A stretch of DNA of 64,000 bases from Candidatus Nomurabacteria bacterium (GTDB lineage: Bacteria > Patescibacteriota > Minisyncoccia > Phycocordibacterales > CAIJYI01). This document shows, piece by piece, positions 1 to 64,000 of the stretch. Position 1 is the first letter of the stretch; every line of letters starts with the position of its first letter. The translations under genes were made by a program, and so were the position numbers. Below the pieces are notes generated by a model. It was not told where the DNA came from, ran no database searches, and was given only the letters and a program-made list of their open reading frames with translations. The stretch lies in NCBI GenBank assembly GCA_943356445.1, contig CALREZ010000001.1:15818-79817 (forward strand). The letters are read 5' to 3'.

Positions 1-405
1 AAATATCGCGTGCCACGCGTAGTGCGTGTACACTTTTAATTTGCGGGAATGTTTTGTATTCGCGCCGACATACAAGTTGGAAAGAAAAAGCGGTTTTGGC
101 GCATTTTTCGCATGAGCGAGCGCGTCTTGCCAAACCATTTCAAAAAGTTTGCTTTCAAAGGGTTGGTTTAGTTTAACTCCCCAATTGATATGCTCGTCAT
201 ATTTTGAACCTGTTACGAAATATCTCGCATCTTGCGACCGTCCGGTTCTTTCTCCTGTCATGACGCGGATGGCGCCATGTCTGGTGTATCTCGCCTGTGT
301 GACCCCCTCGGTTTCAAATCGGAGGCAGTGACCGGAGAGTTCATTTCTCCCGAGACTTACAGTGGATACATCTTCAATCTGGTGATATGAATGGTTTTCT
401 GACAT
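1..405 (-). CDS. hypothetical protein (N-terminal part; gene runs off window start)
   Basis: Reverse-strand ORF that starts at an ATG (revcomp of 403..405) preceded by AGGAGA and stays open to position 1. It is absent from the ORF track because it is truncated by the window edge. No family recognised. Confidence 0.35.
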   Translation of the reverse strand, partial: MSENHSYHQIEDVSTVSLGRNELSGHCLRFETEGVTQARYTRHGAIRVMTGERTGRSQDARYFVTGSKYDEHINWGVKLNQPFESKLFEMVWQDALAHAKNAPKPLFLSNLYVGANTKHSRKLKVYTHYAWHAIF

Positions 406-580
406 CTTTTCATCTCCTGTTTGTTTTTCAGTTATCTTGTAAAAGTACAAGGCTAGGGGAGAGCATAACACATTTTGAAGAAAACGCAAGAGTTTGGGCT
501 CTTTTCGGGAAATGCACAGGCCGAGAAAAAAGTCATGGAAAATGAGCTCAAAAAGGGGTATACTATAATTCTTACGAGTT

Positions 581-1660
581 ATGAAAATCATTATTCTTCT
601 TAGTCAATTTACTCCTACGGATGTCAACAAACATCTCTTGGATGATGTTCTTTTTTTAAGGAAGCAAGGCATTGACGCGAGGATCCTGACTCTGTTTCCG
701 GAGGTTCCCGAAAAAACTCTTTACCGCGAATCTTTGTTTGCAAAAGAAAATTTTTCTTGCGTTTCTTTCGGCCGTAAATGGGATCCGAGAGAATGGAAAA
801 AACTCATCGCCCGCTTGTCGGAAGAACACCCTGACCTTATTATCGTCGGAGGAAAGCCCAAGATGCTGGGAATTCTTTGCGCTCGTTTGTCTCACGTTCC
901 GAACCTTTTTGTCTTTGCCTACGATGAAGAGACTATCCGATCATCCCGGTCATTTTTTGGCGGTATTTTTGATTATCTTGCCAATTTCTTTATTGTCGCT
1001 TCTGACGTGACGAAAGAACAAATCCTCTCCCAGTGGCTTTCTCCTTCAAAAGTTGCGGTTATTCCCGCAGGAATTCCTTTTGACGACTACGGGAAACCGC
1101 CCGAACGGAACATCTTCAGTCAATTCGGTTTTGGAGACAATGAATTTATTTTTCTTTTTACCGGAGACCTCGTTCCTGAAAAAGGAGCGGATGTTCTTCT
1201 GCGGGCTTTTTCAAAGGTGCCGGAAGGGAAGCTTGTTATTGTCGGAGATGGCGCTGAAAAAGAAGGCCTTCAATCTCTTTCAGATAATTTGAATCTAAAA
1301 GAACGAGTGCTCTTTTTGAATGAGGATGGAAACATTCCGGAACTTTTGATGAGGGCGGGGGCTGTCGTTTTTCCTTCCAAGAAAGAAGAACCGCTCTCTG
1401 TTTTTGTCCCGGCTCTTATCTCTGGAGTCCCGGTTATCTCATCTGATTTTTTGGGGATAGAAGAAATGATTCGAAATGGAGAAAATGGAATCATCGTAAG
1501 GAAACAGGATTCCGACGATTTGGCAAAAGCCATGAATGCTTTGGTGTTGAATCCTAAAATGTTTGCGGCTCATCAAAAAGACGTGGAGAAAAAATTGGAG
1601 AATTTTTCCGTTTCTTCTCATTGCGCAAAATTGCTTTCTCTCGTTAAAACAAACAAATAA
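581..1660 (+). CDS. glycosyltransferase family 4
   Basis: 359-aa ORF. GT4/GT-B hallmarks: FTGDLVPEKGADVLLRAF and a C-terminal EEPLSVFVPALISGVPVISSD (EX7E-like) region. Confidence 0.8.
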   Translation: MKIIILLSQFTPTDVNKHLLDDVLFLRKQGIDARILTLFPEVPEKTLYRESLFAKENFSCVSFGRKWDPREWKKLIARLSEEHPDLIIVGGKPKMLGILCARLSHVPNLFVFAYDEETIRSSRSFFGGIFDYLANFFIVASDVTKEQILSQWLSPSKVAVIPAGIPFDDYGKPPERNIFSQFGFGDNEFIFLFTGDLVPEKGADVLLRAFSKVPEGKLVIVGDGAEKEGLQSLSDNLNLKERVLFLNEDGNIPELLMRAGAVVFPSKKEEPLSVFVPALISGVPVISSDFLGIEEMIRNGENGIIVRKQDSDDLAKAMNALVLNPKMFAAHQKDVEKKLENFSVSSHCAKLLSLVKTNK

Positions 1661-1668
1661 ATTATTAT

Positions 1669-2802
1669 ATGAAACATAAAATTTGTTACGTTCTCCCGGA
1701 GTATAAAGAGGCTCTCGCCACTCACTTTTCCTACATTGAGCGGTTGCTCTGCGAGGCAAGCAAAGAACTTGATATTTTTCTGATTATAGAAAAAGGCAAT
1801 GTGCCGAGGGGTAATTTGGGATGTTCAAAGATAAAAACGATCGGCTCTTCCAACTTTTTTCTTCGTTCTGTAAAATCAAAATTTTGGCTCCTATACGCCC
1901 GTTTTTACGGATACTGCGATTATTATGTGCATTATTCTTTTCTTTCCGCCATTTCCGCGTCTTTGATTGTAAAACTTTTCGGAGGCAGGGTTTTTTACTG
2001 GAACTGCGGAGAGCCGTGGAAGTATAAACGTTCGTTCCTCCGCGAAAGATTTGAACGGTGGACATATCGCCTCGTTACATTCGTCGTTACCGGTACGGAA
2101 CATCTTGCGGACGAATATGCCAAACACTATCATATTCCGCGCGAAAAGATATTGGTGATGCCGAATTGGATAGACGTGGAAAGATTTGAAGAAGAACCGG
2201 ACAAGAGGGAACTCAGAAAAGAATTGGATCTTCCCGCTGATAAAAAAATAATCCTTTTTGCGCATCGTCTTTCTTTAAGAAAAGGTTCCAGAATGATTCT
2301 TCCCGTAGCAAGAGATCTTCTCTCCGTGAGAAACGATATCTTTTTTGCGGTTGTCGGGACCGGCCCGGACGAGGAAAAGCTTCGCTCGCGTTCGCAGGGA
2401 ACGGAAGCTCTGCGTCATACCGTTCGTCTTTTCGGGGCCGTCCCCAACCGCGAGATCCAAAAGTATTTTGCCGCATCGGATGTCTTTTTTATGCCGTCTC
2501 AAGAAGAAGGATTTCCCCGCGTCGTCCTTGAAGCTATGGCATCAGGAATCCCGATGGTTGCTTCTGATGTCGGTTCCGTCTCCGAGATCGTTCCCGTTTC
2601 CATGAAGCCGTTTGTCGTACATCCGAACGATACTTCCGGGTTTGTTAAAACGCTCAACATGGTTCTTTCTCAGAATTCCGAGCAGAGGCAAAAACAACAA
2701 AAAGAACTCAAAGAAAGGGCGCGAGAATTTGCCACCGGTACGGTCGTTAAAAAATTCGTTAAGCTCTTTGCACACAAAGAGGGAAGACCTTGCGGGCACT
2801 AA
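1669..2802 (+). CDS. glycosyltransferase family 4
   Basis: 377 aa. Contains FMPSQEEGFPRVVLEAMASGIPMVASDVG, a typical GT4 retaining-GT motif. Confidence 0.8.
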   Translation: MKHKICYVLPEYKEALATHFSYIERLLCEASKELDIFLIIEKGNVPRGNLGCSKIKTIGSSNFFLRSVKSKFWLLYARFYGYCDYYVHYSFLSAISASLIVKLFGGRVFYWNCGEPWKYKRSFLRERFERWTYRLVTFVVTGTEHLADEYAKHYHIPREKILVMPNWIDVERFEEEPDKRELRKELDLPADKKIILFAHRLSLRKGSRMILPVARDLLSVRNDIFFAVVGTGPDEEKLRSRSQGTEALRHTVRLFGAVPNREIQKYFAASDVFFMPSQEEGFPRVVLEAMASGIPMVASDVGSVSEIVPVSMKPFVVHPNDTSGFVKTLNMVLSQNSEQRQKQQKELKERAREFATGTVVKKFVKLFAHKEGRPCGH

Positions 2803-3491
2803 ACACTTTTAATATGGAAAAAAACAGCGTAAAAGAATTTGAAGATGCTCGGTGGAGCGGGACAGACCAAACCCCCGTTTTTCGGCATGCAGAAGCCCTC
2901 AGAATGGTTTCAAAAGGACAAAAGGTCTTAGACATCGGCTGCGGAGATGGTCTTCTTTTGGAGGCTATGGTGAAGAAAGGCGTCATCGTTTCGGGTGTTG
3001 ATATCTCCGAGGAGGGGGTTAAGAAATGCCGAGCAAAAGGGCTTGAGGCTTCCGTCGCTAATGCCTCCCACGAAAAGCTCCCTTTTCAAGATCATTCCGT
3101 TGATACGGTTACTCTGCTTGATATTCTTGAACATGTGTATTCTCCGGAGGTTCTTTTGAAAGAAGCCGTCCGCGTTTCAAGAAAGAATGTTATTATAAGC
3201 GTCCCGAATTTCAATTCCTTGCCGGCGCGCATTCAGGTTCTTCTCGGTCGCGTACCCGAAAATAATCGTCCTCATAAAGGCCACCTGTATTGGTTTAACT
3301 ATTGCGTCCTGTTAAAACTTCTGAAGAAAAGCAATCTTCGCGTAGAAGAAGTGAGCTGCAATACTTTTTGGGAGAACGTTCCCGTCATCGGTTTCATGAT
3401 GAAAGGGCTTTGCCGGCTTTTTCCTTCTCTCTTTGCTTTGTCCTTCGTTGTGAAAGCGAGTACTATAATTTCCGACAAAAATGAGTCATAA
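2790..3491 (+). CDS. class I SAM-dependent methyltransferase
   Basis: 233 aa. SAM-binding motif I VLDIGCGDGLL and post-I acidic residue; 4-bp overlap with the upstream gene. Confidence 0.75.
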   Translation: MRALNTFNMEKNSVKEFEDARWSGTDQTPVFRHAEALRMVSKGQKVLDIGCGDGLLLEAMVKKGVIVSGVDISEEGVKKCRAKGLEASVANASHEKLPFQDHSVDTVTLLDILEHVYSPEVLLKEAVRVSRKNVIISVPNFNSLPARIQVLLGRVPENNRPHKGHLYWFNYCVLLKLLKKSNLRVEEVSCNTFWENVPVIGFMMKGLCRLFPSLFALSFVVKASTIISDKNES

Positions 3492-4632
3492 ACCTTTAAA
3501 TATCCTCGTCATCAACTGCGACTGGCGGAATCTTTTTGAAAAAGATTTTGACGAACTTCTCAAAAAAATGGATCGGTGTCTTATGCGCACCGAGCTCAAT
3601 AATTTTTTCTTTTTTTCATGGTCGGATAAAAGTTATGAAAAGCGCCAAGGCGAACGTTTCTTTTCCGTGCATAAAAAAACGATGTGGCAGAAATTCCGTC
3701 CGATGTTTGATCTCATTTCCGTTTTTGCTATTCCTCATATCTTAAAAAAACATCCGTTCCGTCCCGACGTTATTTTAGTCTACGATCTCGGTTTTCTGCC
3801 TGCGGCAAAAGCGGTAAAGAAACGCTTCGGAGGAAAGATTGTTTTATGTCTTATCAACAGGCCGGAAGAACTTGCCCGAACAAGAAAGTTTGCTGCCGTG
3901 AAAGCATCGTATTCTTTGCTTGGAGAAAAGTTTTTTATTCATTCTGCCGACATCGCTTACACTATCAATTCTTCCATGAAGCGGTACATTGAATCCCTTG
4001 GTTTTCCTCCTGATCGGATAAAAATCTTTTCATGCGATACCATTCGTCGAGATATTCCTTTTATTGAAAATTCCGTTCGCGGAACCGTAAGGCGGCAATA
4101 CGACATTTCTCCCGAGAAAAAGATTTTCCTCTCCGTGGGGAGATTGGAAGCCGAAAAAGATTTTCCTCGGCTTTTTGAAATACTTTCTCACCTGGATGAA
4201 AAATATCTGCTTATTATCCTCGGAAGCGGAAGCCTTCTCCCTGATTTTCAAAAGAGAGTAAAAGAACTGGGTATTGAAAATCGGGTTATTTTCGCCGGAC
4301 CGATAGAAAGAAAAGACCTTTGGAATTATTACCTGGATGCCGATATCTTTATGCTGCTATCCAAATCGGAAGCGCTTGGGCTGGTTTTTTGGGAGGCCAT
4401 GTATATGAATGTTCCGGTTATTGGCAGTATGGCGACCGGTATTTTGGAGACTATCGGGGGCGGTGGAGAGAGAGGTTTTTTGGTGGGGGAAAAAGATGAT
4501 ATACTGAGCATTGCTGAAAAAATAGACTTATGTCTTGCCGGTGGCGAGAAAATAGAAGAAATGAAAAAAAGAGCGCGGGAATACGTAGAAGTGCAAATGA
4601 AAAATACTCTATCCATTAACGATATCCTCTAA
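3481..4632 (+). CDS. glycosyltransferase family 4
   Basis: 383 aa. GRLEAEKDFPRLFEIL ... SEALGLVFWEAMYMNVPVIGS is a GT4 C-terminal domain. Confidence 0.75.
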   Translation: MSHKPLNILVINCDWRNLFEKDFDELLKKMDRCLMRTELNNFFFFSWSDKSYEKRQGERFFSVHKKTMWQKFRPMFDLISVFAIPHILKKHPFRPDVILVYDLGFLPAAKAVKKRFGGKIVLCLINRPEELARTRKFAAVKASYSLLGEKFFIHSADIAYTINSSMKRYIESLGFPPDRIKIFSCDTIRRDIPFIENSVRGTVRRQYDISPEKKIFLSVGRLEAEKDFPRLFEILSHLDEKYLLIILGSGSLLPDFQKRVKELGIENRVIFAGPIERKDLWNYYLDADIFMLLSKSEALGLVFWEAMYMNVPVIGSMATGILETIGGGGERGFLVGEKDDILSIAEKIDLCLAGGEKIEEMKKRAREYVEVQMKNTLSINDIL

Positions 4633-4636
4633 TTTT

Positions 4637-5377
4637 ATGCTTTTTACTCTCAAAAATATCGCCTCTAAATATAAATTTACCCCTAAAGGGATTATTCATC
4701 TCGGAGCTCATATCGGTCAGGAAGCGGAAGATTATTCTTTCGTAAAACATGTTTTGTGGATAGAAGGAAATCCTGACATTATGCCGGAGCTGGAAAAGAA
4801 CATAAGCAAATATCCGGGACAAATCGCTTTTCGGGCTCTTGTTTCCGATGTTGACGGCGAGGATGTGGATTTTCAGGTTACGAGCAACGGACAGTCTTCC
4901 TCCATGTTTGCTTTGGATAAAATGAAAACACTGTTTCCTGGTGTCGTTGTCTCCGAAAAGCTCGCACTTAAAACAAAACGATTAGATACTCTTTTCAAGG
5001 AAAAACATCTTGATCCGAAACAGTATGATTTTTTGATTATTGATGTGCAGGGTGCGGAGCTGAAAGCTATAGAAGGAATGGGAAAAATTCTGGAGAGTAT
5101 TGAGTGGCTTTGTGTTGAAGTAAATCTTGTAAAGTTTTACCATGGCACGCCTCTTATGCACGCGGTTGATTCTTATTTGGCAAAAAAAGGATTCAGAAGG
5201 ATTGAAACTAATCTGAAACCACGCCAGTGGGGAGATGCTCTGTATCATCGCGAAAAAATGACCAAGTGCGAGCTCCGAAAAACTCTTCTCAAAGACTATC
5301 TTTTGGAGGCAAAAATCCTTTTTTTCTTCAAACTTCGGTTTTTACGATTTTTAAGAAAGTATTTGAAACGCGGATAA
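4637..5377 (+). CDS. FkbM-family methyltransferase
   Basis: 246 aa. HLGAHIGQEA ... FLIIDVQGAELKAIEGM matches the FkbM methyltransferase domain pattern. Confidence 0.7.
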   Translation: MLFTLKNIASKYKFTPKGIIHLGAHIGQEAEDYSFVKHVLWIEGNPDIMPELEKNISKYPGQIAFRALVSDVDGEDVDFQVTSNGQSSSMFALDKMKTLFPGVVVSEKLALKTKRLDTLFKEKHLDPKQYDFLIIDVQGAELKAIEGMGKILESIEWLCVEVNLVKFYHGTPLMHAVDSYLAKKGFRRIETNLKPRQWGDALYHREKMTKCELRKTLLKDYLLEAKILFFFKLRFLRFLRKYLKRG

Positions 5378-5382
5378 CCTTT

Positions 5383-6465
5383 ATGTCGGATAAGAAATCA
5401 CCAACCGAATTGATTCATGAAAAGAAAGTTCTCTGTCTTTTTAACCGTGTCAGGGAGGGTTCTTTGGAACGAATAGCGAAAGGAAACGAAAGCGATAATG
5501 CTTATTTCGGCATGCTCCGTCTAAAACATTTCGGCTATTCGGCGGAATACTTGGAGATTGAACAATTTTTTTCTCCCGGTGCTTGCCGATTCTTGCGAAA
5601 ATATGTTTTGAACATTCATTTCGCGCATGCTCCGCTTTTTAGAAAAATTTTATCATACGATATTGTTTTTACTTCCACGGCGTTTGGAACATTCCTTCTG
5701 TGGGTTTTGTATCCGTTCAAAAAACCGAAATGGGTCATGTTTGATTTCAATCTGCTTGGTATCATCGGAGACAAGAAAACTTTGAAACAAAAAATATTTT
5801 CTTTCCTCGTTTCCCGTTCTTCCGGAATCGTGACTATCTCTCGCGAAGGAGCGGAAGAAATAAAAAAAGCATTTCCGAAGCTGAAAGATAAAACGCAGTT
5901 TATTCCGCTCGGGACGGATACGGTATGGTTTGCGCCTCAAAACATTCAAGAGGAAGATCTTATTTTTTCTCCGGGAAGAGACCCTGGCCGTGATTATAAA
6001 ACTTTTTTTGAAGCGGTAAGAGACCTTTCCGTTTCGGTAATCATTACCGCCAGACCTCAAAAATTGAAAAAATACTCATTACCTGAAAAGGTAAAAACAT
6101 CCGATCTCACAGCCAAAGAAATGGTTGAAATGTACGCAAAAGCGAAAATTGTTGTTTTGCCGCTGCATATTTCCGATGAATACTATAACGCCATGGGCTG
6201 TTCTACTCTTGTGGAAGCAATGGCTATGGGGAAGGCCGTGATTGCGACTCGTTCGGCGACAATGGAATCTTACATACGAGACGGAGAAAACGGTATCTTA
6301 GTGCCGCAGAACGATGCTATCGCTCTTCGCAATGCCATAAACGAACTTCTTTCTGACTCGGACAAGAGAAAACGTCTCGGGGAAAATGTCAGAAAATTTG
6401 CCGTTGAATACTGCGAAGCGGAAAAATTCGCAAAAAATCTCACTGACTTTTTTGAAAAAATATGA
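5383..6465 (+). CDS. glycosyltransferase family 4 (GT-B fold)
   Basis: The listed ORF begins at 5227 and overlaps the upstream gene; the internal ATG at 5383 (MSDKKSP) abuts the upstream stop. The C-terminus EYYNAMGCSTLVEAMAMGKAVIATRS is GT4-like. Confidence 0.7.
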   Translation: MSDKKSPTELIHEKKVLCLFNRVREGSLERIAKGNESDNAYFGMLRLKHFGYSAEYLEIEQFFSPGACRFLRKYVLNIHFAHAPLFRKILSYDIVFTSTAFGTFLLWVLYPFKKPKWVMFDFNLLGIIGDKKTLKQKIFSFLVSRSSGIVTISREGAEEIKKAFPKLKDKTQFIPLGTDTVWFAPQNIQEEDLIFSPGRDPGRDYKTFFEAVRDLSVSVIITARPQKLKKYSLPEKVKTSDLTAKEMVEMYAKAKIVVLPLHISDEYYNAMGCSTLVEAMAMGKAVIATRSATMESYIRDGENGILVPQNDAIALRNAINELLSDSDKRKRLGENVRKFAVEYCEAEKFAKNLTDFFEKI

Positions 6466-6860
6466 AGAAATTATTACACCAACACCAGTCAGTCATAAAG
6501 TTTTTAGCAACGGGTATTTTTGTCTTTTTGTTCAACTTGGTCGTCCTTTCTTTGTTTACCGAAGCGTTTAAAATATGGTACCTCGTTTCCTCTGTTGTTT
6601 CCTATGCGCTTTCCGTTGTTTTAAATTTTACGCTTCAGAAATTTTGGGTGTTTGAAAACTCCTCAAACGAAAAAACAAAAAGACAATTTATTTTTTATCT
6701 TTTTGTTTCGTGTACTTGCTTGATTCTTAATACTTTCTTTATGTATTTATTGGTGGATTATGCAAGAATACATTATCTGATTTCTCAGGCATTCATCACC
6801 GCAGCACTTGCCACTTTAAACTTTTTTATCAATAGAAACTTTATATTTGCTGAAAAATAA
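6462..6860 (+). CDS. GtrA-family membrane protein (polysaccharide synthesis/flippase-associated)
   Basis: 132 aa with 4 predicted TM segments. KFLATGIFVFLFNLVVLSLF ... LQKFWVFEN is typical of the GtrA family. Confidence 0.75.
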   Translation: MKKLLHQHQSVIKFLATGIFVFLFNLVVLSLFTEAFKIWYLVSSVVSYALSVVLNFTLQKFWVFENSSNEKTKRQFIFYLFVSCTCLILNTFFMYLLVDYARIHYLISQAFITAALATLNFFINRNFIFAEK

Positions 6861-8520
6861 TACTATGATGACTTCAATTAACTCGTGGATAAAAACTCGC
6901 AAGAAAGATTTTGTCGCTTTATTCTTTTTTATGGTTGTCGCCGGCGGATGCGTTTTGTACGGATCCACGCTTCCTTTTTCTGTAAATGGAGATACCTATG
7001 TTTCTCTTCTCGCCAATAAAGCCTCGGCAGATATCAGTTATCCCGACCGAGCGATGATCCTGCGAAATGATTTTAAACCGTATGTCTATCCGTCCGTCCT
7101 CCAGTTCTTTAACGAGCGCTTTTCTCCGAAAGACTACACTTTTATTTTTCTTTTTTTTCTGGTTGTCGCTACCGGGTTTGCGGGGTATGTTGCTCTTAGG
7201 ATGCTCGGGTTTTCACGAACGGTTTCTTTTGCCGTATCTTTGATCGCTTTGCCTCCTCGTTCCAGTATCGGGTCGGAAATTTGGGGAGTTTTTGTTCCGG
7301 GAGATACTCTCGGGCGAACATTCGGATTGCCGGTTCTTTGGCTTTTGGCCGCATGGTACATAAAAAGAAAACATGAGAAAAAACCTCTCTGGCCTGTTTT
7401 TGCGGTTTTGGGTCTCACGACATATGTGCATCCGGTCAGCATTATTTTCTTCGGCGGAATTCTATTTTTGATTATGCTGTATCAGATAGTGACCGAGAAA
7501 AATTATACAGAAGGACTAAAGGACTTTGCAATAAGTGTTGCTATGTTCTGTACCGGGGCCTCTCTTCTTTTGCAAAGAATTTTTATCACTACCTCAAATA
7601 TCGCATCTAAACACACGGGTTTTGCTTCCGTTTCCAATACTGAATATGCGCAGGCGGTATATTCCAGGATTCGCTGGGATTTTCCGCCTGCGAGTACGGT
7701 GTGGCTGCGAGTTGTCGCTATTATCAGTTTTATGTTCGTGGCCGGAGCGATTTGGGCATATTTTCAGATCCGCGAACAGAAACCTTCCAAAGAAAATAGT
7801 TTATACAAAGAGATCTATCGTTTTGCTGTTCCTCTTATCGCTTTCTCTTCGGTTTTGTCCATCGCTCTTCCTTCTCTCCAAATTTGGCTGATGAGAGAAC
7901 ACGGCTGGCCTCTTATCCTCCAGCAGGGAAGTCGTATGTTCAAGTATTATTATTTGGGGGTCTTTCTCCTTTTTGCCGTCGCTTTGTCTGTTTTTATAAA
8001 AAAGTATTCTCCTAAAAAATATATTATCGCGCTTATCGTCGTGATAGGAATGATCAGTTCCTCTTTCGGGCTGGAATGGTTTGAGTTCTTGATAGGGTAT
8101 AAGAATTATTGCGATGGATTTATTCCCGTCGCTTTGCAAAAAAAGACTTTCGCAAAAGCGGATACAAAAATGTATCCGGAGATCTGCAAAGAAATGAAAG
8201 ACGCCGGAATCAAAAAAACAGACCTCGTTCTTTCCGGAGATTTTCCTCTGCGGTATTTTTGCGAAACAAAGCTTCTCGCGACTTTAGAGGAAGGGTCATC
8301 GTATCTTATGGCGGGCCGCTCTGAAATGGTATGGTGGTATCGGACTTTCTGGCAGCAGGACGCCGCTTTTAATAAATCCCAAGACTTGATTGATTTTGCA
8401 AAAAAGCAAAAAGCCGGTTATGCTTTGGTCACCGTTGGGTCTCCTCTTGAACAAGAGTTTAAGGAAAAGGGAATGATAAAAGAAAAGGGGACAGTCTATT
8501 CAGTCGTTAAATTCCAATAA
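6847..8520 (+). CDS. polytopic membrane protein, putative GT-C-fold glycosyltransferase (Gtr type-specific component-like)
   Basis: 557 aa with many hydrophobic segments and a C-terminal soluble domain. It sits between a GtrA-like and a GtrB-like gene. No diagnostic motif recognised. Confidence 0.45.
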   Translation: MLKNNTMMTSINSWIKTRKKDFVALFFFMVVAGGCVLYGSTLPFSVNGDTYVSLLANKASADISYPDRAMILRNDFKPYVYPSVLQFFNERFSPKDYTFIFLFFLVVATGFAGYVALRMLGFSRTVSFAVSLIALPPRSSIGSEIWGVFVPGDTLGRTFGLPVLWLLAAWYIKRKHEKKPLWPVFAVLGLTTYVHPVSIIFFGGILFLIMLYQIVTEKNYTEGLKDFAISVAMFCTGASLLLQRIFITTSNIASKHTGFASVSNTEYAQAVYSRIRWDFPPASTVWLRVVAIISFMFVAGAIWAYFQIREQKPSKENSLYKEIYRFAVPLIAFSSVLSIALPSLQIWLMREHGWPLILQQGSRMFKYYYLGVFLLFAVALSVFIKKYSPKKYIIALIVVIGMISSSFGLEWFEFLIGYKNYCDGFIPVALQKKTFAKADTKMYPEICKEMKDAGIKKTDLVLSGDFPLRYFCETKLLATLEEGSSYLMAGRSEMVWWYRTFWQQDAAFNKSQDLIDFAKKQKAGYALVTVGSPLEQEFKEKGMIKEKGTVYSVVKFQ

Positions 8521-8527
8521 AATTCGT

Positions 8528-9472
8528 ATGAAAATATCCGTAGTTATTCCCGTGTATAACGAGTCAAAAAGTCTCCCGGAACTTTTTTCGGAGATTGTTC
8601 ATATTTTGGAACGGGAGAAATCGGCTTTTGAAATTATTGCTGTGAATGATGCATCAAGAGATAATAGCTGGGAGGTGCTTAAGAAATTCGCCTCTTCCGA
8701 CGTGCGAATAAAAGCCATTAACTTCCGTTCCAATTACGGACAGACTTCAGCCATGTCGGCAGGAATAAAAAATGCCACGGGCGATGTTATTGTGCCGATA
8801 GATTCCGATCTTGAAAATGATCCTGCCGATATCCCGAAACTTTTGAAAAAAATGAGAGAGGGATATAGTGTCGTTTCCGGCTGGAGAAAAGACCGATGGG
8901 GTGATAATGCTTTTACCAGGAAGCTTCCATCTGTTTGCGCGAACTGGCTCATCTCTCATATTTCCGGAGTATATTTGCACGATTACGGTTGTACGCTCAA
9001 AGCCTATGAACGCGATATTATTGCCGAAGTGGAATTGTATGGAGAGATGCACCGATTCATCCCCGCCTATGCCGTGTGGAAAGGGGGAAAGGTCGCGGAA
9101 ATCCCGGTCAATTATCGTCCGAGAAAATATGGCGAAAGCTCTTATGGGATGTCTCGTATTTTTCGTGTTATTCCCGACCTCGTTCTTCTTAAATTTTTCA
9201 TCAAGTACATGAATCGCCCGATTCATTTTTTCGGCGGGTTGGGTTTCATTTCTTTTGCTCTCGGTCTTCTTTCAGGGGTTACCGCGATAGGATTAAAAAT
9301 CTTCGGTCTTCGTGATTTTGTTCAAACCCCGTTGCTATTATTCTCCGCGCTTTTTATTATCGTCGGAGTACAACTTGTCGTCATGGGTTTGCTTGCGGAA
9401 ATGATAATGAGAACCTATTACGAGTCGCAGGATAAAACAGCGTATTCTATAAAAGAGAAAGTTAACCTGTAA
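8528..9472 (+). CDS. GT2 polyprenyl-phosphate glycosyltransferase (GtrB/DPM1/ArnC-like)
   Basis: 314 aa. N-terminal ISVVIPVYNE ... AVNDASRDNS ... DSDLENDP (GT2 DXD) plus two C-terminal TM helices, as in GtrB/ArnC. Confidence 0.8.
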   Translation: MKISVVIPVYNESKSLPELFSEIVHILEREKSAFEIIAVNDASRDNSWEVLKKFASSDVRIKAINFRSNYGQTSAMSAGIKNATGDVIVPIDSDLENDPADIPKLLKKMREGYSVVSGWRKDRWGDNAFTRKLPSVCANWLISHISGVYLHDYGCTLKAYERDIIAEVELYGEMHRFIPAYAVWKGGKVAEIPVNYRPRKYGESSYGMSRIFRVIPDLVLLKFFIKYMNRPIHFFGGLGFISFALGLLSGVTAIGLKIFGLRDFVQTPLLLFSALFIIVGVQLVVMGLLAEMIMRTYYESQDKTAYSIKEKVNL

Positions 9473-9478
9473 GCAAAC

Positions 9479-9901
9479 GTGGAAAAAGAAAAAAGCAAAA
9501 AGGAAAAAGGGACGGACGACGGAAAAATAACTTTTTTTACTCAACTTGAAGTTTGGAAAATGGGACATAAAACTGTTCTCGATGTTTATCTTATTACCAA
9601 AAAATTTCCAAAAGAGGAAATTTTTGGAATAACTTCTCAAATGAGAAGGTGTGCCGTTTCTATCACCTCAAACATTTCAGAGGGATTTGGCCGATTTTCG
9701 TATAAAGAAAAAATACAGTTTTATGCCATTGCGCGCGGCTCAATAACAGAATTGCAAAACCAACTTCTTATTTCAAAAGATATTGGGTATATTTCAAAAT
9801 CGGAATTTGAAAGAATTGCAAAGAAAACCGTTGATACGCATAAAATGCTGCAAGGTCTTATTAAAAGTTCTCAAAAAAGGATTCAGGGCATTGGAAATTA
9901 A
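9479..9901 (+). CDS. four-helix-bundle protein (23S rRNA intervening-sequence protein family)
   Basis: LEVWKMGHKTVLDVY ... ITSQMRRCAVSITSNISEGFGRFSYKEKIQFYAIARGSITELQNQL matches the PF05635-type four-helix-bundle family. The start is uncertain: GTG at 9479, and no in-frame ATG precedes the conserved N-terminus. Confidence 0.65.
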   Translation: MEKEKSKKEKGTDDGKITFFTQLEVWKMGHKTVLDVYLITKKFPKEEIFGITSQMRRCAVSITSNISEGFGRFSYKEKIQFYAIARGSITELQNQLLISKDIGYISKSEFERIAKKTVDTHKMLQGLIKSSQKRIQGIGN

Positions 9902-9927
9902 CCTTTTTTCTTTTTGCTTTATTCTTA

Positions 9928-11808
9928 TTGCTTAAATATATGTGCGGTATAACCGGATTCATTGGACAAGGAACAAAAGGCGACCTTCTTAAGATGGTCG
10001 GTTCTTTAACGCACCGCGGGCCGGATGATCAAGGGGTTTTTTTTGAAAATGGCGTAGCTTTTGGTCATACTCGTCTTTCCATTCTTGATCTTTCACCGCT
10101 TGGACATCAACCGATGTTTTCTCAAGACCGGAATACGGTTCTCGTTTTTAATGGAGAAATCTATAATTTTCAAGAACTCAAAACCGAGCTTTCTCTGGAC
10201 GGGCATCTTTTTCAAGGCGCTTCTGATACCGAAGTGATACTTGCTCTTTACGAGAAATATAGAGAGAAAAGCTTTGAAAAAATGCATGGGATGTTCGCCA
10301 TTGCTCTCTACGATAAAAAGAACGAACGCCTTATTCTGGCGCGTGACCGAATGGGGAAGAAACCGCTCTATTGGTTCTTTTTGAACGGGACGTTCGCTTT
10401 TGCTTCAGAGATAAAGAGTCTTCTCATACACCCGGCTTTCAAGAAAGATATAGACCTTTTTGCGCTCAATAAATATCTCTTGTATGAGCATGTTCCTACT
10501 CCTCAAACGATTTTTAAATATGCAAAAAAACTGGAGGCGGGACAGTATTTGGTGTACGAGAAAGGGCGGATACGAAAAGAAAAATACTGGAAGCCCGATT
10601 TTACGGAAAGCGATATTTCTTTTGAAGAGACGCTGGTTTCTTTGGATAAAGAAATTGATTCCTCGGTAAAAGAACGAATGATTTCGGATGTTCCCCTCGG
10701 GGTATTTTTGAGCGGAGGACTGGATAGTTCCGCTATCGCTTACTATGCGCAGAAAAATTCTGAACAGAAAATAAAAACATTTTCCATCGGATTTGACGAA
10801 AAAAGCTTTGATGAGTCGGGATACGCGAGGCAAGTCGCGGATTTTCTGGGAACGGAACATTATGAGAAAAAAGTGAGCGCGCAAGATCTTCTTGATGTTA
10901 TTCCGGAACTGGCGCAAATGACAGACGAGCCCCTCGCTGATGCTTCCATTATTCCGACCTATCTCTTATCTAAATTTGCAAAAGAACAGGTTACGGTTGC
11001 GCTCGGCGGCGATGGCGGTGATGAACTCTTTGCCGGTTATCCCACCTTTCAGGCGGATATTTTGCGGGGATATTTCCCAAAATTTTTAATTTCTCCGGCC
11101 GAGAAAATTCTTCGCCTGCTTCCCGTGTCTCATAAAAATCTCGGCCCCGTATTCCAGCTGCTTAAATTTCTTGAAGGAGCAAAAGAAAAAGATCCGCTTG
11201 TTCGCCACCAGAAGTGGCTGGGAGCTTTTACCGATGAGGAAAGACAAGAATTGTTTGCACCAGAAAAATGGAAATTTTTGGAAAAAGGAAAAGCCGACGC
11301 GTATGAAGATCTTAAAACTTACGAAGAGGAGGCTAGCGGTGCAAGCGAGGGGACGAAACTTTTGTATTCTTATGAACGCTCTTATTTGATGGATCACGTA
11401 ATGGTAAAAGCGGATCGCGCAAGCATGCGCGCGTCCCTTGAAACACGGGCGCCACTCCTTGATCACAAATTCGTTGAACTTGCGAACCGACTTCCTTTTT
11501 CTTTTAAACTTCGCGGATTCACGACGAAATATATTTTGAAGAAGCTGATGGAGAAAAAAATACCCAAGGATATTATTTATCGCAAAAAGAAGGGCTTTGG
11601 CATACCGGTAGCCGCCTGGCTTTCCGGCGAGCTCAGGGAATTCTGTGACAATACTCTTTCGCGAAGCGCTATCCAAAACGCCGGATTTTTTAACTATTCG
11701 TACGTGGAAAAACTTAAAAAGGAACATTTTCAAAAAAAGAGAAATTACGCCAAAAAACTTTGGACTTTGCTCGTCTTTCAATTGTGGTATAATGCGTGGG
11801 CTAAATAA
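9928..11808 (+). CDS. asnB: asparagine synthase (glutamine-hydrolysing) / amidotransferase
   Basis: 626 aa. N-terminal MCGITGFIG (catalytic Cys2), an SGGLDSS PP-loop and the full AsnB architecture. Confidence 0.9.
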   Translation: MLKYMCGITGFIGQGTKGDLLKMVGSLTHRGPDDQGVFFENGVAFGHTRLSILDLSPLGHQPMFSQDRNTVLVFNGEIYNFQELKTELSLDGHLFQGASDTEVILALYEKYREKSFEKMHGMFAIALYDKKNERLILARDRMGKKPLYWFFLNGTFAFASEIKSLLIHPAFKKDIDLFALNKYLLYEHVPTPQTIFKYAKKLEAGQYLVYEKGRIRKEKYWKPDFTESDISFEETLVSLDKEIDSSVKERMISDVPLGVFLSGGLDSSAIAYYAQKNSEQKIKTFSIGFDEKSFDESGYARQVADFLGTEHYEKKVSAQDLLDVIPELAQMTDEPLADASIIPTYLLSKFAKEQVTVALGGDGGDELFAGYPTFQADILRGYFPKFLISPAEKILRLLPVSHKNLGPVFQLLKFLEGAKEKDPLVRHQKWLGAFTDEERQELFAPEKWKFLEKGKADAYEDLKTYEEEASGASEGTKLLYSYERSYLMDHVMVKADRASMRASLETRAPLLDHKFVELANRLPFSFKLRGFTTKYILKKLMEKKIPKDIIYRKKKGFGIPVAAWLSGELREFCDNTLSRSAIQNAGFFNYSYVEKLKKEHFQKKRNYAKKLWTLLVFQLWYNAWAK

Positions 11809-11810
11809 TC

Positions 11811-12548
11811 ATGAAAAGAGAACACTACGATATGATGCGTCAAACGGAGGATTTCCACTGGTGGTATCGTGTTCGTCGCGCTCTTATATGTCGTCTGGTG
11901 GCCTCCTATGCCTCTAAAAGGGGTTTTGAAGCGCCTCTTCGCATTCTGGATATCGGTTGCGGGACAGGAGGGCTTTTTCACGAATTGCAGGCCTTTGGCG
12001 AGGTAAAAGGCGTTGATTTTTCAGAGCGTGCCGTGGCATATTGCCGAGGACGCGGCCTTGCCGGGATTGCCGTTGCTGATGCGACAGCTCTTCCTTTTAA
12101 AGACGAGTCGTTTGACTTGGTTATTGCTATGGATATTTTGGAACACCTGAAAAATGATGCAAAAGGTTGTTCTGAAATAGAAAGAGTTTTGGTTCCCGGA
12201 GGAACGGCTATCATTACCGTTCCCGCTTTTATGTTTCTGTGGAGCGTTACGGATGTTCTTTCCGAACACTATCGCCGATATACGAAAAAAGGAATAGAAG
12301 GAGTTTTGAAAAAAACAGGAATGACCGTCCGGTATTCCACCTACTTCAATACTTTTTTGTTCCCATTTATTGCCGGAGTGCGTTTGTTTGTTAAATTTTT
12401 TCGAATCCCCATGCGTTCCGAAAACAACGTCGGCGGAAAACTTTCCAACCGAATTTTCCACGGGATATTTCATCTGGAGTCGCTTTTGATCCCCCACCTG
12501 TCATTTCCGTTCGGGGTTTCCATTTTAACTATCGTTGAGAAAAAATAA
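11811..12548 (+). CDS. class I SAM-dependent methyltransferase
   Basis: 245 aa. ILDIGCGTGGLF motif I and DLVIAMDILEHL motif. Confidence 0.75.
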   Translation: MKREHYDMMRQTEDFHWWYRVRRALICRLVASYASKRGFEAPLRILDIGCGTGGLFHELQAFGEVKGVDFSERAVAYCRGRGLAGIAVADATALPFKDESFDLVIAMDILEHLKNDAKGCSEIERVLVPGGTAIITVPAFMFLWSVTDVLSEHYRRYTKKGIEGVLKKTGMTVRYSTYFNTFLFPFIAGVRLFVKFFRIPMRSENNVGGKLSNRIFHGIFHLESLLIPHLSFPFGVSILTIVEKK

Positions 12549-13694
12549 TCAAGAGAGGCAAGAATAATATACCGCACGAGTTTTTTCTGCGGTTTTTTCC
12601 CACGAGTATTCTTCTGCTTTTTTATTTCCGAGCTGTATAAGTTGCGATCGGTAATTTCGGTCTCCGCAGACTTTTTTAAGCGCCATGGTAAGGGAAACTG
12701 GATCTGTTGACTCAAAGTATACTGCCGCGTTTCCCGCTATCTCGGGAAAACAGCTCGCATTGCTTAGTACTGCCGGACAACCGGAGGAGAGCGCTTCCAG
12801 TATAGGGATGCCGAAGCCTTCATACAGAGAGGGAAAAACAAAACACTCGGCGTGTCTGTAGAGATACGAAAGTTCGCTGTCATCCGCTTCTTGTCGTATG
12901 ACTTTATGTTCAATGCCGTGTTCTTGGATAAGTGACTTTTCTTCTCTGGTAAAAGTCCCTCCTCCTGCACAAAGGAGGTATAGATCTTTTTCTGAAAGAA
13001 GAGGTGCTGCCCCACGAATCATCACCGAGAAATTTTTGTAACGTACTCGGCTGCCGACGTAGAGAATATATCGCTTGGGAATTTTTGTTTTCTTCGGTTC
13101 AACTTCCCCGAAATTGGAGGCAAGGTGTACAACGTCAATTTTATCGGGAGCAATCCCAAGAATTTTAACGAGATCGTTTTTTGTATTCTCTGAAATGGCG
13201 ATAATTCTCATTGCTTTTTCCGTGAGGAGTTTTTTTTGTGGAGCCGTGATATTTTTTCCGATAAAATATTCGGGATATAACTCATGAATCATATCGTAGA
13301 CAGTAATGACGAATGGTTTTTCTTTAAGATAGGGAAGAAAGTATGGGTCGTAATGCGTAGGATGAAAAACATCAAAATCAGATGTTTCCAAAGCCCTTAT
13401 TGAAGTGCGTTTATTCGCGCGTTCTTTGAGGATGGCATACCATCTTTTTGCGGTAGCCGAATTTCTCAACATGACGCGAATGCGGGAGGGAAAACTTTTT
13501 TTATCCGCAAACATTCTGGTTGCTTTCGCGACTTTCGGATTTGATTTTATGTAGTCATTATTGGCATGTCTTAGGGCTATATCGTACGAATAGTCGGGAA
13601 TTCCCTCCGAATGGCGGGTAATCTCGGAAAAGATGTGCGAAGCCCCTCCAAACCGCTGGTGGCTCCAAATTTGGTGGTCGTAGAGTACTTTCAT
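12549..13694 (-). CDS. glycosyltransferase family 4
   Basis: 381 aa. FVFPSLYEGFGIPILEALSSGCPAVLSNASCFPEIAG is a GT4 signature. Confidence 0.8.
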   Translation of the reverse strand: MKVLYDHQIWSHQRFGGASHIFSEITRHSEGIPDYSYDIALRHANNDYIKSNPKVAKATRMFADKKSFPSRIRVMLRNSATAKRWYAILKERANKRTSIRALETSDFDVFHPTHYDPYFLPYLKEKPFVITVYDMIHELYPEYFIGKNITAPQKKLLTEKAMRIIAISENTKNDLVKILGIAPDKIDVVHLASNFGEVEPKKTKIPKRYILYVGSRVRYKNFSVMIRGAAPLLSEKDLYLLCAGGGTFTREEKSLIQEHGIEHKVIRQEADDSELSYLYRHAECFVFPSLYEGFGIPILEALSSGCPAVLSNASCFPEIAGNAAVYFESTDPVSLTMALKKVCGDRNYRSQLIQLGNKKAEEYSWEKTAEKTRAVYYSCLS

Positions 13695-14593
13695 CTGAAT
13701 ATTTTTTTTAACTTATTGATTATCCGTATCAAAATACATGGGTACATTTCTTTTTCCTCTATTCTTTCCGATTCTTTGGAAATTTCAATCGTTTTTGGGT
13801 GAATAATCTTGTTAAGAGAGTATGTTTTTCGTTCAGAATAAGGACTATTCTTCGTCGTGTGGGTAGCATCATTTCCGAATCCTATATTGCAAATTAAATT
13901 AACGGTCGGTGCTATGCTTAAACCGCCATTTTTAAATATAGTATAAACCCATCGCGCATCCCATGAATCCACTCGTTTTGAATACAGACGATCAAAAACA
14001 TCTAACCAGTGTTTCTGCATTTTAGGATTTTTAAAAATCCGCGCAATCTTTTTTTGTTTTTTGAACTCCGGATAACTTTCCATATCCGTTTCATAACGTT
14101 TCCACGCCCTCCTCCATGTGGCCCAGCCCCAAGTATGGCAGTGTCTTGTAAAGTAATAACTGGACTTTGTTTTTATTTTTTTATGCAATAACATATCGTT
14201 CCCCGATATCATCATTACCTCCTTTTTATTTTTGTATCGGTCAAGCAACTCATCGCAATAAGGAAAGAAAGACGGGTTAGGAAGGCAGTCATCTTCTAAA
14301 ATTATTCCTCTTTCAACATGGTCAAAAAACCAAGAGATTGATTGGTGGACACCTCGGCCGGTACCTTTATCTAAATTTTTCTCCGCATATTTTCGGTGAA
14401 CTTTGCATGGCCAGTCAATATTTTCTGTCACGGCTCGGGTTCGTCGGCATAGTTCGTTTTCTCCTGCGCGGTCTTCTCTCGGGCCATCCGCTGCGATAAA
14501 GAGCTCAGATGGCCGAGCTCTTTTAATCTCCTCAAAAACTCTTGTGGATACCTCTGGTCGGTTGAATATCAGAAACAGTATTGGGGTTTTCAT
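13691..14593 (-). CDS. GT-A fold glycosyltransferase, GNT-I-like (GT13-like)
   Basis: MKTPILFLIFNRPEVSTRVFEEIKRARPSELFIAADGPR resembles the N-terminal block of GlcNAc-transferase I-family proteins, and an ILEDDCLP acidic motif is present. Start set at the second Met so the gene abuts the downstream gene. Confidence 0.45.
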   Translation of the reverse strand: MKTPILFLIFNRPEVSTRVFEEIKRARPSELFIAADGPREDRAGENELCRRTRAVTENIDWPCKVHRKYAEKNLDKGTGRGVHQSISWFFDHVERGIILEDDCLPNPSFFPYCDELLDRYKNKKEVMMISGNDMLLHKKIKTKSSYYFTRHCHTWGWATWRRAWKRYETDMESYPEFKKQKKIARIFKNPKMQKHWLDVFDRLYSKRVDSWDARWVYTIFKNGGLSIAPTVNLICNIGFGNDATHTTKNSPYSERKTYSLNKIIHPKTIEISKESERIEEKEMYPCILIRIINKLKKIFR

Positions 14594-14597
14594 AAAA

Positions 14598-15398
14598 TTA
14601 TTTAATAAGATCGGCAAATATATTTCCTTTTTCTGTTCTAATAGGATCTGGCCTGTATTCTTTGGGTATTTCTTTTGAGGTGCTTTTATTTCGGCTATTG
14701 AATAACACCTTGTTGTATCCTATCATTTGAGCAATTTCATCTAAAGAGTTTGGAGTAAATAAATTTCTGTGTCCATGGTTGTTCCATTCTCCGGCATAGA
14801 CACCTAAAACACCTTTTTTAAAATCGGAATACCTTTCCATGGAGGCCAAGAGGTTTGGTGTGTTGATACGATGGATTGAATTGGGTTTAAGAACTCTGAA
14901 AGTTTCGGCTAAAAATAAGATTTGTTCTTTTTGTTCCAAATGTTCTATAAAATCTTCATGGAAAATAACATCAACGGAATTGTCTGGGAAGGGTAATCCA
15001 GTTTTTGTAATGTCAATGGCAAAAAAATCGTTTTTGTCGCCACGAATAGCTTCTGGATAGTATTCATTTGTATAACTTTTTAGATGGGGTTCAGCAGGAA
15101 CAAAGTGCAAATCTATGTTTATCCATCCTTTTAAAACTCTCGGACCGCAACCATAATGTACCTTTATCCTGTTGTTTTTTATATAAGATTTAGCTAGCCG
15201 GGCATATTCCTTTTTTCTGAAGTTATTATTTTTTTTAATTTGATATCGTTCGAAAAAATTAACTTTTTGTTTAATTTTTCTCAAAGTGATTAAAAGAAAA
15301 GGGTATATTTTTTTGTAATCTGTGCTTGGATGTTTAAGGAGATGAATAATTTTTTTGAGCATAAGTCTTTTTCTGTTAGGGTGAATATATGGTATCAT
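14598..15398 (-). CDS. putative SAM-dependent methyltransferase
   Basis: 266 aa. VHYGCGPRVLKGWINIDL is a glycine-rich methyltransferase motif-I pattern seen in LPS-associated methyltransferases; the rest was not recognised. Confidence 0.45.
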   Translation of the reverse strand: MIPYIHPNRKRLMLKKIIHLLKHPSTDYKKIYPFLLITLRKIKQKVNFFERYQIKKNNNFRKKEYARLAKSYIKNNRIKVHYGCGPRVLKGWINIDLHFVPAEPHLKSYTNEYYPEAIRGDKNDFFAIDITKTGLPFPDNSVDVIFHEDFIEHLEQKEQILFLAETFRVLKPNSIHRINTPNLLASMERYSDFKKGVLGVYAGEWNNHGHRNLFTPNSLDEIAQMIGYNKVLFNSRNKSTSKEIPKEYRPDPIRTEKGNIFADLIK

Positions 15399-15451
15399 GG
15401 TAAGAAAAGCGGTGCAATTAGACGCTTTTGACGGTTTGTCAAAACTATTTT

Positions 15452-16570
15452 ATGAAATTTGTTTATCTTACTTCAAAAATTTTCCCCGCTTCCACTGCCG
15501 ATCATTTTTTTGTGCTTCAGATGGCGCGAGCTTTTACTTCTCTTTTGCGCGAGGATTTTTTGTTGGTTGTCGGGGCTGAACATAATGATGAACTTCTCGG
15601 TATTCCGCATTATTCTTTCAATCTGAAAATGAGAAGAGGGAAGCGAATTTTCATTTTTTTCAAATTTTTATTCGTTGTTTTTACGAGAAAACTTTTTACT
15701 AAGGATACGGTGTTTTTCACTAACGATCGTTCCTTGTTGCGAATACTTTTTTTCTGGAAAAGTATTTTACATTTCAAATATCGCGTGGTCTCGGATTGGC
15801 ATATGCTCCGCGATGACGAAGAAGAGGCGGATATTATTAAAAATAGCGACGGGCTGGTAACAACAACGAAACACCTGAAAGACCTCGTAGTAAGCCGTTT
15901 TGAGGTTCCAGAAGCCAAAATACTTACCGCTTATGGCGGTGTGGATATTGATATGTTTTCAAAAGTAACGGAATCGCCGGAAACGTTGCGAAAACGTTTG
16001 GGTTTGCCGATTTCCGATTTTTTGGTCGGGTATGTCGGATACTACAAAACCATGGGAATGTCAAAGGGCTTGGATACTATGATGGAAGCTTTATCTCTTA
16101 TTTCTGATAAGACGGTAAAGATGGTCTTTGTCGGAGGAGGAAAAGAAGACATTGAAGAGTATTCAAACTTTGCCAAAGAAAAAGGCGTGTTTGATCGAAC
16201 GATATTTATTCCGGTCGTTTCGCCAGAAGCATTGGCTTTTTATGAAAAGGCGGTTGATGCTCTTGTTATTCCATATCCGGATAAACCGCATTTTCGCGAA
16301 TATGGTTTTCCGATGAAAACCTATGAATATCTTGCGGCAAAGAAACCGGTTATTTATTCCGATCTTACGATTATCAGAGAAGTTCTTTCGGATTGCGCCA
16401 TCTCTTTTAACCCGGGAGATTCAAAAGACTTGTCTGAAAAAATACTTGAAATAAAAAACGATCCGGCGAAAACAAAAGAGATGATTTTGCGAGCTTATAA
16501 AAAAGCCGAAGACTCTTCTTGGAAAGCGCGCGCTCAAAAAATCATCACTTTTTCAAAAGACATTTTATAA
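15452..16570 (+). CDS. glycosyltransferase family 4
   Basis: ATG at 15452 (MKFVYLTSKIFP). C-terminal EYGFPMKTYEYLAAKKPVIYSDL is a GT4 motif. Confidence 0.75.
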   Translation: MKFVYLTSKIFPASTADHFFVLQMARAFTSLLREDFLLVVGAEHNDELLGIPHYSFNLKMRRGKRIFIFFKFLFVVFTRKLFTKDTVFFTNDRSLLRILFFWKSILHFKYRVVSDWHMLRDDEEEADIIKNSDGLVTTTKHLKDLVVSRFEVPEAKILTAYGGVDIDMFSKVTESPETLRKRLGLPISDFLVGYVGYYKTMGMSKGLDTMMEALSLISDKTVKMVFVGGGKEDIEEYSNFAKEKGVFDRTIFIPVVSPEALAFYEKAVDALVIPYPDKPHFREYGFPMKTYEYLAAKKPVIYSDLTIIREVLSDCAISFNPGDSKDLSEKILEIKNDPAKTKEMILRAYKKAEDSSWKARAQKIITFSKDIL

Positions 16571-17561
16571 ATATCTTTGAAGTGTCCATATATTTTTTCA
16601 CTCCGCCGATTCTGAAAAGAGGGGAGGAAAAAAATAGGACAAAAACGGGAACTCCCCCTGAAGCGTTCATTCCGCAAAGGGTTCGCCATCTTTCATAAAT
16701 GACTTTATCAAGAGCATCCGTTTTGTATATTTTGGTTTTTCTATTGGCTTCTAAAATTTTTGTCAGCCATTTTTCTTCTCTTTTCAGAAAAAGAATTGCC
16801 GGTTCGTTTTGCGCGGGTTTGAGAGAATTATGCAGGCGTTTTTCTTTGTCGGTTTGTTCAATGTCTAATTTTTTGAGCATTTTACTCCGAACGAGATAGG
16901 CGATATCCCATGTTTCTTGTTTGTGGGCTTGAAAAGCGCTGTCTGGGTGGATGCGATATCGCAAGAGGACTTTGGGGATGTTTGTTATGGGAAAATGTTC
17001 CAAACAACGAGACCAGAGTTCGTAGTCTTCACAGTACCGGATATCGGTATCGTAATTTAGATGGAATTTTTCGAAAAAGCTTTTTCGGAACATAACCGTC
17101 GGATGGGCAATGGAGGTGTAAAAAAGCATGTTGGCGCGAAGGTTATCGGGGTCGGTCGGTACTTTATCCACGACTGATTTTCCTGCGCCGAAAGTTCTGT
17201 ACCATGATCCGCATAATCCGATCTCGGGGTGCGCGTCCAAGAATTTTACCTGTTCTTCAAAACGATTGGGGAGACAAATATCATCCGCATCCATTCTTGC
17301 AATGTATTCTCCTTTTGAGAGATTCACTCCGTCAAAAAGATTTTTTTGCAGCCCTATATTTTTTTCGCGATCAATAAGACGAATTCTTTTGTCGTCATAA
17401 TTTTTTATGATATCAAGGCTTCCGTCGGTGGAAGCGTCGTTCATAATAATGAACTCAAAATCTTTGAAGGTCTGACTCAAAACACTCTCTATCGTGTCAC
17501 GGAGATATTCTTCGCTGTTGTACGCCGACATAACGACGGATATTTTCGGGCTGTTGGTCAT
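16545..17561 (-). CDS. glycosyltransferase family 2
   Basis: KISVVMSAYNSEEYLRDTIESVLSQTFKDFEFIIMNDASTDGS ... RMDADD are GT2 motifs. The internal Met (MTNSPK) was chosen so the start overlaps the upstream stop by 4 bp. Confidence 0.8.
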   Translation of the reverse strand: MTNSPKISVVMSAYNSEEYLRDTIESVLSQTFKDFEFIIMNDASTDGSLDIIKNYDDKRIRLIDREKNIGLQKNLFDGVNLSKGEYIARMDADDICLPNRFEEQVKFLDAHPEIGLCGSWYRTFGAGKSVVDKVPTDPDNLRANMLFYTSIAHPTVMFRKSFFEKFHLNYDTDIRYCEDYELWSRCLEHFPITNIPKVLLRYRIHPDSAFQAHKQETWDIAYLVRSKMLKKLDIEQTDKEKRLHNSLKPAQNEPAILFLKREEKWLTKILEANRKTKIYKTDALDKVIYERWRTLCGMNASGGVPVFVLFFSSPLFRIGGVKKYMDTSKIFIKCLLKK

Positions 17562-18052
17562 AATGAGAGAGTATCCAGTATTTTCATCGCGATGTCCAGA
17601 CGGTCGGATGGAATGAAAAGGGAACACTTAAGACCCGCTTTCATTCCCATTTCAGTGTCTTTTTGCGAATCGCTTATTAAAATGGAACTTTCCATGTTAA
17701 CGGAGTATTTTTCTCGGGCTTGATTGATAAGCCCCGGTTTCGGCTTTCTGCATTCGCAGGAATTTTCTTCATGCGGACAGAAGAGTATTTCCAGAATATC
17801 AATGCCTTTTTGTTTAAGCGTATCCTCCATATATTTGTGAATAATGTTCAGATCTTTTTCCGTCATTATTTTTCTGGCAATACCTCTTTGGTTGGTGATA
17901 ATGATTATTTCAAAACCAAGATTTTGGAGTCGGCGCATCAGATCAAAAATTCCATCATTCCAAATAAAATTTTCAACACTCGTAATATATTGGTGTTCTT
18001 CCGCTTTTTTATTAATGACCCCGTCTCGGTCAAAAAAGGCGATTTTTTTCAT
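17558..18052 (-). CDS. gmhB: D-glycero-D-manno-heptose 1,7-bisphosphate phosphatase (HAD-IIIA)
   Basis: 164 aa. MKKIAFFDRDGVIN (DxDGT-type motif I) and CECRKPKPG are typical of GmhB/histidinol-phosphatase-like HAD-IIIA enzymes. Confidence 0.75.
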   Translation of the reverse strand: MKKIAFFDRDGVINKKAEEHQYITSVENFIWNDGIFDLMRRLQNLGFEIIIITNQRGIARKIMTEKDLNIIHKYMEDTLKQKGIDILEILFCPHEENSCECRKPKPGLINQAREKYSVNMESSILISDSQKDTEMGMKAGLKCSLFIPSDRLDIAMKILDTLSL

Positions 18053-19041
18053 TATTCGTGATGTTTGTGGATGAAGAGTACTCGGCTTCCCTCGGGTTCA
18101 AAATTAATCGGCATTTCTTTGTATTTTTTGAGCGCCGATTTTATTTTTTCGTGATTGCTTTTTGGGGCATACACCATAAGGAAACCGCCGCCGCCCGCTC
18201 CCAGAATCTTTCCTCCTTCGGCGCCATTTTTTATCGCGATGCCGTACATGGAATCAATTTCTCCGTTAGAAATTCCTCCGTTCAAAGATTTTTTCAAAAG
18301 CCATGCCTCATTCAGCATTTCCCCAATCTCTCCCGTTTTATTATTTTCTATCGCCCTTTTTAACTCGTGCGCCATCTGCGCCATTTTTTCAGTATTTTGG
18401 AATTTTTGTTTGTCGCTTAATCCCTCAATTTGATTTTTGAGAAGGCTTCCTGTCTGACGAGTGATTCCCGTATAAAAAAGCAGTAAAGAATCTTCCATTT
18501 TCTTTAACGTTTTTGAAGAACAAATAACGGGGCTGACGGAAACGTGTCCATTGGGGGCGTATTCTATGAATTTCATTCCCCCATAGCTTGCGATGTATTG
18601 ATCTTGCTTGCCGATAGGTTCCTTCAACTTTCCGATTTCTATTTGGCATGCCTCATCTGCTAGCTGTTCTTCTGATACGGTTTTTCCTTGGTAGGCGTAA
18701 AGCGCTTTTAAAAGGCCTACGGTGAAGCTGCTGCTGGAACCGAGGCCTGTACCCTTAGACGGTATATCCGCAATAGTGACAATCTCAATTCCTTTGTTTA
18801 TTCCGACGTGCTTCATACAGGCTTTTGCTCTGGTATGCTCCAATTTTTGAAGAGAATCCACCATTTCGGTTTGAGAATAGCTGACGCGAATTTTTTCATC
18901 AAATTTTTTATTCAGACAGACATAGACATATTTTTCTATCGCTGTGGAAAGCGTCGCTCCGGGAGATCTTTTATAGAACTGAGGGATATCGCTTCCTCCG
19001 CCCATAAAACTTATTCGCAACGGTGTTTTTACGATAATCAT
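18052..19041 (-). CDS. hddA: GHMP kinase, D-glycero-alpha-D-manno-heptose 7-phosphate kinase-like
   Basis: 329 aa. N-terminal KTPLRISFMGGGSDIP and the GHMP ATP motif PSKGTGLGSSSS; located in a heptose operon. Confidence 0.7.
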   Translation of the reverse strand: MIIVKTPLRISFMGGGSDIPQFYKRSPGATLSTAIEKYVYVCLNKKFDEKIRVSYSQTEMVDSLQKLEHTRAKACMKHVGINKGIEIVTIADIPSKGTGLGSSSSFTVGLLKALYAYQGKTVSEEQLADEACQIEIGKLKEPIGKQDQYIASYGGMKFIEYAPNGHVSVSPVICSSKTLKKMEDSLLLFYTGITRQTGSLLKNQIEGLSDKQKFQNTEKMAQMAHELKRAIENNKTGEIGEMLNEAWLLKKSLNGGISNGEIDSMYGIAIKNGAEGGKILGAGGGGFLMVYAPKSNHEKIKSALKKYKEMPINFEPEGSRVLFIHKHHE

Positions 19042-19049
19042 GTGTGTTT

Positions 19050-19769
19050 TTAGAAAATGAGATTCTTTATTTCGTTCTGCGACTGTTTGTATGTTTCCGG
19101 CGTGCCCACATCAAGTAGAAATTCCGACATGAGGTATACGCGCATATCCTCGTTTCGTGAGAGGAGAAAAGGGAAGACATCGTGCCCGAAATCCAAGAGG
19201 TCTGTATTCATATTTGCCAAATACTGAAAAATGCTCTTATTCAAGACGTATATTCCCGCGTTCGCTTGATGGCTTATTATATCTTTTTCCGCGGGTTTTT
19301 CAATAAATTTTTTTATTTTTTTCTTTTCGTCAAAAACAATAATACCCTTTGAGGAAGGATTTTTTTCGTAATATGAGGCAATCGTGGCGATGCCCGCATG
19401 CGCTTTCAAAAGTTGAGAATAATTTATATTCGTGAGATTGTCGCCGTAGACGACAAAAAAGTCATCTTCGTTTTGGAAAAAATCGCGGTTATGAAGAAGC
19501 GTCCCGGCGCTTCCGAGAAGCGATGGCTCGTAGGCGAGCTTTATTTTTATTTCCGGATTCTTTTTTGCATATTCTTCAATAAACTCTGAAATTTTATCCG
19601 CGAGATAGTGAGTGTTGATAAGAACTTCATTTACTCCATGTTTTTGCAGAGAATTGAGATGGTAGGCAAGCAAAGGCTGTCCCGAAATGGGAACCAGTAC
19701 TTTTGGTATTTTGTCGGTGAGCGGGCGAAGCCGCGTACCGAATCCAGCTCCGAGAATCAACGCTTTCAT
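19050..19769 (-). CDS. hddC: sugar-1-phosphate nucleotidyltransferase (heptose 1-phosphate guanylyltransferase-like)
   Basis: 239 aa. MKALILGAGFGTRLRPLTDKIPKVLVPI is a nucleotidyltransferase N-terminal signature. Context with gmhA, gmhB and the GHMP kinase supports a GDP-heptose role. Confidence 0.65.
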   Translation of the reverse strand: MKALILGAGFGTRLRPLTDKIPKVLVPISGQPLLAYHLNSLQKHGVNEVLINTHYLADKISEFIEEYAKKNPEIKIKLAYEPSLLGSAGTLLHNRDFFQNEDDFFVVYGDNLTNINYSQLLKAHAGIATIASYYEKNPSSKGIIVFDEKKKIKKFIEKPAEKDIISHQANAGIYVLNKSIFQYLANMNTDLLDFGHDVFPFLLSRNEDMRVYLMSEFLLDVGTPETYKQSQNEIKNLIF

Positions 19770-20746
19770 TTTTTTATTTTTTTAAAATCGTACGCCGTTT
19801 TTATTATTTCGGAAATATCCGTATATTCGGGTTTCCATCCTAAAAATTTCTGAGCTTTGGTTGCGTCCGCGATAAGTTTTGATGGATCGCCGGGGCGGCG
19901 GCCCTTGAGCTGATAGGGAAGTTTTTTCCCCGAAATTTTTTCTGCCGCAGAGATTAATTCCAACACGGAAAATCCTTTGTTGATTCCGAGGTTAAATTGT
20001 TCGCAGGTGGGCTTTCCGGAAAGAAGCATCTCTCCCGCCAAAAGATGAGCGGAAGCGAGATCGTTTACGTGGATATAGTCGCGGATTCCCGTTCCGTCTT
20101 TGGTTTGAAAATCATTTCCGCACACATAAAACATGTCTCTTTTTCCGAGTATCGTTTCAATAATGGAGGGTATCACGTGGCTTTCAGGGGTATGATGTTC
20201 TCCTATTTTTTTTGATTCATCGCAGCCGGAAGCGCAGAAATATCGGAATGACACGGAATTGATTCCGTATGCTCGGTGATAATCTTTCAGTATTCCTTCA
20301 AAGATAAGTTTTGTTTTTCCGTAAGGATTCGTCGGGTTTTTGGGATGATCTTCTTTGATTATCTCCGACTCCGGTTCCCCATATACGGAGGCCGAAGAAG
20401 AAAAAACGATATTTTTTACCCCAGTTTCTTTCATTGCGGAAAGCACGTTTAACCCTCCTTTTACGTTTGTGCGATAGTACTCTTCCGGTGTTTCCATTGA
20501 ATCGGGTACGCTCGCCAAGGCTGCGTAGTGAACCACCAGATCTATCTCGTGCTTTTTAAAAACCTTCAAAAGAGCTTTTCTGTCTCTGATATCTGTTTTT
20601 GAATAGGTAACGTTTTTGTGTGTAATAACATTTTTTTTTCCTTCGCGAAAATTATCCACGACGACTATTTTGTAGCGTGATTTCGCTTTGTTTACGAAAT
20701 GGCTTCCGATATATCCGGCGCCTCCGGTAGCAAGAATGGTTTTCAT
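19766..20746 (-). CDS. galE: UDP-glucose 4-epimerase (NAD-dependent epimerase/dehydratase)
   Basis: 326 aa. ATGGAGYIGSH Rossmann motif and the catalytic YGKTK. Confidence 0.8.
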   Translation of the reverse strand: MKTILATGGAGYIGSHFVNKAKSRYKIVVVDNFREGKKNVITHKNVTYSKTDIRDRKALLKVFKKHEIDLVVHYAALASVPDSMETPEEYYRTNVKGGLNVLSAMKETGVKNIVFSSSASVYGEPESEIIKEDHPKNPTNPYGKTKLIFEGILKDYHRAYGINSVSFRYFCASGCDESKKIGEHHTPESHVIPSIIETILGKRDMFYVCGNDFQTKDGTGIRDYIHVNDLASAHLLAGEMLLSGKPTCEQFNLGINKGFSVLELISAAEKISGKKLPYQLKGRRPGDPSKLIADATKAQKFLGWKPEYTDISEIIKTAYDFKKIKK

Positions 20747-20750
20747 AGGT

Positions 20751-21326
20751 TTACCCTTCGTCTTTCAGGAGGTCCATAAAGACGTTTTTTATCGTATGAT
20801 TGAGAATAAGATGGATATCCTCGGAGATTTCCATGTCGTTGATATTAGCATTTATTGAGTATTTTGCGAGTTTTTTCAATTTTCCCCCGTCATATCCGGT
20901 TAGTCCTATCGTGATGTTTCCTTGCGCGTTGGCGTATTCCACCGCTTTTATGACATTCTTGGAATTTCCGCTTCCTGACAGGGCGATAACGAGATCTCCC
21001 GGATTCAGAAAATTTTTCAGTTGTTCAATAAAGACTTCATCGTATGACAAGTCGTTTGAATATGCGGTAATGGTTGCCATATTGTCGGTAAGCGAGTGGA
21101 CGTGAAATTTTTTGTGTTTCCCGTAACTCACTCCTTTGTTGAGGTCGCAGGCGATATGCGAGGCGGTGGAGGCGCTGCCTCCGTTCCCGAAAACAAATAT
21201 GATATTGTCATTTTTATACGTCTCAAAAATGACATGCGCGACTTGGTTGATCTCGTCTCGGCTCAGAGCTTTGACGCACGACGCTACTTTTTCCAAGTAA
21301 TTATTGATCTGTTCTTTTGCTTCCAT
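20751..21326 (-). CDS. gmhA: phosphoheptose isomerase (SIS domain)
   Basis: 191 aa. IIFVFGNGGSASTASHIACDL is the SIS/GmhA signature. Confidence 0.8.
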   Translation of the reverse strand: MEAKEQINNYLEKVASCVKALSRDEINQVAHVIFETYKNDNIIFVFGNGGSASTASHIACDLNKGVSYGKHKKFHVHSLTDNMATITAYSNDLSYDEVFIEQLKNFLNPGDLVIALSGSGNSKNVIKAVEYANAQGNITIGLTGYDGGKLKKLAKYSINANINDMEISEDIHLILNHTIKNVFMDLLKDEG

Positions 21327-21363
21327 AGAAATATAAAATAAAAATAAATAAGGGTGTCAAATT

Positions 21364-22170
21364 TTATAATCTTATCCAAGAAGAGGGAATTAATGCCGCT
21401 TCTTTTTTTTCTTCAGATATGAACCACTTTTTCGGTGTCACTACTATTTTTTTCTTATTTTGATTGAGCCACGCGCCCCACCAGCTGAAGGTACTGTTTG
21501 CCGTTATATTATGCTTGCACAGGCTCATAAGCATAAGTTCTTGATAATCAATAAAACCTTTTTCTGAAACAAGAGTTACAGGAAAACCGAAACTGATATT
21601 TTTTTTCACCCAATCCTCATCATCTGAAAAAACAAATAGCTCAATATCTCCCGTCTTTTCTTTTATGTATTTCACCGCTTTTTTATAGTATTCCGGAGTG
21701 CAGCTCTCGTATACCCGCACATTTTTCCCCGAAAGATAATCCCCTTTCCGCACATGAAGAGAAACTGAGTTTGAACCGGAAATTTTTTTGAGAAGGGCTT
21801 CGTATTTTTCTCCTTGAATATCTTTAGGAATGAAATCTTTTCTCAAAATACTTTCTATTTCTTCAAAGTACTTTAAATTTTGCCAATACCCAGTAAGAAA
21901 AACATTTTTTCCGACAGACAAAATCTTGGAATCAAAAGCAAAAGAGGACTCCTTTATGTGTGGAATAAAAAGGGAACTTATTTTTTGAAACACTGTTATT
22001 CCTTTTCCCGAGATATTGAAATGATTAAGTGTAAACAACCGATCGGGAGAATTTTTATACCATGACACATCAAATACCAACCCAGTTTTTTGTTCAAGAG
22101 AAAGCCTCCTCCCTAATGCATACTGAAACATTTGATTGCCTATTCCTCCAAAGATTTTTATGATAATCAT
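21364..22170 (-). CDS. alpha-1,2-fucosyltransferase (GT11)
   Basis: 268 aa. N-terminal IKIFGGIGNQMFQYALGRRL is the GT11 (FutC/WbsJ-type) hallmark. Confidence 0.8.
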   Translation of the reverse strand: MIIIKIFGGIGNQMFQYALGRRLSLEQKTGLVFDVSWYKNSPDRLFTLNHFNISGKGITVFQKISSLFIPHIKESSFAFDSKILSVGKNVFLTGYWQNLKYFEEIESILRKDFIPKDIQGEKYEALLKKISGSNSVSLHVRKGDYLSGKNVRVYESCTPEYYKKAVKYIKEKTGDIELFVFSDDEDWVKKNISFGFPVTLVSEKGFIDYQELMLMSLCKHNITANSTFSWWGAWLNQNKKKIVVTPKKWFISEEKKEAALIPSSWIRL

Positions 22171-22171
22171 A

Positions 22172-23800
22172 CTATTTTTTCATGAACCAGAAACAACCGC
22201 AACCGTAATTTTGCGTGTCGGATTGTTCTTTTGTTGCGTTCGTTATCATGCCTGTTCCGATGGCGTTGTCTGGGATAAGGGAAAACTCCACCAGTTCCAA
22301 TCCTTCAAAATATCTCATAATCTGTTCGTATGAATATATGCGATGAGAATTGAAGCATATTTTTGGTTGGCCGAGGGGAACGACAAAAAGAAGATTCCCA
22401 TTTCTTGCAAGCACTCTTTTCAGTTCTTTGATGGCTTTTAGATCTCCTGCCGTATCCAGCGGGTCTCCGTACCGTCCGAGTCCAACGTGCTCAACAGTAT
22501 GCATACAGGAAAGAGAAGAAACGCTTTCGTCTTTGAAGGGGAGATGGAGCAAGTCAGCTTTAGAAGAGGAAAGACCGCTCATTTTTATGTTCGCCGGACG
22601 GTAGTCGTAGAAATGCACGGGGATAAAAGCGGAAAGCATCGTGCAGAAATGAAGCGTGGAGGAAACATCAATATGCTCTGTCGGGTTTATTTTTTTGACT
22701 ATTCTTGCCGCCCATGCGGGGTGGTAGATATAATGCGCGTCAAAATGAGTGGAAGGGGTTCTTTCTGAAAGCGACGGCCTGCGATTTTTCCAAAGTACGG
22801 AAAAATCCGAACGGCTTGTTGAAAGTTTTTGAAAGCGCAAAAAATCTTTCAGAAAGTTTTTATAAGAAAACGTTTTTTTGAAGAGTCTTTTTAAGAAATT
22901 CGGGAAAAGTTTTTTCAACAAAGATTTCCATCCGGAACCCGTATTCCCCGGAGCTTTATATCCGGTCATTCCCGTTTCTCCGGATTTGAGGAATATCGGT
23001 CTTTCAAAGAAGTTCTCAAACCAGTTTCGGGAACCCCAATCGCTTCGCAGATATTCCGCGTCTTCATCCGTAAGAAGGTGGACAAAATTAAGAAGCATTT
23101 TTGTCGCCATAAGGGAGCTTTCATCGGTTTTTTTAGATTCTCTCACGAAGAGGGAATCACCCCCGAAACGGTGGAAATAAAAAGAATTCGGAAGTACGAC
23201 GAACTTTGAACCGTTAGCGAGATGTTTCAGCGTGTATCCCCAAGCCTCATGAAGACCTTTTCCATATTCCCAATAACCGCCGATTTTCTCCCAGCTTTTT
23301 TTGGTATAGAGAAAATTTCCTCCCGGCCCCGGATTGATCGGGCCGGCAAGAAAATCGGCCAGCGACATAACGCCTCCTTTGTATATCCATTTGTGATCTA
23401 TCTTTTTTGTATCGGTTTTGAAGTAATGATATTCGCTGAAAGCGGCAACGTCGGCTTTTTCGGAGATAAGATATTCTTTGAGTTTTTTAATGCTTCCTTT
23501 CTCTAAAATGTTGTCGGCATCCAGATTGAAGATAAGAGGATTTTTTGCTTTTTTTATGCCGATATTTCTGGACGCGGGGCATCCTTTGTTTTGTTTATTT
23601 TTGATATAAACGACCTGCGGATATTTTTTTCGCAATTCCGCGATTTTTTTACCCGTATCATCGGAAGAAAAGTCGTTGACGATAATCACTTCGTCGCCAT
23701 TCTCAAAATTTCCGTGAAAAATAGAATCAACCGATTCCTCCAGTGTATCGGCGCAATTATATGCCGGTATGACGAAGCTGATTTTTGAAATCTTATCCAT
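22172..23800 (-). CDS. bifunctional GT2 glycosyltransferase / methyltransferase-domain protein
   Basis: 542 aa. N-terminus ISFVIPAYNCADTLEESVDS ... VIIVNDFSSDDTG ... DADN is GT2. C-terminus LHLPFKDESVSSLSCMHTVEHVG ... LLFVVP resembles a Methyltransf_11-type domain. Confidence 0.65.
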   Translation of the reverse strand: MDKISKISFVIPAYNCADTLEESVDSIFHGNFENGDEVIIVNDFSSDDTGKKIAELRKKYPQVVYIKNKQNKGCPASRNIGIKKAKNPLIFNLDADNILEKGSIKKLKEYLISEKADVAAFSEYHYFKTDTKKIDHKWIYKGGVMSLADFLAGPINPGPGGNFLYTKKSWEKIGGYWEYGKGLHEAWGYTLKHLANGSKFVVLPNSFYFHRFGGDSLFVRESKKTDESSLMATKMLLNFVHLLTDEDAEYLRSDWGSRNWFENFFERPIFLKSGETGMTGYKAPGNTGSGWKSLLKKLFPNFLKRLFKKTFSYKNFLKDFLRFQKLSTSRSDFSVLWKNRRPSLSERTPSTHFDAHYIYHPAWAARIVKKINPTEHIDVSSTLHFCTMLSAFIPVHFYDYRPANIKMSGLSSSKADLLHLPFKDESVSSLSCMHTVEHVGLGRYGDPLDTAGDLKAIKELKRVLARNGNLLFVVPLGQPKICFNSHRIYSYEQIMRYFEGLELVEFSLIPDNAIGTGMITNATKEQSDTQNYGCGCFWFMKK

Positions 23801-23802
23801 TT

Positions 23803-25590
23803 TTATTTTTTCTTGAATACGATGAGTACGCTGTGGCCAATCAAGTGTTTTGATATTGCAGAAATTCCTGCGTAGGAAATAAGTTTTGATATTCTTCTGA
23901 ATAGAAACTCAAAAAGGCCGGCTTTTTTGTTGAGTCTTTCTTTTATTGAACGGTTTGCTATCTTTAAAGCGTAACCGAGATGGTACTCCTGAAGGGGCTC
24001 AAAATATATCCTTTCTACTTCTATCCCGAAGTGATTTTGAAGAGAGATAAGAGAATTTATATTCCATCGCCCCATATGGTGAGGAGGCATGTTAAGGATG
24101 GTACTATCATCTGTAAAAATAAGGCAGTCGTTATTCGGCACGCTTACAATCATTAATCCCCCTTGTTTAAGTACGGCAAGCGATGCTTCCAAAAAACTTT
24201 TGACGTCGGGAACATGTTCCAATACTTGAAATGAACAGACGACATCATAATATAATTCTTTTTTATGCGAAAAAGTTTCAATACTGTCGGAATAAACGGC
24301 AAGACCTCTTTTTTTACATTCCAAAAGCGCGTCAGAGTTCATTTCCAGCCCTTCGGCGGTTGAACCGTTCCCGGAAACTTTTTTAAGAAAATCTCCGCGC
24401 GCGCACCCGATTTCCAAGACCTTGTCGTTCTTTTTTATAAATTGAGAAGCAATTCCGTGTTCCCATTTTTCGTCCATGTAATACCATGGGAATTTTTGGA
24501 GCTCCTGATAAAAAGAATCGTCACCGGCAATGGCAAAAGGCGCAAAAAAACGATAACCGGTATCAAGACAACGATAAAGACATACGGTTTTTATATTCTT
24601 GAAAAATTTTTCCACATTTATTCCAAATTCTCTTTTATATCCGTCTATTAAAAAAGAAGAAGGAATTTCTTTTTCCAACAAAACATTATCTTTTCCTGTA
24701 ATCGGACTTTTGGGAATCATCTTATTTTTTTCATTAGCAATACTTTCCATTACTTCCTCGTATTTTTTGAAAGGAAAAACATCAAGATATGAACCCGGGG
24801 TTAAATTGAATATCTTCACGTCTGACATTTTTTGTTTTAAAAGTCTGTGGGTCTGAAAGGTTATTCTTGCGCATTTGCAGGTTTCTTCATAAGGAACGAT
24901 AATATCCATTATTGGTATTTTGGGAACATCTTCCGCTTCGTAAAAATGATGTTCTTGATAATAAGGGGTTTTTCCTTCTATATAGCTTTTTTTTACGAGC
25001 CAATCATGCTCCACCCCCATGAGGTACATTGTTTTGAATCCCATGTAATTTGCCGTAATCATTGAGGAGAAAATTATATTTTGAAGATACGGAATTTGTT
25101 TATCAATATCAACATTGAATTTCCCGTCCTCGGTGAAATATTGGTTTTGCGATAAAAATATTTTTTTATTTTTAGAGAATAAATCTCTTTTTTCAATTAA
25201 TTCCTTGTATGTGAAAGGCAAGATCATTATTGTATCTTCATGGACCTTTTTGGAAACGTTCTCTAGGTATTTTTTTGATTCAACGTCTTCTTTAAAAACT
25301 TCTGAACAAAGAATGGAGAAAAATTTTGGATGCACTATATCATACTGCGGGTGAAGATAGAAACCAGCAACAGCAAAAGTCCATTCATCTTTCAGCGGTG
25401 TAAGATCTTGTATTTTTATAGAAGGACCCGTTCCTAATATAAAACACCGCTTTCCTTTGTTGGCGTTTTTATATTTGACATTTTCTTTTAAATCTTTCTC
25501 AATTTGTATTTTTTGAAAAAATAGCCGAATTCTGGTTCTTATCAATGTTCTTTTTTTAAGCCAAATTATTGCTTTTTTTACCTTTTTCAT
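23803..25590 (-). CDS. Maf-like DUF115 (MptE-like) domain fused to class I SAM-methyltransferase
   Basis: 595 aa. N-terminal RCFILGTGPSIKIQDL ... AVAGFYLHPQY fits the DUF115/motility-accessory-factor fold. C-terminal VLEIGCARGDFL ... VVCSFQVLEHVPD ... GGLMIVSVP is a methyltransferase domain. Confidence 0.6.
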   Translation of the reverse strand: MKKVKKAIIWLKKRTLIRTRIRLFFQKIQIEKDLKENVKYKNANKGKRCFILGTGPSIKIQDLTPLKDEWTFAVAGFYLHPQYDIVHPKFFSILCSEVFKEDVESKKYLENVSKKVHEDTIMILPFTYKELIEKRDLFSKNKKIFLSQNQYFTEDGKFNVDIDKQIPYLQNIIFSSMITANYMGFKTMYLMGVEHDWLVKKSYIEGKTPYYQEHHFYEAEDVPKIPIMDIIVPYEETCKCARITFQTHRLLKQKMSDVKIFNLTPGSYLDVFPFKKYEEVMESIANEKNKMIPKSPITGKDNVLLEKEIPSSFLIDGYKREFGINVEKFFKNIKTVCLYRCLDTGYRFFAPFAIAGDDSFYQELQKFPWYYMDEKWEHGIASQFIKKNDKVLEIGCARGDFLKKVSGNGSTAEGLEMNSDALLECKKRGLAVYSDSIETFSHKKELYYDVVCSFQVLEHVPDVKSFLEASLAVLKQGGLMIVSVPNNDCLIFTDDSTILNMPPHHMGRWNINSLISLQNHFGIEVERIYFEPLQEYHLGYALKIANRSIKERLNKKAGLFEFLFRRISKLISYAGISAISKHLIGHSVLIVFKKK

Positions 25591-25699
25591 GTTTTTTGAT
25601 TTGTTTATTATATACCTTTTTGAACCCCATGATAAGCCTTTTTCTTAAAGGTAAAGCATTGTAATTAAAATACGAAAAGTATGGAATGTCTGTTTGCGT

Positions 25700-25741
25700 A
25701 AATAAAAAAAGCGCTTCCTCTAAGAGAAAGCGCTTTGAGTA
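25700..25741 (-). terminator. rho-independent terminator (minus strand)
   Basis: On the minus strand, gcgctttctcttagaggaagcgc hairpin followed by T7, just after the stop of the 25752..27071 gene. Confidence 0.5.
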
Positions 25742-25751
25742 ATCTTTTGTA

Positions 25752-27071
25752 TTATTTTTTTTGCAATAATTTTTTTTCTTCAAGCTTTTTAATCGCATCA
25801 AGAATTTGCTTTTTGTTCATTTGCGATCTTTCAATCATTTGATCAACACTCGTTTTTCCATCGGCGTAAAACAGTACCCAGTATAGGGCATCGAGTTCAT
25901 TGCTTCTCCATGGTTTTTTTTCATGATCTATGCGATTTAATGCTCCGATCTTTGGATAGAGCCCGCGTTTTCCGAGCTGTAGCTCGCAACGAGATTCTGT
26001 CCGCTCATAAAACTTTAGAGAATCAATTTCTTTTATAAGTCTCATGTGCATTTCAATACTTTTGAAGATATTTTCCGCTTTGACAAAATCAAGATTGTCT
26101 AATGAGGTATGATAGTAATCATATTCACAGTATTTATCCCGACAAATAGTTATGCAGGGTATACGGAATCCCGGAGACGAATATTGGCGTTCATCGCTTC
26201 CTTGAGGCACGAACTCATACTCTTTGAATTCTTGTTTTGATGCTGTCAGTACTTTTCTAGCAGCGATATCAACGAAGCTCTTTTCTTCAAAAGAAGGTTT
26301 CAACGAAAAAATCCCAGGACCTCCCACGCAAGATATTATTATCCCGGCCATGACTTTTTTCATTGCGTCTTCATTGTTTTTACAATACGCAACCGCGCCT
26401 ATCGTTTCCGGAACAAAGACAATCCGGTAGCTGTAATTCAGCTTCATTTCCAACATTTTTTTTGCGAGAAAAGTCGTAAGCACAATTCCGCTCAAGTTAT
26501 CATTTGCAAGCGAAGGATGGCAAATATAAGTTGAAATGAGAAACTCATCATTTTTTTTGCCCGGAATCAATAATTCGCCTAAAGAAAGCGAACCGTCCTC
26601 AAGGTTTGAGTCAATGAAAACTTCGTATTTCTCACCCTCCCTAAAATATTTCTTGAAGTCATCATAGCTCACGCAAAATCCCCAGTAATCGTTATAATAC
26701 GAAGTCCTATAGGGTACCGCACAGGGAAGGTTTTCTTTATAGTGTAAATGGGGAACAAGCTCTTTAAAAGTAAGTTTTCCTTTTACTGGCTGACTATATC
26801 CTACCACGTGCAAATTGCTTTTCTTGAAATCAACAATTTTTTCTCCCTGAGAATTTTTTATCCAGCCATCTTTTATATTCCATTCTTTTGGAATTACCCA
26901 GTCGTAGACTTCTTGTCCCGAAGGGTATTCTTTTATTTTCAAAGGAACAATATCTTGCAGTATTTTGAGTGTTTTTCTATTTCCGATGCCAGTAAGACTT
27001 CGTGAAATAGGAAAAAGAAGCTCCATGCATTGTCGTATCTCATTAGTTACTATTGATCGTTTGCTCATGGC
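25752..27071 (-). CDS. hypothetical protein, aminopeptidase-like DUF4910/DUF2172-type domain protein
   Basis: About 440 aa from the internal Met (MSKRSIV), which abuts the upstream gene. It has a YICHPSLANDNLSG acidic/His cluster. Family assignment is tentative. Confidence 0.4.
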   Translation of the reverse strand, partial: AMSKRSIVTNEIRQCMELLFPISRSLTGIGNRKTLKILQDIVPLKIKEYPSGQEVYDWVIPKEWNIKDGWIKNSQGEKIVDFKKSNLHVVGYSQPVKGKLTFKELVPHLHYKENLPCAVPYRTSYYNDYWGFCVSYDDFKKYFREGEKYEVFIDSNLEDGSLSLGELLIPGKKNDEFLISTYICHPSLANDNLSGIVLTTFLAKKMLEMKLNYSYRIVFVPETIGAVAYCKNNEDAMKKVMAGIIISCVGGPGIFSLKPSFEEKSFVDIAARKVLTASKQEFKEYEFVPQGSDERQYSSPGFRIPCITICRDKYCEYDYYHTSLDNLDFVKAENIFKSIEMHMRLIKEIDSLKFYERTESRCELQLGKRGLYPKIGALNRIDHEKKPWRSNELDALYWVLFYADGKTSVDQMIERSQMNKKQILDAIKKLEEKKLLQKK

Positions 27072-27072
27072 T

Positions 27073-27750
27073 TTAATTGCTCTCCGCAGGTTTTTGAAAT
27101 ATGAGGTCCATTGAGTTGTTCCAAAAAGCAAATTTCCCGCGTCCGGTGAACAGTTTTTTAAGAAAACAGAAATGATCTTTAACCGGATTTGAGTAGGCAC
27201 TATCAAGATAGGGATATCTGATTTCTTTGAAACTGAAGCCGAAATTTTCCATGGCTTGTTTTAAGCTATTATCGGATGGAAGGTAGAAATTTTGTTCAGG
27301 AATAAGAAGGGGAAGGGAATTCCAGAGTTTGAAATATAGACTGTTCGTATTTGGCGTCATGAGAAATACAACAAAACCTCCGGGCTTTAAAGCCTCAAAC
27401 GTTTTCTTCATATACAGAAACGGAGTGTCTATATGCTGAATTGTTCCGCGAAAAACAATAAGATCAAAGAAATTTTTTGAATTAAAAAGATCTTTATCAA
27501 ACCGTATTCCTTTCTCTGTGGCGATGGATTTTGCAAATTCGGATATTTCCATTCCATAGGTTTCACCATTCCACTTCAGAACATCAAGGAACTCTCCAGT
27601 GGAGCATCCGACATCCAGAAGTTTTCCGGAACAAATATATTTATTAATGAATTCTTTTTCAGACAAAAAACTTTTTTGTCTTTTTATGTCATTCCCGACC
27701 CGATCTCTAAAATATTCAGGATTGAATACTTCGCGATACTTTTCGTTCAT
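27073..27750 (-). CDS. class I SAM-dependent methyltransferase
   Basis: 225 aa. LLDVGCSTGEFL motif I and FDLIVFRGTIQHI motif. Confidence 0.7.
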   Translation of the reverse strand: MNEKYREVFNPEYFRDRVGNDIKRQKSFLSEKEFINKYICSGKLLDVGCSTGEFLDVLKWNGETYGMEISEFAKSIATEKGIRFDKDLFNSKNFFDLIVFRGTIQHIDTPFLYMKKTFEALKPGGFVVFLMTPNTNSLYFKLWNSLPLLIPEQNFYLPSDNSLKQAMENFGFSFKEIRYPYLDSAYSNPVKDHFCFLKKLFTGRGKFAFWNNSMDLIFQKPAESN

Positions 27751-28447
27751 ATTGCCTCCTTATCTTTTTTAGCAGTTTATATTTCAACTCCGCCATTTCC
27801 CAATCTTCTTCTGTGTTGATGTCTTGTCCTTCGAACTGTGGAACTATCAGCGGTAAAGAGTGTTTGAGATAGAGTGTTCTTTGTTTCAAAAAACTATCGG
27901 TTTTGAGAAAATAAAATTGATTGGAATCGTTGTACGATGGTTCCATGTCTTGGGTTCTTGTAGCGTAATTTTCCGGCCAAAACATTTTTACCATACCGTC
28001 CTCTATCTTCAACGCTTTTTGAATCGGGGCAGGGCAACTCATCACAGGAAATACTGCGTCTGCTTTTTTTTCAATAATCATGCGTTCGGCCGTTTTCAGC
28101 CGTTCGGGGGTAAGAAACGGAGATGTAGGGTAAATACAGCACACATAATCAAATTCGCGTCCGAGTTTTTTATACTCCTCTAACACTTCAATAAGTACTG
28201 TTGCAGTACCCGTTGTGTCTGACGAATTCTCCTGCGAACGCATAAAAGGAACTTTTGCGTCAAGAGCAAGGGAGATATCGGCAATAGTTTTGTCGTTGGT
28301 TGATACCATTGTTTCGCAGAAAACCCCCGAGTGAATTGCCGCATCAATTGAGTATTTGATGATGGGCTGACCGTTGAATTTTTTAATGTTTTTGTGAGGT
28401 ATTCTTTTGCTCCCTCCTCTAGCGGGAATGATAGCAAGTATCTTCAT
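27716..28447 (-). CDS. CMP-nonulosonic acid synthetase (acylneuraminate cytidylyltransferase family)
   Basis: 243 aa. MKILAIIPARGGSKRIPHKNIKKFNGQPII is the NeuA/PseF/LegF family N-terminal signature. Confidence 0.8.
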   Translation of the reverse strand: MKILAIIPARGGSKRIPHKNIKKFNGQPIIKYSIDAAIHSGVFCETMVSTNDKTIADISLALDAKVPFMRSQENSSDTTGTATVLIEVLEEYKKLGREFDYVCCIYPTSPFLTPERLKTAERMIIEKKADAVFPVMSCPAPIQKALKIEDGMVKMFWPENYATRTQDMEPSYNDSNQFYFLKTDSFLKQRTLYLKHSLPLIVPQFEGQDINTEEDWEMAELKYKLLKKIRRQYERKVSRSIQS

Positions 28448-28634
28448 TTTTTATTTACTCCTTCTTTTTGGTTTTAATCTGTTTTTTTGCAAATCAAATA
28501 ATACTATCAAAGTACGAAAATCCGTTTGAAGTATATCCCATATTTAATGAAAAGGTCAAGGGGTAATTTGGTTATATTTTAAAAAATATGATTGTCTTAT
28601 TGCTTAGTTTTAAAAAAAAGGGATAATATAAATC

Positions 28635-29237
28635 ATGAATATCTCAAGAGAAGAAATGAGGAAAAATCTTCAAAAGGAATTTGAACAGTGTTATTTGTCG
28701 GTTCCGAAAACCCATTCTCCTGATATTGAGGGGGTAGTCATTCTTTCTCACGTTGATTATAATTTTGATAGGGAGGACCCGCGGTGTAAATTCTCAGATG
28801 AGCTTATTTCTCGGATAGAATATGGCGCAAAAATGTTTTTAGATTCTTCTTTAAAAGTTTTTTTGATTATGGACGGATGTCGTTCACAGCTTCTTTTAAT
28901 GGAGGAAAGAGCTATTGGTCTCGGTGTCAGACAAGATCAAATTTATCTTTTAGATGCGGGTGATATCGCTTTCTCAAACACAAAAAAACAGATTGAGATT
29001 TTACGCGACGATCCGATTACCAGTAAAATGAAGAAAATAGTTTTTATAACTAATACTTATCACGTTCCCAGAGTCAGGAGAACAGCCTCGCTTTTAATTC
29101 CTGAAAATATTTCTTTTGATGTTTTTGGCGTTCCAAATGATATTTCGCTGTATGATAAACAGAATGCGATTAATGGGGAAATAGAACGAATTCTAAAATA
29201 TATTGAAAAAGGTGATATTGCCATTACTCCTCGCTGA
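28635..29237 (+). CDS. hypothetical protein, DUF218/YdcF-like
   Basis: 200 aa. FITNTYHVPR resembles the DUF218 xTSxYHMxR motif; otherwise unrecognised. Confidence 0.35.
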   Translation: MNISREEMRKNLQKEFEQCYLSVPKTHSPDIEGVVILSHVDYNFDREDPRCKFSDELISRIEYGAKMFLDSSLKVFLIMDGCRSQLLLMEERAIGLGVRQDQIYLLDAGDIAFSNTKKQIEILRDDPITSKMKKIVFITNTYHVPRVRRTASLLIPENISFDVFGVPNDISLYDKQNAINGEIERILKYIEKGDIAITPR

Positions 29238-29247
29238 AAGTATATGA

Positions 29248-29277
29248 AAAAGCACCGACCATACGAATCGGTGCTTT
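29248..29277. terminator. bidirectional terminator between convergent genes
   Basis: aaagcaccga-ccatacgaa-tcggtgcttt hairpin flanked by A/T runs. Confidence 0.55.
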
Positions 29278-29281
29278 GTTA

Positions 29282-30337
29282 TTATTGGAGCTTTTCAAAA
29301 ACTAATTCTTCCCCCTTTTTGATCTTTTTTATGACTTTTTTCCCGACCATCTCGGAGACACGATAGGGAGGTACTCCTTTATTTGATAAAGGTCGGAGAA
29401 AATCCAACATTTCGGAGGTTATTATGGAATTTTTGCGGATATTGTATTTTGCGCGGATTGATCTTTTATAAGATAAAGCGGATTCTTTTTCATTATCTTC
29501 CACTTTTTTTATTCCGTCACCAAGCGCCATATATACTTCTTCTGCGCATTGCACCATCTTTTTCCATGATTTCGGGTCCATAGCAAACTTATGGTCTTGT
29601 CCGTCACGAGAATTGTCATCTGTAAAATGTTTTTCAAATACAACCGCACCGAAGGGGACAGCTCCAAGAACGGTTGAGTATCCTTTTGTGTGGTCTGATA
29701 ATCCTAAAATTATATCGGGATAAATATCCCTATAAGTTTTTAAGACATTCAAATTTATATATTTGAAATTTTCAGTGTTTGCCGTGTAATTGGTGTTGCA
29801 TTGCATCAGTACTATATTGTCGGTATATTTTTGAATCGTTTCCATTGATCGAGTAATATCTTCCAATGAAGAAGCCCCCGTCGCAATAATTACCGGCTTT
29901 CCTTTTTTTGCAATGTACTCAATAATTTCGAGCCAGGTGATATCGCCCGATCCAATTTTGTAAGCATTTACAAACGGATCAACGTGGTCAACAGATTCAA
30001 AATCATAAGGACTCGTTAAATACTCAATACCGACTTCATCGCATTTTGCTTTAAGCTTCGCTGTCCATTCAAACGAAATGCTCGCGTCCTTGTAGGTCTC
30101 AAAAACTGATTTTTTCCAAGCGGCCTGATTGGATAGTTTTCCGAGAACATTAAACCCGACCTTGCTGATCAGTTTTTCTGCCTGAAAATTCTGGAACTTG
30201 GCAGCATGCGCTCCCGTTTCTTTTGCGAGTTCGATAAGTTTGAATGCACGAGTAATATCGCCGTCATGGTTAGAGGCAATATCTGCGATAAAGTATAACG
30301 GTCCGGTTTTTGTAATAGATATTTGACCGATTTTCAT
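29282..30337 (-). CDS. nonulosonic acid synthase (NeuB/PseI/LegI family, with C-terminal SAF domain)
   Basis: Start at MKIGQISI. PLYFIADIASNHDGDITRAFKLIELAKETGAHAAKFQNF is the NeuB-family N-terminal signature; C-terminus is a SAF domain. Confidence 0.85.
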   Translation of the reverse strand: MKIGQISITKTGPLYFIADIASNHDGDITRAFKLIELAKETGAHAAKFQNFQAEKLISKVGFNVLGKLSNQAAWKKSVFETYKDASISFEWTAKLKAKCDEVGIEYLTSPYDFESVDHVDPFVNAYKIGSGDITWLEIIEYIAKKGKPVIIATGASSLEDITRSMETIQKYTDNIVLMQCNTNYTANTENFKYINLNVLKTYRDIYPDIILGLSDHTKGYSTVLGAVPFGAVVFEKHFTDDNSRDGQDHKFAMDPKSWKKMVQCAEEVYMALGDGIKKVEDNEKESALSYKRSIRAKYNIRKNSIITSEMLDFLRPLSNKGVPPYRVSEMVGKKVIKKIKKGEELVFEKLQ

Positions 30338-30364
30338 TTCGATTCCCCTTTGTTTCAAAAAACA

Positions 30365-31309
30365 CTATTTCTGACAAGCAGAATAACTTTTTTTTGATAC
30401 TTGGTCAATATTAAAATTATGGTAGTCTTTTTTCATTTCATTTAATCCGTCAAAAACACTGAGGCCTTGACCCAGCGTTTTTTTAAAAAACGAAGTGTTT
30501 AAGGACGTGTTTTTTGGTCGAGCGATATTTGATTGAATATCATTGGAAGAAATCGGTTTTACTTTGTTCGTCTCATAAGAAAAAGCGTCTGCAAGCAATT
30601 TCAAGAAAAAATATTTGCTTAAAACCTCTTCCGAACCGATATTTAAAATTCCGGAGATTTTTTTCTTTTCTAAAATATGTTTAAGCGTCCGTGCAAGCTG
30701 TTTTGTGTAAACGGGATTAAAAAAAGAATCAGTAAAACCATTTATTGTTTTTTTGTTTTTCCAGTTTTGAAGCGCCCATTCAGCTATGGCATTTCGCGGA
30801 GGGATATGAAAACCGAAGATATGAGTGCGGATGACCAGTGAGCCTTTGTCTGCAGAAAGTACACTCTTTTCGGCTTCAAGTTTGCTTTTTGAATAAACAT
30901 TTAACGGGTGTGTCGGTTCCGTTTCTCTGTAATTTCCTATTTTTCCGTCAAAGAGCGAATCGGTTGAAATGTATATAAATTTTGTATGTTTGTTTTTTGT
31001 TTCAGTCAAAACCTTTGTCGCTTTTACATTGACGAGATTCGCTTCTTTTTTGTTTATTTCACAGAATCCGACATCCACTAGCGCAGCACAGTGAATAATA
31101 ATATCGGGGTGGATATCCTCAAGAATTTTTTTTATTTTTTCGGAGTCTTTTAAGTTGGCAGTGATATAATGAACCAAAGGAATTTTCTTGAAACCATCAT
31201 TTTTTATCAGTCCAAAAACGGCATATTTCTTGTCTTCGCTGAAGATTTTCGTCATATCACGGCCAAGCATCCCGCCAGCGCCTGTAATCAGTACTTTTTT
31301 TGGGGCCAT
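30365..31309 (-). CDS. RmlD-like NAD(P)-dependent sugar-nucleotide reductase
   Basis: 314 aa. KVLITGAGGMLGRD Rossmann motif and YSKSKLEAE (YxxxK). The size and organisation fit the dTDP-4-dehydrorhamnose reductase substrate-binding family. Confidence 0.65.
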   Translation of the reverse strand: MAPKKVLITGAGGMLGRDMTKIFSEDKKYAVFGLIKNDGFKKIPLVHYITANLKDSEKIKKILEDIHPDIIIHCAALVDVGFCEINKKEANLVNVKATKVLTETKNKHTKFIYISTDSLFDGKIGNYRETEPTHPLNVYSKSKLEAEKSVLSADKGSLVIRTHIFGFHIPPRNAIAEWALQNWKNKKTINGFTDSFFNPVYTKQLARTLKHILEKKKISGILNIGSEEVLSKYFFLKLLADAFSYETNKVKPISSNDIQSNIARPKNTSLNTSFFKKTLGQGLSVFDGLNEMKKDYHNFNIDQVSKKSYSACQK

Positions 31310-31311
31310 TA

Positions 31312-32295
31312 TTATTCCGTTACTAGTTTTTTAATCTCATCTTTTGTCAGCCAAATATCATTTTTATCACTGGTATAACTGAACCCTGCTTTTACTTTTT
31401 TCCCTTTCGCATAATATTTTTTATAGAGACCTTCATTAAAACTGATGTCCGGAAGGATCATAAAGTAATCGCCAAGGGAATAGGTGTTGATATCGTTCTC
31501 TGTAATGAGTATTTCGTGCATTTTTTCTCCTGGTCGGAGTCCGATTATTTTTTTCTTTGCCTTTGGAGCAATTGCATCAAAAAGGTCGCCGATTTTCATA
31601 CTTGGAATCTTTGGAACGAATATCTCCCGTCCTTCCATGTTTTTGAGCGCAAAAAGTACGAGTTGAAAACTTTGAGGGAGAGCAAGCCAGAAACGCGTCA
31701 TATCCGGATTCGTAACATCGACTGTTTTTATATTTTCTCCGTTTTTTAGGATTGTTTCTATTATACTGCCTCTTGAACCGATTACATTACCGTAGCGCAC
31801 AACACTAAAAGGTATTTTGTCCCCAGAATACATGTTCGCGGAGCAAAAAAGTTTTTCAGCGGCGAGTTTGGTTGAACCGTAGAGGTTGATGGGGTAAACC
31901 GCTTTGTCTGTCGATATGAGAACGGCTTTGCCTACCTTTTGGTCCAAAGCTGCTTCTATCACATTTTGCGTACCAATAATATTGGTTTTTACCGCTTCAA
32001 AAGGATTATATTCCATCGCTGGGACTTGTTTTAGCGCTGCGGCATGGACAATGACATCTACCCCAGAAAAAGCGCGTTGAAGTCGGGGGAGATCGCGAAT
32101 ATCTCCTATGAAGAACCGAATGCGAGAGTCTTTTATTTCCTGTTGCATTTGATGCTGTTTGAATTCATCGCGGCTGAAGATAATGACTTTTTTAGGATTG
32201 CATTTTGCTAAAACAAATTTTGCAAAATTTTTTCCGAAAGAGCCGGTTCCCCCAGTAATGAGCACGGTTTTTCCCTTAAGAGTTGTTTCGTTCAT
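31312..32295 (-). CDS. UDP-N-acetylglucosamine 4,6-dehydratase (PseB/FlaA1/CapE-like short form)
   Basis: 327 aa. GKTVLITGGTGSFGKNF ... IIFSRDEFKQHQM is characteristic of inverting UDP-GlcNAc 4,6-dehydratases. Confidence 0.75.
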   Translation of the reverse strand: MNETTLKGKTVLITGGTGSFGKNFAKFVLAKCNPKKVIIFSRDEFKQHQMQQEIKDSRIRFFIGDIRDLPRLQRAFSGVDVIVHAAALKQVPAMEYNPFEAVKTNIIGTQNVIEAALDQKVGKAVLISTDKAVYPINLYGSTKLAAEKLFCSANMYSGDKIPFSVVRYGNVIGSRGSIIETILKNGENIKTVDVTNPDMTRFWLALPQSFQLVLFALKNMEGREIFVPKIPSMKIGDLFDAIAPKAKKKIIGLRPGEKMHEILITENDINTYSLGDYFMILPDISFNEGLYKKYYAKGKKVKAGFSYTSDKNDIWLTKDEIKKLVTE

Positions 32296-32362
32296 GATAT
32301 TTTTATAGGTGTTAGGTTTTTCTGCCGTTTTACTTTATGATATTTTGAAATGTAATGCAAAT

Positions 32363-33430
32363 TTAGTCTTTTGTAAGGTTTAATACTTTTGTTATTGTTT
32401 CAGCGAAATTCTCAGGGAGAAACTTTTTGTATTTTTCGCTTTGAAGGAAGCGTTCTATCGCACAGAGATACTCGTTGTATCTTTCTTCCGTAACGGAAAA
32501 GAGATAATCGGCCAGTTCCTTTTCGTTTTTGAATTTTCTTCGGTCTATAAAAACATCCTCGTCAATATAATCGGCAACATTCGGCGCTCCAAGATATATT
32601 GGCACTGTTTTTGCCGCAAGGGCATCAAAAATCTTTTCAGTGATATAGCCGTTTTGTTCCGTGTTCTCGTAGCACAAAGCAAATTTGTATTGAGAAAGCG
32701 TATTAATCTTATTTGGAACCTCGCCTTGAAATTTTTTGTATTTTTTGACCAGCCAAGGAATTCTTTTTTGCCACTTTGTTATCGGTTGGTTCCAGTATAT
32801 GCCAAACAAATCGAAATGTTCGGGGTAATTGGCATCAAAATACGTTATGGTATTTCTCCTGGCCGTATATAGTTCCAGCGGAAGAGAAGATGTTTTATTT
32901 GTTATGATGTTTACTAAAAATTTTCTCTCAGAAAACGTTCGGTTATTTCGTATTGGTTTTGATGTTGCGGAAGGATGATGAACCTTAAAAAATTTTTTGT
33001 TGTCAATAATGTCGTCATCCCAAGTTAAAATACGGTTGAAATGTTTCCATAGAGCCGGGTCGTAGTTGCGCGGGCAAATGACTTTTCCTTCCATGATTAA
33101 AAAAACAAGTTTATCGGACATGGATAATTTTTCCGCTTCTGTGACAAGCTCTCTTTTCGGCCATATTTGCGGGAGTTTTAATCCGAGGATTTTTTTTAAT
33201 CGCCATTTCCACGATTTTTTGTGCTCGTTGGAAACGCTTTCGGCGTTAAGAAAAAGGATCCACCCGCACCCTTCCACGGAATTGCTGTCTGCGGTCGTAA
33301 ATTCATACCCGAGGAACTGAAGTTTATCGCGAAGCATGCGCCATGTTTCGGTGACGTTATTTATATCCGGGCCGAACATCCTGTTATTGCCGAGGGGGCG
33401 GCTTGGAACCTGAAGAAGTATTTTTTTCAT
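32363..33430 (-). CDS. alpha-1,3-fucosyltransferase (GT10)
   Basis: QYKFALCYENTEQNGYITEKIFDALAAKTVPIYLGAPN matches the GT10 FucT motif (YKFxLxFENS ... GYxTEK). Start set at MKKILL, overlapping the upstream stop by 4 bp. Confidence 0.7.
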   Translation of the reverse strand: MKKILLQVPSRPLGNNRMFGPDINNVTETWRMLRDKLQFLGYEFTTADSNSVEGCGWILFLNAESVSNEHKKSWKWRLKKILGLKLPQIWPKRELVTEAEKLSMSDKLVFLIMEGKVICPRNYDPALWKHFNRILTWDDDIIDNKKFFKVHHPSATSKPIRNNRTFSERKFLVNIITNKTSSLPLELYTARRNTITYFDANYPEHFDLFGIYWNQPITKWQKRIPWLVKKYKKFQGEVPNKINTLSQYKFALCYENTEQNGYITEKIFDALAAKTVPIYLGAPNVADYIDEDVFIDRRKFKNEKELADYLFSVTEERYNEYLCAIERFLQSEKYKKFLPENFAETITKVLNLTKD

Positions 33431-34299
33431 TGGTTTGTTTTGAACGCGCTTTTTATCTGACGGTAGATCTTTTCCCCGAAAAGATGTTTTAAAAACTTTT
33501 TGAAACGCAGTAACTCCCATCGTATTTTGTTTTGGGATTTGAACCAAAAATGTTTGATCCATGAAATGACAAAAAACAAGAAGGCTTGAACCTTACGAGG
33601 AAATTTTTTCAGAAGAGCGTTACGGAATAAGAGGAATTCAGAAAAGGGAAGCATCGTCTGCAATTTTTTAACAATCATAGGCATGGCGCTTTGCGAAAGA
33701 TGAGCTCCGTCTAAAAAGTACTGTTGTTTTGTATCATCGTTGGGGTTTAGGAGTTCATTCAGTATTGAAAGTACGCGGATGTTTCTATTTTTTGCTTCTT
33801 CCAGCAGCTTCTCGTTGAATTCTTTTTTTAATCGGTTTATTTCTCTGTCGTCGGCATCATCCGGATATTTTTCACGACCGGAAAATCTCGAAACGATGAG
33901 AGGCGAAGACCCTAAAAGAATTACCTCATATCCCATGTTTTTTATCTCGGTGATGGCGGAAAAATACCTTTCCAAAACGTCATCAATCATTTTTTCTATG
34001 CTTTCGTTTTGATGCGATACGTGCTTCATGAGATATATCATACGGCAATCCAGTTCGCCGAAAGACAAAAGAACAAGATCTTTTTTATCTATTTTTTCAA
34101 GTATTTTGAACAGGATTTCACGATCGTGAGACTTGGCGCTTTCTTTGTATAAATTGTATGCCAAAGATGGCCCAGTAAAATATGTCTTAAACGACGGGAT
34201 TTTATTTACTGTTTTTGCCGGCCATATCGGATAAAGAAAATTTGTTCCGGAGAAGACGTGGACGTGGCTATCGCCGACGCAGTGTATCGTTCTAACCAT
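33427..34299 (-). CDS. SGNH/GDSL-hydrolase family protein
   Basis: 290 aa. Block I CVGDSHV, block III GSSPL, block V DGAHLS (DxxH). Possible glycan O-acyl esterase or transferase. Confidence 0.5.
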   Translation of the reverse strand: MVRTIHCVGDSHVHVFSGTNFLYPIWPAKTVNKIPSFKTYFTGPSLAYNLYKESAKSHDREILFKILEKIDKKDLVLLSFGELDCRMIYLMKHVSHQNESIEKMIDDVLERYFSAITEIKNMGYEVILLGSSPLIVSRFSGREKYPDDADDREINRLKKEFNEKLLEEAKNRNIRVLSILNELLNPNDDTKQQYFLDGAHLSQSAMPMIVKKLQTMLPFSEFLLFRNALLKKFPRKVQAFLFFVISWIKHFWFKSQNKIRWELLRFKKFLKHLFGEKIYRQIKSAFKTNQ

Positions 34300-34315
34300 T
34301 TTTAGAATTAAGATA

Positions 34316-35599
34316 TTATTCGCTTGAAAGAGATTCGATTTTCCAATCGCAATTTGTAAGCACGGCGCAGTGAGCTAAACCGTATTTTCCGTAAGGTGAC
34401 ATTGGCGTTCTTCCGTTATCCGCAATAGTGAAACTCAACACGTCGGGACAATGATCTATGTTTTTTGAACCTCGTACATGCGCCGCGACAAGAAGCGTAT
34501 AGATGCTCGGCATAAGAAAATTTCCCCTAACCCCGGAAACCACTGAGTATTTTCCCGTTGGCAGATGTTCAAACTCACCTTTATTTTTTTCGGAAAGACT
34601 TGTGAAGATCACATTCATTCCCTCGCTGTTTTTGAGTCCGAAACTTATTTCTGCGTTGTTTGTCTCTTTTTGTACGGAAAATTCAGCGCAAATTTTGAAA
34701 TTCTTTGATACGTCTATTATGTCAGTCGCCACGCCGTTTTCATCCGCTATCCAAGCTTTTGTGAAAGTTACATCTTTGTTGAGATCCGGTTTTAATTCAA
34801 CCCCTTGCGTGGTCATTTCTTCCAGGTATTGTTTTATGATTTCGTTGGTATCACCGGCTGCTTTGATTTCTCCTTTCTGCAAAAGAATTGTTTTGGTGCA
34901 CAAGCTTTGAATGGCGGCGAGATTATGGCTGACAAAAAGAATGGTGCGCCCGTCTTGTTTAGTTACCTCATCCATTTTTCCCAGGCATTTTTTTTGAAAT
35001 TCCGCGTCTCCAACCGCAAGCACTTCATCGATAATAAGGATATCGGGCTCCATGTGGGCTGCGACAGAAAAGGCGAGACGGACATACATTCCGCTGGAAT
35101 AGTATTTTACCGGCGTATCCAAAAACTGAGCAATTCCCGCAAATTCAACGATGCGATCAAACTTCTCCGCCACTTCCTTTCTCTCCATCCCCAGAATGGC
35201 GCCGTTTAAGAAAATGTTTTCTCTCCCGGTAAGTTCCGGGTGGAAACCTGTACCTACCTCAAGAAGACTGCCGACTTTTCCTTTGATCTTCACCTCTCCC
35301 GTTGTCGGCGGGGTAATCTGCGAGAGTATTTTAAGCAATGTTGATTTCCCGGAACCGTTCGGCCCGATGATCCCAACTATTTCTCCCTTTTTGATATCAA
35401 TGTTTACATTCTTCAGTGCCCAGAATTCTTCTTTGACATCAATGCCGGCAAGCTGCTTTGCTTTGAATTTAAGAAAGGCAAAAGGAGCCCGGAAGACGTT
35501 TGCAATAACATCTCTGAGCGCTATATATCCGCCGCGGTGATGATTGATATTATACCGTTTACCGAGGCCTTTTATCTCTATGATGGTTGGTTGTTCCAT
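34316..35599 (-). CDS. wzt: polysaccharide ABC exporter ATP-binding protein with C-terminal extension (Wzt-like)
   Basis: 427 aa. Walker A GIIGPNGSGKST, ABC signature YSSGMYVRLAFS, Walker B ILIIDE. About 170 extra C-terminal residues, as in Wzt carbohydrate-binding domains. Confidence 0.85.
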   Translation of the reverse strand: MEQPTIIEIKGLGKRYNINHHRGGYIALRDVIANVFRAPFAFLKFKAKQLAGIDVKEEFWALKNVNIDIKKGEIVGIIGPNGSGKSTLLKILSQITPPTTGEVKIKGKVGSLLEVGTGFHPELTGRENIFLNGAILGMERKEVAEKFDRIVEFAGIAQFLDTPVKYYSSGMYVRLAFSVAAHMEPDILIIDEVLAVGDAEFQKKCLGKMDEVTKQDGRTILFVSHNLAAIQSLCTKTILLQKGEIKAAGDTNEIIKQYLEEMTTQGVELKPDLNKDVTFTKAWIADENGVATDIIDVSKNFKICAEFSVQKETNNAEISFGLKNSEGMNVIFTSLSEKNKGEFEHLPTGKYSVVSGVRGNFLMPSIYTLLVAAHVRGSKNIDHCPDVLSFTIADNGRTPMSPYGKYGLAHCAVLTNCDWKIESLSSE

Positions 35600-35603
35600 G
35601 AAA

Positions 35604-36422
35604 TTATATTATATCCGCAAAGTATCGCTCTGTTTTTTTAAACATGACGATACCGATAGCAAGGAGAACAGAAGTCGCCACGAAAGAAATGAATATAAGA
35701 AGGCCGTTTATTTTTGCTGTGCCCAAAAGAGCCGCACGCGCATTCTGGATCACTCCGGTCATTGGATTTATAGCAAGTATCCATGAGTATTTTCCGGCGA
35801 TACTGGCCGGGTAAATGACAGGGGTCAAGAACATTAACATTTGAATAAAATAAGGAAGAATATAACGGACGTCGCGATATTTTACATTGATTGCGGCAAG
35901 GAAAAGCCCCAGACCGACGGCTGCCATAAAACAAATGATAAGAAGGATCGGAAGGACGAGAATTCCCAACAGGTTGGGATGATATCCGTAATAGATCATC
36001 ATCCCCACGAGAATCGTCGCGGCGATGGCGAAATCAACCAATTGGGTAATAACCGAAGTGATCGGGAGAATGAGGCGAGGAAAATACACTTTGGTAATAA
36101 TGGATTGATTGGCTATCAAGCATGAGCTGGTGCTGGAAAGCGCGCTGGAAAAAAATTGCCAAAAGAGCAATCCCGTGTAAACGAAAATCGGATAGGGAAC
36201 TCCATCAGAGGGCATTTTTGCGAGTTTTCCGAAAAAGATGGTAAAGACCACCATGGTCATGAATGGTTGGAAGATCGCCCACGCCGCCCCGAGAGCGGTC
36301 TGTTTGTACCTAACCTTCAGGTCTCTCCATGTGAAAAAATAGAGCAATTCTTTGTATTGCCAAATTTCACGAAGATCATTCCATCTAAAGATTTTTTTTG
36401 GTTTGATTATCGTCGTTTGCAT
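35604..36422 (-). CDS. wzm: ABC-2 type polysaccharide exporter permease (Wzm-like)
   Basis: 272 aa, 6 TM segments, an ABC-2 family pattern, adjacent to wzt. Confidence 0.8.
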   Translation of the reverse strand: MQTTIIKPKKIFRWNDLREIWQYKELLYFFTWRDLKVRYKQTALGAAWAIFQPFMTMVVFTIFFGKLAKMPSDGVPYPIFVYTGLLFWQFFSSALSSTSSCLIANQSIITKVYFPRLILPITSVITQLVDFAIAATILVGMMIYYGYHPNLLGILVLPILLIICFMAAVGLGLFLAAINVKYRDVRYILPYFIQMLMFLTPVIYPASIAGKYSWILAINPMTGVIQNARAALLGTAKINGLLIFISFVATSVLLAIGIVMFKKTERYFADII

Positions 36423-36559
36423 GTCATTATATCTTACGTTATTTTAGGGATTTTTTCCAGTGGGAATGCTCGCTTTTTATAGAACTGTTAAAAACACAAA
36501 AAGTTACCGGAAAGGCGGGGATTGAAAAGGGCCGGCGCTTCCTGTAATATAATGGACAT

Positions 36560-36916
36560 ATGACAGTAAAAGGGGTCGGTATTGATATTGCGGAGGTCAA
36601 AAAATTTGCTTCTTTTAAGAAAAACGGGGAAGACCGATTTTTGTCTAATAATTTCACCGAAAAAGAGTTGGAATACTGTTTCTCTTTTGCGGATTCAAGT
36701 ATTCATCTCGCGGCAACTTTTGCCGCGAAGGAGGCGGTGTGGAAAGCTTTTGGGAGGGCCGATATGCTTCAGTCAGCGATTGAGGTCAGGCGGAATGGCT
36801 CAGGGTATCCGACAGTGTGGATAAAAAACCGGCCGCAAAAATCTATTTTACTTTCTATAAGTCACACAACGGAAACAGCCGTCGCCGTCGCAATTATGAC
36901 GAATAGAAAAAAATAA
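36560..36916 (+). CDS. acpS: holo-[acyl-carrier-protein] synthase (4'-phosphopantetheinyl transferase)
   Basis: 118 aa. GVGIDIAEV ... FAAKEAVWKAF are AcpS motifs. Confidence 0.85.
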   Translation: MTVKGVGIDIAEVKKFASFKKNGEDRFLSNNFTEKELEYCFSFADSSIHLAATFAAKEAVWKAFGRADMLQSAIEVRRNGSGYPTVWIKNRPQKSILLSISHTTETAVAVAIMTNRKK

Positions 36917-37000
36917 AAATAGAAAAATTACAAAAATATAACCGCTTTGGCAATCTTTCCATTTTTCTGTTTTCTTATTTTTTATATTATTATTTTATTT

Positions 37001-38044
37001 ATGAATACAAAAAAATGCATTGTGCTTGATTTGGATAATACTCTCTGGGGAGGGATTGTCGGGGAAGATGGATTTGATGGAATACAGCTTTCTTTATCTC
37101 ATCCGGGTTCAAGTTTTATTGCTTTTCAACAAGCTCTTTTGGATCTCTATAATCGTGGAATTATTCTGGCGGTAAATAGCCGAAATAATTTTGAAGACGC
37201 GATGAAGGTAATCCGTACTCATCCGAATATGATCCTGAAAGAACTTCACTTTGCGGCGATGCGCATCAACTGGAACGATAAGGCCGCGAATATCGTTGAA
37301 CTGGCAAAAGAACTCAATATCGGACTGGACTCCATGGTGTTTTTTGATGATGACCCGACTAATCGTGCGACCGTTCGAGCCATGGTCCCCTCTGTGGAAG
37401 TTCCCGAACTTCCCGCAAGTCCTGAAGAATACGCAAAATTCCTTCTTTCCCTCCCATATTTTCCGAGCGCGGCGATAACGGATGAAGATAAAATGCGCGG
37501 GAGTCTGTATGTAACGGAACGGTTGCGTCAAGAAGCGGAAAAGTCATTCCCGAGCAAAGAAGAGTTTTTAAAAAATCTCGGATTGGAACTTCATATTCTG
37601 GAAGATGATCCGACCTCTATTGCTCGCCTTGCTCAGATGACAGGAAAAACCAATCAGTTCAATGTAAACAAAATCCCCATGACGGAAGAAGAAATGACAG
37701 GCTTTATGGAACATCCCGAATACAAAGTATTTCACGGGCATGTTGCCGATCGTTTCGGTGAACATGGCATTACGAACTTGGCGATTGTGAAAAAAAATGG
37801 CGAGAATTGGAACATAGAACATTTCCTTATGAGTTGTCGGGTAATCGGTCGGGGAATAGAAGATGCTTTTTTGACGGCCATTGCTGGTGTCGCGAAAAAA
37901 GAGGGAGTGAAGCGTCTCGCGGTTACTTTTATCCCTACGGAAAAAAACGCGCCGGCTCAAGAATTTATCAATCGGCGTTTTATCAATAACGAAACAATGG
38001 TGGAAGATACTCCTTCCTCTCCGGAGTGGATTACGATCAAATAA
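37001..38044 (+). CDS. HAD-IIIC family phosphatase, FkbH-like
   Basis: CIVLDLDNTLWGG is HAD motif I DxDxT with the FkbH-like LWGG. The size and C-terminal region fit the FkbH-like domain. Start at ATG 37001. Confidence 0.75.
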   Translation: MNTKKCIVLDLDNTLWGGIVGEDGFDGIQLSLSHPGSSFIAFQQALLDLYNRGIILAVNSRNNFEDAMKVIRTHPNMILKELHFAAMRINWNDKAANIVELAKELNIGLDSMVFFDDDPTNRATVRAMVPSVEVPELPASPEEYAKFLLSLPYFPSAAITDEDKMRGSLYVTERLRQEAEKSFPSKEEFLKNLGLELHILEDDPTSIARLAQMTGKTNQFNVNKIPMTEEEMTGFMEHPEYKVFHGHVADRFGEHGITNLAIVKKNGENWNIEHFLMSCRVIGRGIEDAFLTAIAGVAKKEGVKRLAVTFIPTEKNAPAQEFINRRFINNETMVEDTPSSPEWITIK

Positions 38045-38045
38045 T

Positions 38046-38276
38046 ATGGAAAAATTTAATGAAATGGCGGGCGAAGCTTTTAAAATGTCGCCATCTGAAG
38101 TAAAAGATTCTTTGACTCCGAAAGATATACCTGAGTGGGATTCCATGAACTTTCTTCTGTTTATTGCCGCTTTGGAGAAGGAATTTAATTTCTCATTCAG
38201 TATGGACGAAGTGCTAAACGCAAAATCGCTTGGCGATATAAAAGCGGTATTGAAGGGTAAAGGGTTGATTGCATGA
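38046..38276 (+). CDS. acyl carrier protein
   Basis: 76 aa. WDSMNFLLFIAALEKEF carries the DSL/M phosphopantetheine-attachment serine context. Confidence 0.7.
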   Translation: MEKFNEMAGEAFKMSPSEVKDSLTPKDIPEWDSMNFLLFIAALEKEFNFSFSMDEVLNAKSLGDIKAVLKGKGLIA

Positions 38277-38692
38277 TTGCGAAAGATTTAAAATTTGAGG
38301 ATATTAAAAAGGGGGATTCTTCTTCTTTTGAAGTAACGATAACAGAAAGCGACATACAAAAATTCGCTGAACTTTCCGGTGATTATAATCCGCTTCATGT
38401 TGATGAAGAATATGCAAATGAAACGGAATTTGTCGGGAGGGTCGTTCACGGAATGTTTCTCGGATCATTGGTTTCTCGTTTTGTCGGAATGGAACTGCCC
38501 GGGAAAAAAGCTCTCTTGTTGAAAGAAACGCTTGAGTTTAAAAAACCGGCAAGAATCGGCGACCGTATTATTGTGAAGGGGGCTGTCGTCTATAAAAGCG
38601 AACCGCTTCGCCTTATAGAACTTTTAATGGAAATACGCACGGAAAAAGAATTGCTCGTTTCCGGTTCCGTGTATGCAGGGGTTTTACTATAA
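38273..38692 (+). CDS. MaoC-like (R)-specific dehydratase, hot-dog fold
   Basis: 139 aa. DYNPLHVDEEYA ... GRVVHGM is the MaoC dehydratase motif. Confidence 0.75.
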   Translation: MIAKDLKFEDIKKGDSSSFEVTITESDIQKFAELSGDYNPLHVDEEYANETEFVGRVVHGMFLGSLVSRFVGMELPGKKALLLKETLEFKKPARIGDRIIVKGAVVYKSEPLRLIELLMEIRTEKELLVSGSVYAGVLL

Positions 38693-38699
38693 ATAAAAA

Positions 38700-39458
38700 A
38701 TGAATGCCACTCAAAAGATTGCGGTAATATCCGGTGCAACGGGATACATCGGATACGAAACAGCAAAAAAACTTGCGGCTGACGGCATGCGTATAGCGAT
38801 GCTTTACTATGGTTTATCAAAGGAGGATGCTATTCGTATGGTTTCTGAACTTTCAGGAGAAGGACATAATGCTTATTTTTGCGATATTTCGGATGAAAAC
38901 GCCGTTACTCAGGTTATTGATAGGATAGAACAAGAAATGGGCCATTTATATGCGTGTATTCACGCCGCCGGAACGCTGCCGAAGCCAAAACAACTTCACC
39001 TTTCTTCCCCTGCTGATTTGGATGAACAGTTTAAGGTGAATATATTTGGGACTTTTAATTTTTTGTCGTCTTGCGCAAGGCGCCTCAAAGAACACAAAGA
39101 CGGGGTGATTATTGGAATTACCACCGCAGGTGTCGTTACTCCAATCAACACAAAAGCTCGCGGAGCTTACAGCGTGCTGAAGTTCGCTCTTCAAGGGATG
39201 CTCGTTGCGCTCAAAGAAGAACTTTCTTCTTTTGGCATCCGAGTATATTCTATTGCTCCGGGCGTATTACCTGGAGGGCTGAATCGCGATACCCCGAAAG
39301 CATTTCTTGAAATAACGAGAAGTACGAGCCCGACAAAAACGCTTGCTGCGGCAGAAGATGTGGCAGAAAAAATATCTTCTCTTTGTTTGGAAACGGCGAA
39401 TGGAATATCAGAGTTCACATTTTTAATCGCGCCGGAGACCGGTATAATGCCGAAATAG
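38700..39458 (+). CDS. SDR family oxidoreductase
   Basis: 252 aa. ISGATGYIGYETAKKLA Rossmann motif, YSVLKFAL (YxxxK) and NAAG-like IHAAG. Confidence 0.8.
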   Translation: MNATQKIAVISGATGYIGYETAKKLAADGMRIAMLYYGLSKEDAIRMVSELSGEGHNAYFCDISDENAVTQVIDRIEQEMGHLYACIHAAGTLPKPKQLHLSSPADLDEQFKVNIFGTFNFLSSCARRLKEHKDGVIIGITTAGVVTPINTKARGAYSVLKFALQGMLVALKEELSSFGIRVYSIAPGVLPGGLNRDTPKAFLEITRSTSPTKTLAAAEDVAEKISSLCLETANGISEFTFLIAPETGIMPK

Positions 39459-39461
39459 GAT

Positions 39462-40178
39462 ATGGATAGCAAAAGAAAAACAATAATCATTTCCGGCGGA
39501 GGCGGATATTTAGGAAACGCTCTTGTCCGAACGTTTACGAAAAACGGTTTTAATATCATTGTCCTTGAAAGAGAAATAAAAGGATTGTCTGGTACGGAAA
39601 ATCTGCACTTTAAACTCGCTGATGTTTCCAATTTTTATGATGTAAAGAAAGCGGCTGACGAAGTAAAAAAAGAATTTGGAGGGATTTTTGCCATAATCCA
39701 CGCCGCATCGGCTCCCCTTGTCCGCCAGCCGGCGCTTTCTGTTTCTGAAAAAGATTTTGAAAAACAGTTTGCGGTAAATGTTCTTGGGGGTTTTTATCTT
39801 TTTAAGTATTTTAGCGAGATGCTTTCTCCAGACGGTGCCATCATCGGGATAACGACTTCGGCAATCTTTCATGGTACTGCTCATGCAAAAAGCGGTTCAT
39901 ATGTAGCCGCAAAATCGGGGTTGTGGGGATTGCTCCGTTCTATCTCTTTTGAGACTTCATTTCGCGTTTATTCCGTTGCCCCGGCCTTTATGCCGGATGG
40001 GTTGAACAAAGATCTTCCGCTCGCAATAAGAGAATTCATTGTTAAAAAAATCGGCACCAAAAATGTTACGGATGCCGGAGAAGTTTCTCTTACTGCTCTT
40101 TCCCTTGTGAACGACAAAGAGAGAAGGTGGAGCGGAAAGACTATTGCTCTGCCGGGATTTTTGGTAACTGAATTCTAA
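39462..40178 (+). CDS. SDR family oxidoreductase
   Basis: 238 aa. ISGGGGYLGNALVR and YVAAKSGL (YxxxK). Confidence 0.75.
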   Translation: MDSKRKTIIISGGGGYLGNALVRTFTKNGFNIIVLEREIKGLSGTENLHFKLADVSNFYDVKKAADEVKKEFGGIFAIIHAASAPLVRQPALSVSEKDFEKQFAVNVLGGFYLFKYFSEMLSPDGAIIGITTSAIFHGTAHAKSGSYVAAKSGLWGLLRSISFETSFRVYSVAPAFMPDGLNKDLPLAIREFIVKKIGTKNVTDAGEVSLTALSLVNDKERRWSGKTIALPGFLVTEF

Positions 40179-40181
40179 CTT

Positions 40182-41642
40182 ATGCTTTTTAATTCATTTT
40201 CATATTTGATATTTTTCCCTCTGGTCTTTGCTGCATTCTTTTCTGTCCCCAAACGTTTCCAGACCAGCGTTCTTCTCCTCTCAAGCTGTGTTTTCTACAT
40301 GGCCTTCGTTCCGAAATATATCCTCATTCTTTTCTTCCTCATCACCGTTGATTTTTTTGCCGCTCAGGCCATTGAAAAAAGAGAAGGCATTGAACGGAAA
40401 AGATTTCTCCAGCTTTCCATTTTTGCGAATATCGGCACGCTTTTTGTTTTTAAATACTTCAATTTTTTCAACATAAATATCGCCTCCCTCGCCGGTTTTC
40501 TGCACTGGAACTATTCTCCGTTTCTTTTGACCATCATTCTGCCTCTCGGTCTCTCTTTTCATGTCTTTCAAAGCTTGAGCTATGTCATAGAAGTATACCG
40601 GAAAAAATATGCCCCGGAGAAAAATTATTTGACCTATGCTCTCTATGTCATGTTTTTCCCTCAGTTGGTTGCCGGGCCGATAGAACGGCCTCAGAATCTT
40701 TTGCCTCAATTCCATGTTTTTCATGATTTTGATCCGGTAAACGCAAGAAAGGGGTTGGAAAGGATGCTGTGGGGATTTTTTAAGAAACTGGTTATTGCGG
40801 ATCAGCTGGCTCTTGTTGTGAATGCGATGTTTGCGCATCTTCCTTCCGACGGGGTGGCTCTTCTCATCATGATGTTTTTTTTCTCCTATCAGATCTATTG
40901 TGATTTTTCAGGTTACTCTGATATCGCCATCGGCTCCGCTCTCGTGCTCGGATATGACCTTTCCGAGAACTTCAACCGCCCCTACGCTTCGCGTTCCATT
41001 GCCGAGTTTTGGAGGAGATGGCACATGTCGTTGTCCGGATGGCTTCGCGACTATTTGTATATTCCTCTTGGTGGAAATCGGGTTTCAACAAAGCTTCGCT
41101 GGTATTTTAATATCATGACGACATTCGTTCTTATCGGTCTTTGGCACGGAGCGAACTGGACGTTCGTGGCTTTTGGGGCTTTGCATGGAGTTTATCGTGT
41201 TGTTGGAGAGATAACGAAACAAACAAGAGAGAAGATATGGAAGATTCTCGGGACTCCAAGAAAAATCCAATCCGTGGCGCAAACACTTATTACTTTTTTT
41301 CTCGTTCTTATCGGTTGGATATTTTTCCGCGCTCAAAACATTTCTCAAGCAGGGCAGATCTTCTCGGGTATTGCTGTTGGAATCGGTAATTTCTTTGATA
41401 TGAATTACTTACGGTTTAAGCTTGGAAGGGGTCTTGGAATCGGAGGAACACAGCACGTATTTGCTTATGCCATGGTAATAGTGATGGAGATCGTTCAGTA
41501 TTTTCAGACACGGAAAAACACTTTCTATATTTTTGACAGCCAGCCGAGAGTTATCAGATACGGATGGTATTATCTGATCGCTCTGATTATCTTGTTTTCG
41601 GGGTATTTTGGGGAAACTGCCTTTATCTATTTTCAATTCTAA
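40182..41642 (+). CDS. MBOAT family O-acyltransferase (DltB/AlgI-like)
   Basis: 486 aa polytopic protein. N-terminal MLFNSFSYLIFFP and the conserved MBOAT His region RRWHMSLSGWLRDYLYIPLGGNR. Confidence 0.85.
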   Translation: MLFNSFSYLIFFPLVFAAFFSVPKRFQTSVLLLSSCVFYMAFVPKYILILFFLITVDFFAAQAIEKREGIERKRFLQLSIFANIGTLFVFKYFNFFNINIASLAGFLHWNYSPFLLTIILPLGLSFHVFQSLSYVIEVYRKKYAPEKNYLTYALYVMFFPQLVAGPIERPQNLLPQFHVFHDFDPVNARKGLERMLWGFFKKLVIADQLALVVNAMFAHLPSDGVALLIMMFFFSYQIYCDFSGYSDIAIGSALVLGYDLSENFNRPYASRSIAEFWRRWHMSLSGWLRDYLYIPLGGNRVSTKLRWYFNIMTTFVLIGLWHGANWTFVAFGALHGVYRVVGEITKQTREKIWKILGTPRKIQSVAQTLITFFLVLIGWIFFRAQNISQAGQIFSGIAVGIGNFFDMNYLRFKLGRGLGIGGTQHVFAYAMVIVMEIVQYFQTRKNTFYIFDSQPRVIRYGWYYLIALIILFSGYFGETAFIYFQF

Positions 41643-41644
41643 AC

Positions 41645-42775
41645 ATGTCGCATTTCTTAAAAAAATTCTTTCTTTTTTTAGCTCCGTTTGGCTTAATATT
41701 TATTTTGCCGATTACCGTATTTCTGCTAAGCCGAGAATATTATACGATAGACCGCGCTCTTCTCGTGGAGAAAGAACATCCGAACGCGGTGATAGGGCTT
41801 GCTTATAGCAATATATCCGGGCTTAAGAATGCGCTTGTCGCAAAGAACAATCCGACCGTGTTTGCGCTCGGGACTTCCCGTACGGGACAATTCAGAAAAG
41901 AATTTTTTACGGCATCGTCCACATTTGTTACGGCAAGCAATTCCGTGGTGAGCATTGACGGGATGAAAAAATTTATTGAGGAACTTCCCGACGACAATAA
42001 AACTGAAATTGTTATACTCGGTTTGGATCCGAATATGTTTTTGCCGTCATACCTTCATGAGTATCCGTCCGAAACAGATTATGAAAGGTTGAAAGATTTG
42101 TTCTTGGGAAGGTGGAGGAATTTTTATATCGCTTACTTTTCAGGAAGATTTTCCATCAAAGAATTGTGGATTCGCTCGGGGCAGACGGAAAGCATCGGGT
42201 TAACCGGCATTATGAGGGAAGAAGGGTTTCGTCCCGATGGCAGCTATCAATACCGGAAAAAACTTTCAGAACCGAATCGCGAGGAACTTTTGAAATCAGA
42301 TATGGATACTTCCATTTCTTTACTCAGAGCGAACAGGAGCAATCCATATTATAATCAATACAGCGACCCTTTCTCAAAAGACGTGATTTTGTCTCTTGAT
42401 GAGCTTTTAACGCTTTGCCAAAAGAAGCATCTCTATGTGGTCGCATATATTCCTCCTTTTCCACCGCTTGTGTATCAGGAACTCATTCGTTTGCCTGACG
42501 GACAAAAAGAAAATGTATTGCAGCTGCCAGCGGCCCTCAGAGAAACTCTTTCCCGACACGATTTTGACTTTTACGATTTTTCCGACAGTACTATTCTCGG
42601 AAAACACGATAACGAATTTATAGATCCGTCGCATGGAACCGATAAGTATTACCTGCGGATGATTTTATATATGGCTGAAAGAAATAAGAGGTTGTCGGAG
42701 TATGTTGATATTCCGAAAGATAACAAACTGTTGCAAAACGCGAACAAAGATTATTTGGATGATGTTCTTAAATAA
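41645..42775 (+). CDS. putative MBOAT partner protein (DltD/AlgJ-like, N-terminal membrane anchor)
   Basis: Start at ATG 41645 (MSHFLKK) after the MBOAT stop. Single N-terminal TM, FALGTSRTGQ and DPSHGTD SGNH-like blocks. Assignment rests on context. Confidence 0.45.
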   Translation: MSHFLKKFFLFLAPFGLIFILPITVFLLSREYYTIDRALLVEKEHPNAVIGLAYSNISGLKNALVAKNNPTVFALGTSRTGQFRKEFFTASSTFVTASNSVVSIDGMKKFIEELPDDNKTEIVILGLDPNMFLPSYLHEYPSETDYERLKDLFLGRWRNFYIAYFSGRFSIKELWIRSGQTESIGLTGIMREEGFRPDGSYQYRKKLSEPNREELLKSDMDTSISLLRANRSNPYYNQYSDPFSKDVILSLDELLTLCQKKHLYVVAYIPPFPPLVYQELIRLPDGQKENVLQLPAALRETLSRHDFDFYDFSDSTILGKHDNEFIDPSHGTDKYYLRMILYMAERNKRLSEYVDIPKDNKLLQNANKDYLDDVLK

Positions 42776-42789
42776 TAGGGAATAAAATT

Positions 42790-43725
42790 TTATTCAGCCC
42801 GACTTTCTTTGAACCAGGCGTATGACATTTTTATTCCTTTTTCCAGAGGAACTTTATGCTTCCAGCCAAGAGTATGAAGTTTTGAAACGTCTAACCATTT
42901 TCGGGGTGTGCCGTCGGGCTTGCTTTTATCCCAGACGAGTTTTCCGGCGAAGCCGACAGTCTTTTTCGCGAGTTCGGCGAGTTCTTTAATGGAGCAATCT
43001 TCACCTGTGCCGATGTTTATTGTTTCCGAACCGTCATATTTGTTCATCAGAAAGATACAGGCATTGGCAAGATCATCAATGTACAAAAACTCGCGTTTTG
43101 GTTTTCCGCTTCCCCACATAATGACTTCCTTTGCTTGATTCTTTTTTGCTTCGTGAAGTTTGCGCAGCATCGCAGGAAGGACGTGGGAATTTTCAAGGTC
43201 AAAATTATCATTCGGACCGTAGAGGTTTGTGGGCATGACGGAAATGAAATTCGTTCCGTATTGTTTGTTGTAGGATTCGCACATTATCATGCCGGCAATT
43301 TTTGAAATGGCGTATGCTTTATTGGTTGGTTCAAGATAACCGCTTAAAAGATATTCTTCTTTTATCGGTTGCGGGCAGTTTCTCGGATAAATGCAGGAAC
43401 TGCCGAGGAAGAGAAGCTTTTTTACTTTAGAGAGATACGCATTGTGAATAACATTGTTTTGAATCTGAAGATTTGAATAGGCAAAATCCGCCGGATAGGT
43501 TTTGTTGGCAATAATTCCTCCGACTTTGGCGGCGGCGAGGAAAACATACTCCGGTTTTTCTTGAGCGAAGAACTTCTCAACCGCTTTTTGGTCAAGCAAA
43601 TCCAGTTCTTTTCTTGTTTTTAAAACAAGGTTGTTATATCCCTTTTTTTGCAGAGCTCTGACGATTGAGCTTCCGACGAGTCCTTTGTGTCCGGCGACGT
43701 AGATCTTTGAATCTTTTTTCATCAT
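42790..43725 (-). CDS. fcl: GDP-L-fucose synthase
   Basis: 311 aa. [19 protein letters not shown] and YAISKIAG (YxxxK) match the Fcl/WcaG family. Confidence 0.9.
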
Positions 43726-43751
43726 AGAGATTTATGGTGCTTTGCTGTTAT

Positions 43752-44798
43752 TTATTCTGCGGTTTTTTCGGCTTCGTAATCGCTTTCGGCCATGAGTTTG
43801 GCGAGTTTTTTGAAAGTGGTTGAAGGTTTCCATCCGAGAGCTTTTTTGGCTTTGGCATAATCTCCCAAAAGGACATCCACTTCCGCGGGGCGGAAATAGG
43901 CGGGATCAATTTCAATCAGCACTTTTTTTGTTTTTTTATCAATGCCTTTTTCTTTGAGACCTTTTCCTTGCCAGACGATTTCAAAGTCAAAAGTTTTTGC
44001 CGCTTCTTCCGCGAATTCTCTTATGGAGTGTGTTTCTCCCGTAGCAAGGACAAAGTCATCCGGCGTCTTATGCTGGAGCATACGCCACATTCCTTCCACA
44101 TAATCTCTGGCATACCCCCAATCTCTTTTTGCGTCTAAATTTCCCAAGAAAAGTTTGTCTTGTTTCCCGAGTTTTATCCGCGCCAATCCCTGCGTTATTT
44201 TTCTCGTAACGAATGTTTCTCCTCGGCGGGGCGATTCATGATTAAAAAGAATTCCATTGGATGCGAACATCCCGTAACTTTCGCGGTAGTTTTTGGTAAT
44301 CCAATAGGCGTAGACTTTGGCGCAGCCGTAAGGAGAGCGCGGGTGGAAGTGTGAAGTTTCTCGGAGGGGGAGTTCTTCGGCCTTTCCGAACATCTCACTG
44401 GAAGAGGCTTGGTAGAATCTTGTTTTTGCTCCGAATTTTCGTATGGCATCAAGGAGGCGAAGCGTTCCCGTGCCGGTTACATCCGTGGTGTATTCGGGTG
44501 TGTCAAAACTGGCTCGTACGTGGCTTTGAGCGCCGAGATTGTAGAGCTCGTCAGGCTGCGTCTTTTCTATGAGTCGATTGATGTTGCTGGCATCGGAAAG
44601 ATCTCCGAAATGCAAAAAAAGCGCCCGATCCTCTTTCTGCGGATCCTGATACAGATGATCAAGACGGTGCGTATTGATAGTGCTTGCTCGGCGGATAATG
44701 CCGTGAACTTCATATCCTTTTTCCAGAAGCAATTCTGCCAAGTAGGATCCGTCTTGTCCGGTGATTCCGGTGATGAGCGCTTTTTTAGGTGTTTTCAT
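43752..44798 (-). CDS. gmd: GDP-mannose 4,6-dehydratase
   Basis: 348 aa. [34 protein letters not shown] is the classic Gmd N-terminus. Confidence 0.9.
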
Positions 44799-44939
44799 TT
44801 TTTTATGATCTGAAATTCCATTCTGACATTTTTTTATTTGTTTGAAAACATTGACACGGTGAGATTAATCGGTCTTTGTAACCGGACGTTGTTTTTATCT
44901 GTTGCAATAGGAGTCCATTAAAAGTATTATACGATACCT

Positions 44940-46319
44940 ATGAACTCTGTTATTTTATGCGGCGGATCGGGAACAAGGCTCTGGCCCCTTTCGCGAAAAA
45001 ATTATCCGAAGCAGTTTTTAAATCTCTATAGCGACAAATCTCTTTTGCAGGAGACGTTTTTACGCATGCGCCGGATCATGCCGGATGAAAATATCTTTTT
45101 CGTTACGAACAAAGATAATTATTACAACGTGTTCAACCAGATAAAAGAAATTTTTCCGACATTCAGCGAAGATAATATCATTCTGGAACCGACGGCGCGC
45201 AACACGCTTCCGGCCGTCGCTTTGGCGGTGAAATACTTGAGGGAAAAGAAAAAAATACCGGCAACCGAGCCGATACTTTTTGCTCCCGCCGATCATTGCA
45301 TTCTTGACGGCGAAGCATTCGCCAAAGTGGTAAAGAAAATGGGCAAGGATGTCGGTGATCATATCGGCACTATCGGCATTGTTCCCCTTAAACCGGAAAC
45401 GGGCTACGGCTATATCCAAAAAGGAAAAAAACACGGCAGTTTTTTTGACGTTGTTTCTTTTAAGGAAAAACCGAACAAGACGACAGCGGAAGAATATCTT
45501 GCTTCGGGCGAGTATCTTTGGAACTCGGGCCTGTATATGTTTAATGCCAAAACTTTTGTTTCTGCCCTTAAAAAACATGTTCCCGAAACGGCGAAGGCGT
45601 ATGAAGAAAAATGGGAAAGATTTATAGAACATTTTTCCGAACTCCAAAAAATTTCCATAGACAATGGCATCTCCGAAAAATCGGACAAGATAATTCTTTT
45701 TGAGGGGGATTTCGGGTGGAGCGATATCGGTTCTTTTGACAGCCTTGCGGAAGCGTCGGAGAAAAACAAAAAACATTCTTCGCGCCACGCGAGCGTTGAT
45801 TCCAAAAACATATTCGTTCATACGACGAGCAACCGGCTTATCGCGACCCTCGGCGTTGAGGACTTGGTTATCATTGAAAACAACGACAGTATTCTTATCC
45901 ATAAAAGGGGAAGAAGCGAGGACGTGAAAAAAATGCTCGCGCATTTGGAAGAGAAAAAATATCCCGAGGTAGAGCACAACATTCTGGTTCACCGACCGTG
46001 GGGAAAATATGAGGTGCTGATAGACAATCCTTTGTATAAAGTGAAAAAAATCACCGTGTATCCGGGAGCGAAACTCTCTTATCAATCACATGAACACCGT
46101 TCCGAACACTGGGTTGTCGTGGAGGGCGTAGCGACCGCGACGGTGGGAAACGAAGAAATTCCGCTTCATAAAAATCAGAGCACGTTTATTCCGGCTCAGA
46201 CAAAACATCGTTTGGCGAATTTCGGGAAAATAAATTTGAAGATTATTGAGGTTCAAACGGGGACGTACTTCGGAGAGGATGATATCAAACGGTACGACGA
46301 CATCTATAAACGAATCTAA
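44940..46319 (+). CDS. manC: mannose-1-phosphate guanylyltransferase / mannose-6-phosphate isomerase (type II PMI)
   Basis: 459 aa. N-terminal ILCGGSGTRLWPLSR nucleotidyltransferase and a C-terminal cupin with a QSHEHRSEHWVVVEG motif. Confidence 0.9.
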   Translation: MNSVILCGGSGTRLWPLSRKNYPKQFLNLYSDKSLLQETFLRMRRIMPDENIFFVTNKDNYYNVFNQIKEIFPTFSEDNIILEPTARNTLPAVALAVKYLREKKKIPATEPILFAPADHCILDGEAFAKVVKKMGKDVGDHIGTIGIVPLKPETGYGYIQKGKKHGSFFDVVSFKEKPNKTTAEEYLASGEYLWNSGLYMFNAKTFVSALKKHVPETAKAYEEKWERFIEHFSELQKISIDNGISEKSDKIILFEGDFGWSDIGSFDSLAEASEKNKKHSSRHASVDSKNIFVHTTSNRLIATLGVEDLVIIENNDSILIHKRGRSEDVKKMLAHLEEKKYPEVEHNILVHRPWGKYEVLIDNPLYKVKKITVYPGAKLSYQSHEHRSEHWVVVEGVATATVGNEEIPLHKNQSTFIPAQTKHRLANFGKINLKIIEVQTGTYFGEDDIKRYDDIYKRI

Positions 46320-46387
46320 AACGTTTTTTCAATCGGCTTTACTTATGATATATTTGAAAGGGAAGGCGGACAGCCTTTCCTTTTTTC

Positions 46388-47884
46388 ATGCTTTTCAATT
46401 CGTTTTCTTTTCTCATCTTCTTTCCGGTTGTTACCGCCGGATATTTTCTTGCTCCGCACAAATATCGCTGGGCGTTTCTTCTTGCGGCGAGTTGTGTTTT
46501 TTACATGGCTTTTATTCCGTACTATATACTGATACTTTTTACCGCCATCGGAATTGACTATTATGCGGGCATAAAAATTGAAGATACGGAAGACGTGAAA
46601 AAGAGAAAAACGTATTTGATTTTAAGCGTGGTCAGCACTTCGCTTCTGCTTATCCTTTTCAAGTACTTTAATTTTTTCAATGCCAATTTTAAAGAAATAG
46701 CGAGTTTTCTGCATTGGAATTATTCCATTGGTTTTTTGAGTATCGCTTTGCCGATAGGGCTTTCTTTTCATACGTTTCAAAGTTTGAGTTATGTTATTGA
46801 GGTATATCGTCGGAAGCAGAAAGCCGAACGACACCTCGGCATTTATTCGCTCTATGTCATGTTCTATCCGCAATTGGTTGCGGGGCCGATTGAACGTCCT
46901 CAGAATTTGCTTCACCAATTCCGCGAAAGGCATGAATTTGATTACCTGAGATTAAGAGCGGGGCTTCAACGGATGCTGTGGGGATTTTTCAAAAAAGCGG
47001 TAATCGCGGATAATCTCGCCATGTACGTCGGTCTTGTTTTTGGAAACCCGCATCATTATTCCGGAGCTCCTCTTTTGCTTGCTTCGGTATTTTTCGCTTT
47101 TCAGATATATTGCGATTTCTCCGGCTATTCCGATATCGCTCTCGGTTCGGCGAAGGTTATGGGTTTTGATCTCATGGAAAATTTTAAAGTCCCGTATGGC
47201 GCAACGACCGTAACGGAATTTTGGAGAAGATGGCATATCTCGCTTTCTTCGTGGATACGCGATTATATTTTCTTCCCGCTTTCCATGGGATGGAGGAAAA
47301 TGGGGAAGCTCGGCATCGTGTGCGCCACGTTGGTTACGTTTGCTTTTGCCGGACTGTGGCATGGGGCGAGCTGGCTGTTTGTTTTCTTTGGTTTGCTTCA
47401 TGGATTCGTTCTTTCTCTTGAACTTCTTACTTCTCGGTGGAGAAATAAAATATCGTCATTTTTTCCGGACATATGTTCAAATATATTTGGCAGGCTCTAC
47501 GTCTTTTCTTTTTGGACAGCCTCGCTTGTTTTTTTTCGGGCGGGAACCTTTGCTGATGCGCTCTATATAGTATCTCGTTTTCCTTCGGGGATTTCCGAGT
47601 TTGGCCGAACCGTGGGGACGGCTCTTTTTCAGATGAGCGTTGCTCCTTTCCGAATGCTTTTTTCCACACTCCAACTGTACTATGGAAATTTGAGGTTCTC
47701 TTTTCTTTTGGGATTGGTGCTGGTCGTTATTGTTTCTGAAATACTGGAGTATAAAATAGGACTTTTTGTTTTACTCAACAAAATCCCCAAGATTTTCAGA
47801 TGGATATGGTATGTTGTTTTGGTTCTCTCCATAATGAATCTGGGGGTAACTACCGAAGTGCTGTTTATTTATTTTCAATTCTAA
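46388..47884 (+). CDS. MBOAT family O-acyltransferase (paralog of 40182..41642)
   Basis: 498 aa. About 55-60% identical to the other MBOAT by eye (MLFNSFSFLIFFP ... RRWHISLSSWIRDYIFFPL ... IYFQF). Confidence 0.85.
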   Translation: MLFNSFSFLIFFPVVTAGYFLAPHKYRWAFLLAASCVFYMAFIPYYILILFTAIGIDYYAGIKIEDTEDVKKRKTYLILSVVSTSLLLILFKYFNFFNANFKEIASFLHWNYSIGFLSIALPIGLSFHTFQSLSYVIEVYRRKQKAERHLGIYSLYVMFYPQLVAGPIERPQNLLHQFRERHEFDYLRLRAGLQRMLWGFFKKAVIADNLAMYVGLVFGNPHHYSGAPLLLASVFFAFQIYCDFSGYSDIALGSAKVMGFDLMENFKVPYGATTVTEFWRRWHISLSSWIRDYIFFPLSMGWRKMGKLGIVCATLVTFAFAGLWHGASWLFVFFGLLHGFVLSLELLTSRWRNKISSFFPDICSNIFGRLYVFSFWTASLVFFRAGTFADALYIVSRFPSGISEFGRTVGTALFQMSVAPFRMLFSTLQLYYGNLRFSFLLGLVLVVIVSEILEYKIGLFVLLNKIPKIFRWIWYVVLVLSIMNLGVTTEVLFIYFQF

Positions 47885-47885
47885 T

Positions 47886-48824
47886 ATGAAAATTTTTTGG
47901 AGCTGGACAGTATTTTTCATCATCATTTTTCTTTCGCAGATCGCGATCTCTCATTTTATTACCGAACCGTGGGGAGCGAGAACCCTTTCTGAAACCCTTG
48001 ATAAAGGATATGACGTCTTGTACTTCGGAGACAGTACGGTTGACGCTTCGGCCGATACGGATACTGACAAAGCTCCGATCACCGAAATGCTCAGACGTTT
48101 AAAACCGGAGCTTTCCATCGCCGACCTTTCCCGCAGTTCCAATCATCTGGGTCTCTATGAAGCCATGGTTGGGCAGATCGCAAAATCCGGAAAAAAGCCC
48201 GTCATAATCATACCCATCAATATGAGAAGCTTTTCCCCGTGGTACGACAAGCGGCCGGAATTTCAGTTTGAAAAGGAGATATTTTATCTGACGGCGCCGT
48301 CTCCTCTTATTGCTTGTTTTTACAAACCGCTTGCCGTATTTCGCGCGATAAATGTTAACGCCGTAACTTTTTCCGAGTTTTATCAGACGCCGGTTTATCG
48401 GGGAAAAAAGCAGATTGGCATTGTCGCAGATTTTAATGACACGGTTCTCGCGACAACAACGCCGGAAAATATCAAAACGAGTTTTATGCTCGGGTATATG
48501 TTTGATCTTGATGCAAAGCATCGAAAGCTTGATTCGTTGCGAAACATTATTGACCAAGCTGACCGATCGGGTATAAAAATATATTTTTATATTACCCCGA
48601 TAAATCACGAGCAGGGAGAAAAATTTTACGGAAAAGAATTCAAAGAACAAATGGAGAAGAATACCGATACCGTTTGCGCCATTCTCAAAGAGAAAAAACA
48701 TTCTTGCTTGAATCTCGCTTTTTCCGTTGATCCGAGCTATTTCCAGTCACCCGTTCTCCCGAGCGAACATCTCAATGAAAAGGGAAGAATGTTTGTGGCT
48801 GAAGAGGTTGCCAAAATGCTTTAG
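47886..48824 (+). CDS. putative MBOAT partner protein, SGNH-like
   Basis: 312 aa. N-terminal TM, VLYFGDSTVD (block I GDS) and a PSEHLNEKG region; directly follows the MBOAT gene. Confidence 0.45.
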   Translation: MKIFWSWTVFFIIIFLSQIAISHFITEPWGARTLSETLDKGYDVLYFGDSTVDASADTDTDKAPITEMLRRLKPELSIADLSRSSNHLGLYEAMVGQIAKSGKKPVIIIPINMRSFSPWYDKRPEFQFEKEIFYLTAPSPLIACFYKPLAVFRAINVNAVTFSEFYQTPVYRGKKQIGIVADFNDTVLATTTPENIKTSFMLGYMFDLDAKHRKLDSLRNIIDQADRSGIKIYFYITPINHEQGEKFYGKEFKEQMEKNTDTVCAILKEKKHSCLNLAFSVDPSYFQSPVLPSEHLNEKGRMFVAEEVAKML

Positions 48825-48880
48825 AGGAAGTTTGTCTATGATTCTTTTTTATTTAATAAAGTTGGTGTACTATAGAGGCT

Positions 48881-51154
48881 ATGAAAACAACAGAAAATTT
48901 TTTACGCAACGCGATTCTTACGGGAATCTTTGCGGTGCCGTTTTTGGCATTCCTTGTTACCGGCTCAATGTTTTTTCCTTTTATTACCGGGAAAAACTTT
49001 GGATTTAGAATTATCACCGAGGTGATATTCGCTTTGTGGATATTGCTCGCGTACGCGAATGTCTCGTATCGTCCGAAATTTTCATGGATTATGGCGACGG
49101 CCGCATCTTTTGTCGGAATCGTTTTTCTCGCGGATATTTTTGGCGCCAATCCCGCAAGAAGCATTTGGTCCAATTATGAACGAATGGAAGGCTTTGCGGC
49201 GCTCATCCACGTTTTTGCTTTTTTTGTCGTTGCCGGTTCCGTTTTGACCAGAGACCTTTGGACGAAATTTTTACAGACATCGGTTTTTGCCGCGACCATT
49301 ATGGCTCTCTACGGATGGATGCAGTATGCCGGAGGGGCGGCAATCAATCAGGGCGGCGGACGTCTCGACGGGCGTTTTGGCAATGCGGCCTATCTTGGAG
49401 GATATCTGCTTTTTAACGCTTTTCTGACCGCTTTTCTTATGACGCGAACCAAGAAATATAATTTCCTGTGGTGGATTTACGCGTGCGCCATCATTCTTCA
49501 GGTGATCATCATGTTCCTTACGGAAACTCGCGGTTCCATGCTCGGATTTTTTGTCGGCGTTACGCTTTCGTCCCTCATTTTTATTTTCTTGAGCAAAAAG
49601 AATCCGCTCCTGAAAAAAATTGCCATCGGGGTTGTCGGGTTCGTTGCCGTCTTTATCTTTTCGGTATTTCAATTCAAAGATTCAAGTTTTGTACAGAGTC
49701 ATTCCACCCTCTCTCGTTTTGCCACGATTTCTCTTTCCGGGTCAACGGTGGATTCTCGCTTCATGGTTTGGGGTATGGCGATAGACGGATTTAAAGAACG
49801 CCCGATCCTCGGCTGGGGACAGGATAACTTCAATGTGGTGTTCAATAAGTATTACAATCCCGGCATGTGGAATCAGGAGCAGTGGTTTGATCGCGCTCAC
49901 GACATCTTCTTGGATTGGCTGATTTCTGCCGGATTCTTGGGACTCTTCGCGTATCTTCTCCTTTTTGTTTTAGGCGTGTTGTTTGTTTGGGAGACGGGAA
50001 CAAAGTTCGGAGAAAAAGGTTTGTTGAAAAACATTTCGTTTGCTTGGAAAAAATATGTTTCCGGAGAAGAAGAGCATCATCTTCTTGAAAAGAGCATCTT
50101 GACCGGATTGTTTGCGGCTTACTTCGTCCATAACATTTTCGTCTTTGATAATTTGTTCAGTTATATTCTTTTCTTTTCCGTTCTCGCTTTTCTCCATTCT
50201 TCTCATGTAGAGGAACCGGTGATGGCGAAAAATTTTACAAAGAAATTTGTACCGGGAAATGACGTTCTTCCTTTGTCGTATATCGCCGGCCCGGTCTTGT
50301 TTGTTTTTGTCATTGTCATGTATATCGTCAACATCAAACCGATACTGGCGAGTCAGGCGATTATTGCCGGAATCCAGCCACATCAGGATGCTTCCGGAAA
50401 AGTGACTTTTACGAAAGAAAATTTTGACAGCTTCAAACAGGTTATTGCGTATGATACGTTCGGCAATTCCGAGGCAAGAGAACAGATCGTGCAGGCGGCC
50501 GTTCGGAACGCTTCGCCGGGCGTAGATAAGGATATGCAGAAGCAACTTTTTGAACTCGCCAAAGAACAGATTCTGGAGCAGATACGGGATGTCCCCGAAG
50601 ATGCTCGCATTGAAACTTTTGCCGGAACGCTTTTCTTGAGATACGGACAGCAGGATGAAGCGCTCGCTCATTTTGAAAGAGCTCATGAGCTTTCTCCGAA
50701 TAAACAGACGATTAGTCTGAGTCTTATTCTCTGTTATTTGAATGCCGGACGAGCCGATGACGCGATGGCTTTGGCGAAAGCGACCTATGAACTTGATACT
50801 GACTTTAAAGAGGCGGCAAAGATGTACGCGGTAACGGTCCTCTACAAAGGAGACCAAAAACTTGCCGATGATATTCTTATCAAAAACTTTGGGACAGCGG
50901 CGATATATGATGAAGACCTTATTACCACCTACGCTTTTATGAAGAAGTACGACAAAGTCCTCGAGATCCTCAATCAAAAACTTAAAGAGAAAGAAGACTC
51001 TCAGGTTCGCATTCGTCTCGCCGCTACATATCTTGAAATGGGCGATAACGCCGCGTCTATCGCCGAGATAGAAAAAGTGATGGCGGAAGACCCGAGCTTT
51101 AAACAGCAGGGAGAGTACTTTATTCAGGAAATTCGCGCCGGGAGGAAGCCGTAA
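48881..51154 (+). CDS. O-antigen ligase/polymerase-like (Wzy_C) membrane protein with C-terminal TPR repeats
   Basis: 757 aa with about 12 TM segments, including the LTETRGSMLGFFVG motif of the O-antigen ligase family. The C-terminal ~250 aa have TPR-like repeats (AHFERAHELSPNKQ ...). Confidence 0.7.
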   Translation: MKTTENFLRNAILTGIFAVPFLAFLVTGSMFFPFITGKNFGFRIITEVIFALWILLAYANVSYRPKFSWIMATAASFVGIVFLADIFGANPARSIWSNYERMEGFAALIHVFAFFVVAGSVLTRDLWTKFLQTSVFAATIMALYGWMQYAGGAAINQGGGRLDGRFGNAAYLGGYLLFNAFLTAFLMTRTKKYNFLWWIYACAIILQVIIMFLTETRGSMLGFFVGVTLSSLIFIFLSKKNPLLKKIAIGVVGFVAVFIFSVFQFKDSSFVQSHSTLSRFATISLSGSTVDSRFMVWGMAIDGFKERPILGWGQDNFNVVFNKYYNPGMWNQEQWFDRAHDIFLDWLISAGFLGLFAYLLLFVLGVLFVWETGTKFGEKGLLKNISFAWKKYVSGEEEHHLLEKSILTGLFAAYFVHNIFVFDNLFSYILFFSVLAFLHSSHVEEPVMAKNFTKKFVPGNDVLPLSYIAGPVLFVFVIVMYIVNIKPILASQAIIAGIQPHQDASGKVTFTKENFDSFKQVIAYDTFGNSEAREQIVQAAVRNASPGVDKDMQKQLFELAKEQILEQIRDVPEDARIETFAGTLFLRYGQQDEALAHFERAHELSPNKQTISLSLILCYLNAGRADDAMALAKATYELDTDFKEAAKMYAVTVLYKGDQKLADDILIKNFGTAAIYDEDLITTYAFMKKYDKVLEILNQKLKEKEDSQVRIRLAATYLEMGDNAASIAEIEKVMAEDPSFKQQGEYFIQEIRAGRKP

Positions 51155-51213
51155 CGAACGCAGGAAAAAGCAACAAGGATAAAGAAAAAAGGGGATGGAA
51201 CGAGAAACGATAA

Positions 51214-51242
51214 AAGTCCGGCGGAAACGCCGGACTTTTATA
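51214..51242 (+). terminator. rho-independent terminator
   Basis: aagtccggcg-gaaa-cgccggactt hairpin followed by TTTTA, 60 nt after the stop of the Wzy-like gene. Confidence 0.6.
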
Positions 51243-51330
51243 TGCCTGTTTTTGGCGTTCTAAAATTTCCCTTTTTAAGAAATGGAAAAAACGGCTTAAT
51301 AGGGGCATATATTCGGATGTGCACAGGGTG

Positions 51331-51358
51331 TTGACACTGAAATGCTTTTGCGTATAAT
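51331..51358 (+). promoter_or_regulatory. sigma70-type consensus promoter upstream of the 16S rRNA gene
   Basis: TTGACA (51331..51336), 16-nt spacer, TATAAT (51353..51358), about 210 nt upstream of the 16S 5' end. Confidence 0.55.
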
Positions 51359-51566
51359 AGAGGTTACGCTCATTGAAAAAGCGCCTTTATTTTGAAAGGC
51401 CACATACAAGTACAAATGCAACACAAATCGCAATTGATAAAAGTATCAGTTGCGCGTGCTAATAGAATTTTGCAAGAATTCGTTAGACGTAATTACGAGA
51501 ACAAAAGACCAAATAGCACAGCGATGCAAATTGGATTTTCTTTTGTTTCACTCTTGTCTTTTTTTT

Positions 51567-53050
<1,484 letters not shown>

Positions 53051-53362
53051 TTCATTTTATTGCGATCATCTTGTTTTCTTCGGAAAACAAAGATTGATTC
53101 GAAATGGCGATTGCTCAACCTAGTTGAGTAAGGCAATGGTTTTCTTGCCTTTAAATAAAAACCCCTTCAGCTTCTTTTGGTTAAAGAAGCAAACCCATAA
53201 AGAAAGAGTGAAACAAAAGAAAGTTAAATTTGCTTTCTGACTCTCGTATTTTGTGAAGCATTGCAAAATTAACCCGCATGATCTGCGGTTTTTTTTGTGC
53301 ATATGCAAAAGGTATCTCCTCACGCTATTTAAAAAATGGCTTGACTGTGTATTTTTTTTGTC

Positions 53363-53579
53363 GCCGGACGGGGTCTCCGACCGCTACTCGGTCAGTACAC
53401 CTTTTGGACTTTTTGTTTCGCTCACCGCTCACAAAAATTCTCAAAAGGTCTTGCGGAATGGGTCCCTGCCCATTCCTCACCCGTCCCGTCATTTGTGTAA
53501 CCATACAAACTTCTGTTTTTATACCAAACTTTATTGGGTAATTCAAACAAACAGACGGGGTCAGAGACCCGCGTCTGGC
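53363..53579. repeat. GC-rich long-stem inverted-repeat element, copy A (MITE-like / structured-RNA-like)
   Basis: gccggacggggtctccgacc (53363..53382) pairs with ggtcagagacccgcgtctggc (53559..53579). The interior shares the TTGTGTaACcA ... CAAACTTTATtGGGTaATtCAAACA core with copy B. Confidence 0.55.
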
Positions 53580-53637
53580 AAAGATTTGCTTTTGGTAAAC
53601 AAAAACAGTTTTTTTACATAATATCAGGAGAAGGAAG

Positions 53638-54036
53638 ATGAAAAAAGAAGATGTAAAGAAAATTAAGAAAACATTGGGATTCGCTTTGTTTATCCTCGGA
53701 CTGCTTAACGGGAGTTTAGAGACATTGGTGTTTATGGATAATGCTCTCGGCGCGGTGATATTCGTCGCTGGTTTCGGCACCTTAGGTGTTTGCGTCGGTG
53801 ATTATCTGGGAGGTCTTTATATTCAAAACGAATTAAAAGCGAAAGATAACGTGTTAGGTTTTATCTCATTATCTTTGGGAATGATTGTTGGTATTGCTGC
53901 TTGTCATTATTTAGCGCTTGGCGCGGTAATCGCCCTTTTGGGGATAGGCGTGTCTGTAAAAATACTTACTGATGCTCCATTGAAAGTTTCATTATCGGTC
54001 GTGAAGAAAGATCTAAAAGAACTCAGCGAAGGATAA
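53638..54036 (+). CDS. small glycine-zipper membrane protein, hypothetical
   Basis: 132 aa with three hydrophobic segments rich in GxxxG. AGGAGAAGGAAG lies 1 nt upstream of the ATG. A terminator hairpin lies at 54061..54091. Confidence 0.5.
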   Translation: MKKEDVKKIKKTLGFALFILGLLNGSLETLVFMDNALGAVIFVAGFGTLGVCVGDYLGGLYIQNELKAKDNVLGFISLSLGMIVGIAACHYLALGAVIALLGIGVSVKILTDAPLKVSLSVVKKDLKELSEG

Positions 54037-54060
54037 AGGAAAAAGGCGTTCTTTTTTATG

Positions 54061-54091
54061 GGACGGGGCCACAACCCCGTCCTTTTTATTT
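54061..54091 (+). terminator. rho-independent terminator
   Basis: ggacgggg-ccacaa-ccccgtcc followed by TTTTTATTT. Confidence 0.6.
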
Positions 54092-54094
54092 GCG

Positions 54095-54123
54095 TTGACG
54101 CGTTTTTGCTAAAAACATATAAT
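54095..54123 (+). promoter_or_regulatory. sigma70-like promoter giving a predicted leaderless transcript
   Basis: TTGACG (54095..54100), 17-nt spacer, TATAAT (54118..54123). The ATG of the downstream CDS is at 54130, 7 nt after the -10 element. Confidence 0.5.
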
Positions 54124-54129
54124 AAAAGA

Positions 54130-54660
54130 ATGAAGAAACCTATTTCAAAAACAAGCAAATCTGACTCACAGAAAAAACTCGCACCGGAAGTTCGTGAGGC
54201 TCTTGATTCCTATCATTTGGAAATGCAAAAATATGTTGATACTTTACAAAAAAGGTCTGACGAGGATATAAAGCGATATATTGGTTCTTTGACAGAAGAG
54301 TATCAAGGAAGAACTTCCGCCGTCGCGGAACAATTTTCGGGGTTGAACGAAAAGATAGATACCATAAAAGAAACGCTTGATGAACACGGAAGAATACTCG
54401 AAATGCACACCGAGATGATCGGTACGCTTATGGAAGACGTTTCCGTTCTAAAAGAAGATGTTGCTGTCTTAAAAGATGACGTTTCCGTTCTAAAAGAAGA
54501 TGTTGCTGTCTTAAAAGATGACGTTTCCGTCTTAAAAGAAGATGTTGCTGTCTTAAAAGATGACGTTTCCGAAATCAAAGATGAACTCAAAAACAAAGCC
54601 GACAAAACCGAAGTTATCCATCTTTCTCGGAGAGTTTCTGTTCTTGAACGCAATGTTTAG
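54130..54660 (+). CDS. coiled-coil protein with 14-aa tandem repeats, hypothetical
   Basis: 176 aa, strongly heptad-like, with a DVSVLKEDVAVLKD x3 repeat block. Start set at MKKPISK because of the promoter and terminator context. Confidence 0.55.
   Translation: MKKPISKTSKSDSQKKLAPEVREALDSYHLEMQKYVDTLQKRSDEDIKRYIGSLTEEYQGRTSAVAEQFSGLNEKIDTIKETLDEHGRILEMHTEMIGTLMEDVSVLKEDVAVLKDDVSVLKEDVAVLKDDVSVLKEDVAVLKDDVSEIKDELKNKADKTEVIHLSRRVSVLERNV
54436..54572 (+). repeat. 42-nt perfect/near-perfect tandem repeat x3.3 inside the CDS
   Basis: gacgtttccgttctaaaagaagatgttgctgtcttaaaagat is repeated at 54436, 54478 and 54520 (the third copy has 1 indel-neutral change), plus a partial fourth copy. Confidence 0.85.
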
Positions 54661-54698
54661 ATAGTGTGTGTTCATATTGTCAAAAATTGTTAAAAAAT

Positions 54699-54725
54699 AA
54701 GCCCCGTTTGTTTACGGGGCTTTAG
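54699..54725 (+). terminator. rho-independent terminator
   Basis: aagccccgt-ttgttt-acggggctt hairpin followed by a T-rich tract, 40 nt after the stop. Confidence 0.55.
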
Positions 54726-54749
54726 TCTTTTGTTTGGATACTTCAGTTT

Positions 54750-54835
54750 TTAACGTGGGGATTATCCTTCCGCCACTTTATTCTTATTCTCTTTGAGTGC
54801 TCCTTTTATTAACGTGGGGAACACTCTTCCGCCAC
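54750..54835. repeat. two 27-nt direct repeats with 59-nt periodicity
   Basis: ttaacgtggggattatccttccgccac (54750..54776) and ttaacgtggggaacactcttccgccac (54809..54835). Confidence 0.6.
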
Positions 54836-54915
54836 ATCATTCTGGAATAAGAATAGCAGTTTCGGAAAAAATGTCAAGTCAAGTGATAACCGGGGAAATG
54901 AGTTTATAAAGTTTC

Positions 54916-55048
54916 CGCCGGACGCGGGTCTCCGACCCTGTCCGCAACGTTTGTGTGACAAGACGAACTTTCTTTTTTTAAACAAACTTTATGGTGTCAT
55001 CCAAACATTCCAACGCGGTCGGAGACCCGCGTCGGGCGACGACGACGG
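54916..55048. repeat. GC-rich long-stem inverted-repeat element, copy B
   Basis: gccggacgcgggtctccgacc (54916..54936) and ggtcggagacccgcgtcgggc (55028..55048) form a 21-bp stem with 1 mismatch around a 91-nt interior. The interior is homologous to copy A. Confidence 0.6.
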
Positions 55049-55245
55049 ACGACGGACGTCCGGCAAAAACGAGTGTGAGGAGATACTTTTTGTGCCGATC
55101 CCCGCATTCGCGAGGATGACGATTTGGGGGTATTTTAGTCCAAGGAAATGAGTTTTTGGATTCACAGATTTTTCTTTGACATTTTACATTAAATATGATA
55201 CTATAAAATAAGGTTTTGGAACTTTCAAAAAAGAAAGAGGGAAAT

Positions 55246-55467
55246 ATGCCGAGATACATATTGGAAGTTAATTACGAAGAACAGAAAGATCATCACGAGC
55301 GGTATACTTCATGTGAACGGTTGGAATTTGAACGCGATAGCGACAAATCCGCCTTAAGATACGCATTTAGTTCAGCAAGTATCAATGCGAGAGAAGAAGA
55401 CAAAAAGTTATTCAGAGTGGTTGAACCATATGGTTCAACCAAGAGAATCTATTCAGAAGAAGAATAA
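55246..55467 (+). CDS. small hypothetical protein
   Basis: 73 aa from MPRYILEV, with AGAGGGAAAT upstream. Followed by a hairpin plus T-run terminator at 55478..55507. Confidence 0.4.
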   Translation: MPRYILEVNYEEQKDHHERYTSCERLEFERDSDKSALRYAFSSASINAREEDKKLFRVVEPYGSTKRIYSEEE

Positions 55468-55477
55468 GAAATTTACA

Positions 55478-55507
55478 CCCGTCGGTTTATCCGGCGGGTT
55501 TTTTTGT
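55478..55507 (+). terminator. rho-independent terminator
   Basis: cccgtcgg-tttat-ccggcggg followed by T8. Confidence 0.55.
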
Positions 55508-55569
55508 TTTTGTTGTGTATGTTTGGTATAATAACTGAACAAAGATTAAACATTTATTATCTATTTTTT

Positions 55570-57354
55570 ATGAAAGAATCTTTTCCTCCAAAAATAAACG
55601 AAGAAAAAACAGAGGGAGAAAATAATTTCCAAGAGGCAAAAAACGGAGTGGAAGTTCCGAAAGGAGAAGAAAGGGAATATGCAAAATCCAAAGAGGAGAT
55701 GTGGGATATGGTTGGAAAGCTCAATGACGGAGACGGCTTCGTTTCTTATGATTTTACTCCCGAAATGATGGAGAAAAGAATGGATCTTAACGGCAGGGCC
55801 GTTGATCTCATCGGTAAATTTCAAAAAACCGGATATCAAAAAGGAGATTTTGAAAAAGCTCATCAACTCTACCATGAATTTTCTTCTTTTTATGAAGGGG
55901 TAAAAAGTCGCGGAAAAAAGCAGGTTGACGAACGAGCATACGAAGCGAGTCTCCAGAGACGATCGGAGATCGAGAATGCTTTGAAAAAACCGACATCAAA
56001 TGAACCCGAGCCTTCTGTTCGTCAGAGCGATACATCGGTTGAAGAAATAACAAAAGAACTGGAAAAATTCAAAGCTGAAGGCGGGCTCAATTTATATTAC
56101 ACGAGCAAAGAAGATCTTGTCAGCGATCTTATTTCTTCCCGTCATCTTGCCGAGAATCCGGAACAGGAAAAAATAATGACAAAGTTTTTTGAAGCAAGGG
56201 TTTCTCTGCATCAGGAAAAACTTTGGTATAAAGATTTTCGTTCCCATCATCCTTTTTTCGCGCCGTTCATGAAAGTGGTCAATATGCTGGCGCTTTCTCC
56301 TGAAATTTTGTCGGGTGCTTATAATGGTCGTAAATTGCGACAGATGGCTAAAGAGGGAAAGCTTACAGAACAACAAGTTGAAAAGATAAATACGGCGCTT
56401 CAAGAAATAAAAAATGAGGAGGTGGAAAAGCCTTCTTTGGAAAAACAAGGCGGAGGATCTAAAAAACAGTCTGAAAATATCGCTCAAGAGGAAACATCTG
56501 AAATGGAAAAAGGAGGTCTCGAATCATTCTCTTCCAGTATCGGGGAAAGCGATCCGAAGGATCCGAATCGCATAAACGAAGATCAGGTTTTGGAAAGAAA
56601 AGATAAGGGTGTGTATGCCGTATTTGACGGTGTTGGAGGGCAAGAACAGGGAGACGTTGCTTCATATGTTGCAAAGCATGCCTTATCAAAAGAATGCGAT
56701 ACTATGCCTGAAAACATGTCGATTCAGGAAACGCAAGATTTTGTCCAGAGAGTCATAAAAAAGATCAGTGATAATATTTTTGAAAATAATCGGCTTGCCA
56801 CAGAGCGCGGAAAATTAAGTAATATGGCCAGCACTATGACCCTTGCTGTTGTCTGGAATGGTAATAATGGAGAGAAAAAACTTATTGTCGGAAATATCGG
56901 AGATAGTCGAGCTTATCTTCAAAAACAAGGGAAACTTGAACAACTTACCATGGATGATAACTATCTTCGGAAACATGCGGGAGATGATACTCGCGCTCGG
57001 AGTCTTCAGCTCATCCTTAACAACATCAACAGCGAAGAGGAGATCAATCTGCTTGAGGGGGTTAATGAAAAAGATAAATTTTTGTTACTGGAAAGTTTTA
57101 GAAATAGAAATATCATTATGAAGTGTCTTGGTCTAGAAAATCAAAATCCGGAAGTAACTGTCCATGATTTTCCGGCCGGCTCTGAGCTATTGCTTGCGAC
57201 GGATGGTTTGACGGATAACCTTACTGATAAAGAAATAGAGCAAAATTTTGGAAAGAACCTTGCGGTTGCGGCGCTTAAAAGAAGCAATGAGGGGCATGGC
57301 AGAGCAAAACAGGATGATATTAGTTTTGTTACCGTGAAAAACTCATCCAGATAA
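55570..57354 (+). CDS. PP2C-family Ser/Thr phosphatase with long N-terminal extension
   Basis: C-terminal ~250 aa contain VYAVFDGVGGQEQGDVAS ... LAVVW ... GNIGDSRAYL ... LATDGLTDNL (PP2C motifs). The N-terminal ~330 aa are charged, coiled-coil-like and unassigned. Confidence 0.7.
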   Translation: MKESFPPKINEEKTEGENNFQEAKNGVEVPKGEEREYAKSKEEMWDMVGKLNDGDGFVSYDFTPEMMEKRMDLNGRAVDLIGKFQKTGYQKGDFEKAHQLYHEFSSFYEGVKSRGKKQVDERAYEASLQRRSEIENALKKPTSNEPEPSVRQSDTSVEEITKELEKFKAEGGLNLYYTSKEDLVSDLISSRHLAENPEQEKIMTKFFEARVSLHQEKLWYKDFRSHHPFFAPFMKVVNMLALSPEILSGAYNGRKLRQMAKEGKLTEQQVEKINTALQEIKNEEVEKPSLEKQGGGSKKQSENIAQEETSEMEKGGLESFSSSIGESDPKDPNRINEDQVLERKDKGVYAVFDGVGGQEQGDVASYVAKHALSKECDTMPENMSIQETQDFVQRVIKKISDNIFENNRLATERGKLSNMASTMTLAVVWNGNNGEKKLIVGNIGDSRAYLQKQGKLEQLTMDDNYLRKHAGDDTRARSLQLILNNINSEEEINLLEGVNEKDKFLLLESFRNRNIIMKCLGLENQNPEVTVHDFPAGSELLLATDGLTDNLTDKEIEQNFGKNLAVAALKRSNEGHGRAKQDDISFVTVKNSSR

Positions 57355-57377
57355 AGAAATTCTTTTTTTAATTTTCA

Positions 57378-58265
57378 ATGGAAAACATACCAAAAGAGAA
57401 CCTCTCTCCTAAAACAGATGTTTCTTTTCCTTTTGCAAACTTGGAAAGATCTAAAGACGTGTTCGGTCCGAGTGCCGTTTTTTATGATGTTCCCGGTCAT
57501 CCGGAATTGATTGTAAGGAAGTGTTTTGTTTCAAAGGAAGTGATGGAGAACATAAATGAGGAACTGGAGGAAAAGGATGAATATAAAGATTTTACGGAGG
57601 AAGAATTGGAAGAGATCAGAAATAAGAAAAAAGTGGAACAGCTTATTAAGAATGCCGGGGATTTTCAAAAAACAGGAAAACGTTACGGACTGCGAATGGC
57701 GGAAACGAGCTATGTGGTCGGTACGGATCCTGATTCCGGAAAACCTGAAATTTTTGGGGTAACGGACCGCATCATTGGAGAAAATCTGAAGACTATGCGC
57801 GGTATTTCAAAAAAAATGGAGGGTGAAATTGATGAGGTATTCAGCGGTATTATTTTTCATTTGAGAGATTCATATTTGGGGAATGGTGTTTTTTGGAGAG
57901 ACTTTAGAGACGATCAGATTTTATACGGAGCCAAATACAGGGAAACAGAACAGCATCCCTATCTTATTGATGTTGATCCTTTGATGGTTTCGTGGGTTGA
58001 TCCTAAAATATGCAAAACGGAAAACGAGAGAGAAGACCTTTTCTGGACAAAAATCGGCCTTATTCTTGCGATTGAGGTGGAGAGGGTTGAAGAGAAAATT
58101 CAGTCAGGACGTCTTGTAAAAACAAGAGAAGCTTTGAACGATGTTATAAAAACCGTACCGGAACCGAAGAGCGTAAGGGCGAAAAATTGGTATGATAGCT
58201 TGGTTGATGATTTGCGGGGTAACTCCATAAATGATTTTCCCAATATCGGTTTCAGATTTTCATAA
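57378..58265 (+). CDS. hypothetical protein
   Basis: 295-aa ORF immediately downstream of the PP2C gene. Good coding look; no family recognised. Confidence 0.45.
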   Translation: MENIPKENLSPKTDVSFPFANLERSKDVFGPSAVFYDVPGHPELIVRKCFVSKEVMENINEELEEKDEYKDFTEEELEEIRNKKKVEQLIKNAGDFQKTGKRYGLRMAETSYVVGTDPDSGKPEIFGVTDRIIGENLKTMRGISKKMEGEIDEVFSGIIFHLRDSYLGNGVFWRDFRDDQILYGAKYRETEQHPYLIDVDPLMVSWVDPKICKTENEREDLFWTKIGLILAIEVERVEEKIQSGRLVKTREALNDVIKTVPEPKSVRAKNWYDSLVDDLRGNSINDFPNIGFRFS

Positions 58266-58346
58266 AGAAGGTCTTTGATGAGGAAATTTTTAAAGTCGAG
58301 TAAATGATTGCAGTTTTTCATTTTTTTTGGTATATATAGAGTACTT

Positions 58347-58418
58347 GCGCGCATAGTTCAGGGGTAGAACGCTGTCCTGATAAGACAGAGGTCCTTGGTT
58401 CGATTCCAAGTGCGCGCA
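58347..58418 (+). tRNA. tRNA-Ile (anticodon GAT)
   Basis: Cloverleaf read by hand. Acceptor GCGCGCA/TGCGCGC, D arm GTTC ... GAAC, anticodon stem CTGTC/GACAG with loop CTGATAA, T arm CTTGG-TTCGATT-CCAAG. CCA is not encoded. Confidence 0.8.
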
Positions 58419-58468
58419 CAAACGACGGTAGCGTTAAAGTCTCTTTTATTTTGTCACTCTCTCGTAAT

Positions 58469-58540
58469 TATAAGACAGAGGTCCTTGGTTCCTTGCCCTG
58501 CCGTAGCGAAGCGGAGGAGGGGATTCCAAGTGTGCGCACA
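58469..58540 (+). pseudogene. duplicated 3' half of tRNA-Ile interrupted by a 30-nt insertion (tRNA fragment)
   Basis: taagacagaggtccttggttc (58471..58491) and gattccaagtgtgcgcaca (58522..58540) match the anticodon-loop-to-3'-end of the upstream tRNA. A 30-nt insertion sits inside the T loop. No matching 5' acceptor strand upstream. Confidence 0.6.
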
Positions 58541-58650
58541 GGGAATGAAAACCGGCATGAGGTACATCATGCCGGTTTTCTTGACTTCTTGTGCGTTTCA
58601 GGTAGCCTGTAGGGAGAATACAAAACAATATAACTAAAGGGGTTATTATC

Positions 58651-59016
58651 GTGTCAAACTATGTTATTTCAAATGAGCAAAAAGACCTCTACCATGAGCT
58701 CAAAGATCGTTTAGTGTATTTGATCCTAAAAAGCAAAAGAGAAATTCTTGATATCGTATCAAACCGAATCTATCTCTGTGAAGACGGAGAATGGACGATT
58801 ATTTCTGAAAAACATGAAGTAACCGAGGGGACGCTTTCTCTTCATGTTCTTCTTACCGAATATGCCTGTCATTTGATGGGCGGAAGGAATTTGGGAATAA
58901 TGGTTATTAAAGACCAGGAAACATTCAACCGACTTTTTAACGGTTTTATTGAACTGATGAAAGTTGACGAAGAATTTTTGACGGGCGATCCGTACGATAC
59001 GGATCTTTTGGTTTGA
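58651..59016 (+). CDS. hypothetical protein
   Basis: 121-aa ORF with a GTG start, preceded by AAAGGGG. Confidence 0.35.
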   Translation: MSNYVISNEQKDLYHELKDRLVYLILKSKREILDIVSNRIYLCEDGEWTIISEKHEVTEGTLSLHVLLTEYACHLMGGRNLGIMVIKDQETFNRLFNGFIELMKVDEEFLTGDPYDTDLLV

Positions 59017-59044
59017 TAAAGCTTAAAATAAAAAGGAGATAAAA

Positions 59045-59476
59045 ATGACTCAAACTTGCGCATGCCCCGGTTTTTCCGCTGCGACGCATATATTGCATAT
59101 GGCGGCGCGCGCCGGACTATCTAAAGTGATCGTTGCCGCGCTTGAAGAAGGCGCTGATATCAAGGCTCGCGAATATGACGAACGCTGCCCCGATACCGGT
59201 TATGATGCTTTGGCTCTCGCTACTTACTTTGGACACCTTAATGCGGTAAGAGTTCTCACCGCTTTCGGCGCGGATCATGATGTTCTGGTTGAAAAAGGAA
59301 CGACGCTTTTGATTGTTGCCGCCCTGCAAGGGCACACGAAAATTGGCGAGTATCTTATCTCTCTCGGATTGCCGATTGATGTCGTTGACGGCGATGGCGA
59401 CTCCGCCCTGTCGGTGGCAAAAAGAGGCAATCATAAAGAATTTATAGCGATGCTTGAAAAGCATATGAAGCGATGA
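59045..59476 (+). CDS. ankyrin-repeat protein
   Basis: 143 aa with three or four ANK-like repeats (GYDALALATYFGHLNAVRVLTAFGADHD; GTTLLIVAALQGHTKIGEYLISLG). Strong SD AAAAGGAGAT upstream. Terminator at 59483..59515. Confidence 0.7.
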   Translation: MTQTCACPGFSAATHILHMAARAGLSKVIVAALEEGADIKAREYDERCPDTGYDALALATYFGHLNAVRVLTAFGADHDVLVEKGTTLLIVAALQGHTKIGEYLISLGLPIDVVDGDGDSALSVAKRGNHKEFIAMLEKHMKR

Positions 59477-59482
59477 TTTTAA

Positions 59483-59515
59483 AACCGTTCCGGTATTTAC
59501 GGAACGGTTTTTTCT
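59483..59515 (+). terminator. rho-independent terminator
   Basis: aaccgttccg-gtattta-cggaacggtt followed by TTTTTC. Confidence 0.6.
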
Positions 59516-59587
59516 TGCCAAAACTCTGTCTTTGTGGTAGAACGAATGGGACGTTGGACATTGAAATCAGCCTAAAGGAGGGCGAAA

Positions 59588-60859
59588 ATGGAAGGAAAAA
59601 GAAAGAAATATAATAGAGAAGCGGAACAACTTCTCAGAAAACTTTCGACTCATGAAAATGAATTAACTAATAGTGAACATTTTGAACTGAATGAAATATT
59701 CGGTGCACATTGTTATTCACCTTTGGATGAACTCGTTATCGAAAAAACTCGCGGAGTATGGGTGTGGGATATTGAAGGAAAAAGATACATGGACGGACTT
59801 TCCGCTTATTCCGCGCATAATGCCGGGCATTGCCATAGGACAATCGTCAAAGCAATGCGCGAACAAATTGGAAAATGCGATACGACCTCGGGCGCTTTCT
59901 TGCATAAAGAATTAGGGCCGTTCAAAGCTGAACTTGCCGCATTTTGCGGGAAGGATATGGTTTGGCCGCAAAATGGCGGAGTTGAAGCATGGGAATTTGC
60001 GGTTAAAGTTTCTCGTCTTTGGGGGTATCGTGAAGCAAAGGGAGTTCCCGAAGAAAAAGCGGAGATAATCGTTATGAGAGGGAACTTTCATGGACGAACT
60101 CTCGCTGCAACCAGCGCTTCTTCCGAACCTGCTTACAAAAAAGGTTTTGGACCGTTTCTTCCCGGTTTTGTCTGGGTTGATTATGACGACACCGAAGCTT
60201 TGCAAAACGCCATTACCCCAAATACCGTCGCTGTTATTTTTGAACCAATTCAAGGCGAAGCAGGAATTAAAGTTCCTCGTTTCGGGTATTTGAAAGCGGT
60301 AAGAGAATTGTGCGACAAACATAATATCTTGATGGTTGCTGACGAAATACAAGTCGGTCTTGGACGCACCGGATATAAATTCGCTTGCGACTATGAAAGT
60401 GTTGTTCCGGATCTTTACATTATCGGTAAGGCTTTGGGCGGCGGATCTGTCCCGGTTTCAGCTGTTGCCGGAAATAAAGACATTCTCGGGCTTATCGAGC
60501 CTGGCACGCACGGCTCGACCTTTGCGGGAAATCCGCTGTCTTGCCGTGCGGCTCGTGCATATCTTCGCGTATACGAAGAAGAAGATCTGGCTGAAAAATC
60601 GCGAGTAATGGGAAATTATTTCATGGATCGTCTCTCTACCATATTTTCGTCGCATATCAAGGAAATCCGGGGAAGAGGCTTGCTTATCGGTGTTGAACTC
60701 AATAGTCCAGCCCGTCCTTTCTGTGAAGAATTGAAAAGACTGGGGCTTTTATGTAAGGAAACACATGGAAATATCATTCGTATTGCTCCGCCTCTGGTCA
60801 TTACCAAAAAACAAATAGACTGGGCGGTAAAACGCATCAAAAAGGTTCTTGAAGCCTAG
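59588..60859 (+). CDS. rocD: ornithine aminotransferase (class III PLP-dependent aminotransferase)
   Basis: 423 aa. VWVWDIEGKRYMDGLSAYSAHNAGHCH and DEIQVGLGRTG ... IGKALGGG (PLP lysine region) match the ornithine--oxo-acid transaminase family. SD AAAGGAGGG upstream. Confidence 0.8.
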   Translation: MEGKRKKYNREAEQLLRKLSTHENELTNSEHFELNEIFGAHCYSPLDELVIEKTRGVWVWDIEGKRYMDGLSAYSAHNAGHCHRTIVKAMREQIGKCDTTSGAFLHKELGPFKAELAAFCGKDMVWPQNGGVEAWEFAVKVSRLWGYREAKGVPEEKAEIIVMRGNFHGRTLAATSASSEPAYKKGFGPFLPGFVWVDYDDTEALQNAITPNTVAVIFEPIQGEAGIKVPRFGYLKAVRELCDKHNILMVADEIQVGLGRTGYKFACDYESVVPDLYIIGKALGGGSVPVSAVAGNKDILGLIEPGTHGSTFAGNPLSCRAARAYLRVYEEEDLAEKSRVMGNYFMDRLSTIFSSHIKEIRGRGLLIGVELNSPARPFCEELKRLGLLCKETHGNIIRIAPPLVITKKQIDWAVKRIKKVLEA

Positions 60860-60868
60860 GTGAAACAC

Positions 60869-60903
60869 TATCGCCCCGACGAGTATCGGGGCGATTTTTT
60901 TAT
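60869..60903 (+). terminator. rho-independent terminator
   Basis: atcgccccgacgagtatcggggcgat hairpin followed by T9. Confidence 0.65.
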
Positions 60904-60958
60904 TGACTTTTTATTTATTTCATGATACAATAATAACCAGATTTTGACAACATGAAAG

Positions 60959-61603
60959 GTGAAAGCCATGAGCACGAAACAAGAAAAGGTGCCGGTGGTC
61001 ACCTATGCACTACTCGAGAAAATTGAGACTCGTAAAACTCAAAAGGAAAAACAACGCAAGCTGGAATCTTCGTACCGCGCTGGCGCAAAAAAACAAGAAG
61101 CTCTTTTACTGAAACAAAGGGCGGAACGCGAGCGATTGCGCGCAGTAAAAGAAGAACTTCGCGAGGAAATCAGACGCACTCACGTCATACCTTCTTTTAT
61201 CTTGGAAAGAAAACGCGCAAAAAAAGAAGAGCAAAAGAAAGCGAAAGAATTTGCTTTTGTTGAACGGCACCGTCAAAAAAAACTTGCGGAAGATATTCTT
61301 CAAGAACAAAAAGAACAAGCTTTTCGCTCAAAACAATTCAGAAAAGAATTGCGTTTGGCCAAAACGGTTCCTCTTGAGATTAAAAGACTGCCACTTTTGT
61401 TTGAAGAAAGCGAAATCGGGAAGGCTCAATTGCTTGAGTGTGAAAAAACAATAGTTCCTCTTTTGGTAAAACTTGCCAAGATCGTCGGCTTTGATGTTGA
61501 ACTTGACGAATTCGGAGAAAAAACCGCTTTAATCTTATGGAAACCTTATCCTTATTGGCGATACGCTTTCTCGGATAAAAAGAGCGGGGCGTTGAATGGA
61601 TAG
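60959..61603 (+). CDS. hypothetical K/E/R-rich coiled-coil protein
   Basis: 214 aa, highly charged and helical-looking; no family recognised. Confidence 0.45.
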   Translation: MKAMSTKQEKVPVVTYALLEKIETRKTQKEKQRKLESSYRAGAKKQEALLLKQRAERERLRAVKEELREEIRRTHVIPSFILERKRAKKEEQKKAKEFAFVERHRQKKLAEDILQEQKEQAFRSKQFRKELRLAKTVPLEIKRLPLLFEESEIGKAQLLECEKTIVPLLVKLAKIVGFDVELDEFGEKTALILWKPYPYWRYAFSDKKSGALNG

Positions 61604-61618
61604 TTCTCCAAAAACATA

Positions 61619-61652
61619 ATCGGCACAGGGTCTAGACCCTGTGCCGATTTTT
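61619..61652. terminator. bidirectional rho-independent terminator between convergent genes
   Basis: cggcacagggtctagaccctgtgccg perfect hairpin, flanked by A-run and T-run. Confidence 0.65.
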
Positions 61653-61665
61653 ATGATGTTGGTTT

Positions 61666-63162
61666 TTAGAATCCCGGGAAGAAATCTTTTTTGATCTGCG
61701 AATCTTTCAGTCCCATTTCTTTTAACGTTTTTTCCAAGGTTATCACCATGGCCATCGGGCCGGCGACGTAAAATGTTCTTTCACGATAATCGGGAATATT
61801 TTTTTCTATGGAATTTTTATCTATGTTTTCGCCTTTGTCGGAAAAGAGATAGGTTGTCCGCAAGCCGAACTTCGCTGCCGCTTCATTGAAGATATTTCTG
61901 TATGAGACGTTCTCTTCTTTTTTGTTTGCATACAGGAGAACAATGTCCCGTTTTTCTCCCGCGTCTGTCGCATATTTTATCATGCTTCTGAAAGGAGTAA
62001 TGCCGATACCTCCGGCGATGAAGGCGAGTTTTTGTTTGGTATCAAGAGGAAGAACGAAGTCTCCGACGAGGTGAGAAGCGATAATAGCGTCGCCGGGCTC
62101 CATGGAGAGCATTTTCTTTTTAAAGGTGCTCCCGTTGTCGCAGAATTTTATGCCGATACGAATCTCGTCTTCCGTCGGAGACGAAGAAATGGTGAGATAC
62201 CGTCTGATTCCGCGATTATCGGGGTTCTCATGCGGAAGCATCCACTCCATATATTGTCCGGCTTTGTAACGGAGCTTTTGAGGGGAATCAAAAACAAATT
62301 CGGCGGTATCGGCGGCGATAACTTCTATTTTTTTTAATTTCAAAAGCAGGTTATCTTTGGTGCTGACGAAGTATGAACCGAGATTGCCAAGCAATAGGGC
62401 GAGTTCCGGCGTGGAATATATTTGTCCGATATGAACCCATGGGACGAAGAGAAAACCGACGGCCGTTCCATAGGCGACGCGCAGTTTTTTTGTCGGGGGG
62501 GTGGTAAGCGGTTCGGTGAGCATAATGAAAGCAAAGAAGAAAAGAGGGGAATTTCCAAGCGCTCGCGAGATGACGGAAAGGGGATTTCCTCCAGAGACAA
62601 TGGCCGGAACGATAATAAAAACCAAAGCCGTAATCAGAAAAGAACCGGCAAGATCAAACCGTCCTATTTTACGGACGAGAAGAAATCCTCCAATCATTAC
62701 GAAAGGAAGCATTGTCGGCGTACCGATCCACCATGTTGCGGAGAGTCCGAGAGTAAGCGATACAAGCGCCACCGCAAAAGCGGCCGGGTTGAAAATGTGC
62801 CGTTTTTTTATGGCGAACATGAATTTGGATGCCATGGCCCAGACGGCTGCCCAAAAGGAGAGCACGTAGTATCTCCAATCTGTTGCTGATGACGGAGGAG
62901 TAATGAGCGCGGTTAAAATGAGGGCGGTGATATACACCGATTCGTCGTTCGCGGGAACCTCAAAGACTTTTGCAAAAATATCATTCGTGAGCGAACAGAA
63001 AAAGAGAAGAAAAGCGGCGGAGAAAATCAGAGAAAAAGGATTGAGATGAAGAACCCCGAAGGAGGCGAGGAATACCGCTCCGGAGAGAATAAAAACAAGC
63101 GTGTAGAGCGTAACGCGGTACATCGTCGCTTTATCTAAAATTTTGTCTATGAAAGTGAACAT
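61666..63162 (-). CDS. RnfD/NqrB-like membrane domain fused to ferredoxin-NADP reductase-like FAD/NAD(P)-binding domain
   Basis: 498 aa. N-terminal ~270 aa are polytopic. C-terminus has RYLTISSSP (FAD RxYS), AFIAGGIGITPFRSM (NAD GGxGxxP) and ends FPGF. Confidence 0.6.
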   Translation of the reverse strand: MFTFIDKILDKATMYRVTLYTLVFILSGAVFLASFGVLHLNPFSLIFSAAFLLFFCSLTNDIFAKVFEVPANDESVYITALILTALITPPSSATDWRYYVLSFWAAVWAMASKFMFAIKKRHIFNPAAFAVALVSLTLGLSATWWIGTPTMLPFVMIGGFLLVRKIGRFDLAGSFLITALVFIIVPAIVSGGNPLSVISRALGNSPLFFFAFIMLTEPLTTPPTKKLRVAYGTAVGFLFVPWVHIGQIYSTPELALLLGNLGSYFVSTKDNLLLKLKKIEVIAADTAEFVFDSPQKLRYKAGQYMEWMLPHENPDNRGIRRYLTISSSPTEDEIRIGIKFCDNGSTFKKKMLSMEPGDAIIASHLVGDFVLPLDTKQKLAFIAGGIGITPFRSMIKYATDAGEKRDIVLLYANKKEENVSYRNIFNEAAAKFGLRTTYLFSDKGENIDKNSIEKNIPDYRERTFYVAGPMAMVITLEKTLKEMGLKDSQIKKDFFPGF

Positions 63163-63217
63163 AATAATTTAAATGTGCCGCCATGGATTCCGGCTCAAGG
63201 CCGGAATGACGATATCT

Positions 63218-63958
63218 TTATAAATACTTTTCAAATCCGCTCGTCATGGTTGCTATCCCATTTTTGTCTATCGCGTATCCCTCAAAATCGGCGAGGCTTT
63301 CAATGAAATTGATCCCTTGTTTTCCCATCGCGAAAGCAGGGGTGGCGAAACGGTCGGCTTCGTAGATGTTCGGGCCGATAACGGTAATGCTTGCGATTTC
63401 GTCGGCCGAGGCGTTTTGCTTTGACGGGTTGTAAATATGCTTTCCGCGAGCTTGATTTCCCGATGTCGCGACGCCTCGGTTGCTGATGTTGAGAACTTTT
63501 ACTATCTCTTTTTCGTCAAAAGGGTTGCGTATGCCGATCTTCCATGGCTGACTATTCTCATTTTTGCCTCGCACCTCCATATCACTTCCGACATTAACGT
63601 AAAAATTTTCAAATCCTTCATCTCGTAAAATTTCCGCGGCGTTATAAATAGCCCAGCCTTTTACCAATCCCGACGGGTCCAAAAAACCTCCGGGGGATCG
63701 GATATCAAAATATCCGTCGGAAAGTTTTTTTGTTTCCTCACAGAGCTCAAAAACTTTCCGCATATCGTCGGAAAAATCCTCTTCTCGTATGATGCCGTGG
63801 TTAATCTTCGTTATTTCGCTCGTTTCTTTGTAGACGCTGAATTGTTCGTCAATGGAACGAAAATAAGAAAATACTTTTTCAAAAATACTTTCGGGAATAT
63901 CATTTCCCGGAATATCAACCGTGACGGGCATCCCCATGATGATCCGCTCTTTTTTCAT
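63218..63958 (-). CDS. apbE: ApbE-family FAD:protein FMN transferase
   Basis: 246 aa. MGMPVTVDIPG ... GYAIDKNG and the overall ApbE pattern; it looks short or truncated relative to typical ApbE proteins of ~300 aa. Confidence 0.65.
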   Translation of the reverse strand: MKKERIIMGMPVTVDIPGNDIPESIFEKVFSYFRSIDEQFSVYKETSEITKINHGIIREEDFSDDMRKVFELCEETKKLSDGYFDIRSPGGFLDPSGLVKGWAIYNAAEILRDEGFENFYVNVGSDMEVRGKNENSQPWKIGIRNPFDEKEIVKVLNISNRGVATSGNQARGKHIYNPSKQNASADEIASITVIGPNIYEADRFATPAFAMGKQGINFIESLADFEGYAIDKNGIATMTSGFEKYL

Positions 63959-64000
63959 GTTTTAGAGAAGAGCTTGTTTAAGGGCGGAATCCAAAGAAGC

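Follow-up and report, generated by a model that had tools for sequence, protein, structure and literature searches.

A candidate FkbH-ACP-MBOAT cassette for O-acylation of an exported cell-surface glycan with a C3 hydroxy acid

Gene content and setting of the cassette

Eight open reading frames, all on the + strand, occupy positions 36560-42775 of the window (the whole stretch of DNA that was analysed, 64,000 nucleotides), and gene calling on the source metagenome contig gave the same eight genes independently. In gene order, preceded by the region upstream of them, the features are the following.

36423..36559, no strand: intergenic region that separates wzm (- strand) from the divergent acpS (+ strand); probably contains the cassette promoter, weak assignment
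36560..36916, +: AcpS-type 4'-phosphopantetheinyl transferase, 118 aa (PF01648, TIGR00556)
37001..38044, +: FkbH-type loader, 347 aa, with an N-terminal HAD phosphatase and a C-terminal GNAT-fold domain (TIGR01686)
38046..38276, +: dedicated acyl carrier protein (ACP), 76 aa, whose W-D-S motif holds Ser33 (PP-binding)
38273..38692, +: MaoC-type hot-dog dehydratase, 139 aa (PF01575, motif)
38700..39458, +: SDR1, FabG-like ketoreductase, 252 aa (adh_short, motifs)
39462..40178, +: SDR2, FabG-like reductase and paralogue of SDR1, 238 aa (adh_short, motif)
40182..41642, +: MBOAT, 486 aa, with His322 (WHG) as catalytic residue, His281 (RWH) and a C-terminal FIYFQF containing Tyr483 (PF03062, motifs)
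41645..42775, +: DltD-like SGNH partner of 376 aa, anchored in the membrane by its N-terminus (structure model)

Two gene starts were rejected: TTG 36947 for the FkbH gene, where ATG 37001 gives 347 aa and matches the length of the homologues, and 41564 for the last gene, which starts at 41645 (376 aa). The spacings in gene order are +84, +1, -4, +7, +3, +3 and +2 nt, the gap of 84 nt lying after acpS; that is to say, most of the genes do abut, as the preliminary description had it, but not every junction is an abutment or an overlap of 1-4 nt (+84, +7). A promoter-like site is located at 36522-36550 in the divergent intergenic region, and since promoter-like and terminator-like sites are no commoner across the region than in shuffled sequence, the promoter assignment is weak. 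The eight-gene module described earlier was confirmed, with all the ORFs, families and catalytic signatures that were checked intact. Its gene order, whose recurrence in related genomes had been proposed as a check, is found again in many unrelated metagenome-assembled genomes (MAGs), so the eight genes are not juxtaposed by chance; the nearest relatives of the window are Patescibacteria MAGs.

The neighbours of the cassette are GDP-fucose, heptose, NeuB and glycosyltransferase genes, and wzm/wzt are transcribed away from it. The window also encodes a cytidylyltransferase and a DUF4910 protein, whose counterpart of the same architecture in another locus (L033) is fused to an N-acyltransferase domain and lies beside FkbH-ACP. 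A Pfam scan of about 49 larger ORFs in the window recognised MBOAT pairs as the only acyltransferases, including a second pair that has no ACP; acyltransferases of the GNAT, hexapeptide or AAC(3) type did not turn up among these ORFs. Apart from the MBOAT pairs, only the SGNH-like protein at 33427-34299 could be considered as an acyltransferase candidate.

Loading, modifying and transferring enzymes

In profile searches, AcpS matched PF01648 with 47 bits and TIGR00556 with 67 bits (cut-off 45), and it is predicted to convert the apo-ACP of the cassette into holo-ACP. An AcpS gene is found 2.5 kb or less from FkbH in 17 of the 20 closest loci and in 32 of 60 distant ones, among which are archaeal loci; its assignment to the module thus stands, AcpS travelling with the module even there. 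The ACP scores 26.4 bits for PP-binding (cut-off 20.8), and the PDB entry that it matches best, 2lml, is itself a putative ACP. The serine needed for phosphopantetheinylation, on which the earlier reading of this protein depended, is present as Ser33, and among 88 FkbH-adjacent ACPs the W-D-S motif is conserved at 100% (W), 95% (D) and 99% (S).

The FkbH-like call was likewise upheld: the loader passes TIGR01686 (296 bits, cut-off 146.65), aligns end to end with FkbH genes of polyketide (PKS/NRPS) clusters, and keeps the HAD Asp motif and two Cys. In an alignment with a ZmaN orthologue of a zwittermicin cluster and with an FkbH of Streptomyces whose locus is of the FkbK-J-I-H type, D10, D12 and T14 of the HAD Asp motif and both C6 and C279 are invariant. 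The structure model combines HAD and GNAT folds, and C279 stands directly before an R-x-x-G-x-G motif (RVIGRG), which we take to be the GNAT pantetheine-binding motif. All four HAD phosphatase motifs and the FkbH-specific C-terminal domain with its Cys are retained, a feature that favours a phosphorylated acyl substrate such as 1,3-bisphosphoglycerate. The loader is predicted to take up this compound, dephosphorylate it and place the glyceryl group on the ACP, in the manner of OzmB-type enzymes, which proceed from phosphoglyceryl-S-enzyme through glyceryl-S-enzyme to glyceryl-ACP (PMC9057759). While sharing the HAD motifs and the two invariant Cys with PKS/NRPS FkbH, the glycan-type subfamily carries insertions, and with about 32% identity to the characterised loaders (31-33% to PKS-type FkbH) it has 1,3-bisphosphoglycerate as a candidate substrate.

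The MaoC and two SDR assignments hold as well, the catalytic motifs being kept in all three proteins. MaoC (MaoC_dehydratas PF01575, 74 bits) contains the hydratase-2 motif (SGDYNPLHVD), including the Asp and the His, and is predicted to dehydrate glyceryl-ACP to enol-pyruvoyl/pyruvoyl-ACP. SDR1 (adh_short, 107 bits; GxxGxxG and YxxxK as YSVLK) is a candidate 2-oxoacyl-ACP reductase; SDR2 (adh_short, 70 bits; YxxxK as YVAAK) is 33% identical to it. Relatives have a single SDR of either type in the SDR slot, and in the closest of them (L085) the SDR2 type stands there alone.

The MBOAT matches PF03062 with 87.6 bits, and its best PDB matches are DltB structures (8jem and 6bug, E about 1e-27). 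It is nevertheless no DltB orthologue, and the earlier designation "DltB type" has to be dropped: the DltB model TIGR04091 gives 163 bits against an equivalog cut-off of 375, and the C-terminal FIYFQF fits the fused FxYxxF acyl-shuttle motif of PatA/AlgI-type MBOATs, as defined in PMC12148441. The 376-aa partner has no match in Pfam or NCBIfam; its structure model is an SGNH fold nearest to DltD, as had been supposed. It has an invariant Ser and DxxH, and the predicted triad consists of Ser78 (in LGTSR), Asp327 and His330 (DxxH).

Proposed pathway

It is proposed, as an evenly balanced judgement, that the cassette is self-contained and attaches a C3 hydroxy acid derived from glycolysis, by O-acylation, to an exported glycan of the cell surface. 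AcpS would phosphopantetheinylate the ACP at Ser33. The FkbH-type enzyme would capture 1,3-bisphosphoglycerate as a Cys thioester, probably on Cys279, the HAD domain would strip the 3-phosphate, and the GNAT-fold domain would hand the glyceryl group to holo-ACP. MaoC would then take off the 3-OH, and one FabG-like SDR would reduce the 2-oxo group to give lactyl-ACP; in relatives without MaoC and SDR, the product would stay glyceroyl-ACP. At the cytoplasmic face, the MBOAT would pick up the acyl group from ACP-phosphopantetheine and, with His322 as catalyst, pass it to Tyr483 of its own FIYFQF motif at the outer face, from where the membrane-anchored partner would accept it on Ser78 and esterify a glycan hydroxyl. 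The acceptor would be the glycan that the surrounding genes produce and that leaves the cell through the Wzm/Wzt ABC transporter.

The biochemistry behind the conversion by FkbH, DH and KR to lactyl-ACP in FR901464 reportedly goes back to He et al. 2014. The rule that lactyl-ACP is formed there when an FkbH loading module has DH and KR domains is encoded in PMC7901079, and the L-glycerate of gellan shows that O-glyceroyl esters occur on glycans (PMC9104527), a chemical precedent for a glyceroyl ester. The lactyl scheme leaves the second SDR unexplained. If the proposal is true, it would add a second case to the known carrier-protein-fed pathways of such a kind, of which the D-alanylation of teichoic acids (Dlt) is the first.

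Conserved context and alternative readings

Of the 20 closest FkbH loci, 19 have an adjacent ACP, 19 a MaoC gene 3' of it, 17 an SDR and 13 an MBOAT within 3 kb. In a neighbour-joining tree of 84 MBOATs, the window MBOAT falls in a clade of at least 16, in which each member of known context lies directly 3' of FkbH-ACP-MaoC-SDR; part of such conservation inside a single clade may be due to vertical inheritance. Moreover, several MBOAT lineages outside the clade adjoin FkbH-ACP in differing orders, among them MBOAT-partner-AcpS-FkbH (L014), MBOAT and then AcpS-FkbH (L019, L024), FkbH-ACP-MBOAT-partner (L141, L142), ACP-MBOAT (L031), MBOAT convergent with FkbH-ACP (L150) and MBOAT-409aa-ACP-FkbH (S. 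meliloti pSymB). In favour of the proposal, too, the module has another acyltransferase after it where an MBOAT is lacking, and so acts as a supplier of donor groups for which some transferase is always required.

An unlikely reading that still deserves weight is that two independent modules share one glycan locus: the MBOAT and its partner would be an acetyl-CoA-dependent O-acetyltransferase of the PatA/PatB or AlgI/AlgJ kind, and the FkbH module would make glyceroyl or lactyl groups with which a transferase encoded elsewhere would N- or O-acylate a nucleotide sugar (e.g., nonulosonic acid) in the cytoplasm. MBOATs with the fused motif were generalised in 2025 as users of acyl-CoA without a carrier protein, and acetyl-CoA is the only donor shown by experiment for this architecture (PMC12148441). 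Of 29 evaluable loci, 21 have the MBOAT-partner pair but no FkbH-ACP in its vicinity, so the pair needs no ACP in general. FkbH-ACP-MaoC-SDR also occurs without any MBOAT (L006, L008, L009, L018), sometimes beside nonulosonic-acid genes (PseB/NeuB); where MBOAT is lacking, the FkbH-ACP module is followed by an N-acyltransferase, which is AAC(3)-like in L009 and L033 and a hexapeptide transferase in Thaumarchaeota. The flagellin glycosylation locus of C. jejuni contains an FkbH-domain gene (cj1302), N-glyceroyl pseudaminic acid is known in T. forsythia, and the window itself has the NeuB, cytidylyltransferase and DUF4910 genes. Against this reading, the roughly 49 larger ORFs scanned with Pfam gave no acyltransferases except the MBOAT pairs, and the second, ACP-less pair is already available for acetylation. 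Furthermore, the window clade is uniformly FkbH-linked with junctions of 2-3 nt, unrelated MBOAT lineages stand beside FkbH-ACP, and minimal FkbH-ACP-MBOAT-partner cassettes have no further transferase. The concern raised earlier, that an AlgI-type MBOAT may work without an ACP, is borne out in part by FIYFQF, while the repeated, clade-specific adjacency supports, on genomic grounds, a coupling of FkbH-ACP to the MBOAT.

Rather improbable is the reading in which the module feeds the MBOAT, but with an acyl group not derived from glycerate, the FkbH-like enzyme loading another acyl phosphate or group and MaoC with the SDRs giving, e.g., a 3-hydroxybutyryl- or 3-hydroxypropionyl-type ester. MaoC hydratases and FabG-type SDRs, to judge from the best NCBIfam matches, are the classical enzymes of (R)-3-hydroxyacyl thioesters, a single keto-reduction accounts poorly for two SDRs, and the loader is divergent in sequence; 3-hydroxybutanoyl groups are common on bacterial glycans. 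However, the retained HAD motifs, C-terminal domain and Cys of the loader speak for a phosphorylated acyl substrate of the 1,3-bisphosphoglycerate kind, neither the cassette nor the conserved synteny contains a ketosynthase, thiolase, CoA ligase or adenylating enzyme to supply a C4 unit, and FkbH with DH and KR has a known C3 outcome.

That the acceptor is instead peptidoglycan, a teichoic-acid-like polymer, a lipid or a protein, as for PatAB and Dlt, with the genes in a glycan locus for other reasons, is quite improbable: the MBOAT-SGNH pairs so far characterised do modify peptidoglycan, lipoteichoic acid, alginate or cellulose (PMC12148441) and no sequence feature identifies the acceptor, but the cassette lies divergent from wzm/wzt amid sugar and glycosyltransferase genes, and partner-family genes in other genomes are likewise located in glycan loci.

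Loading module of the cassette

The cassette is composed of eight co-directional genes, which are arranged as follows.

Genes of the cassette (window coordinates, strand, gene, length of product)
36560-36916, +, acpS, 118 aa
37001-38044, +, fkbH-like (the loader), 347 aa
38046-38276, +, acp, 76 aa
38273-38692, +, maoC, 139 aa
38700-39458, +, sdr1, 252 aa
39462-40178, +, sdr2, 238 aa
40182-41642, +, mboat, 486 aa
41645-42775, +, partner (DltD-like SGNH protein), 376 aa

In gene order, the gaps between them are +84, +1, -4, +7, +3, +3 and +2 nt, with the ACP gene starting 1 nt past the FkbH stop codon and the partner gene 2 nt past that of the MBOAT. That is to say, the common direction given in the preliminary description stands, but not all seven junctions lie within 1-4 nt, as two of the gaps measure +84 and +7 nt. 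The same genes are called on a 116-kb metagenome contig (ENA ERZ27280322), which has an identical MBOAT, and related samples provide three shorter contigs with them; homologues and these gene calls place the true starts of the fkbH-like and partner genes at 37001 and 41645, both unlike the longest-ORF starts. Promoter- and terminator-like patterns are no more frequent over 36300-43000 than in shuffled sequence, so that these scans are uninformative on co-transcription. Among the families assigned to the eight proteins, seven were confirmed by Pfam and NCBIfam profiles, while the partner had no match.

The loader scores 296 bits against the FkbH domain model TIGR01686 (cut-off 146.65), covering profile positions 2-315 of 323, and it has more than 8,000 homologues, most of them 345-350 aa long with an identity to the query of about 60%; Patescibacteria MAGs are the source of many. 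K5, C6, D10, D12 and T14 (KKC.VLDLDNTLW), D116, D117, S278, C279 and R280 are invariant in the family. The HAD phosphatase motifs (D10, D12, T14, S60, K94, D116 and D117) are intact and do not vary within the family or in the orthologues ZmaN and FkbH. C6 and C279, the latter standing before a GNAT-like R-x-x-G-x-G motif in the C-terminal GNAT-fold domain, are both invariant with the FkbH genes of PKS clusters included, and they are candidate carriers of a (phospho)glyceryl thioester. The earlier assignment to the glyceryl-ACP loaders is thus upheld in its Cys and Asp residues.

Two reference loaders were compared with it. The first is the HAD-IIIC gene of a zwittermicin-type cluster in B. thuringiensis, flanked by an ABC exporter and an NRPS gene, a position that we take to be that of zmaN; the second is the HAD-IIIC gene of a Streptomyces locus with a 3-hydroxyacyl-CoA dehydrogenase, an ACP and an acyl-CoA dehydrogenase (the classical fkbK-J-I-H set). 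The loader can be aligned with both over its full length (33% and 31% identity, respectively), and the three share every HAD motif, both Cys and the TNQ.N and SCR..RG motifs without change. In addition, KCLVWDLDNTLW, the N-terminal motif shared with the window loader, is what a degenerate primer published for FkbH encodes. FkbH, OzmB and ZmaN, the loaders of methoxymalonyl-/hydroxymalonyl-ACP pathways, are similar to it in family (TIGR01686), in length (341-366 aa against 347 aa), in the adjoining dedicated ACP and in the invariant KC.V.DLD.T.W and SCR..RG motifs; the differences lie in the identity of only 31-33% and in subfamily-specific insertions. Moreover, these pathways use FkbK/FkbI dehydrogenases and the FkbG methyltransferase and deliver their product to a PKS, whereas the cassette has MaoC and SDR, and its product is predicted to go to a membrane acyltransferase.

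The ACP carries Ser33 within a W-D-S motif, whose residues are conserved in 100%, 95% and 99%, respectively, of 88 FkbH-adjacent ACPs, so a phosphopantetheinylatable Ser is present as expected. MaoC carries the hydratase-2 motif SGDYNPLH, and SDR1 and SDR2, paralogues of 33% identity, each have a glycine-rich nucleotide-binding motif and YxxxK; relatives have one SDR only, of either paralogue type. In a sister contig of another sample (ENA ERZ27280321), sdr1 is the same except for a single-base deletion at about window position 39077 (GCGCAAGG to GCGCAGG), which breaks SDR1 into pieces of 135 and 117 aa; this is either an assembly error or a sign that the extra SDR is dispensable.

FkbH, a hot-dog dehydratase, an SDR ketoreductase and a carrier are all in the cassette, and 17 of the 20 closest loci show them in synteny. 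The enzymology of lactyl-ACP formation from 1,3-bisphosphoglycerate by an FR901464-type module was reportedly described by He et al. in 2014. In PKS loading modules, FkbH together with DH and KR gives lactyl-ACP, for which the FR901464 work is cited (PMC7901079). The lactyl starter modules FkbH-DH-KR-ACP of trans-AT PKSs (FR901464, bryostatin) hold the same four activities as the cassette. However, the activities of the cassette are free-standing, its dehydratase is of MaoC type rather than a PKS DH domain, there are two SDRs, and the ketosynthase that follows the PKS modules is lacking; a Pfam scan of the ~49 larger ORFs of the window found no KS or other PKS domain.

The MBOAT and its SGNH partner

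The best PDB match of the MBOAT is DltB (E ~1e-27), and H281 (RWH) and H322 (WHG) are its candidate catalytic His residues. The best NCBIfam model is also that of DltB (TIGR04091), but the score of 163 bits is below the equivalog cut-off of 375. The protein ends in FIYFQF, which holds Y483, and 71 of 84 related MBOATs have the same ending. The FxYxxF acyl-shuttle motif was defined in a 2025 study of PatAB: in the Dlt pathway it is located on the microprotein DltX, and other bacterial MBOATs carry it themselves, fused to two additional C-terminal helices; the Tyr of this motif is auto-acetylated by PatA from acetyl-CoA, after which PatB takes over the acetyl group (PMC12148441). Since the shuttle motif is fused at the C-terminus of the window MBOAT itself and there is no separate DltX, the earlier classification as DltB-type has to be abandoned; by its sequence the architecture is PatA/AlgI-like.

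Compared with the PatA/PatB, AlgI/AlgJ/AlgX and WssH-type systems, the cassette has the same MBOAT of ~480-500 aa with two extra C-terminal helices and an FxYxxF end, the same catalytic His and a separate SGNH partner. These systems are reported to be carrier-free, whereas the MBOAT operon of the cassette includes a complete AcpS/loader/ACP module, which recurs clade-wide and makes the ACP a candidate donor. The likeness to Dlt (DltA, DltC, DltB, DltX, DltD) lies in the phosphopantetheine carrier encoded beside the MBOAT, in the SGNH protein, a candidate membrane-anchored partner of DltD type, and in the logic by which a cytoplasmic thioester would pass through the MBOAT to the acyl-Tyr of FxYxxF, the SGNH Ser and the polymer. 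Unlike Dlt, the cassette has an FkbH-type loader in place of the adenylating DltA, an ACP-like carrier instead of DltC, and the shuttle motif on the MBOAT rather than on a microprotein. The absence of a DltA-like enzyme had been foreseen, and no AMP-binding protein was found by Pfam in the cassette or the ~49 window ORFs scanned. Dlt adds an amino acid, whereas the acyl group here is predicted to be a hydroxy-acid and would therefore add no positive charge.

The partner had no match in sequence searches of Pfam, NCBIfam and PDB. Its AF2 model (pLDDT 87, pTM 0.86) shows an SGNH fold with an anchor helix at the N-terminus; structurally it is closest to DltD, to which all five leading Foldseek hits belong. 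When nine members of the family are aligned, no variation is seen at G76, S78, R79 and D327-x-x-H330. Together, the model and the alignment identify the partner as an SGNH protein with a predicted Ser-His-Asp triad of S78, D327 and H330. A word-indexed homologue search gave 5 and then 9 relatives, while an exhaustive search gave a large family of 4,196 representative clusters at E <= 1e-3, for which there is still no Pfam model. BLASTP found no similarity of the partner to the 312-aa protein of the second MBOAT pair in the window, and hhalign found none of its family to the 409-aa protein of a Sinorhizobium meliloti cassette.

Association of the MBOAT with the FkbH module

MBOAT-SGNH pairs are the main bacterial route of polymer acylation outside the membrane. 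Among them, according to the PatAB study, only Dlt uses a carrier protein, and all the others do without one because they use acyl-CoA (PMC12148441). From this rule and the PatA/AlgI-like architecture, a need for ACP would not be expected, and comparative genomics was therefore used as the test of coupling. A loss of conserved Arg/Lys, a possible mark of CoA binding, was looked for in the FkbH-linked MBOAT clade, and none is lost; extra basic residues occur at 189, 266, 347, 351, 361 and 444, where the membrane side is undefined and the comparison is confounded by relatedness.

For the FkbH-anchored set, 80 genome loci were fetched with the FkbH alignment and searched with the window proteins. 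They are divided into the 20 closest (56-78% identity, mostly Patescibacteria MAGs) and 60 distant ones with a long-form FkbH of ~600 aa, from Acidobacteria, Planctomycetes, Thaumarchaeota, and Asgard and DPANN archaea. As the preliminary description had anticipated, the gene order recurs in relatives: among the closest loci, ACP adjoins FkbH in 19 of 20 (distant loci, 56 of 60), MaoC is near it in 19 (15), SDR in 17 (6) and AcpS in 17 (32), and an MBOAT lies within 3 kb in 13 (4). AcpS accompanies the module in archaea as well.

For the partner-anchored set, 80 metagenome loci were fetched with the partner alignment. An MBOAT is located directly 5′ of the partner gene wherever the contig reaches far enough upstream, but FkbH-ACP is also present in only 8 of the 29 loci where 3.5 kb or more of upstream sequence is available; the MBOAT-partner pair is thus a general module that usually works without ACP. 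In a neighbour-joining tree built with the 84 MBOATs of all loci, the window MBOAT belongs to a clade of at least 16 sequences, and all members of known context directly follow FkbH-ACP-MaoC-SDR. The second window MBOAT (46388-47884), 47% identical to it, falls among the FkbH-unlinked lineages. FkbH-ACP also has MBOATs of further, unrelated lineages as neighbours, in differing gene orders.

Other loci with MBOAT and FkbH-ACP (locus, gene order)
L014: MBOAT-partner-AcpS-FkbH-ACP-MaoC-SDR
L019, L024: MBOAT, then AcpS-FkbH and further genes
L141, L142: FkbH-ACP-MBOAT-partner, no MaoC, no SDR
L031: MaoC-SDR-AcpS-FkbH-ACP-MBOAT
L150: MBOAT and FkbH-ACP convergent
L167 (Sinorhizobium meliloti pSymB, CP140883.1, 1050782-1055816): VOC-MBOAT (ends FLYQGF)-409aa-ACP-FkbH (long form)

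Such a repeated, order-independent association of genes is hard to explain unless MBOAT and FkbH-ACP are functionally linked. The refuting case set out in the preliminary description, that of an AlgI-type MBOAT working without ACP, fits in its architecture, while the clade-wide FkbH-ACP linkage speaks against ACP independence. In the S. meliloti locus, the 409-aa protein is annotated, probably wrongly, as a TonB-dependent receptor, and in strain 1021 the FkbH match is in two pieces.

The strongest alternative, unlikely though it is in our estimate, is that the two modules are independent, with the MBOAT pair carrying out ordinary acetylation and the FkbH module feeding the N-acylation of a nonulosonic or amino sugar. 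The acyl-CoA rule for the PatA/AlgI architecture and the majority of MBOAT pairs unlinked to FkbH-ACP agree with it, and N-acyltransferases do accompany the FkbH module elsewhere. At FkbH loci without an MBOAT another acyltransferase adjoins the module: an AAC(3)-like N-acyltransferase (L009), an AAC(3)-DUF4910 fusion (L033), or a divergently transcribed hexapeptide transferase (Thaumarchaeota); some further FkbH loci lead directly into PseB/NeuB-type genes. These varied transferases indicate that the module is portable and combined with different transferases. There is also precedent in C. jejuni cj1302, an FkbH-domain gene within a glycosylation locus as in the window, and in T. forsythia Pse5Am7Gra, where glyceroyl occurs as an amide; such N-glyceroyl cases require cytoplasmic N-acyltransferases, not an MBOAT. 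On the other side, the clade-wide MBOAT-FkbH linkage and the existence of minimal FkbH-ACP-MBOAT-partner cassettes argue against independence, and no other transferase is among the scanned window ORFs: a Pfam scan of the ~49 larger ones found no GNAT, hexapeptide, AAC(3) or AMP-binding protein, leaving only the MBOAT pairs and an SGNH-like protein (33427-34299) as acyltransferase candidates, and of the two pairs only the first shares an operon with an ACP.

The reading put forward here, tentatively and as somewhat short of probable, is a second, widespread carrier-protein-dependent MBOAT-SGNH pathway, which would place lactyl or glyceroyl esters, uncharged analogues of D-alanyl esters, on the envelope glycans of CPR and other bacteria, with AcpS-FkbH-ACP (with or without MaoC and SDR) as a portable donor of C3 hydroxyacyl groups for MBOAT, AAC(3)-like and hexapeptide transferases in bacteria and archaea. 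All the chemistry of the cassette we infer. AcpS would first form holo-ACP, onto which FkbH would load glyceryl from 1,3-bisphosphoglycerate; MaoC would dehydrate glyceryl-ACP, removing the 3-OH of this formal 3-hydroxyacyl thioester to give the enol of pyruvoyl-ACP, which one SDR would reduce to lactyl-ACP, the second SDR not being accounted for by the scheme. The MBOAT would then shift the acyl group to Tyr483, and Ser78 of the partner would hand it to the exported glycan; in relatives without MaoC and SDR, glyceroyl would be installed instead. That the MBOAT is coupled to the FkbH module but transfers a different acyl group is considered improbable.

Glyceroyl esters do exist on glycans, as in the L-glycerate ester of gellan (PMC9104527). 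The authors of the T. forsythia work describe the genes behind the N-glyceroyl substitution there as unknown, and the literature searched gave neither a gene assignment for gellan glycerate nor any enzymology tying cj1302-type genes to glyceroyl groups. If the proposed pathway is true, the missing genetics of such decorations (Pse5Am7Gra, the glyceroyl-pseudaminic acids of C. jejuni, gellan L-glycerate) could follow, and the cassette supplies candidate genes for C3 acyl decorations of unassigned genetics. A PatA/AlgI-architecture clade tied to FkbH-ACP supply would also break the rule that carriers occur only in Dlt; the fused acyl-shuttle design would then be able to accept protein-bound donors, and hydroxy-acid esters made straight from a glycolytic intermediate would join cell-surface chemistry. 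The cassette occurs widely in CPR/Patescibacteria, a group with scarcely characterised envelopes, and since a relative exists in the cultured and genetically tractable S. meliloti (pSymB), the idea is directly testable. No case of FkbH/HAD-IIIC combined with MBOAT in connection with glycans was met in the literature searched, which yielded only papers on cyanobacterial peptides, a mention of the C. jejuni gene, a marine natural-products review and pathway-rules work. The families of the parts are known, and the transfer follows the scheme of established MBOAT-SGNH systems; the novelty lies in joining a PatA/AlgI-architecture MBOAT to a carrier protein that would be charged by a glycolysis-tapping FkbH loader.

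Two further genes recur beside FkbH-ACP. In more than 10 Acidobacteria loci (L038, L043, L059, L065, L076, L078 and others, at about 11.1-12.5 kb in each), a conserved protein of ~373 aa with no Pfam match follows the long-form FkbH-ACP. A VOC (glyoxalase-fold) gene adjoins ACP-FkbH (long form) in S. meliloti, on a Paroceanicella plasmid and on 56-kb Clostridium perfringens plasmids (L167, L168 and L169), which suggests another tailoring route for glyceryl-ACP.

The glycan locus around the cassette

The cassette is divergent from wzm/wzt, whose Wzt has a C-terminal glycan-binding domain. Its neighbours include genes for GDP-mannose, GDP-fucose and heptose-type nucleotide sugars, GT10 and GT11 fucosyltransferases, many other glycosyltransferases and methyltransferases, NeuB, a cytidylyltransferase, a Wzy_C/TPR protein and the second MBOAT pair. 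In such surroundings, an acceptor other than the locus glycan has only a slim chance of being the true one.

Other features of the locus (window coordinates, strand where recorded, description)
18052-21326 and 21364-23800, -: heptose-type nucleotide-sugar set (GHMP kinase, nucleotidyltransferase, epimerase/dehydratase, SIS isomerase), adjoined by a GT11 fucosyltransferase and a GT2-methyltransferase fusion
25752-27206, -: DUF4910/DUF2172/HTH_47 protein, adjoining the NeuB and cytidylyltransferase genes
33427-34299, -: 290-aa protein with weak GDSL/SGNH matches, in the wzm-wzt operon
46388-48824: second MBOAT pair, no ACP nearby
51560-53056: complete bacterial 16S rRNA gene
58347-58419: lone tRNA-Ile(GAT)

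A methylated polymer rich in fucose and heptose is the probable glycan of the locus. The ORF of the 290-aa protein overlaps the start of the GT10 fucosyltransferase ORF, and its product may be an acyl-esterase or acyltransferase acting on the same glycan. In the second pair, the MBOAT (498 aa) also ends in FIYFQF, and the 312-aa protein, which starts 1 nt later, has an FGDST motif near its N-terminus and no Pfam match; its homologues stand in for the 376-aa partner at two FkbH-linked loci (L015 and L022). The DUF4910/DUF2172/HTH_47 architecture is found again in L033 (11381-13480), where it is joined to an AAC(3)-like N-acyltransferase domain immediately 3′ of AcpS-FkbH-ACP, which hints that DUF4910 proteins are functionally tied to FkbH-derived acyl groups. 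Finally, there is no 23S rRNA gene beside the 16S rRNA gene, and the tRNA-Ile gene lies 5 kb downstream; such unlinked rRNA genes fit a CPR-type genome.

Follow-up and report, generated by a model that had tools for sequence, protein, structure and literature searches.

Two MBOAT-SGNH pairs at a surface-glycan locus of a Parcubacteria-like bacterium, one of them in an operon with a predicted carrier-protein donor pathway

Background

Pairs of an MBOAT and an SGNH protein are the main route of envelope-polymer acylation in bacteria, and this acylation bears on biofilm properties, on immune evasion and on resistance to lysozyme and antibiotics. In the group formed by PatA/PatB (the Gram-negative peptidoglycan O-acetyltransferase), AlgI/J/F/X, WssH/I and PatA1/B1, the MBOAT is polytopic, has a catalytic His and carries the FXYXXF Tyr fused at its C-terminus, and encoded alongside it is a separate extracytoplasmic SGNH partner, which is PatB (DUF459), AlgX/AlgJ or a DHHW protein; these systems use acetyl-CoA, without a carrier protein. 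Bacillus anthracis has two Pat pairs (PatA1/PatB1 and PatA2/PatB2); both transfer acetyl, and their partners are of the DHHW type. The Dlt system (DltA, DltB, DltC, DltD, DltX), responsible for teichoic acid D-alanylation, comprises the adenylating enzyme DltA, a small carrier protein of its own that bears a DSM serine motif, the MBOAT DltB, the DltX microprotein and the membrane-anchored SGNH protein DltD. The acyl-shuttle motif is defined as the FXYXXF hexapeptide with its invariant Tyr, and the shuttle mechanism has been published for PatA/PatB and for DltB/DltX/DltD (PMC12148441). According to the same source, acetyl-CoA is the donor of every characterised MBOAT whose shuttle motif is fused, and among MBOAT/SGNH pathways only Dlt uses a carrier protein, the others relying on acyl-CoA.

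FkbH-type loaders are known from PKS systems: in the loading modules of FK520 (methoxymalonyl-ACP) and FR901464 (lactyl starter unit), a dehydratase and a ketoreductase come after FkbH and an ACP. PMC7901079 tabulates an FkbH-type module leading from 1,3-bisphosphoglycerate to lactate-ACP, citing Zhang et al. 2011. Here we describe a window (the whole 64 kb stretch of DNA that was analysed) in which these two worlds adjoin. Leptospira was considered as its origin on the strength of GC content, an unlinked 16S gene and DUF1574, but was discarded because cluster mates at 90% identity bear the name Candidatus Parcubacteria.

Organisation of the locus

The features of the window are listed in Table 1. 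Pair 1 closes a tightly packed eight-gene operon: AcpS, FkbH, ACP, MaoC, two SDR, MBOAT1 and partner 1. From FkbH through partner 1, neighbouring genes overlap or are separated by no more than about 7 nt; the MaoC start, for instance, overlaps the ACP stop codon. The gap between AcpS and FkbH is about 30-85 nt according to the choice of FkbH start, which is probably the ATG at 37001 (347 aa).

Table 1. Coordinates of the features discussed, counted from the first letter of the window
Feature	Position	Strand	Description and evidence
wzt (with Wzt_C domain)	34316-35599	-	Pfam ABC_tran, Wzt_C
wzm	35604-36422	-	Pfam ABC2_membrane
AcpS-type 4'-phosphopantetheinyl transferase	36560..36916	+	operon's first gene; Pfam ACPS 2.8e-12; TIGR00556 67 bits, cutoff 45
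FkbH-family HAD-IIIC loader	36947..38044	+	TIGR01686 FkbH 296 bits, cutoff 146.65
Acyl carrier protein, dedicated	38046..38276	+	76 aa; WDSM serine motif; precomputed PP-binding match
MaoC/PhaJ-type (R)-specific hydratase/dehydratase	38273..38692	+	Pfam MaoC_dehydratas 9.2e-21
SDR1, FabG-like ketoreductase	38700..39458	+	adh_short_C2 8.6e-33
SDR2, second short-chain reductase	39462..40178	+	adh_short_C2 5.3e-22; 33% identity to SDR1
MBOAT1	40182..41642	+	486 aa; Pfam MBOAT PF03062 87.6 bits; predicted catalytic His322 in GLWHGANW; C-terminal FIYFQF acyl-shuttle motif (Tyr483)
Partner 1	41645..42775	+	376 aa; N-terminal membrane anchor and DltD-like SGNH domain (predicted)
fcl, GDP-L-fucose synthase	42790..43725	-	NF047922 493.4 bits, just under cutoff 500
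gmd, GDP-mannose 4,6-dehydratase	43752..44798	-	TIGR01472 554.9 bits, cutoff 415
manC, mannose-1-phosphate guanylyltransferase / mannose-6-phosphate isomerase	44940..46319	+	TIGR01479 451 bits, cutoff 373
MBOAT2	46388..47884	+	498 aa; Pfam MBOAT PF03062 93.9 bits; predicted catalytic His in GLWHGASW; C-terminal FIYFQF
Partner 2	47886..48824	+	312 aa; N-terminal anchor and DltD-like SGNH domain (predicted)
Wzy_C (O-antigen-ligase-like) membrane protein, C-terminal TPR repeats	48881..51154	+	Pfam Wzy_C 7.3e-21, TPR_19 9.3e-12

Besides passing its curated cutoff, FkbH has the HAD DxDxT motif and the conserved Cys expected of such a loader. Its motifs DLDNT and MSCRV(Cys) are invariant in 4 orthologues and its HAD domain matches PDB 3slr (E 2.4e-40); its predicted role is to charge the ACP with a glycerate-derived unit. 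The ACP itself gives a weak NCBIfam ACP match and matches a putative ACP in the PDB (2lml, E 6e-4), and MaoC matches the (R)-specific enoyl-CoA hydratase 5cpg (3e-20). Two SDR are present here, compared to one in other modules, where the sole SDR is of the SDR1 type (L011, L030, L091) or of the SDR2 type (L004). No DltA, AMP-binding or adenylation domain was found in the operon or among the called genes of the window, and no further recognisable acyltransferase was called in its 64 kb. The initial annotation had coupled the ACP module to pair 1 only, and the ACP is indeed found in the pair-1 operon only.

It had also described the pairs as bracketing a GDP-fucose operon. The genes manC, gmd and fcl do lie between them, but on different strands and thus not as a single operon: gmd and fcl are convergent with pair 1, while manC is upstream of pair 2. 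The Wzy_C gene is located downstream of pair 2. The wzt and wzm genes (34316..36422), divergent from the pair-1 operon, are predicted to encode the ABC exporter of the glycan. A scan for promoters and terminators gave counts at chance level. A hairpin is present at 46356-46385.

The two MBOATs

MBOAT1 and MBOAT2 had been called clearly paralogous, and their full-length BLASTP identity is 47% (E 6e-146). The strings QSLSYVIEVYR, PQLVAGPIERPQNLL and C-terminal FIYFQF are present in both, and neither copy is a pseudogene, both ORFs (486 and 498 aa) being intact. DltB is the top NCBIfam and PDB match for each of them, and the His of GLWHGA(N/S)W, aligned with that of the DltB WHG, is the predicted catalytic residue. 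The DltB equivalog model TIGR04091 gives 163.4 and 141.4 bits respectively against a cutoff of 375, which leaves both outside DltB proper. In the 30 MBOATs collected, the C-terminal F[ILF]YF[QKR]F is always present and the residues corresponding to His322 and Tyr483 are invariant; all invariant residues are common to MBOAT1 and MBOAT2. Six-frame analysis of the window identified these two as the only ORFs terminated by F.Y..F, and no separate DltX-like micro-ORF with the shuttle motif. Both MBOATs thus combine the predicted catalytic His and the C-terminal FXYXXF that characterise the PatA/PatB type.

The partner proteins

Each MBOAT is followed, after 1-2 nt, by an ORF with a lone N-terminal hydrophobic segment, in agreement with the membrane anchor initially annotated; the corrected start of partner 1 is ATG 41645, 2 nt past the MBOAT1 stop, and not 41564. 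Searches of Pfam, NCBIfam and the PDB with single sequences or family profiles gave nothing useful for either partner: the DltD Pfam model has no significant match, and neither protein belongs by sequence to the PatB (DUF459), AlgX/AlgJ or DHHW families. The AlgX/AlgJ-type SGNH partner (PF16822) and AlgF that mark the alginate system are likewise lacking. The SGNH-like character first proposed for the two ORFs is upheld by AlphaFold models (pLDDT 87 and 91), for which DltD is the leading structural match in both cases, followed by further SGNH enzymes. Invariant positions are Ser78 (GTSR), Asp327 and His330 (DxxH) in the partner 1 family, and G48-D49-S50, N112 and E294 in the partner 2 family, where H295 is near-invariant. 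Ser and His are therefore kept in both families. The canonical Asp is present in the first; in the second the DxxH Asp is missing, with NEH/SEH in its place, i.e. a Glu beside the His. On these predicted models, both MBOATs would have the adjoining extracytoplasmic SGNH-fold partner with Ser, His (and Asp) of PatA/PatB-type systems.

The partners had been called quite different from each other. They do form separate subfamilies (best BLASTP E 0.44), but the two family profiles align in hhalign with a probability of 92.3% (E 5.5e-7), which makes them remote homologues.

Partner 1 seemed near-unique in a word-indexed search (5-9 matches). This rarity was an artefact of the word index and is ruled out by a full HMMER scan, in which the family comprises 3204 clusters at 50% identity. 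In 18 genomic loci from different phyla, the partner 1-family gene almost always lies directly behind an MBOAT; partner 2-family genes are directly downstream of an MBOAT in L008 and L009. Ten of 49 sampled partner 1 relatives match Pfam DUF1574 (PF07611) weakly (best E 1.8e-7), and partner 1 itself, below the gathering threshold, has no match even at E<=1; the family is therefore related to DUF1574 yet outside its model. DUF1574, an SGNH-clan family first seen in Leptospira, appears in PMC9487903 with 97 members and as one of the SGNH families of unknown function; the partner 1 family is far larger.

Recurrence of the module-MBOAT association

The MBOAT tree (200 bootstraps) was built on a biased sample, most of the ACP-linked loci having been collected by a search seeded with FkbH. 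MBOAT1 belongs to clade A (92% bootstrap), composed of module-linked genes only, its 5 members all being preceded by an AcpS-FkbH-ACP-MaoC-SDR module. MBOAT2 groups at 100% with the MBOAT of L008, a locus with a partner 2-type protein and without ACP module. The two are located in sister groups, jointly 100% supported, and are themselves sisters in 0% of the bootstraps, which bears out the view of two distinct systems. A second and distant module-linked clade (clade B, 100% support) includes one member with a DUF1574/DltD-like neighbour. Several positions, e.g. -4 from the catalytic His, split ACP-linked from unlinked MBOATs in an exploratory comparison, MBOAT2 carrying the unlinked state.

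The module followed by an MBOAT-partner pair was also found in the unrelated loci L004, L011, L027, L030 and L091; of these, L011 belongs to a Paceibacterota MAG and L027 to a Lachnospiraceae MAG, in which the ACP immediately precedes the MBOAT. No ACP module was found within 8-10 kb of the closest relatives of MBOAT2 (L008, L009, L013, L014). As the ACP coupling is restricted to pair 1 and recurs in unrelated loci, the earlier suggestion that pair 2 uses a different donor is plausible. In the set of 49 FkbH loci that span 8 kb or more, 8 of the 14 with MaoC have an MBOAT nearby, compared to 1 of the 35 without (Fisher p=5e-5). The remaining 6 MaoC-positive loci have no MBOAT within the available DNA, from which it follows that the module has other acceptors as well; most FkbH-ACP pairs are likewise without MBOAT. 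Plasmid FkbH matches correspond to PKS/tetronate-type clusters in Methylosinus and Pseudalkalibacillus and to an ACP-FkbH-methyltransferase cluster in Paroceanicella, all without MBOAT. Plasmid pSymB of Sinorhizobium meliloti carries a related cluster in reduced form; its 410-aa neighbour reads as an SGNH protein from motifs only, unconfirmed by hhalign and Pfam.

Discussion

Taken alone, a duplicated MBOAT-SGNH pair is ordinary. Pair 2 looks ordinary too, compared to pair 1, whose operon also encodes a predicted carrier-protein pathway for its donor. Both pairs resemble the PatA/PatB group in MBOAT architecture and in the partner encoded alongside, but pair 1 is embedded in an ACP-loading operon and the partners are structurally nearest to DltD. 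Likeness to Dlt concerns the DltB match, a putative DltD-like anchored partner, a putative dedicated carrier protein with a DSM motif (pair 1) and an acyl group that is probably C3-sized; in place of DltA there are an FkbH HAD-type loader, MaoC and SDR, in place of DltX a shuttle motif that is part of the MBOAT itself, on additional C-terminal helices, and the locus is a Wzm/Wzt glycan locus and not a teichoic acid one. B. anthracis, whose pairs appear in the reference list of PMC12148441, likewise has two MBOATs in one organism, acting there on a cell-wall polysaccharide; here, however, each partner comes from its own DltD/DUF1574-like subfamily, and a carrier protein is linked to one of the pairs. 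Compared to the FkbH modules of PKS, ketosynthase and PKS are absent, the dehydratase stands alone as a MaoC hotdog protein, and the predicted product goes to an MBOAT. In the literature, we found a carrier-protein-fed pair described for teichoic-acid D-alanylation only, and nothing relevant tying FkbH to MBOAT, O-antigen, polysaccharide or S. meliloti; an MBOAT that combines a fused shuttle motif with supply from a carrier protein appears to be undescribed.

From gene content, motifs, folds, synteny and phylogeny we infer the chemical steps, acyl groups, donors and acceptor as follows. It is fairly probable that two independent MBOAT-SGNH systems acylate the exported glycan, pair 1 from an acyl-ACP and pair 2 from acetyl-CoA. 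The target would be an extracytoplasmic, fucose-containing glycan exported by the Wzm/Wzt ABC transporter; that its fucose residues are the acceptor, as the initial annotation suggested, is pure speculation. By homology to PatA/PatB and DltB/DltX/DltD, each MBOAT would pick up an activated acyl at the cytoplasmic face, its His would transfer the acyl onto the Tyr of its own FIYFQF motif at the outer face, and the acyl would then pass to the catalytic Ser of the anchored DltD-like partner and to a sugar hydroxyl. For pair 1, FkbH would load glyceryl from 1,3-bisphosphoglycerate onto the dedicated ACP, and MaoC and SDR would turn glyceryl-ACP into pyruvoyl-ACP, then lactyl-ACP; alternatively, the glyceryl unit may be transferred unchanged. 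The putative acyl-ACP donor would thus carry a glycerate-derived C3 acyl, which by analogy may be lactyl, glyceryl or another group. Lactyl is isosteric with the D-alanyl of the Dlt system. Pair 2 most likely transfers acetyl from acetyl-CoA, because it is without donor-synthesis genes and its lineage is a stand-alone two-gene cassette. Context argues for acyl-ACP as donor in the first case and acyl-CoA in the second.

Both pairs might instead be acetyl-CoA O-acetyltransferases, the ACP module merely adjoining MBOAT1 and making an acyl for another use such as cytoplasmic sugar acylation or a lipid anchor. This would fit the acetyl-CoA use of characterised fused-FXYXXF MBOATs (PMC12148441), the invariant residues shared by the two MBOATs, the many FkbH-ACP loci without MBOAT and the presence of FkbH-ACP in PKS/tetronate-type clusters. 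We consider it unlikely, given that the order module-MBOAT-partner occurs in at least 5 unrelated loci with translational coupling, that the linkage is clade-specific, that MaoC and MBOAT are significantly associated and that the window has no alternative recognisable acyltransferase. Another reading, in which one ACP-bound acyl feeds both MBOATs and is directed by each partner to an acceptor position or polymer of its own, draws on the jointly supported sister groups holding the two MBOATs and on L030, where a partner 2-type protein (41% identical) lies behind an ACP-module-linked MBOAT, so that such partners can work in carrier-fed systems. The lack of module around the MBOAT2 relatives and, in the exploratory comparison, the unlinked state of MBOAT2 make it decidedly improbable.

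The L030 arrangement also means that partner type does not track donor type. The partners more likely set acceptor than donor specificity, and two unlike partners probably fix acceptor or position specificity. That they are acyl-removing or editing esterases would agree with the SGNH superfamily being mostly hydrolases (PMC12148441, PMC9487903), but strict adjacency to a shuttle-motif MBOAT is a hallmark of transferase systems and both match best DltD, a transferase; this idea is very improbable, as is redundancy of one pair through recent duplication, which is rejected on 47% identity, unlike partner families and the absence of bootstrap sisterhood. We retain the reading of two independent systems with different donors.

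It is quite possible, and we propose it tentatively, that pair 1 belongs to a widespread undescribed class, in which an FkbH-loaded, MaoC/SDR-tailored C3 hydroxy-acyl would go from ACP to a fused-shuttle MBOAT, to a DltD-like transferase and to a surface glycan, in CPR bacteria, Bacteroidota, Firmicutes and, in reduced form, on S. meliloti pSymB. If pair 1 is ACP-fed, the donor repertoire is wider than acetyl and D-alanyl, and a fused shuttle and a carrier protein are not mutually exclusive. A cassette recurrent in metagenomes (HAD-IIIC phosphatase, ACP, MaoC, SDR, MBOAT, hypothetical protein) would then gain a function, and glyceryl or lactyl esters on polysaccharides a genetic origin. It would also follow that CPR bacteria, despite reduced genomes, devote resources to an elaborate surface glycan coat that is fucosylated and doubly acylated.

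Organisation of the glycan locus

A single large glycan locus occupies positions 1-51 kb of the window. Its genes encode numerous glycosyltransferases of families GT2 and GT4, methyltransferases, NeuB together with a CMP-sugar synthetase, and a pathway of heptose type. A Wzm/Wzt ABC exporter and a Wzy_C+TPR protein are also encoded. The presence of GT10, GT11 and NeuB (see table) suggests, as far as gene content can predict it, a multiply fucosylated, Lewis-antigen-like or sialic-acid-like glycan in this CPR bacterium. The window comes from a metagenome contig of about 116 kb (ENA ERZ27280322), and three proteins of the window fall into 90%-identity clusters together with proteins named Candidatus Parcubacteria bacterium.

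The two paralogous MBOAT and partner pairs described around the GDP-fucose genes by the initial annotation are real, but ordinary. Pair 1 (MBOAT1 and partner 1) lies in a tightly packed plus-strand operon, divergent from wzm. From FkbH to partner 1 successive genes overlap or are separated by gaps of at most about 7 nt, and AcpS and FkbH are about 30-85 nt apart, according to which FkbH start is used. A partner 1 start at 41564 was dropped, the true start being at 41645. Partner 1 is followed by fcl and gmd on the minus strand, then by manC, MBOAT2, partner 2 and the Wzy_C/TPR gene on the plus strand; the last three may form their own transcription unit.

Features of the glycan locus
Feature	Position	Strand	Remark
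GT11 fucosyltransferase (alpha-1,2-type)	21364-22170	-	
NeuB nonulosonic-acid synthase	29282-30358	-	
GT10 fucosyltransferase (alpha-1,3/4-type)	32363-33430	-	
AcpS	36560-36916	+	
FkbH	36947/37001-38044	+	two candidate starts
ACP	38046-38276	+	
MaoC	38273-38692	+	
SDR1	38700-39458	+	
SDR2	39462-40178	+	
MBOAT1	40182-41642	+	
Partner 1	41645-42775	+	
MBOAT2	46388-47884	+	
Partner 2	47886-48824	+	

Several other elements were observed in and around the locus. Between manC and MBOAT2, a gap of 68 nt holds a hairpin with an 11-bp stem and a T-run (46356-46385, plus strand), just 3' of a weak promoter-like site (46326-46354); over the region as a whole, the scan counts are at chance level. A third SGNH-like ORF of 290 aa (33427-34299, minus strand) lies between the GT10 fucosyltransferase gene and wzt. 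It carries CVGDSHV at its extreme N-terminus, where neither signal peptide nor anchor was found, and DGAHLS near residue 200; its Lipase_GDSL_2 and SGNH(AT3) matches are both weak. One possibility is a cytoplasmic enzyme, an acyl esterase or transferase belonging to this glycan pathway. Amid the glycosyltransferase genes, a 140-aa gene (about 9479-9901, plus strand) matches the four-helix-bundle Pfam families 23S_rRNA_IVP / bAvd; bAvd-type proteins accompany diversity-generating retroelements. Beside the locus lies a complete 16S rRNA gene (51560-53056, plus strand), which stands alone in an unlinked arrangement, as the window contains no 23S or 5S gene; tRNA-Ile(GAT) (58347-58419, plus strand) is found 5.3 kb 3' of it, with protein-coding genes between. 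In a sister assembly (ERZ27280321; L003, 2691-3448) SDR1 is present as two ORFs of 135 and 117 aa, the rest of the operon being an identical copy; either the assembly is in error here or one of the two SDRs has been inactivated at strain level.

Two MBOATs carrying their own shuttle motif

Both MBOATs are intact, and their paralogy was confirmed: full-length identity between them is 47% (E 6e-146), and the strings quoted in the initial annotation occur in both. Their catalytic His (GLWHGA) is invariant and aligns with that of DltB. PatA auto-acetylates the invariant Tyr of its C-terminal FXYXXF hexapeptide, from which PatB takes the acetyl, and in the Dlt system this motif is carried by the microprotein DltX (PMC12148441). 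MBOAT1 and MBOAT2 both end in FIYFQF, and F[ILF]YF[QKR]F ends all 30 MBOATs collected from related loci. The C-terminal IYFQF noted earlier as a shared string is therefore the functional hallmark of this enzyme class. Since no ORF of the window other than the two MBOATs ends in the shuttle motif, DltX is absent from it.

On all sequence and structure criteria, the pairs fit the general class of bacterial MBOAT-SGNH polymer acyltransferases. DltA and DltX are both missing here, and the score of both MBOATs is far below the DltB equivalog cutoff; identity with the Dlt system was rejected on these grounds, and identity with the Alg system was also rejected. A recent duplication, which might have produced two enzymes of identical specificity, was examined with a neighbour-joining tree of 30 MBOATs (200 bootstrap replicates). 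The two MBOATs of the window were sisters in 0 of 200 replicates: MBOAT1 joins the MBOATs of related loci L004, L011, L030 and L091 (92% bootstrap), and the group mate of MBOAT2 is the MBOAT of L008 (100%). Recent duplication is thereby excluded and, from sequence comparison, pairs 1 and 2 are cassettes that differ in ancestry. A precedent for a pair of MBOAT-type acyltransferases that act on a single wall polymer is given by PatA1 and PatA2 of Bacillus anthracis.

SGNH-like partners

The partners had been described as SGNH-like, membrane-anchored and unlike each other, which is correct, with the refinement that both are DltD/DUF1574-like. They show no pairwise sequence similarity, and neither was matched in Pfam, NCBIfam or PDB sequence searches. 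Profile-profile comparison nevertheless makes their families, P1 and P2, remote homologues (92.3% probability, E 5.5e-7). Weak matches to DUF1574 were found in 10 of 49 P1 relatives, and to Lipase_GDSL_2 in 13 of 43 P2 relatives. The P1 alignment keeps Ser78 (GTSR) and Asp327-x-x-His330; the P2 alignment keeps Gly48-Asp49-Ser50, Asn112 and Glu294-His295, and P2 thus lacks the canonical DxxH aspartate.

The P1 family appeared rare only in a word-indexed search, an impression contradicted by its 3204 clusters at 50% identity (E<=1e-3). Nearly all loci with upstream DNA have the P1-family gene directly 3' of an MBOAT; they come from Paceibacterota, Saccharibacteria, Bacteroidota, Planctomycetota, Acidobacteriota, Verrucomicrobiota, Nitrospirota and Lachnospiraceae. 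P2-family genes occupy the same place in loci L008 and L009. In L030 (7648-12967), the gene after AcpS-FkbH-ACP-MaoC-SDR-MBOAT encodes a P2-type partner that shares 41% identity with partner 2 of the window, so that donor type is not tracked by partner type and the two families are interchangeable behind ACP-linked MBOATs. A carbamoyltransferase and two more GDSL-like genes come next in L030.

Association of pair 1 with a carrier-protein module

Each of the five MBOATs of clade A, MBOAT1 included, lies behind an AcpS-FkbH-ACP-MaoC-SDR module. Locus L027 (Lachnospiraceae MAG) has the gene row FkbH_N-FkbH, MaoC, SDR, ACP, MBOAT, P1. Linkage to FkbH, ACP and MaoC extends to the distant MBOAT clade B (100% bootstrap), whose member in L058 has a DUF1574/DltD-like neighbour. 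The metagenome scan gave at least 579 FkbH relatives. Among the 49 loci of at least 8 kb (from 80 retained), an MBOAT was nearby in 8 of 14 FkbH loci with MaoC versus 1 of 35 without (Fisher p=5e-5). No other acyltransferase able to use acyl-ACP was recognisable within the window.

Residue 318 of MBOAT1 (about 41133-41135) precedes the catalytic His by four positions. Of 13 MBOATs linked to an ACP module, 11 have I/L/M at this site, all 17 unlinked MBOATs have S/A/G, and DltB has Met; this exploratory comparison, whose linked MBOATs come from three separate clades, is a lead and not a test. Residues 62 and 299 split similarly, and all three positions are possible markers of donor specificity.

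FkbH scores 296 bits against a curated cutoff of 146.65, with both DxDxT and Cys motifs conserved. FkbH enzymes transfer a glycerate-derived unit from 1,3-bisphosphoglycerate to ACP, and PMC7901079 tabulates an FkbH loading module as giving lactate-ACP. The PhaJ-like MaoC dehydratase and FabG-like SDRs could convert glyceryl-ACP into pyruvoyl-ACP, then lactyl-ACP. Both SDR types are present in the window and one SDR in related modules. By analogy, a glycerate-derived C3 acyl is a tentative candidate for the pair-1 substituent, at rather less than even chance; lactyl would be the most economical product. No donor genes accompany pair 2, and related pairs occur as stand-alone cassettes, which makes acetyl-CoA its default donor. 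The earlier proposal that the two modifications are distinct and draw on different donors is reasonable, with synteny and phylogeny in its support; fucose, put forward there as a possible acceptor, would be a speculative one.

A recurrent cassette

Pair 1 belongs to a recurrent, unannotated cassette, and it is the point of interest here: a predicted carrier-protein-fed MBOAT with a fused Tyr shuttle. Non-Dlt MBOAT/SGNH pathways are stated to operate without a carrier protein (PMC12148441), and no description of an ACP-fed variant was found in the limited literature searched, which suggests that it is apparently undescribed. A reduced version of the cassette is present on Sinorhizobium meliloti pSymB (L113, CP140955.1 1048481-1053516), in the order: an MBOAT ending PPFLYQGF, a 410-aa anchored protein, ACP and FkbH_N-FkbH. 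The 410-aa protein, annotated as 'TonB-dependent receptor', combines an N-terminal TM segment with GGST...DPGH motifs; its SGNH fold was not confirmed by hhalign or Pfam. The rkpR/S/T capsule export genes follow some 4 kb downstream of the cluster, and an FkbH homologue occurs in about 40 Sinorhizobium plasmid records. This S. meliloti cluster could allow the carrier-fed system to be studied in a culturable bacterium.

What the first reader, a model, noticed from the sequence alone, without database searches (positions are those of the whole stretch)
53051..58540. Non-canonical rRNA locus: 16S followed by about 5.3 kb of protein-coding DNA before a tRNA-Ile(GAT), and no 23S/5S in the following 5.5 kb
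In most bacteria tRNA-Ile(GAT), often with tRNA-Ala, sits in the short 16S-23S spacer. Here 16S ends at about 53050 and the tRNA-Ile lies at 58347..58418. Between them are six ORFs (a membrane protein, a coiled-coil repeat protein, a small protein, PP2C and a hypothetical) and two MITE-like hairpin elements. No tRNA-Ala or 23S is found through position 64000.

Two explanations fit. Either the rRNA genes are unlinked, as in some reduced genomes, or a block of DNA has been inserted into what was once the internal transcribed spacer, carrying its own promoter and terminators. The sudden appearance of strong SD sites and GC-rich repeats in this block fits the insertion scenario.
Basis: seen in the sequence. 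Interest (0 to 1): 0.55.

Follow-up and report, generated by a model that had tools for sequence, protein, structure and literature searches.

The report
Stand-alone 16S gene with stretched tRNA-Ile spacer
This is the normal arrangement for this group of ultra-small bacteria (Paceibacteria/Parcubacteria): the 16S rRNA gene is its own transcription unit, far from any 23S gene. The tRNA-Ile that once followed it closely now lies 5.3 kb away because lineage-specific genes have accumulated between them.

Summary
A complete 16S lies at 51560..53056 and tRNA-Ile(GAT) at 58347..58419, with five credible protein genes between them. There is no 23S, 5S or tRNA-Ala in the window. Contigs of the same species show none from 10 kb upstream of the window to 10 kb beyond it. 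Three independent assemblies reproduce every junction.

The organism is a Patescibacterium of the Paceibacteria, with a 16S tail that lacks the anti-SD sequence. Of 101 related genomes, one has a 23S near its 16S, so unlinked rRNA genes are clade-wide, as already published (Brewer et al.).

The 16S has a perfect promoter, a 19-bp leader/trailer processing stem and a structurally conserved terminator 220 nt past its 3' end. The tRNA-Ile has its own conserved promoter.

In the sister sub-clade, 35 of 41 genomes keep tRNA-Ile downstream of 16S (median 0.7 kb, maximum 4.1 kb). Two near relatives (16S 97% and 94% identical over partial sequence) have it about 1.27 and 1.0 kb downstream.

Relative to them the window carries extra cassettes, including a cleanly bounded 2.8-kb PP2C plus hypothetical-gene segment. 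Their orthologues sit at separate non-rRNA loci elsewhere, and the block's composition is native.

Verdict: a known kind of arrangement with local gene gain and rearrangement, not a disrupted 16S-23S spacer.

The parts
51331..51358 (+). rrs promoter, TTGACA-16 nt-TATAAT (12/12 match)
   Evidence: About 200 nt upstream of the mature 16S 5' end.
51537..51555 (+). 5' leader strand of the pre-16S processing stem
   Evidence: 19 nt perfectly complementary to 53203-53221.
51560..53056 (+). Complete 16S rRNA gene. The 3' tail reads GGAACAAUUUCAUU, with no CCUCC anti-SD.
   Evidence: 1383.5 bits, model 1-1533. Tail read. The same type of tail occurs in 101 Patescibacteria genomes. Loss of the motif is published.
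53203..53221 (+). 3' trailer strand of the processing stem (GAGTGAAACAAAAGAAAG core)
   Evidence: The core is conserved in most of the aligned relatives (L119, L126, L127, L121, L118, L117, L124, L074), slightly diverged in L128 and not conserved in L116.
53274..53296 (+). Intrinsic terminator of the rrs unit (CCGCATGATCTGCGG followed by T8)
   Evidence: A hairpin sits at the same alignment position in most relatives with different stem sequences (CCCCGAGCACGGGG, CCCCTAATCAAGGGG, CCGCACAATGAGGCGG), i.e. compensatory change.
53306..53579 (.). E1: GC-rich palindromic (MITE/REP-like) element. Absent at this position in L119, L126 and L127.
   Evidence: (z = -5.7).
53638..54036 (+). 132-aa membrane protein gene with the SD-like motif AGGAGAAGGAAG. 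L127 has a different small ORF (about 80 aa, read by eye) at this position.
   Evidence: Terminator at 54060-54083.
54095..54660 (+). Promoter (TTGACG-17-TATAAT, 54095-54123) plus a leaderless coiled-coil gene (54130-54660). The gene carries a 42-nt variable tandem repeat at 54412-54584.
   Evidence: Repeat length differs by 84 nt between assemblies. Homologues (47-62% aa identity) lie downstream of 16S in L116, L117, L124, L125 and L127.
54699..54843 (.). Bidirectional terminator hairpin (54699-54722) and two 57-nt direct repeats (54728-54843)
   Evidence: Conserved in L119 and L127.
54916..55092 (.). E2: GC-rich long hairpin (arms 54916-54937 and 55017-55038), inverted relative to E1. A related double hairpin occupies the same position in L126.
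   Evidence: (z = -5.4).
55176..55499 (+). Promoter (55176-55204), 73-aa gene (55246-55467) and terminator (55477-55499). This unit is shared with L126 (66% aa identity).
55506..58301 (+). 2.8-kb segment absent from L126. It holds its own TATAAT (55527-55532), PP2C phosphatase (55570-57354) and the 295-aa orphan-family protein (57378-58265).
   Evidence: Junction: L126 1422/1425 corresponds to window 55505/58302. PP2C domain. Orthologues lie at other loci.
58308..58336 (+). tRNA-Ile promoter: TTGCAG-17 nt (ending TGG)-TATATA, about 10 nt before the tRNA
   Evidence: Sequence read. Conserved in L126 and L128. Not listed by the consensus scan, because the -35 hexamer matches only 3 of 6.
58347..58419 (+). 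tRNA-Ile(GAT)
58470..58540 (+). Duplicate of the tRNA-Ile 3' half (anticodon loop to acceptor end), interrupted by 30 nt in the T-loop
   Evidence: (repeats D8, D14).
58547..58580 (+). 17-bp palindromic hairpin. Inferred to be the end of the tRNA transcription unit.
   Evidence: I7. Function is an inference.

Best explanation
The window comes from a Patescibacterium of the Paceibacteria (Parcubacteria) lineage, in which the 16S rRNA gene is unlinked from 23S-5S as an ancestral, clade-wide trait.

Here rrs is a self-contained monocistronic unit. It has a consensus promoter (51331-51358), a leader about 200 nt long, a 19-bp leader/trailer processing stem, the 16S itself, and an intrinsic terminator about 220 nt past the 3' end.

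tRNA-Ile(GAT) is the surviving piece of the ancestral spacer. It now has its own promoter and is a separate unit.

The interval between the two is ordinary chromosome that turns over quickly. In the nearest relatives it is about 1 kb. In this lineage it has grown to 5.3 kb by gaining small genes, each with its own promoter and terminator. The gains include a 2.8-kb PP2C + orphan-gene segment that most likely moved in from elsewhere in the genome.

Shown directly: the anatomy, the absence of 23S nearby, the distribution across the clade, the presence/absence differences between relatives, and the reproducibility of the assembly.

Inferred: the transcript boundaries, the direction of change (gain here rather than loss in relatives), and the mechanism of relocation.
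For: Observation and reach:
- Only 16S and tRNA-Ile are found in the 64 kb.
- No rRNA lies within 10 kb either side of the window in same-species ENA contigs.

Taxonomy and clade pattern:
- A scan with the helix-45 + tail pattern returned 101 loci, nearly all Patescibacteria/Paceibacteria.
- Rfam was run on 37 of these loci and blastn with the L076 23S on all 101. Only L076 has a 23S, and it serves as a positive control (16S, 1.9 kb, tRNA-Ile, tRNA-Ala, 0.9 kb, 23S).
- 85 loci have at least 1.5 kb downstream and 49 have at least 5 kb.
- 35 of 41 loci of the GAACAATTCAA/TCCA sub-clade have tRNA-Ile(GAT) downstream. Over all 43 loci with a same-strand downstream tRNA-Ile, the distance is 163-4084 nt, median 706.

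Literature:
- Unlinked rRNA genes in Patescibacteria (bioRxiv 10.1101/705046).
- Anti-SD loss in a Parcubacteria subgroup (PMC9297842).

Transcription-unit anatomy:
- Promoters and terminators.
- Processing stem.
- Terminator conserved through compensatory stem changes.
- tRNA promoter conserved in L126 and L128.

Fine-scale comparison:
- L126 (16S 96.9% identical): tRNA-Ile at +1.27 kb. Only E2-like hairpins and the 73-aa gene are shared.
- L128 (about 94%): tRNA promoter at about +0.96 kb.
- L119 (97.9%): lacks E1, the membrane gene and the coiled-coil gene.
- L127: a different small ORF replaces E1 + the membrane gene.

Origin of the cargo:
- The PP2C orthologue (59% identity) sits between Sua5 and AlaRS.
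- A hyp295 orthologue (57%) is in the same sample on a separate contig; another (51%) lies beside GrpE.
- Composition of the block is native.

Assembly.
Against: - The 23S-5S genes of this genome were not located, so 'unlinked' rests on absence over about 84 kb plus the clade pattern.
- The two closest species representatives in GTDB (L074 at 88.6% and L077 at 85.8% 16S identity) show no tRNA-Ile within 6-7 kb. The 16S-tRNA-Ile linkage is therefore not universal in the family.
- The near relatives (L119, L126, L128) are short metagenome contigs with only partial 16S, so their relatedness is estimated from 320-890 nt.
- The polarity (gain versus loss) rests on parsimony over two short-interval relatives.
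- No target-site duplications or recombinase genes identify a mechanism.
- Promoters and terminators are sequence predictions only.
Confidence: 0.85

Rival explanations
1. A foreign block was recently acquired by horizontal transfer (a mobile island or MITE-flanked composite element) and inserted as one piece into the former spacer between 16S and tRNA-Ile.
For: - E1 and E2 are inverted copies of a palindromic element that flank the membrane and coiled-coil genes.
- A duplicated tRNA-Ile 3' half lies just downstream of the tRNA, as at integrase att sites.
- Some genes in the block carry SD-like motifs that are rare elsewhere in the window.
- No gene of the block is found in the 101 GTDB rrs loci.
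Against: - The block is a mosaic, not one unit. Relatives carry different subsets: the coiled-coil gene alone, the 73-aa gene alone, or neither.
- E2's position is conserved in L126.
- The repeat motif occurs only at this locus in about 84 kb, and in none of the related loci apart from one marginal 4-mismatch match.
- GC and tetranucleotide composition are unremarkable.
- There is no integrase or transposase.
- The tRNA fragment lies only 50 nt from the tRNA, on the side away from the block.
- PP2C and hyp295 have orthologues (57-59% identity) at separate ordinary loci in a related lineage.
Confidence: 0.08
2. This 16S is an extra orphan copy (or a decaying one), and the genome also has a canonical 16S-tRNA-23S-5S operon elsewhere.
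For: - The whole genome was not available.
- The 16S lacks the anti-SD sequence, which could be read as decay.
Against: - The gene is full length with a high Rfam score.
- It has a perfect promoter, a processing stem and a conserved terminator.
- The anti-SD-less tail is shared by 101 genomes and is published as a lineage trait.
- Only one of those 101 loci has a 23S near its 16S. Canonical operons carrying the same tail would also have matched the pattern.
- Most genes in the window have no SD motif, consistent with an anti-SD-less ribosome.
Confidence: 0.04
3. Assembly artefact: a chimeric join at the conserved 16S, or at repeats, placed unrelated DNA between 16S and tRNA-Ile.
For: - All data come from short-read metagenomes, and 16S genes are classic chimera points.
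- Logan contigs break at the coiled-coil repeat and inside the tRNA.
Against: - Two ENA MEGAHIT contigs (49 and 116 kb) and the Logan contigs agree at 99.9-100% identity across every junction.
- Leader and trailer of the 16S are complementary over 19 bp.
- The trailer and terminator are the same as in independent relatives.
- The tRNA promoter, tRNA and fragment arrangement recurs in L126.
Confidence: 0.03

Closest known systems
Unlinked rRNA genes (Brewer et al., 'Unlinked rRNA genes are widespread among Bacteria and Archaea', bioRxiv 10.1101/705046), e.g. Patescibacteria, Deinococcus-Thermus, Dehalococcoidia, Rickettsiales
   Same: - The 16S is not followed by a 23S, far beyond the 1.5-kb criterion.
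- The trait is conserved across a coherent clade.
- Patescibacteria are explicitly named as such a clade.
   Different: - A tRNA-Ile(GAT) is still found downstream of 16S on the same strand in most of one sub-clade, at variable distance and as its own transcription unit.
- It is often followed by tRNA-Leu(CAG) instead of tRNA-Ala.
- I did not find this detail in the papers searched.
Canonical bacterial rrn operon (16S-tRNA-Ile(GAT)-tRNA-Ala(UGC)-23S-5S, one transcript, RNase III processing stems)
   Same: - Order and strand of 16S, then tRNA-Ile(GAT).
- Leader/trailer processing stem around 16S.
- A strong consensus promoter.
   Different: - A terminator lies 220 nt after 16S.
- There are 5.3 kb with five independently transcribed protein genes before the tRNA.
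- The tRNA has its own promoter.
- There is no tRNA-Ala, 23S or 5S within at least 15 kb downstream.
Anti-SD-less 16S rRNA of a Parcubacteria subgroup (Tsurumaki et al. 2022, RNA 28:1041, PMC9297842)
   Same: - The tail after helix 45 lacks CCUCC.
- The same type of tail is found in 101 Paceibacteria genomes.
- Most genes here have A/T-rich upstream regions without SD, or are leaderless.
   Different: Nothing essential. This is a further member. A minority of genes nevertheless carry AGGAG-like motifs, and their role is unknown.
tRNA-gene integration sites of genomic islands (a duplicated tRNA 3' segment as the att repeat)
   Same: A direct repeat of the tRNA-Ile 3' half, starting in the anticodon loop, lies downstream of the intact gene.
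   Different: - Only 50 nt separate the gene and the repeat.
- There is no integrase and no island between them.
- The extra genes lie upstream of the tRNA promoter, not between the repeats.
MITE / REP-like palindromic repeats
   Same: Short non-coding GC-rich elements with terminal inverted repeats of about 22 nt that fold into long hairpins.
   Different: - Only two copies, both at this locus.
- No target-site duplication was seen.
- One copy is positionally conserved in a relative.
- The arms resemble the local GGACGGGG...CCCCGTCC terminator hairpins.

Membership tests
Unlinked rRNA genes (sensu Brewer et al.) | A complete 16S gene with no 23S within 1.5 kb downstream on the same strand | tested here: met
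   16S at 51560-53056. No LSU hit in the window, nor in the 10 kb beyond either end.
Unlinked rRNA genes (sensu Brewer et al.) | The trait is phylogenetically conserved in the surrounding clade | tested here: met
   100 of 101 related rrs loci lack a 23S in the DNA held; 85 have at least 1.5 kb downstream.
Unlinked rRNA genes (sensu Brewer et al.) | A 23S(-5S) gene exists elsewhere in the same genome | not testable with these tools
   Only about 84 kb of this genome could be reached. Proteins outside the window cannot be looked up.
Canonical rrn operon | 16S, spacer tRNAs, 23S and 5S are contiguous and co-transcribed | tested here: not met
   There is a terminator at 53274-53296, five promoter/terminator-bounded genes, a separate tRNA promoter, and no 23S or 5S. 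Transcription itself was not measured.
Anti-SD-less Parcubacteria 16S | Absence of CCUCC in the 3' tail after helix 45 | tested here: met
   The tail reads GGAACAAUUUCAUU. No displaced copy of the anti-SD tail was found within 2 mismatches: the 3 window matches are no more than chance and lie far from the 16S 3' end. The lineage trait is published.
MITE | Terminal inverted repeats on a short non-coding element | tested here: met
   E2 arms are 22 nt and 95% complementary. E1 arms were also found.
MITE | Many dispersed copies in the genome | tested here: not met
   The TIR motif occurs only at 53.3-55.1 kb in the window plus extensions (about 84 kb). In the other loci fetched there is only one marginal 4-mismatch match. 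The whole genome was not available.
MITE | Target-site duplication at the ends | tested here: inconclusive
   No flanking direct repeat is evident, but the element boundaries are uncertain.
tRNA-targeted integrative island | Direct repeat of the tRNA 3' portion | tested here: met
   58380-58420 is repeated at 58470-58491 plus 58522-58540.
tRNA-targeted integrative island | An integrase gene and cargo between the repeats | tested here: not met
   Only 50 nt lie between the repeats. No integrase domain was found in the neighbouring genes.

The most novel reading that the evidence does not exclude
In the anti-SD-less Paceibacteria, the stretch between the stand-alone 16S terminator and the tRNA-Ile promoter may be a preferred landing pad. 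Small self-contained gene cassettes would be gained, swapped and lost there on species-level timescales. GC-rich palindromes (E1/E2 and the terminator hairpins) and recombination at the tRNA-Ile gene might promote this. Supporting the tRNA part, relative L126 shows a complete tRNA-Ile, flanked by 38-nt inverted repeats, nested in the anticodon loop of another tRNA-Ile copy, and the window retains the 3' remnant of such an arrangement.
Probability: 0.2. Interest if true: 0.45.

Novelty: new member of a known kind. Interest (0 to 1): 0.25.

Why it matters
Practically, 16S-ITS-23S long-amplicon and operon-based profiling will miss these organisms. Annotation pipelines should also not expect a spacer tRNA pair or an anti-SD sequence here.

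Biologically, the locus shows how an rRNA operon comes apart. The 16S keeps its own promoter, processing stem and terminator. The former spacer tRNA acquires its own promoter. The gap between them then behaves like any fast-evolving intergenic neighbourhood.

This refines a published phenomenon and does not overturn anything.

Tried and rejected
- Displaced 16S 3' end carrying the anti-SD: the window has only 3 matches within 2 mismatches, no more than expected by chance and none near the 16S.
- Viral-contig scan with the helix-45 sequence: 0 hits.
- tblastn of 14 window proteins against the 101 GTDB rrs loci: no hit below E = 1e-3, so there is no synteny at family-to-order distance.
- Composition test for foreign origin: for the 53-59 kb windows, GC is 0.397 and tetranucleotide distance is 13.2-13.9. 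Both lie inside the window-wide range (GC 0.359-0.460; distance 8.7-22.9). The test is not informative.
- Function of hyp295, the PP2C N-terminal half, the 73-aa, 121-aa and 211-aa proteins: no Pfam or PDB sequence match better than E of about 0.04. My guess that hyp295 is kinase-like got no support.
- Rfam at permissive E-value over 53.0-59.7 kb and over L119, L126, L127 and L128: no riboswitch, group I intron or other family explains E1, E2 or the tRNA fragments.
- Whole-length leader/trailer duplex energy against mononucleotide shuffles: only z of about -2.7, with one shuffle folding as well. The argument therefore rests on the 19-bp perfect core and its conservation.
- One DNA alignment used the wrong strand for L126 and was discarded.
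- Locating the 23S: not possible, because genome contigs allows only one scan and proteins outside the window cannot be looked up.

Full report
**1.

Rfam finds exactly two RNA genes in the 64-kb window. One is a full-length bacterial 16S at 51560..53056 (+) (1383.5 bits, model positions 1-1533). The other is a tRNA at 58347..58418, which ARAGORN identifies as tRNA-Ile(GAT) at 58347..58419. No 23S, 5S or tRNA-Ala is present. A blastn search with a patescibacterial 23S also finds nothing in the window.

The 5,290 nt between the two RNA genes hold five credible genes:
- a 132-aa membrane protein, 53638-54036
- a coiled-coil repeat protein, 54130-54660
- a 73-aa protein, 55246-55467
- a PP2C phosphatase, 55570-57354 (Pfam PP2C_2, E = 5e-13)
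- a 295-aa hypothetical protein, 57378-58265

Their fold z-scores are -5.7 and -5.4.

**2. It is not an assembly artefact, and no 23S lies just outside the window**

Exact-protein look-ups retrieved independent assemblies of the same species.
- ENA contig ERZ27280321:k141_163409 (49.4 kb) is 99.85-99.96% identical to window 43638-64000. The only length difference is 84 nt in the coiled-coil tandem repeat.
- Logan contigs cover 52906-54465, 54542-58392 and 58364-61647 at 100% identity.
- The ENA contig continues 10 kb past the window end. The genes there are FMN_bind, a CobW-like protein, amino-acid kinase, OTCase, a response regulator, TP_methylase, DUF4015, MurB and SecA, with no gap large enough for a 23S. 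Rfam finds only the tRNA-Ile.
- A second ENA contig (116 kb) extends 10 kb upstream of the window and is densely protein-coding.

So there is no 23S called from about -10 kb to about +74 kb in window coordinates. That is at least 61 kb upstream and 21 kb downstream of the 16S.

The 16S leader (51537-51555) is perfectly complementary over 19 nt to the trailer (53203-53221). This ties the two flanks of the 16S to one transcription unit and argues against a chimeric join at the 16S.

**3. Who it is**

After helix 45 the 16S ends GGAACAAUUUCAUU, where other bacteria have GGAUCACCUCCUUA. The anti-Shine-Dalgarno CCUCC is therefore absent.

A scan of one genome per GTDB species, using the helix-45 frame plus this tail, returned 101 loci. 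Nearly all are Patescibacteria of the Paceibacteria/Parcubacteria: Adler-, Nomura-, Kaiser-, Wolfe-, Colwell- and Liptonbacteria.

Most genes in the window have A/T-rich upstream regions without SD, or a TATAAT directly before the start codon.

Loss of the anti-SD motif in a Parcubacteria subgroup is published (Tsurumaki et al. 2022, PMC9297842).

**4. Unlinked rRNA genes are the rule in this clade**

Rfam on 37 of the related loci found a 23S in only one, L076. L076 reads 16S, 1.9 kb, tRNA-Ile, tRNA-Ala, 0.9 kb, 23S, and serves as a positive control. blastn with that 23S against all 101 loci found no other 23S, although 85 loci hold at least 1.5 kb and 49 hold at least 5 kb downstream of the 16S.

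Brewer et al. (bioRxiv 10.1101/705046) already list Patescibacteria among the clades with exclusively or mostly unlinked rRNA genes.

**5. The tRNA-Ile is a relic of the old spacer**

In the sub-clade whose 16S tail reads GAACAATTCAA or GAACAATTCCA (79-83% 16S identity to the window), 35 of 41 loci with enough sequence have tRNA-Ile(GAT) downstream of the 16S. Across all 43 loci with a same-strand downstream tRNA-Ile, the distance is 163-4084 nt (median 706). In 23 loci a tRNA-Leu(CAG) follows. tRNA-Ala appears in only four distant loci. A second sub-clade (tail ...TAAA) has no tRNA-Ile in 0 of 30 loci.

The genes that fill the longer intervals are unrelated from genome to genome. By their sequences they look like a membrane protein, a large secreted protein, a nuclease-like protein, a phosphoesterase, decarboxylase and dehydrogenase-like enzymes and a methyltransferase. 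This is my reading of the translations; Pfam was not run on them.

The window's 5,290 nt is the longest 16S-to-tRNA-Ile distance seen.

The closest GTDB representatives are L074 (88.6% 16S identity) and L077 (85.8%). Ordinary genes follow their 16S: a pilin-like protein, a cation efflux protein and a SurA-like protein in L074; an FKBP, MraW, a PBP and a Mur ligase in L077. Neither has a tRNA-Ile within 6-7 kb.

**6. Anatomy: separate transcription units**

These are sequence predictions, some backed by conservation.
- The 16S has a perfect TTGACA-16-TATAAT promoter at 51331-51358.
- It has the leader/trailer stem described above.
- It has a hairpin plus T8 terminator at 53274-53296.
- An alignment of the trailers of ten relatives shows the processing-stem strand conserved in most of them. 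A terminator hairpin sits at the same position in most, with different stem sequences (CCGC...GCGG, CCCC...GGGG), which is compensatory change.
- Each protein gene in the interval has its own promoter-like site and terminator hairpin. The coiled-coil gene appears leaderless, with TATAAT ending 6 nt before its ATG.
- The tRNA-Ile is preceded by TTGCAG-17 nt-TATATA with a TG extension (58308-58336). This sequence is conserved in relatives L126 and L128.

**7. Fine-scale comparison shows gain of cassettes**

A metagenome scan with the window-type tail gave 13 contigs. Findings:
- L126 (16S 96.9% identical over 320 nt) shares the trailer and terminator, an E2-like double hairpin, the 73-aa gene (66% aa identity), and the tRNA-Ile promoter and gene. 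Its tRNA lies only 1.27 kb from the 16S.
- L126 positions 1422/1425 correspond to window 55505/58302. The window therefore has a cleanly bounded extra 2.8 kb holding PP2C and the 295-aa gene.
- L128 (about 94% identical) has the tRNA promoter about 0.96 kb downstream of its 16S.
- L119 (97.9%) passes from the 16S terminator almost directly to window 54691. It lacks E1, the membrane gene and the coiled-coil gene.
- L127 has a different small ORF (about 80 aa, read by eye) in place of E1 plus the membrane gene, followed by a coiled-coil homologue (62% aa identity).
- Four L074-like contigs also carry coiled-coil homologues downstream of their 16S.

The interval is thus a mosaic. Two independent short-interval relatives make gain in the window's lineage the parsimonious reading. 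This is an inference.

**8. Where the extra genes came from**

The best PP2C orthologue (P0002, 59% identity, a Parcubacteria MAG, GCA_026395595.1) lies between Sua5 and AlaRS, with no rRNA or tRNA nearby.

The 295-aa protein has only two homologues among 5.8 billion proteins. One (57% identity) is in the same sample as P0002 but on a separate contig. The other (51%) lies beside GrpE.

GC content (0.397) and tetranucleotide distance of the block lie within the window's normal range.

PP2C and the 295-aa gene have no SD-like motif. The E1/E2 arm motif occurs nowhere else in about 84 kb of this genome, and in the other loci fetched only as one marginal 4-mismatch match.

Together this favours relocation of native genes over import of a foreign mobile block. 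I found no recombinase, transposase or target-site duplication, so the mechanism remains open.

**9. Comparison with known systems, and verdict**

The locus meets the definition of unlinked rRNA genes, and its clade is already reported as such. It fails the tests for a canonical operon. It only partly meets those for a MITE (inverted repeats yes, multi-copy no) and for a tRNA-targeted island (att-like repeat yes, integrase and cargo no).

What may be new is modest:
- the 16S-to-tRNA-Ile(GAT) linkage persists, usually followed by tRNA-Leu(CAG), in a large Paceibacteria sub-clade;
- the 16S has a self-contained promoter/stem/terminator architecture;
- cassettes in the interval turn over at species level.

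I score it as a new member of a known kind, with low-to-moderate interest.

Noticed in passing
window 53041-53056 (16S 3' tail) and gene starts throughout the window: The 16S lacks the anti-SD CCUCC (tail GGAACAAUUUCAUU). Most genes have A/T-rich upstream regions without SD, or are leaderless. A minority (53638, 55246, 59045, 59588, 27716 on the minus strand) still carry AGGAG-like motifs that cannot pair canonically. The lineage trait is published (PMC9297842).
   Followed up: partly
window 58470-58540; L126 (coordinates on the strand where the 16S reads forward) 1479-1821: The tRNA-Ile 3' half is duplicated 50 nt downstream of the gene, with a 30-nt insert in the T-loop. In relative L126 a complete tRNA-Ile, flanked by inverted repeats of about 38 nt, sits between a 5' half and a 3' half of another tRNA-Ile. 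Both halves break at the same anticodon-loop position. Rfam detects no group I intron. A deletion between the two 5' halves would give the arrangement seen in the window.
   Followed up: partly
window 54412-54584: A 42-nt (14-aa, EDVSVLKEDVAVLKDD-type) tandem repeat lies inside the coiled-coil gene. The copy number differs by 84 nt between two assemblies of the same species, and Logan contigs break there.
   Followed up: partly
L003-L103 (GTDB rrs loci): In many Adler-, Kaiser- and Nomurabacteria-type genomes the 16S is followed by tRNA-Ile(GAT) and then tRNA-Leu(CAG) (23 loci) rather than tRNA-Ala. The ...GAACAATTAAA tail sub-clade has no tRNA-Ile (0 of 30), and several of its loci have tRNA-Leu(GAG) downstream instead.
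   Followed up: partly
L017 868-949; L008 7847-7925: Group II intron domain hits (RF01998) lie next to or within the 3' region of the 16S in two related genomes. In L017 the helix-45 pattern lies about 900 nt beyond the Rfam 16S end, which suggests an insertion near the 16S 3' end.
   Followed up: no
window 54728-54843: Two 57-nt direct repeats (TTTTTAACGTGGGGATTATCCTTCCGCCAC...) are conserved in relatives L119 and L127, downstream of a bidirectional terminator. Their function is unknown.
   Followed up: no
window 57378-58265: The 295-aa protein belongs to a tiny orphan family: 3 members among 5.8 billion clustered proteins, with no Pfam or PDB sequence match.
   Followed up: partly
window 9479-9901: A 140-aa protein of the '23S rRNA intervening sequence protein'/bAvd four-helix-bundle family (PF05635, with a weak PF22296 hit) lies beside glycosyltransferase and asparagine synthase genes. 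It is unrelated to the position of the 23S.
   Followed up: no
window 21000-35000: A stretch of lower GC (0.36-0.38) with the largest tetranucleotide deviation in the protein-coding part of the window. It is more deviant than the block under study.
   Followed up: no
L125 (1252 nt): The 16S 3' end plus trailer occurs at both ends of the contig, flanking a coiled-coil homologue. This is probably an assembly loop between strain variants.
   Followed up: no
L114 1644-3988 (just upstream of the window start): A type IV secretion coupling protein (TraG/VirD4-like) and a PemK toxin gene lie 6-8 kb upstream of the window start.
   Followed up: no
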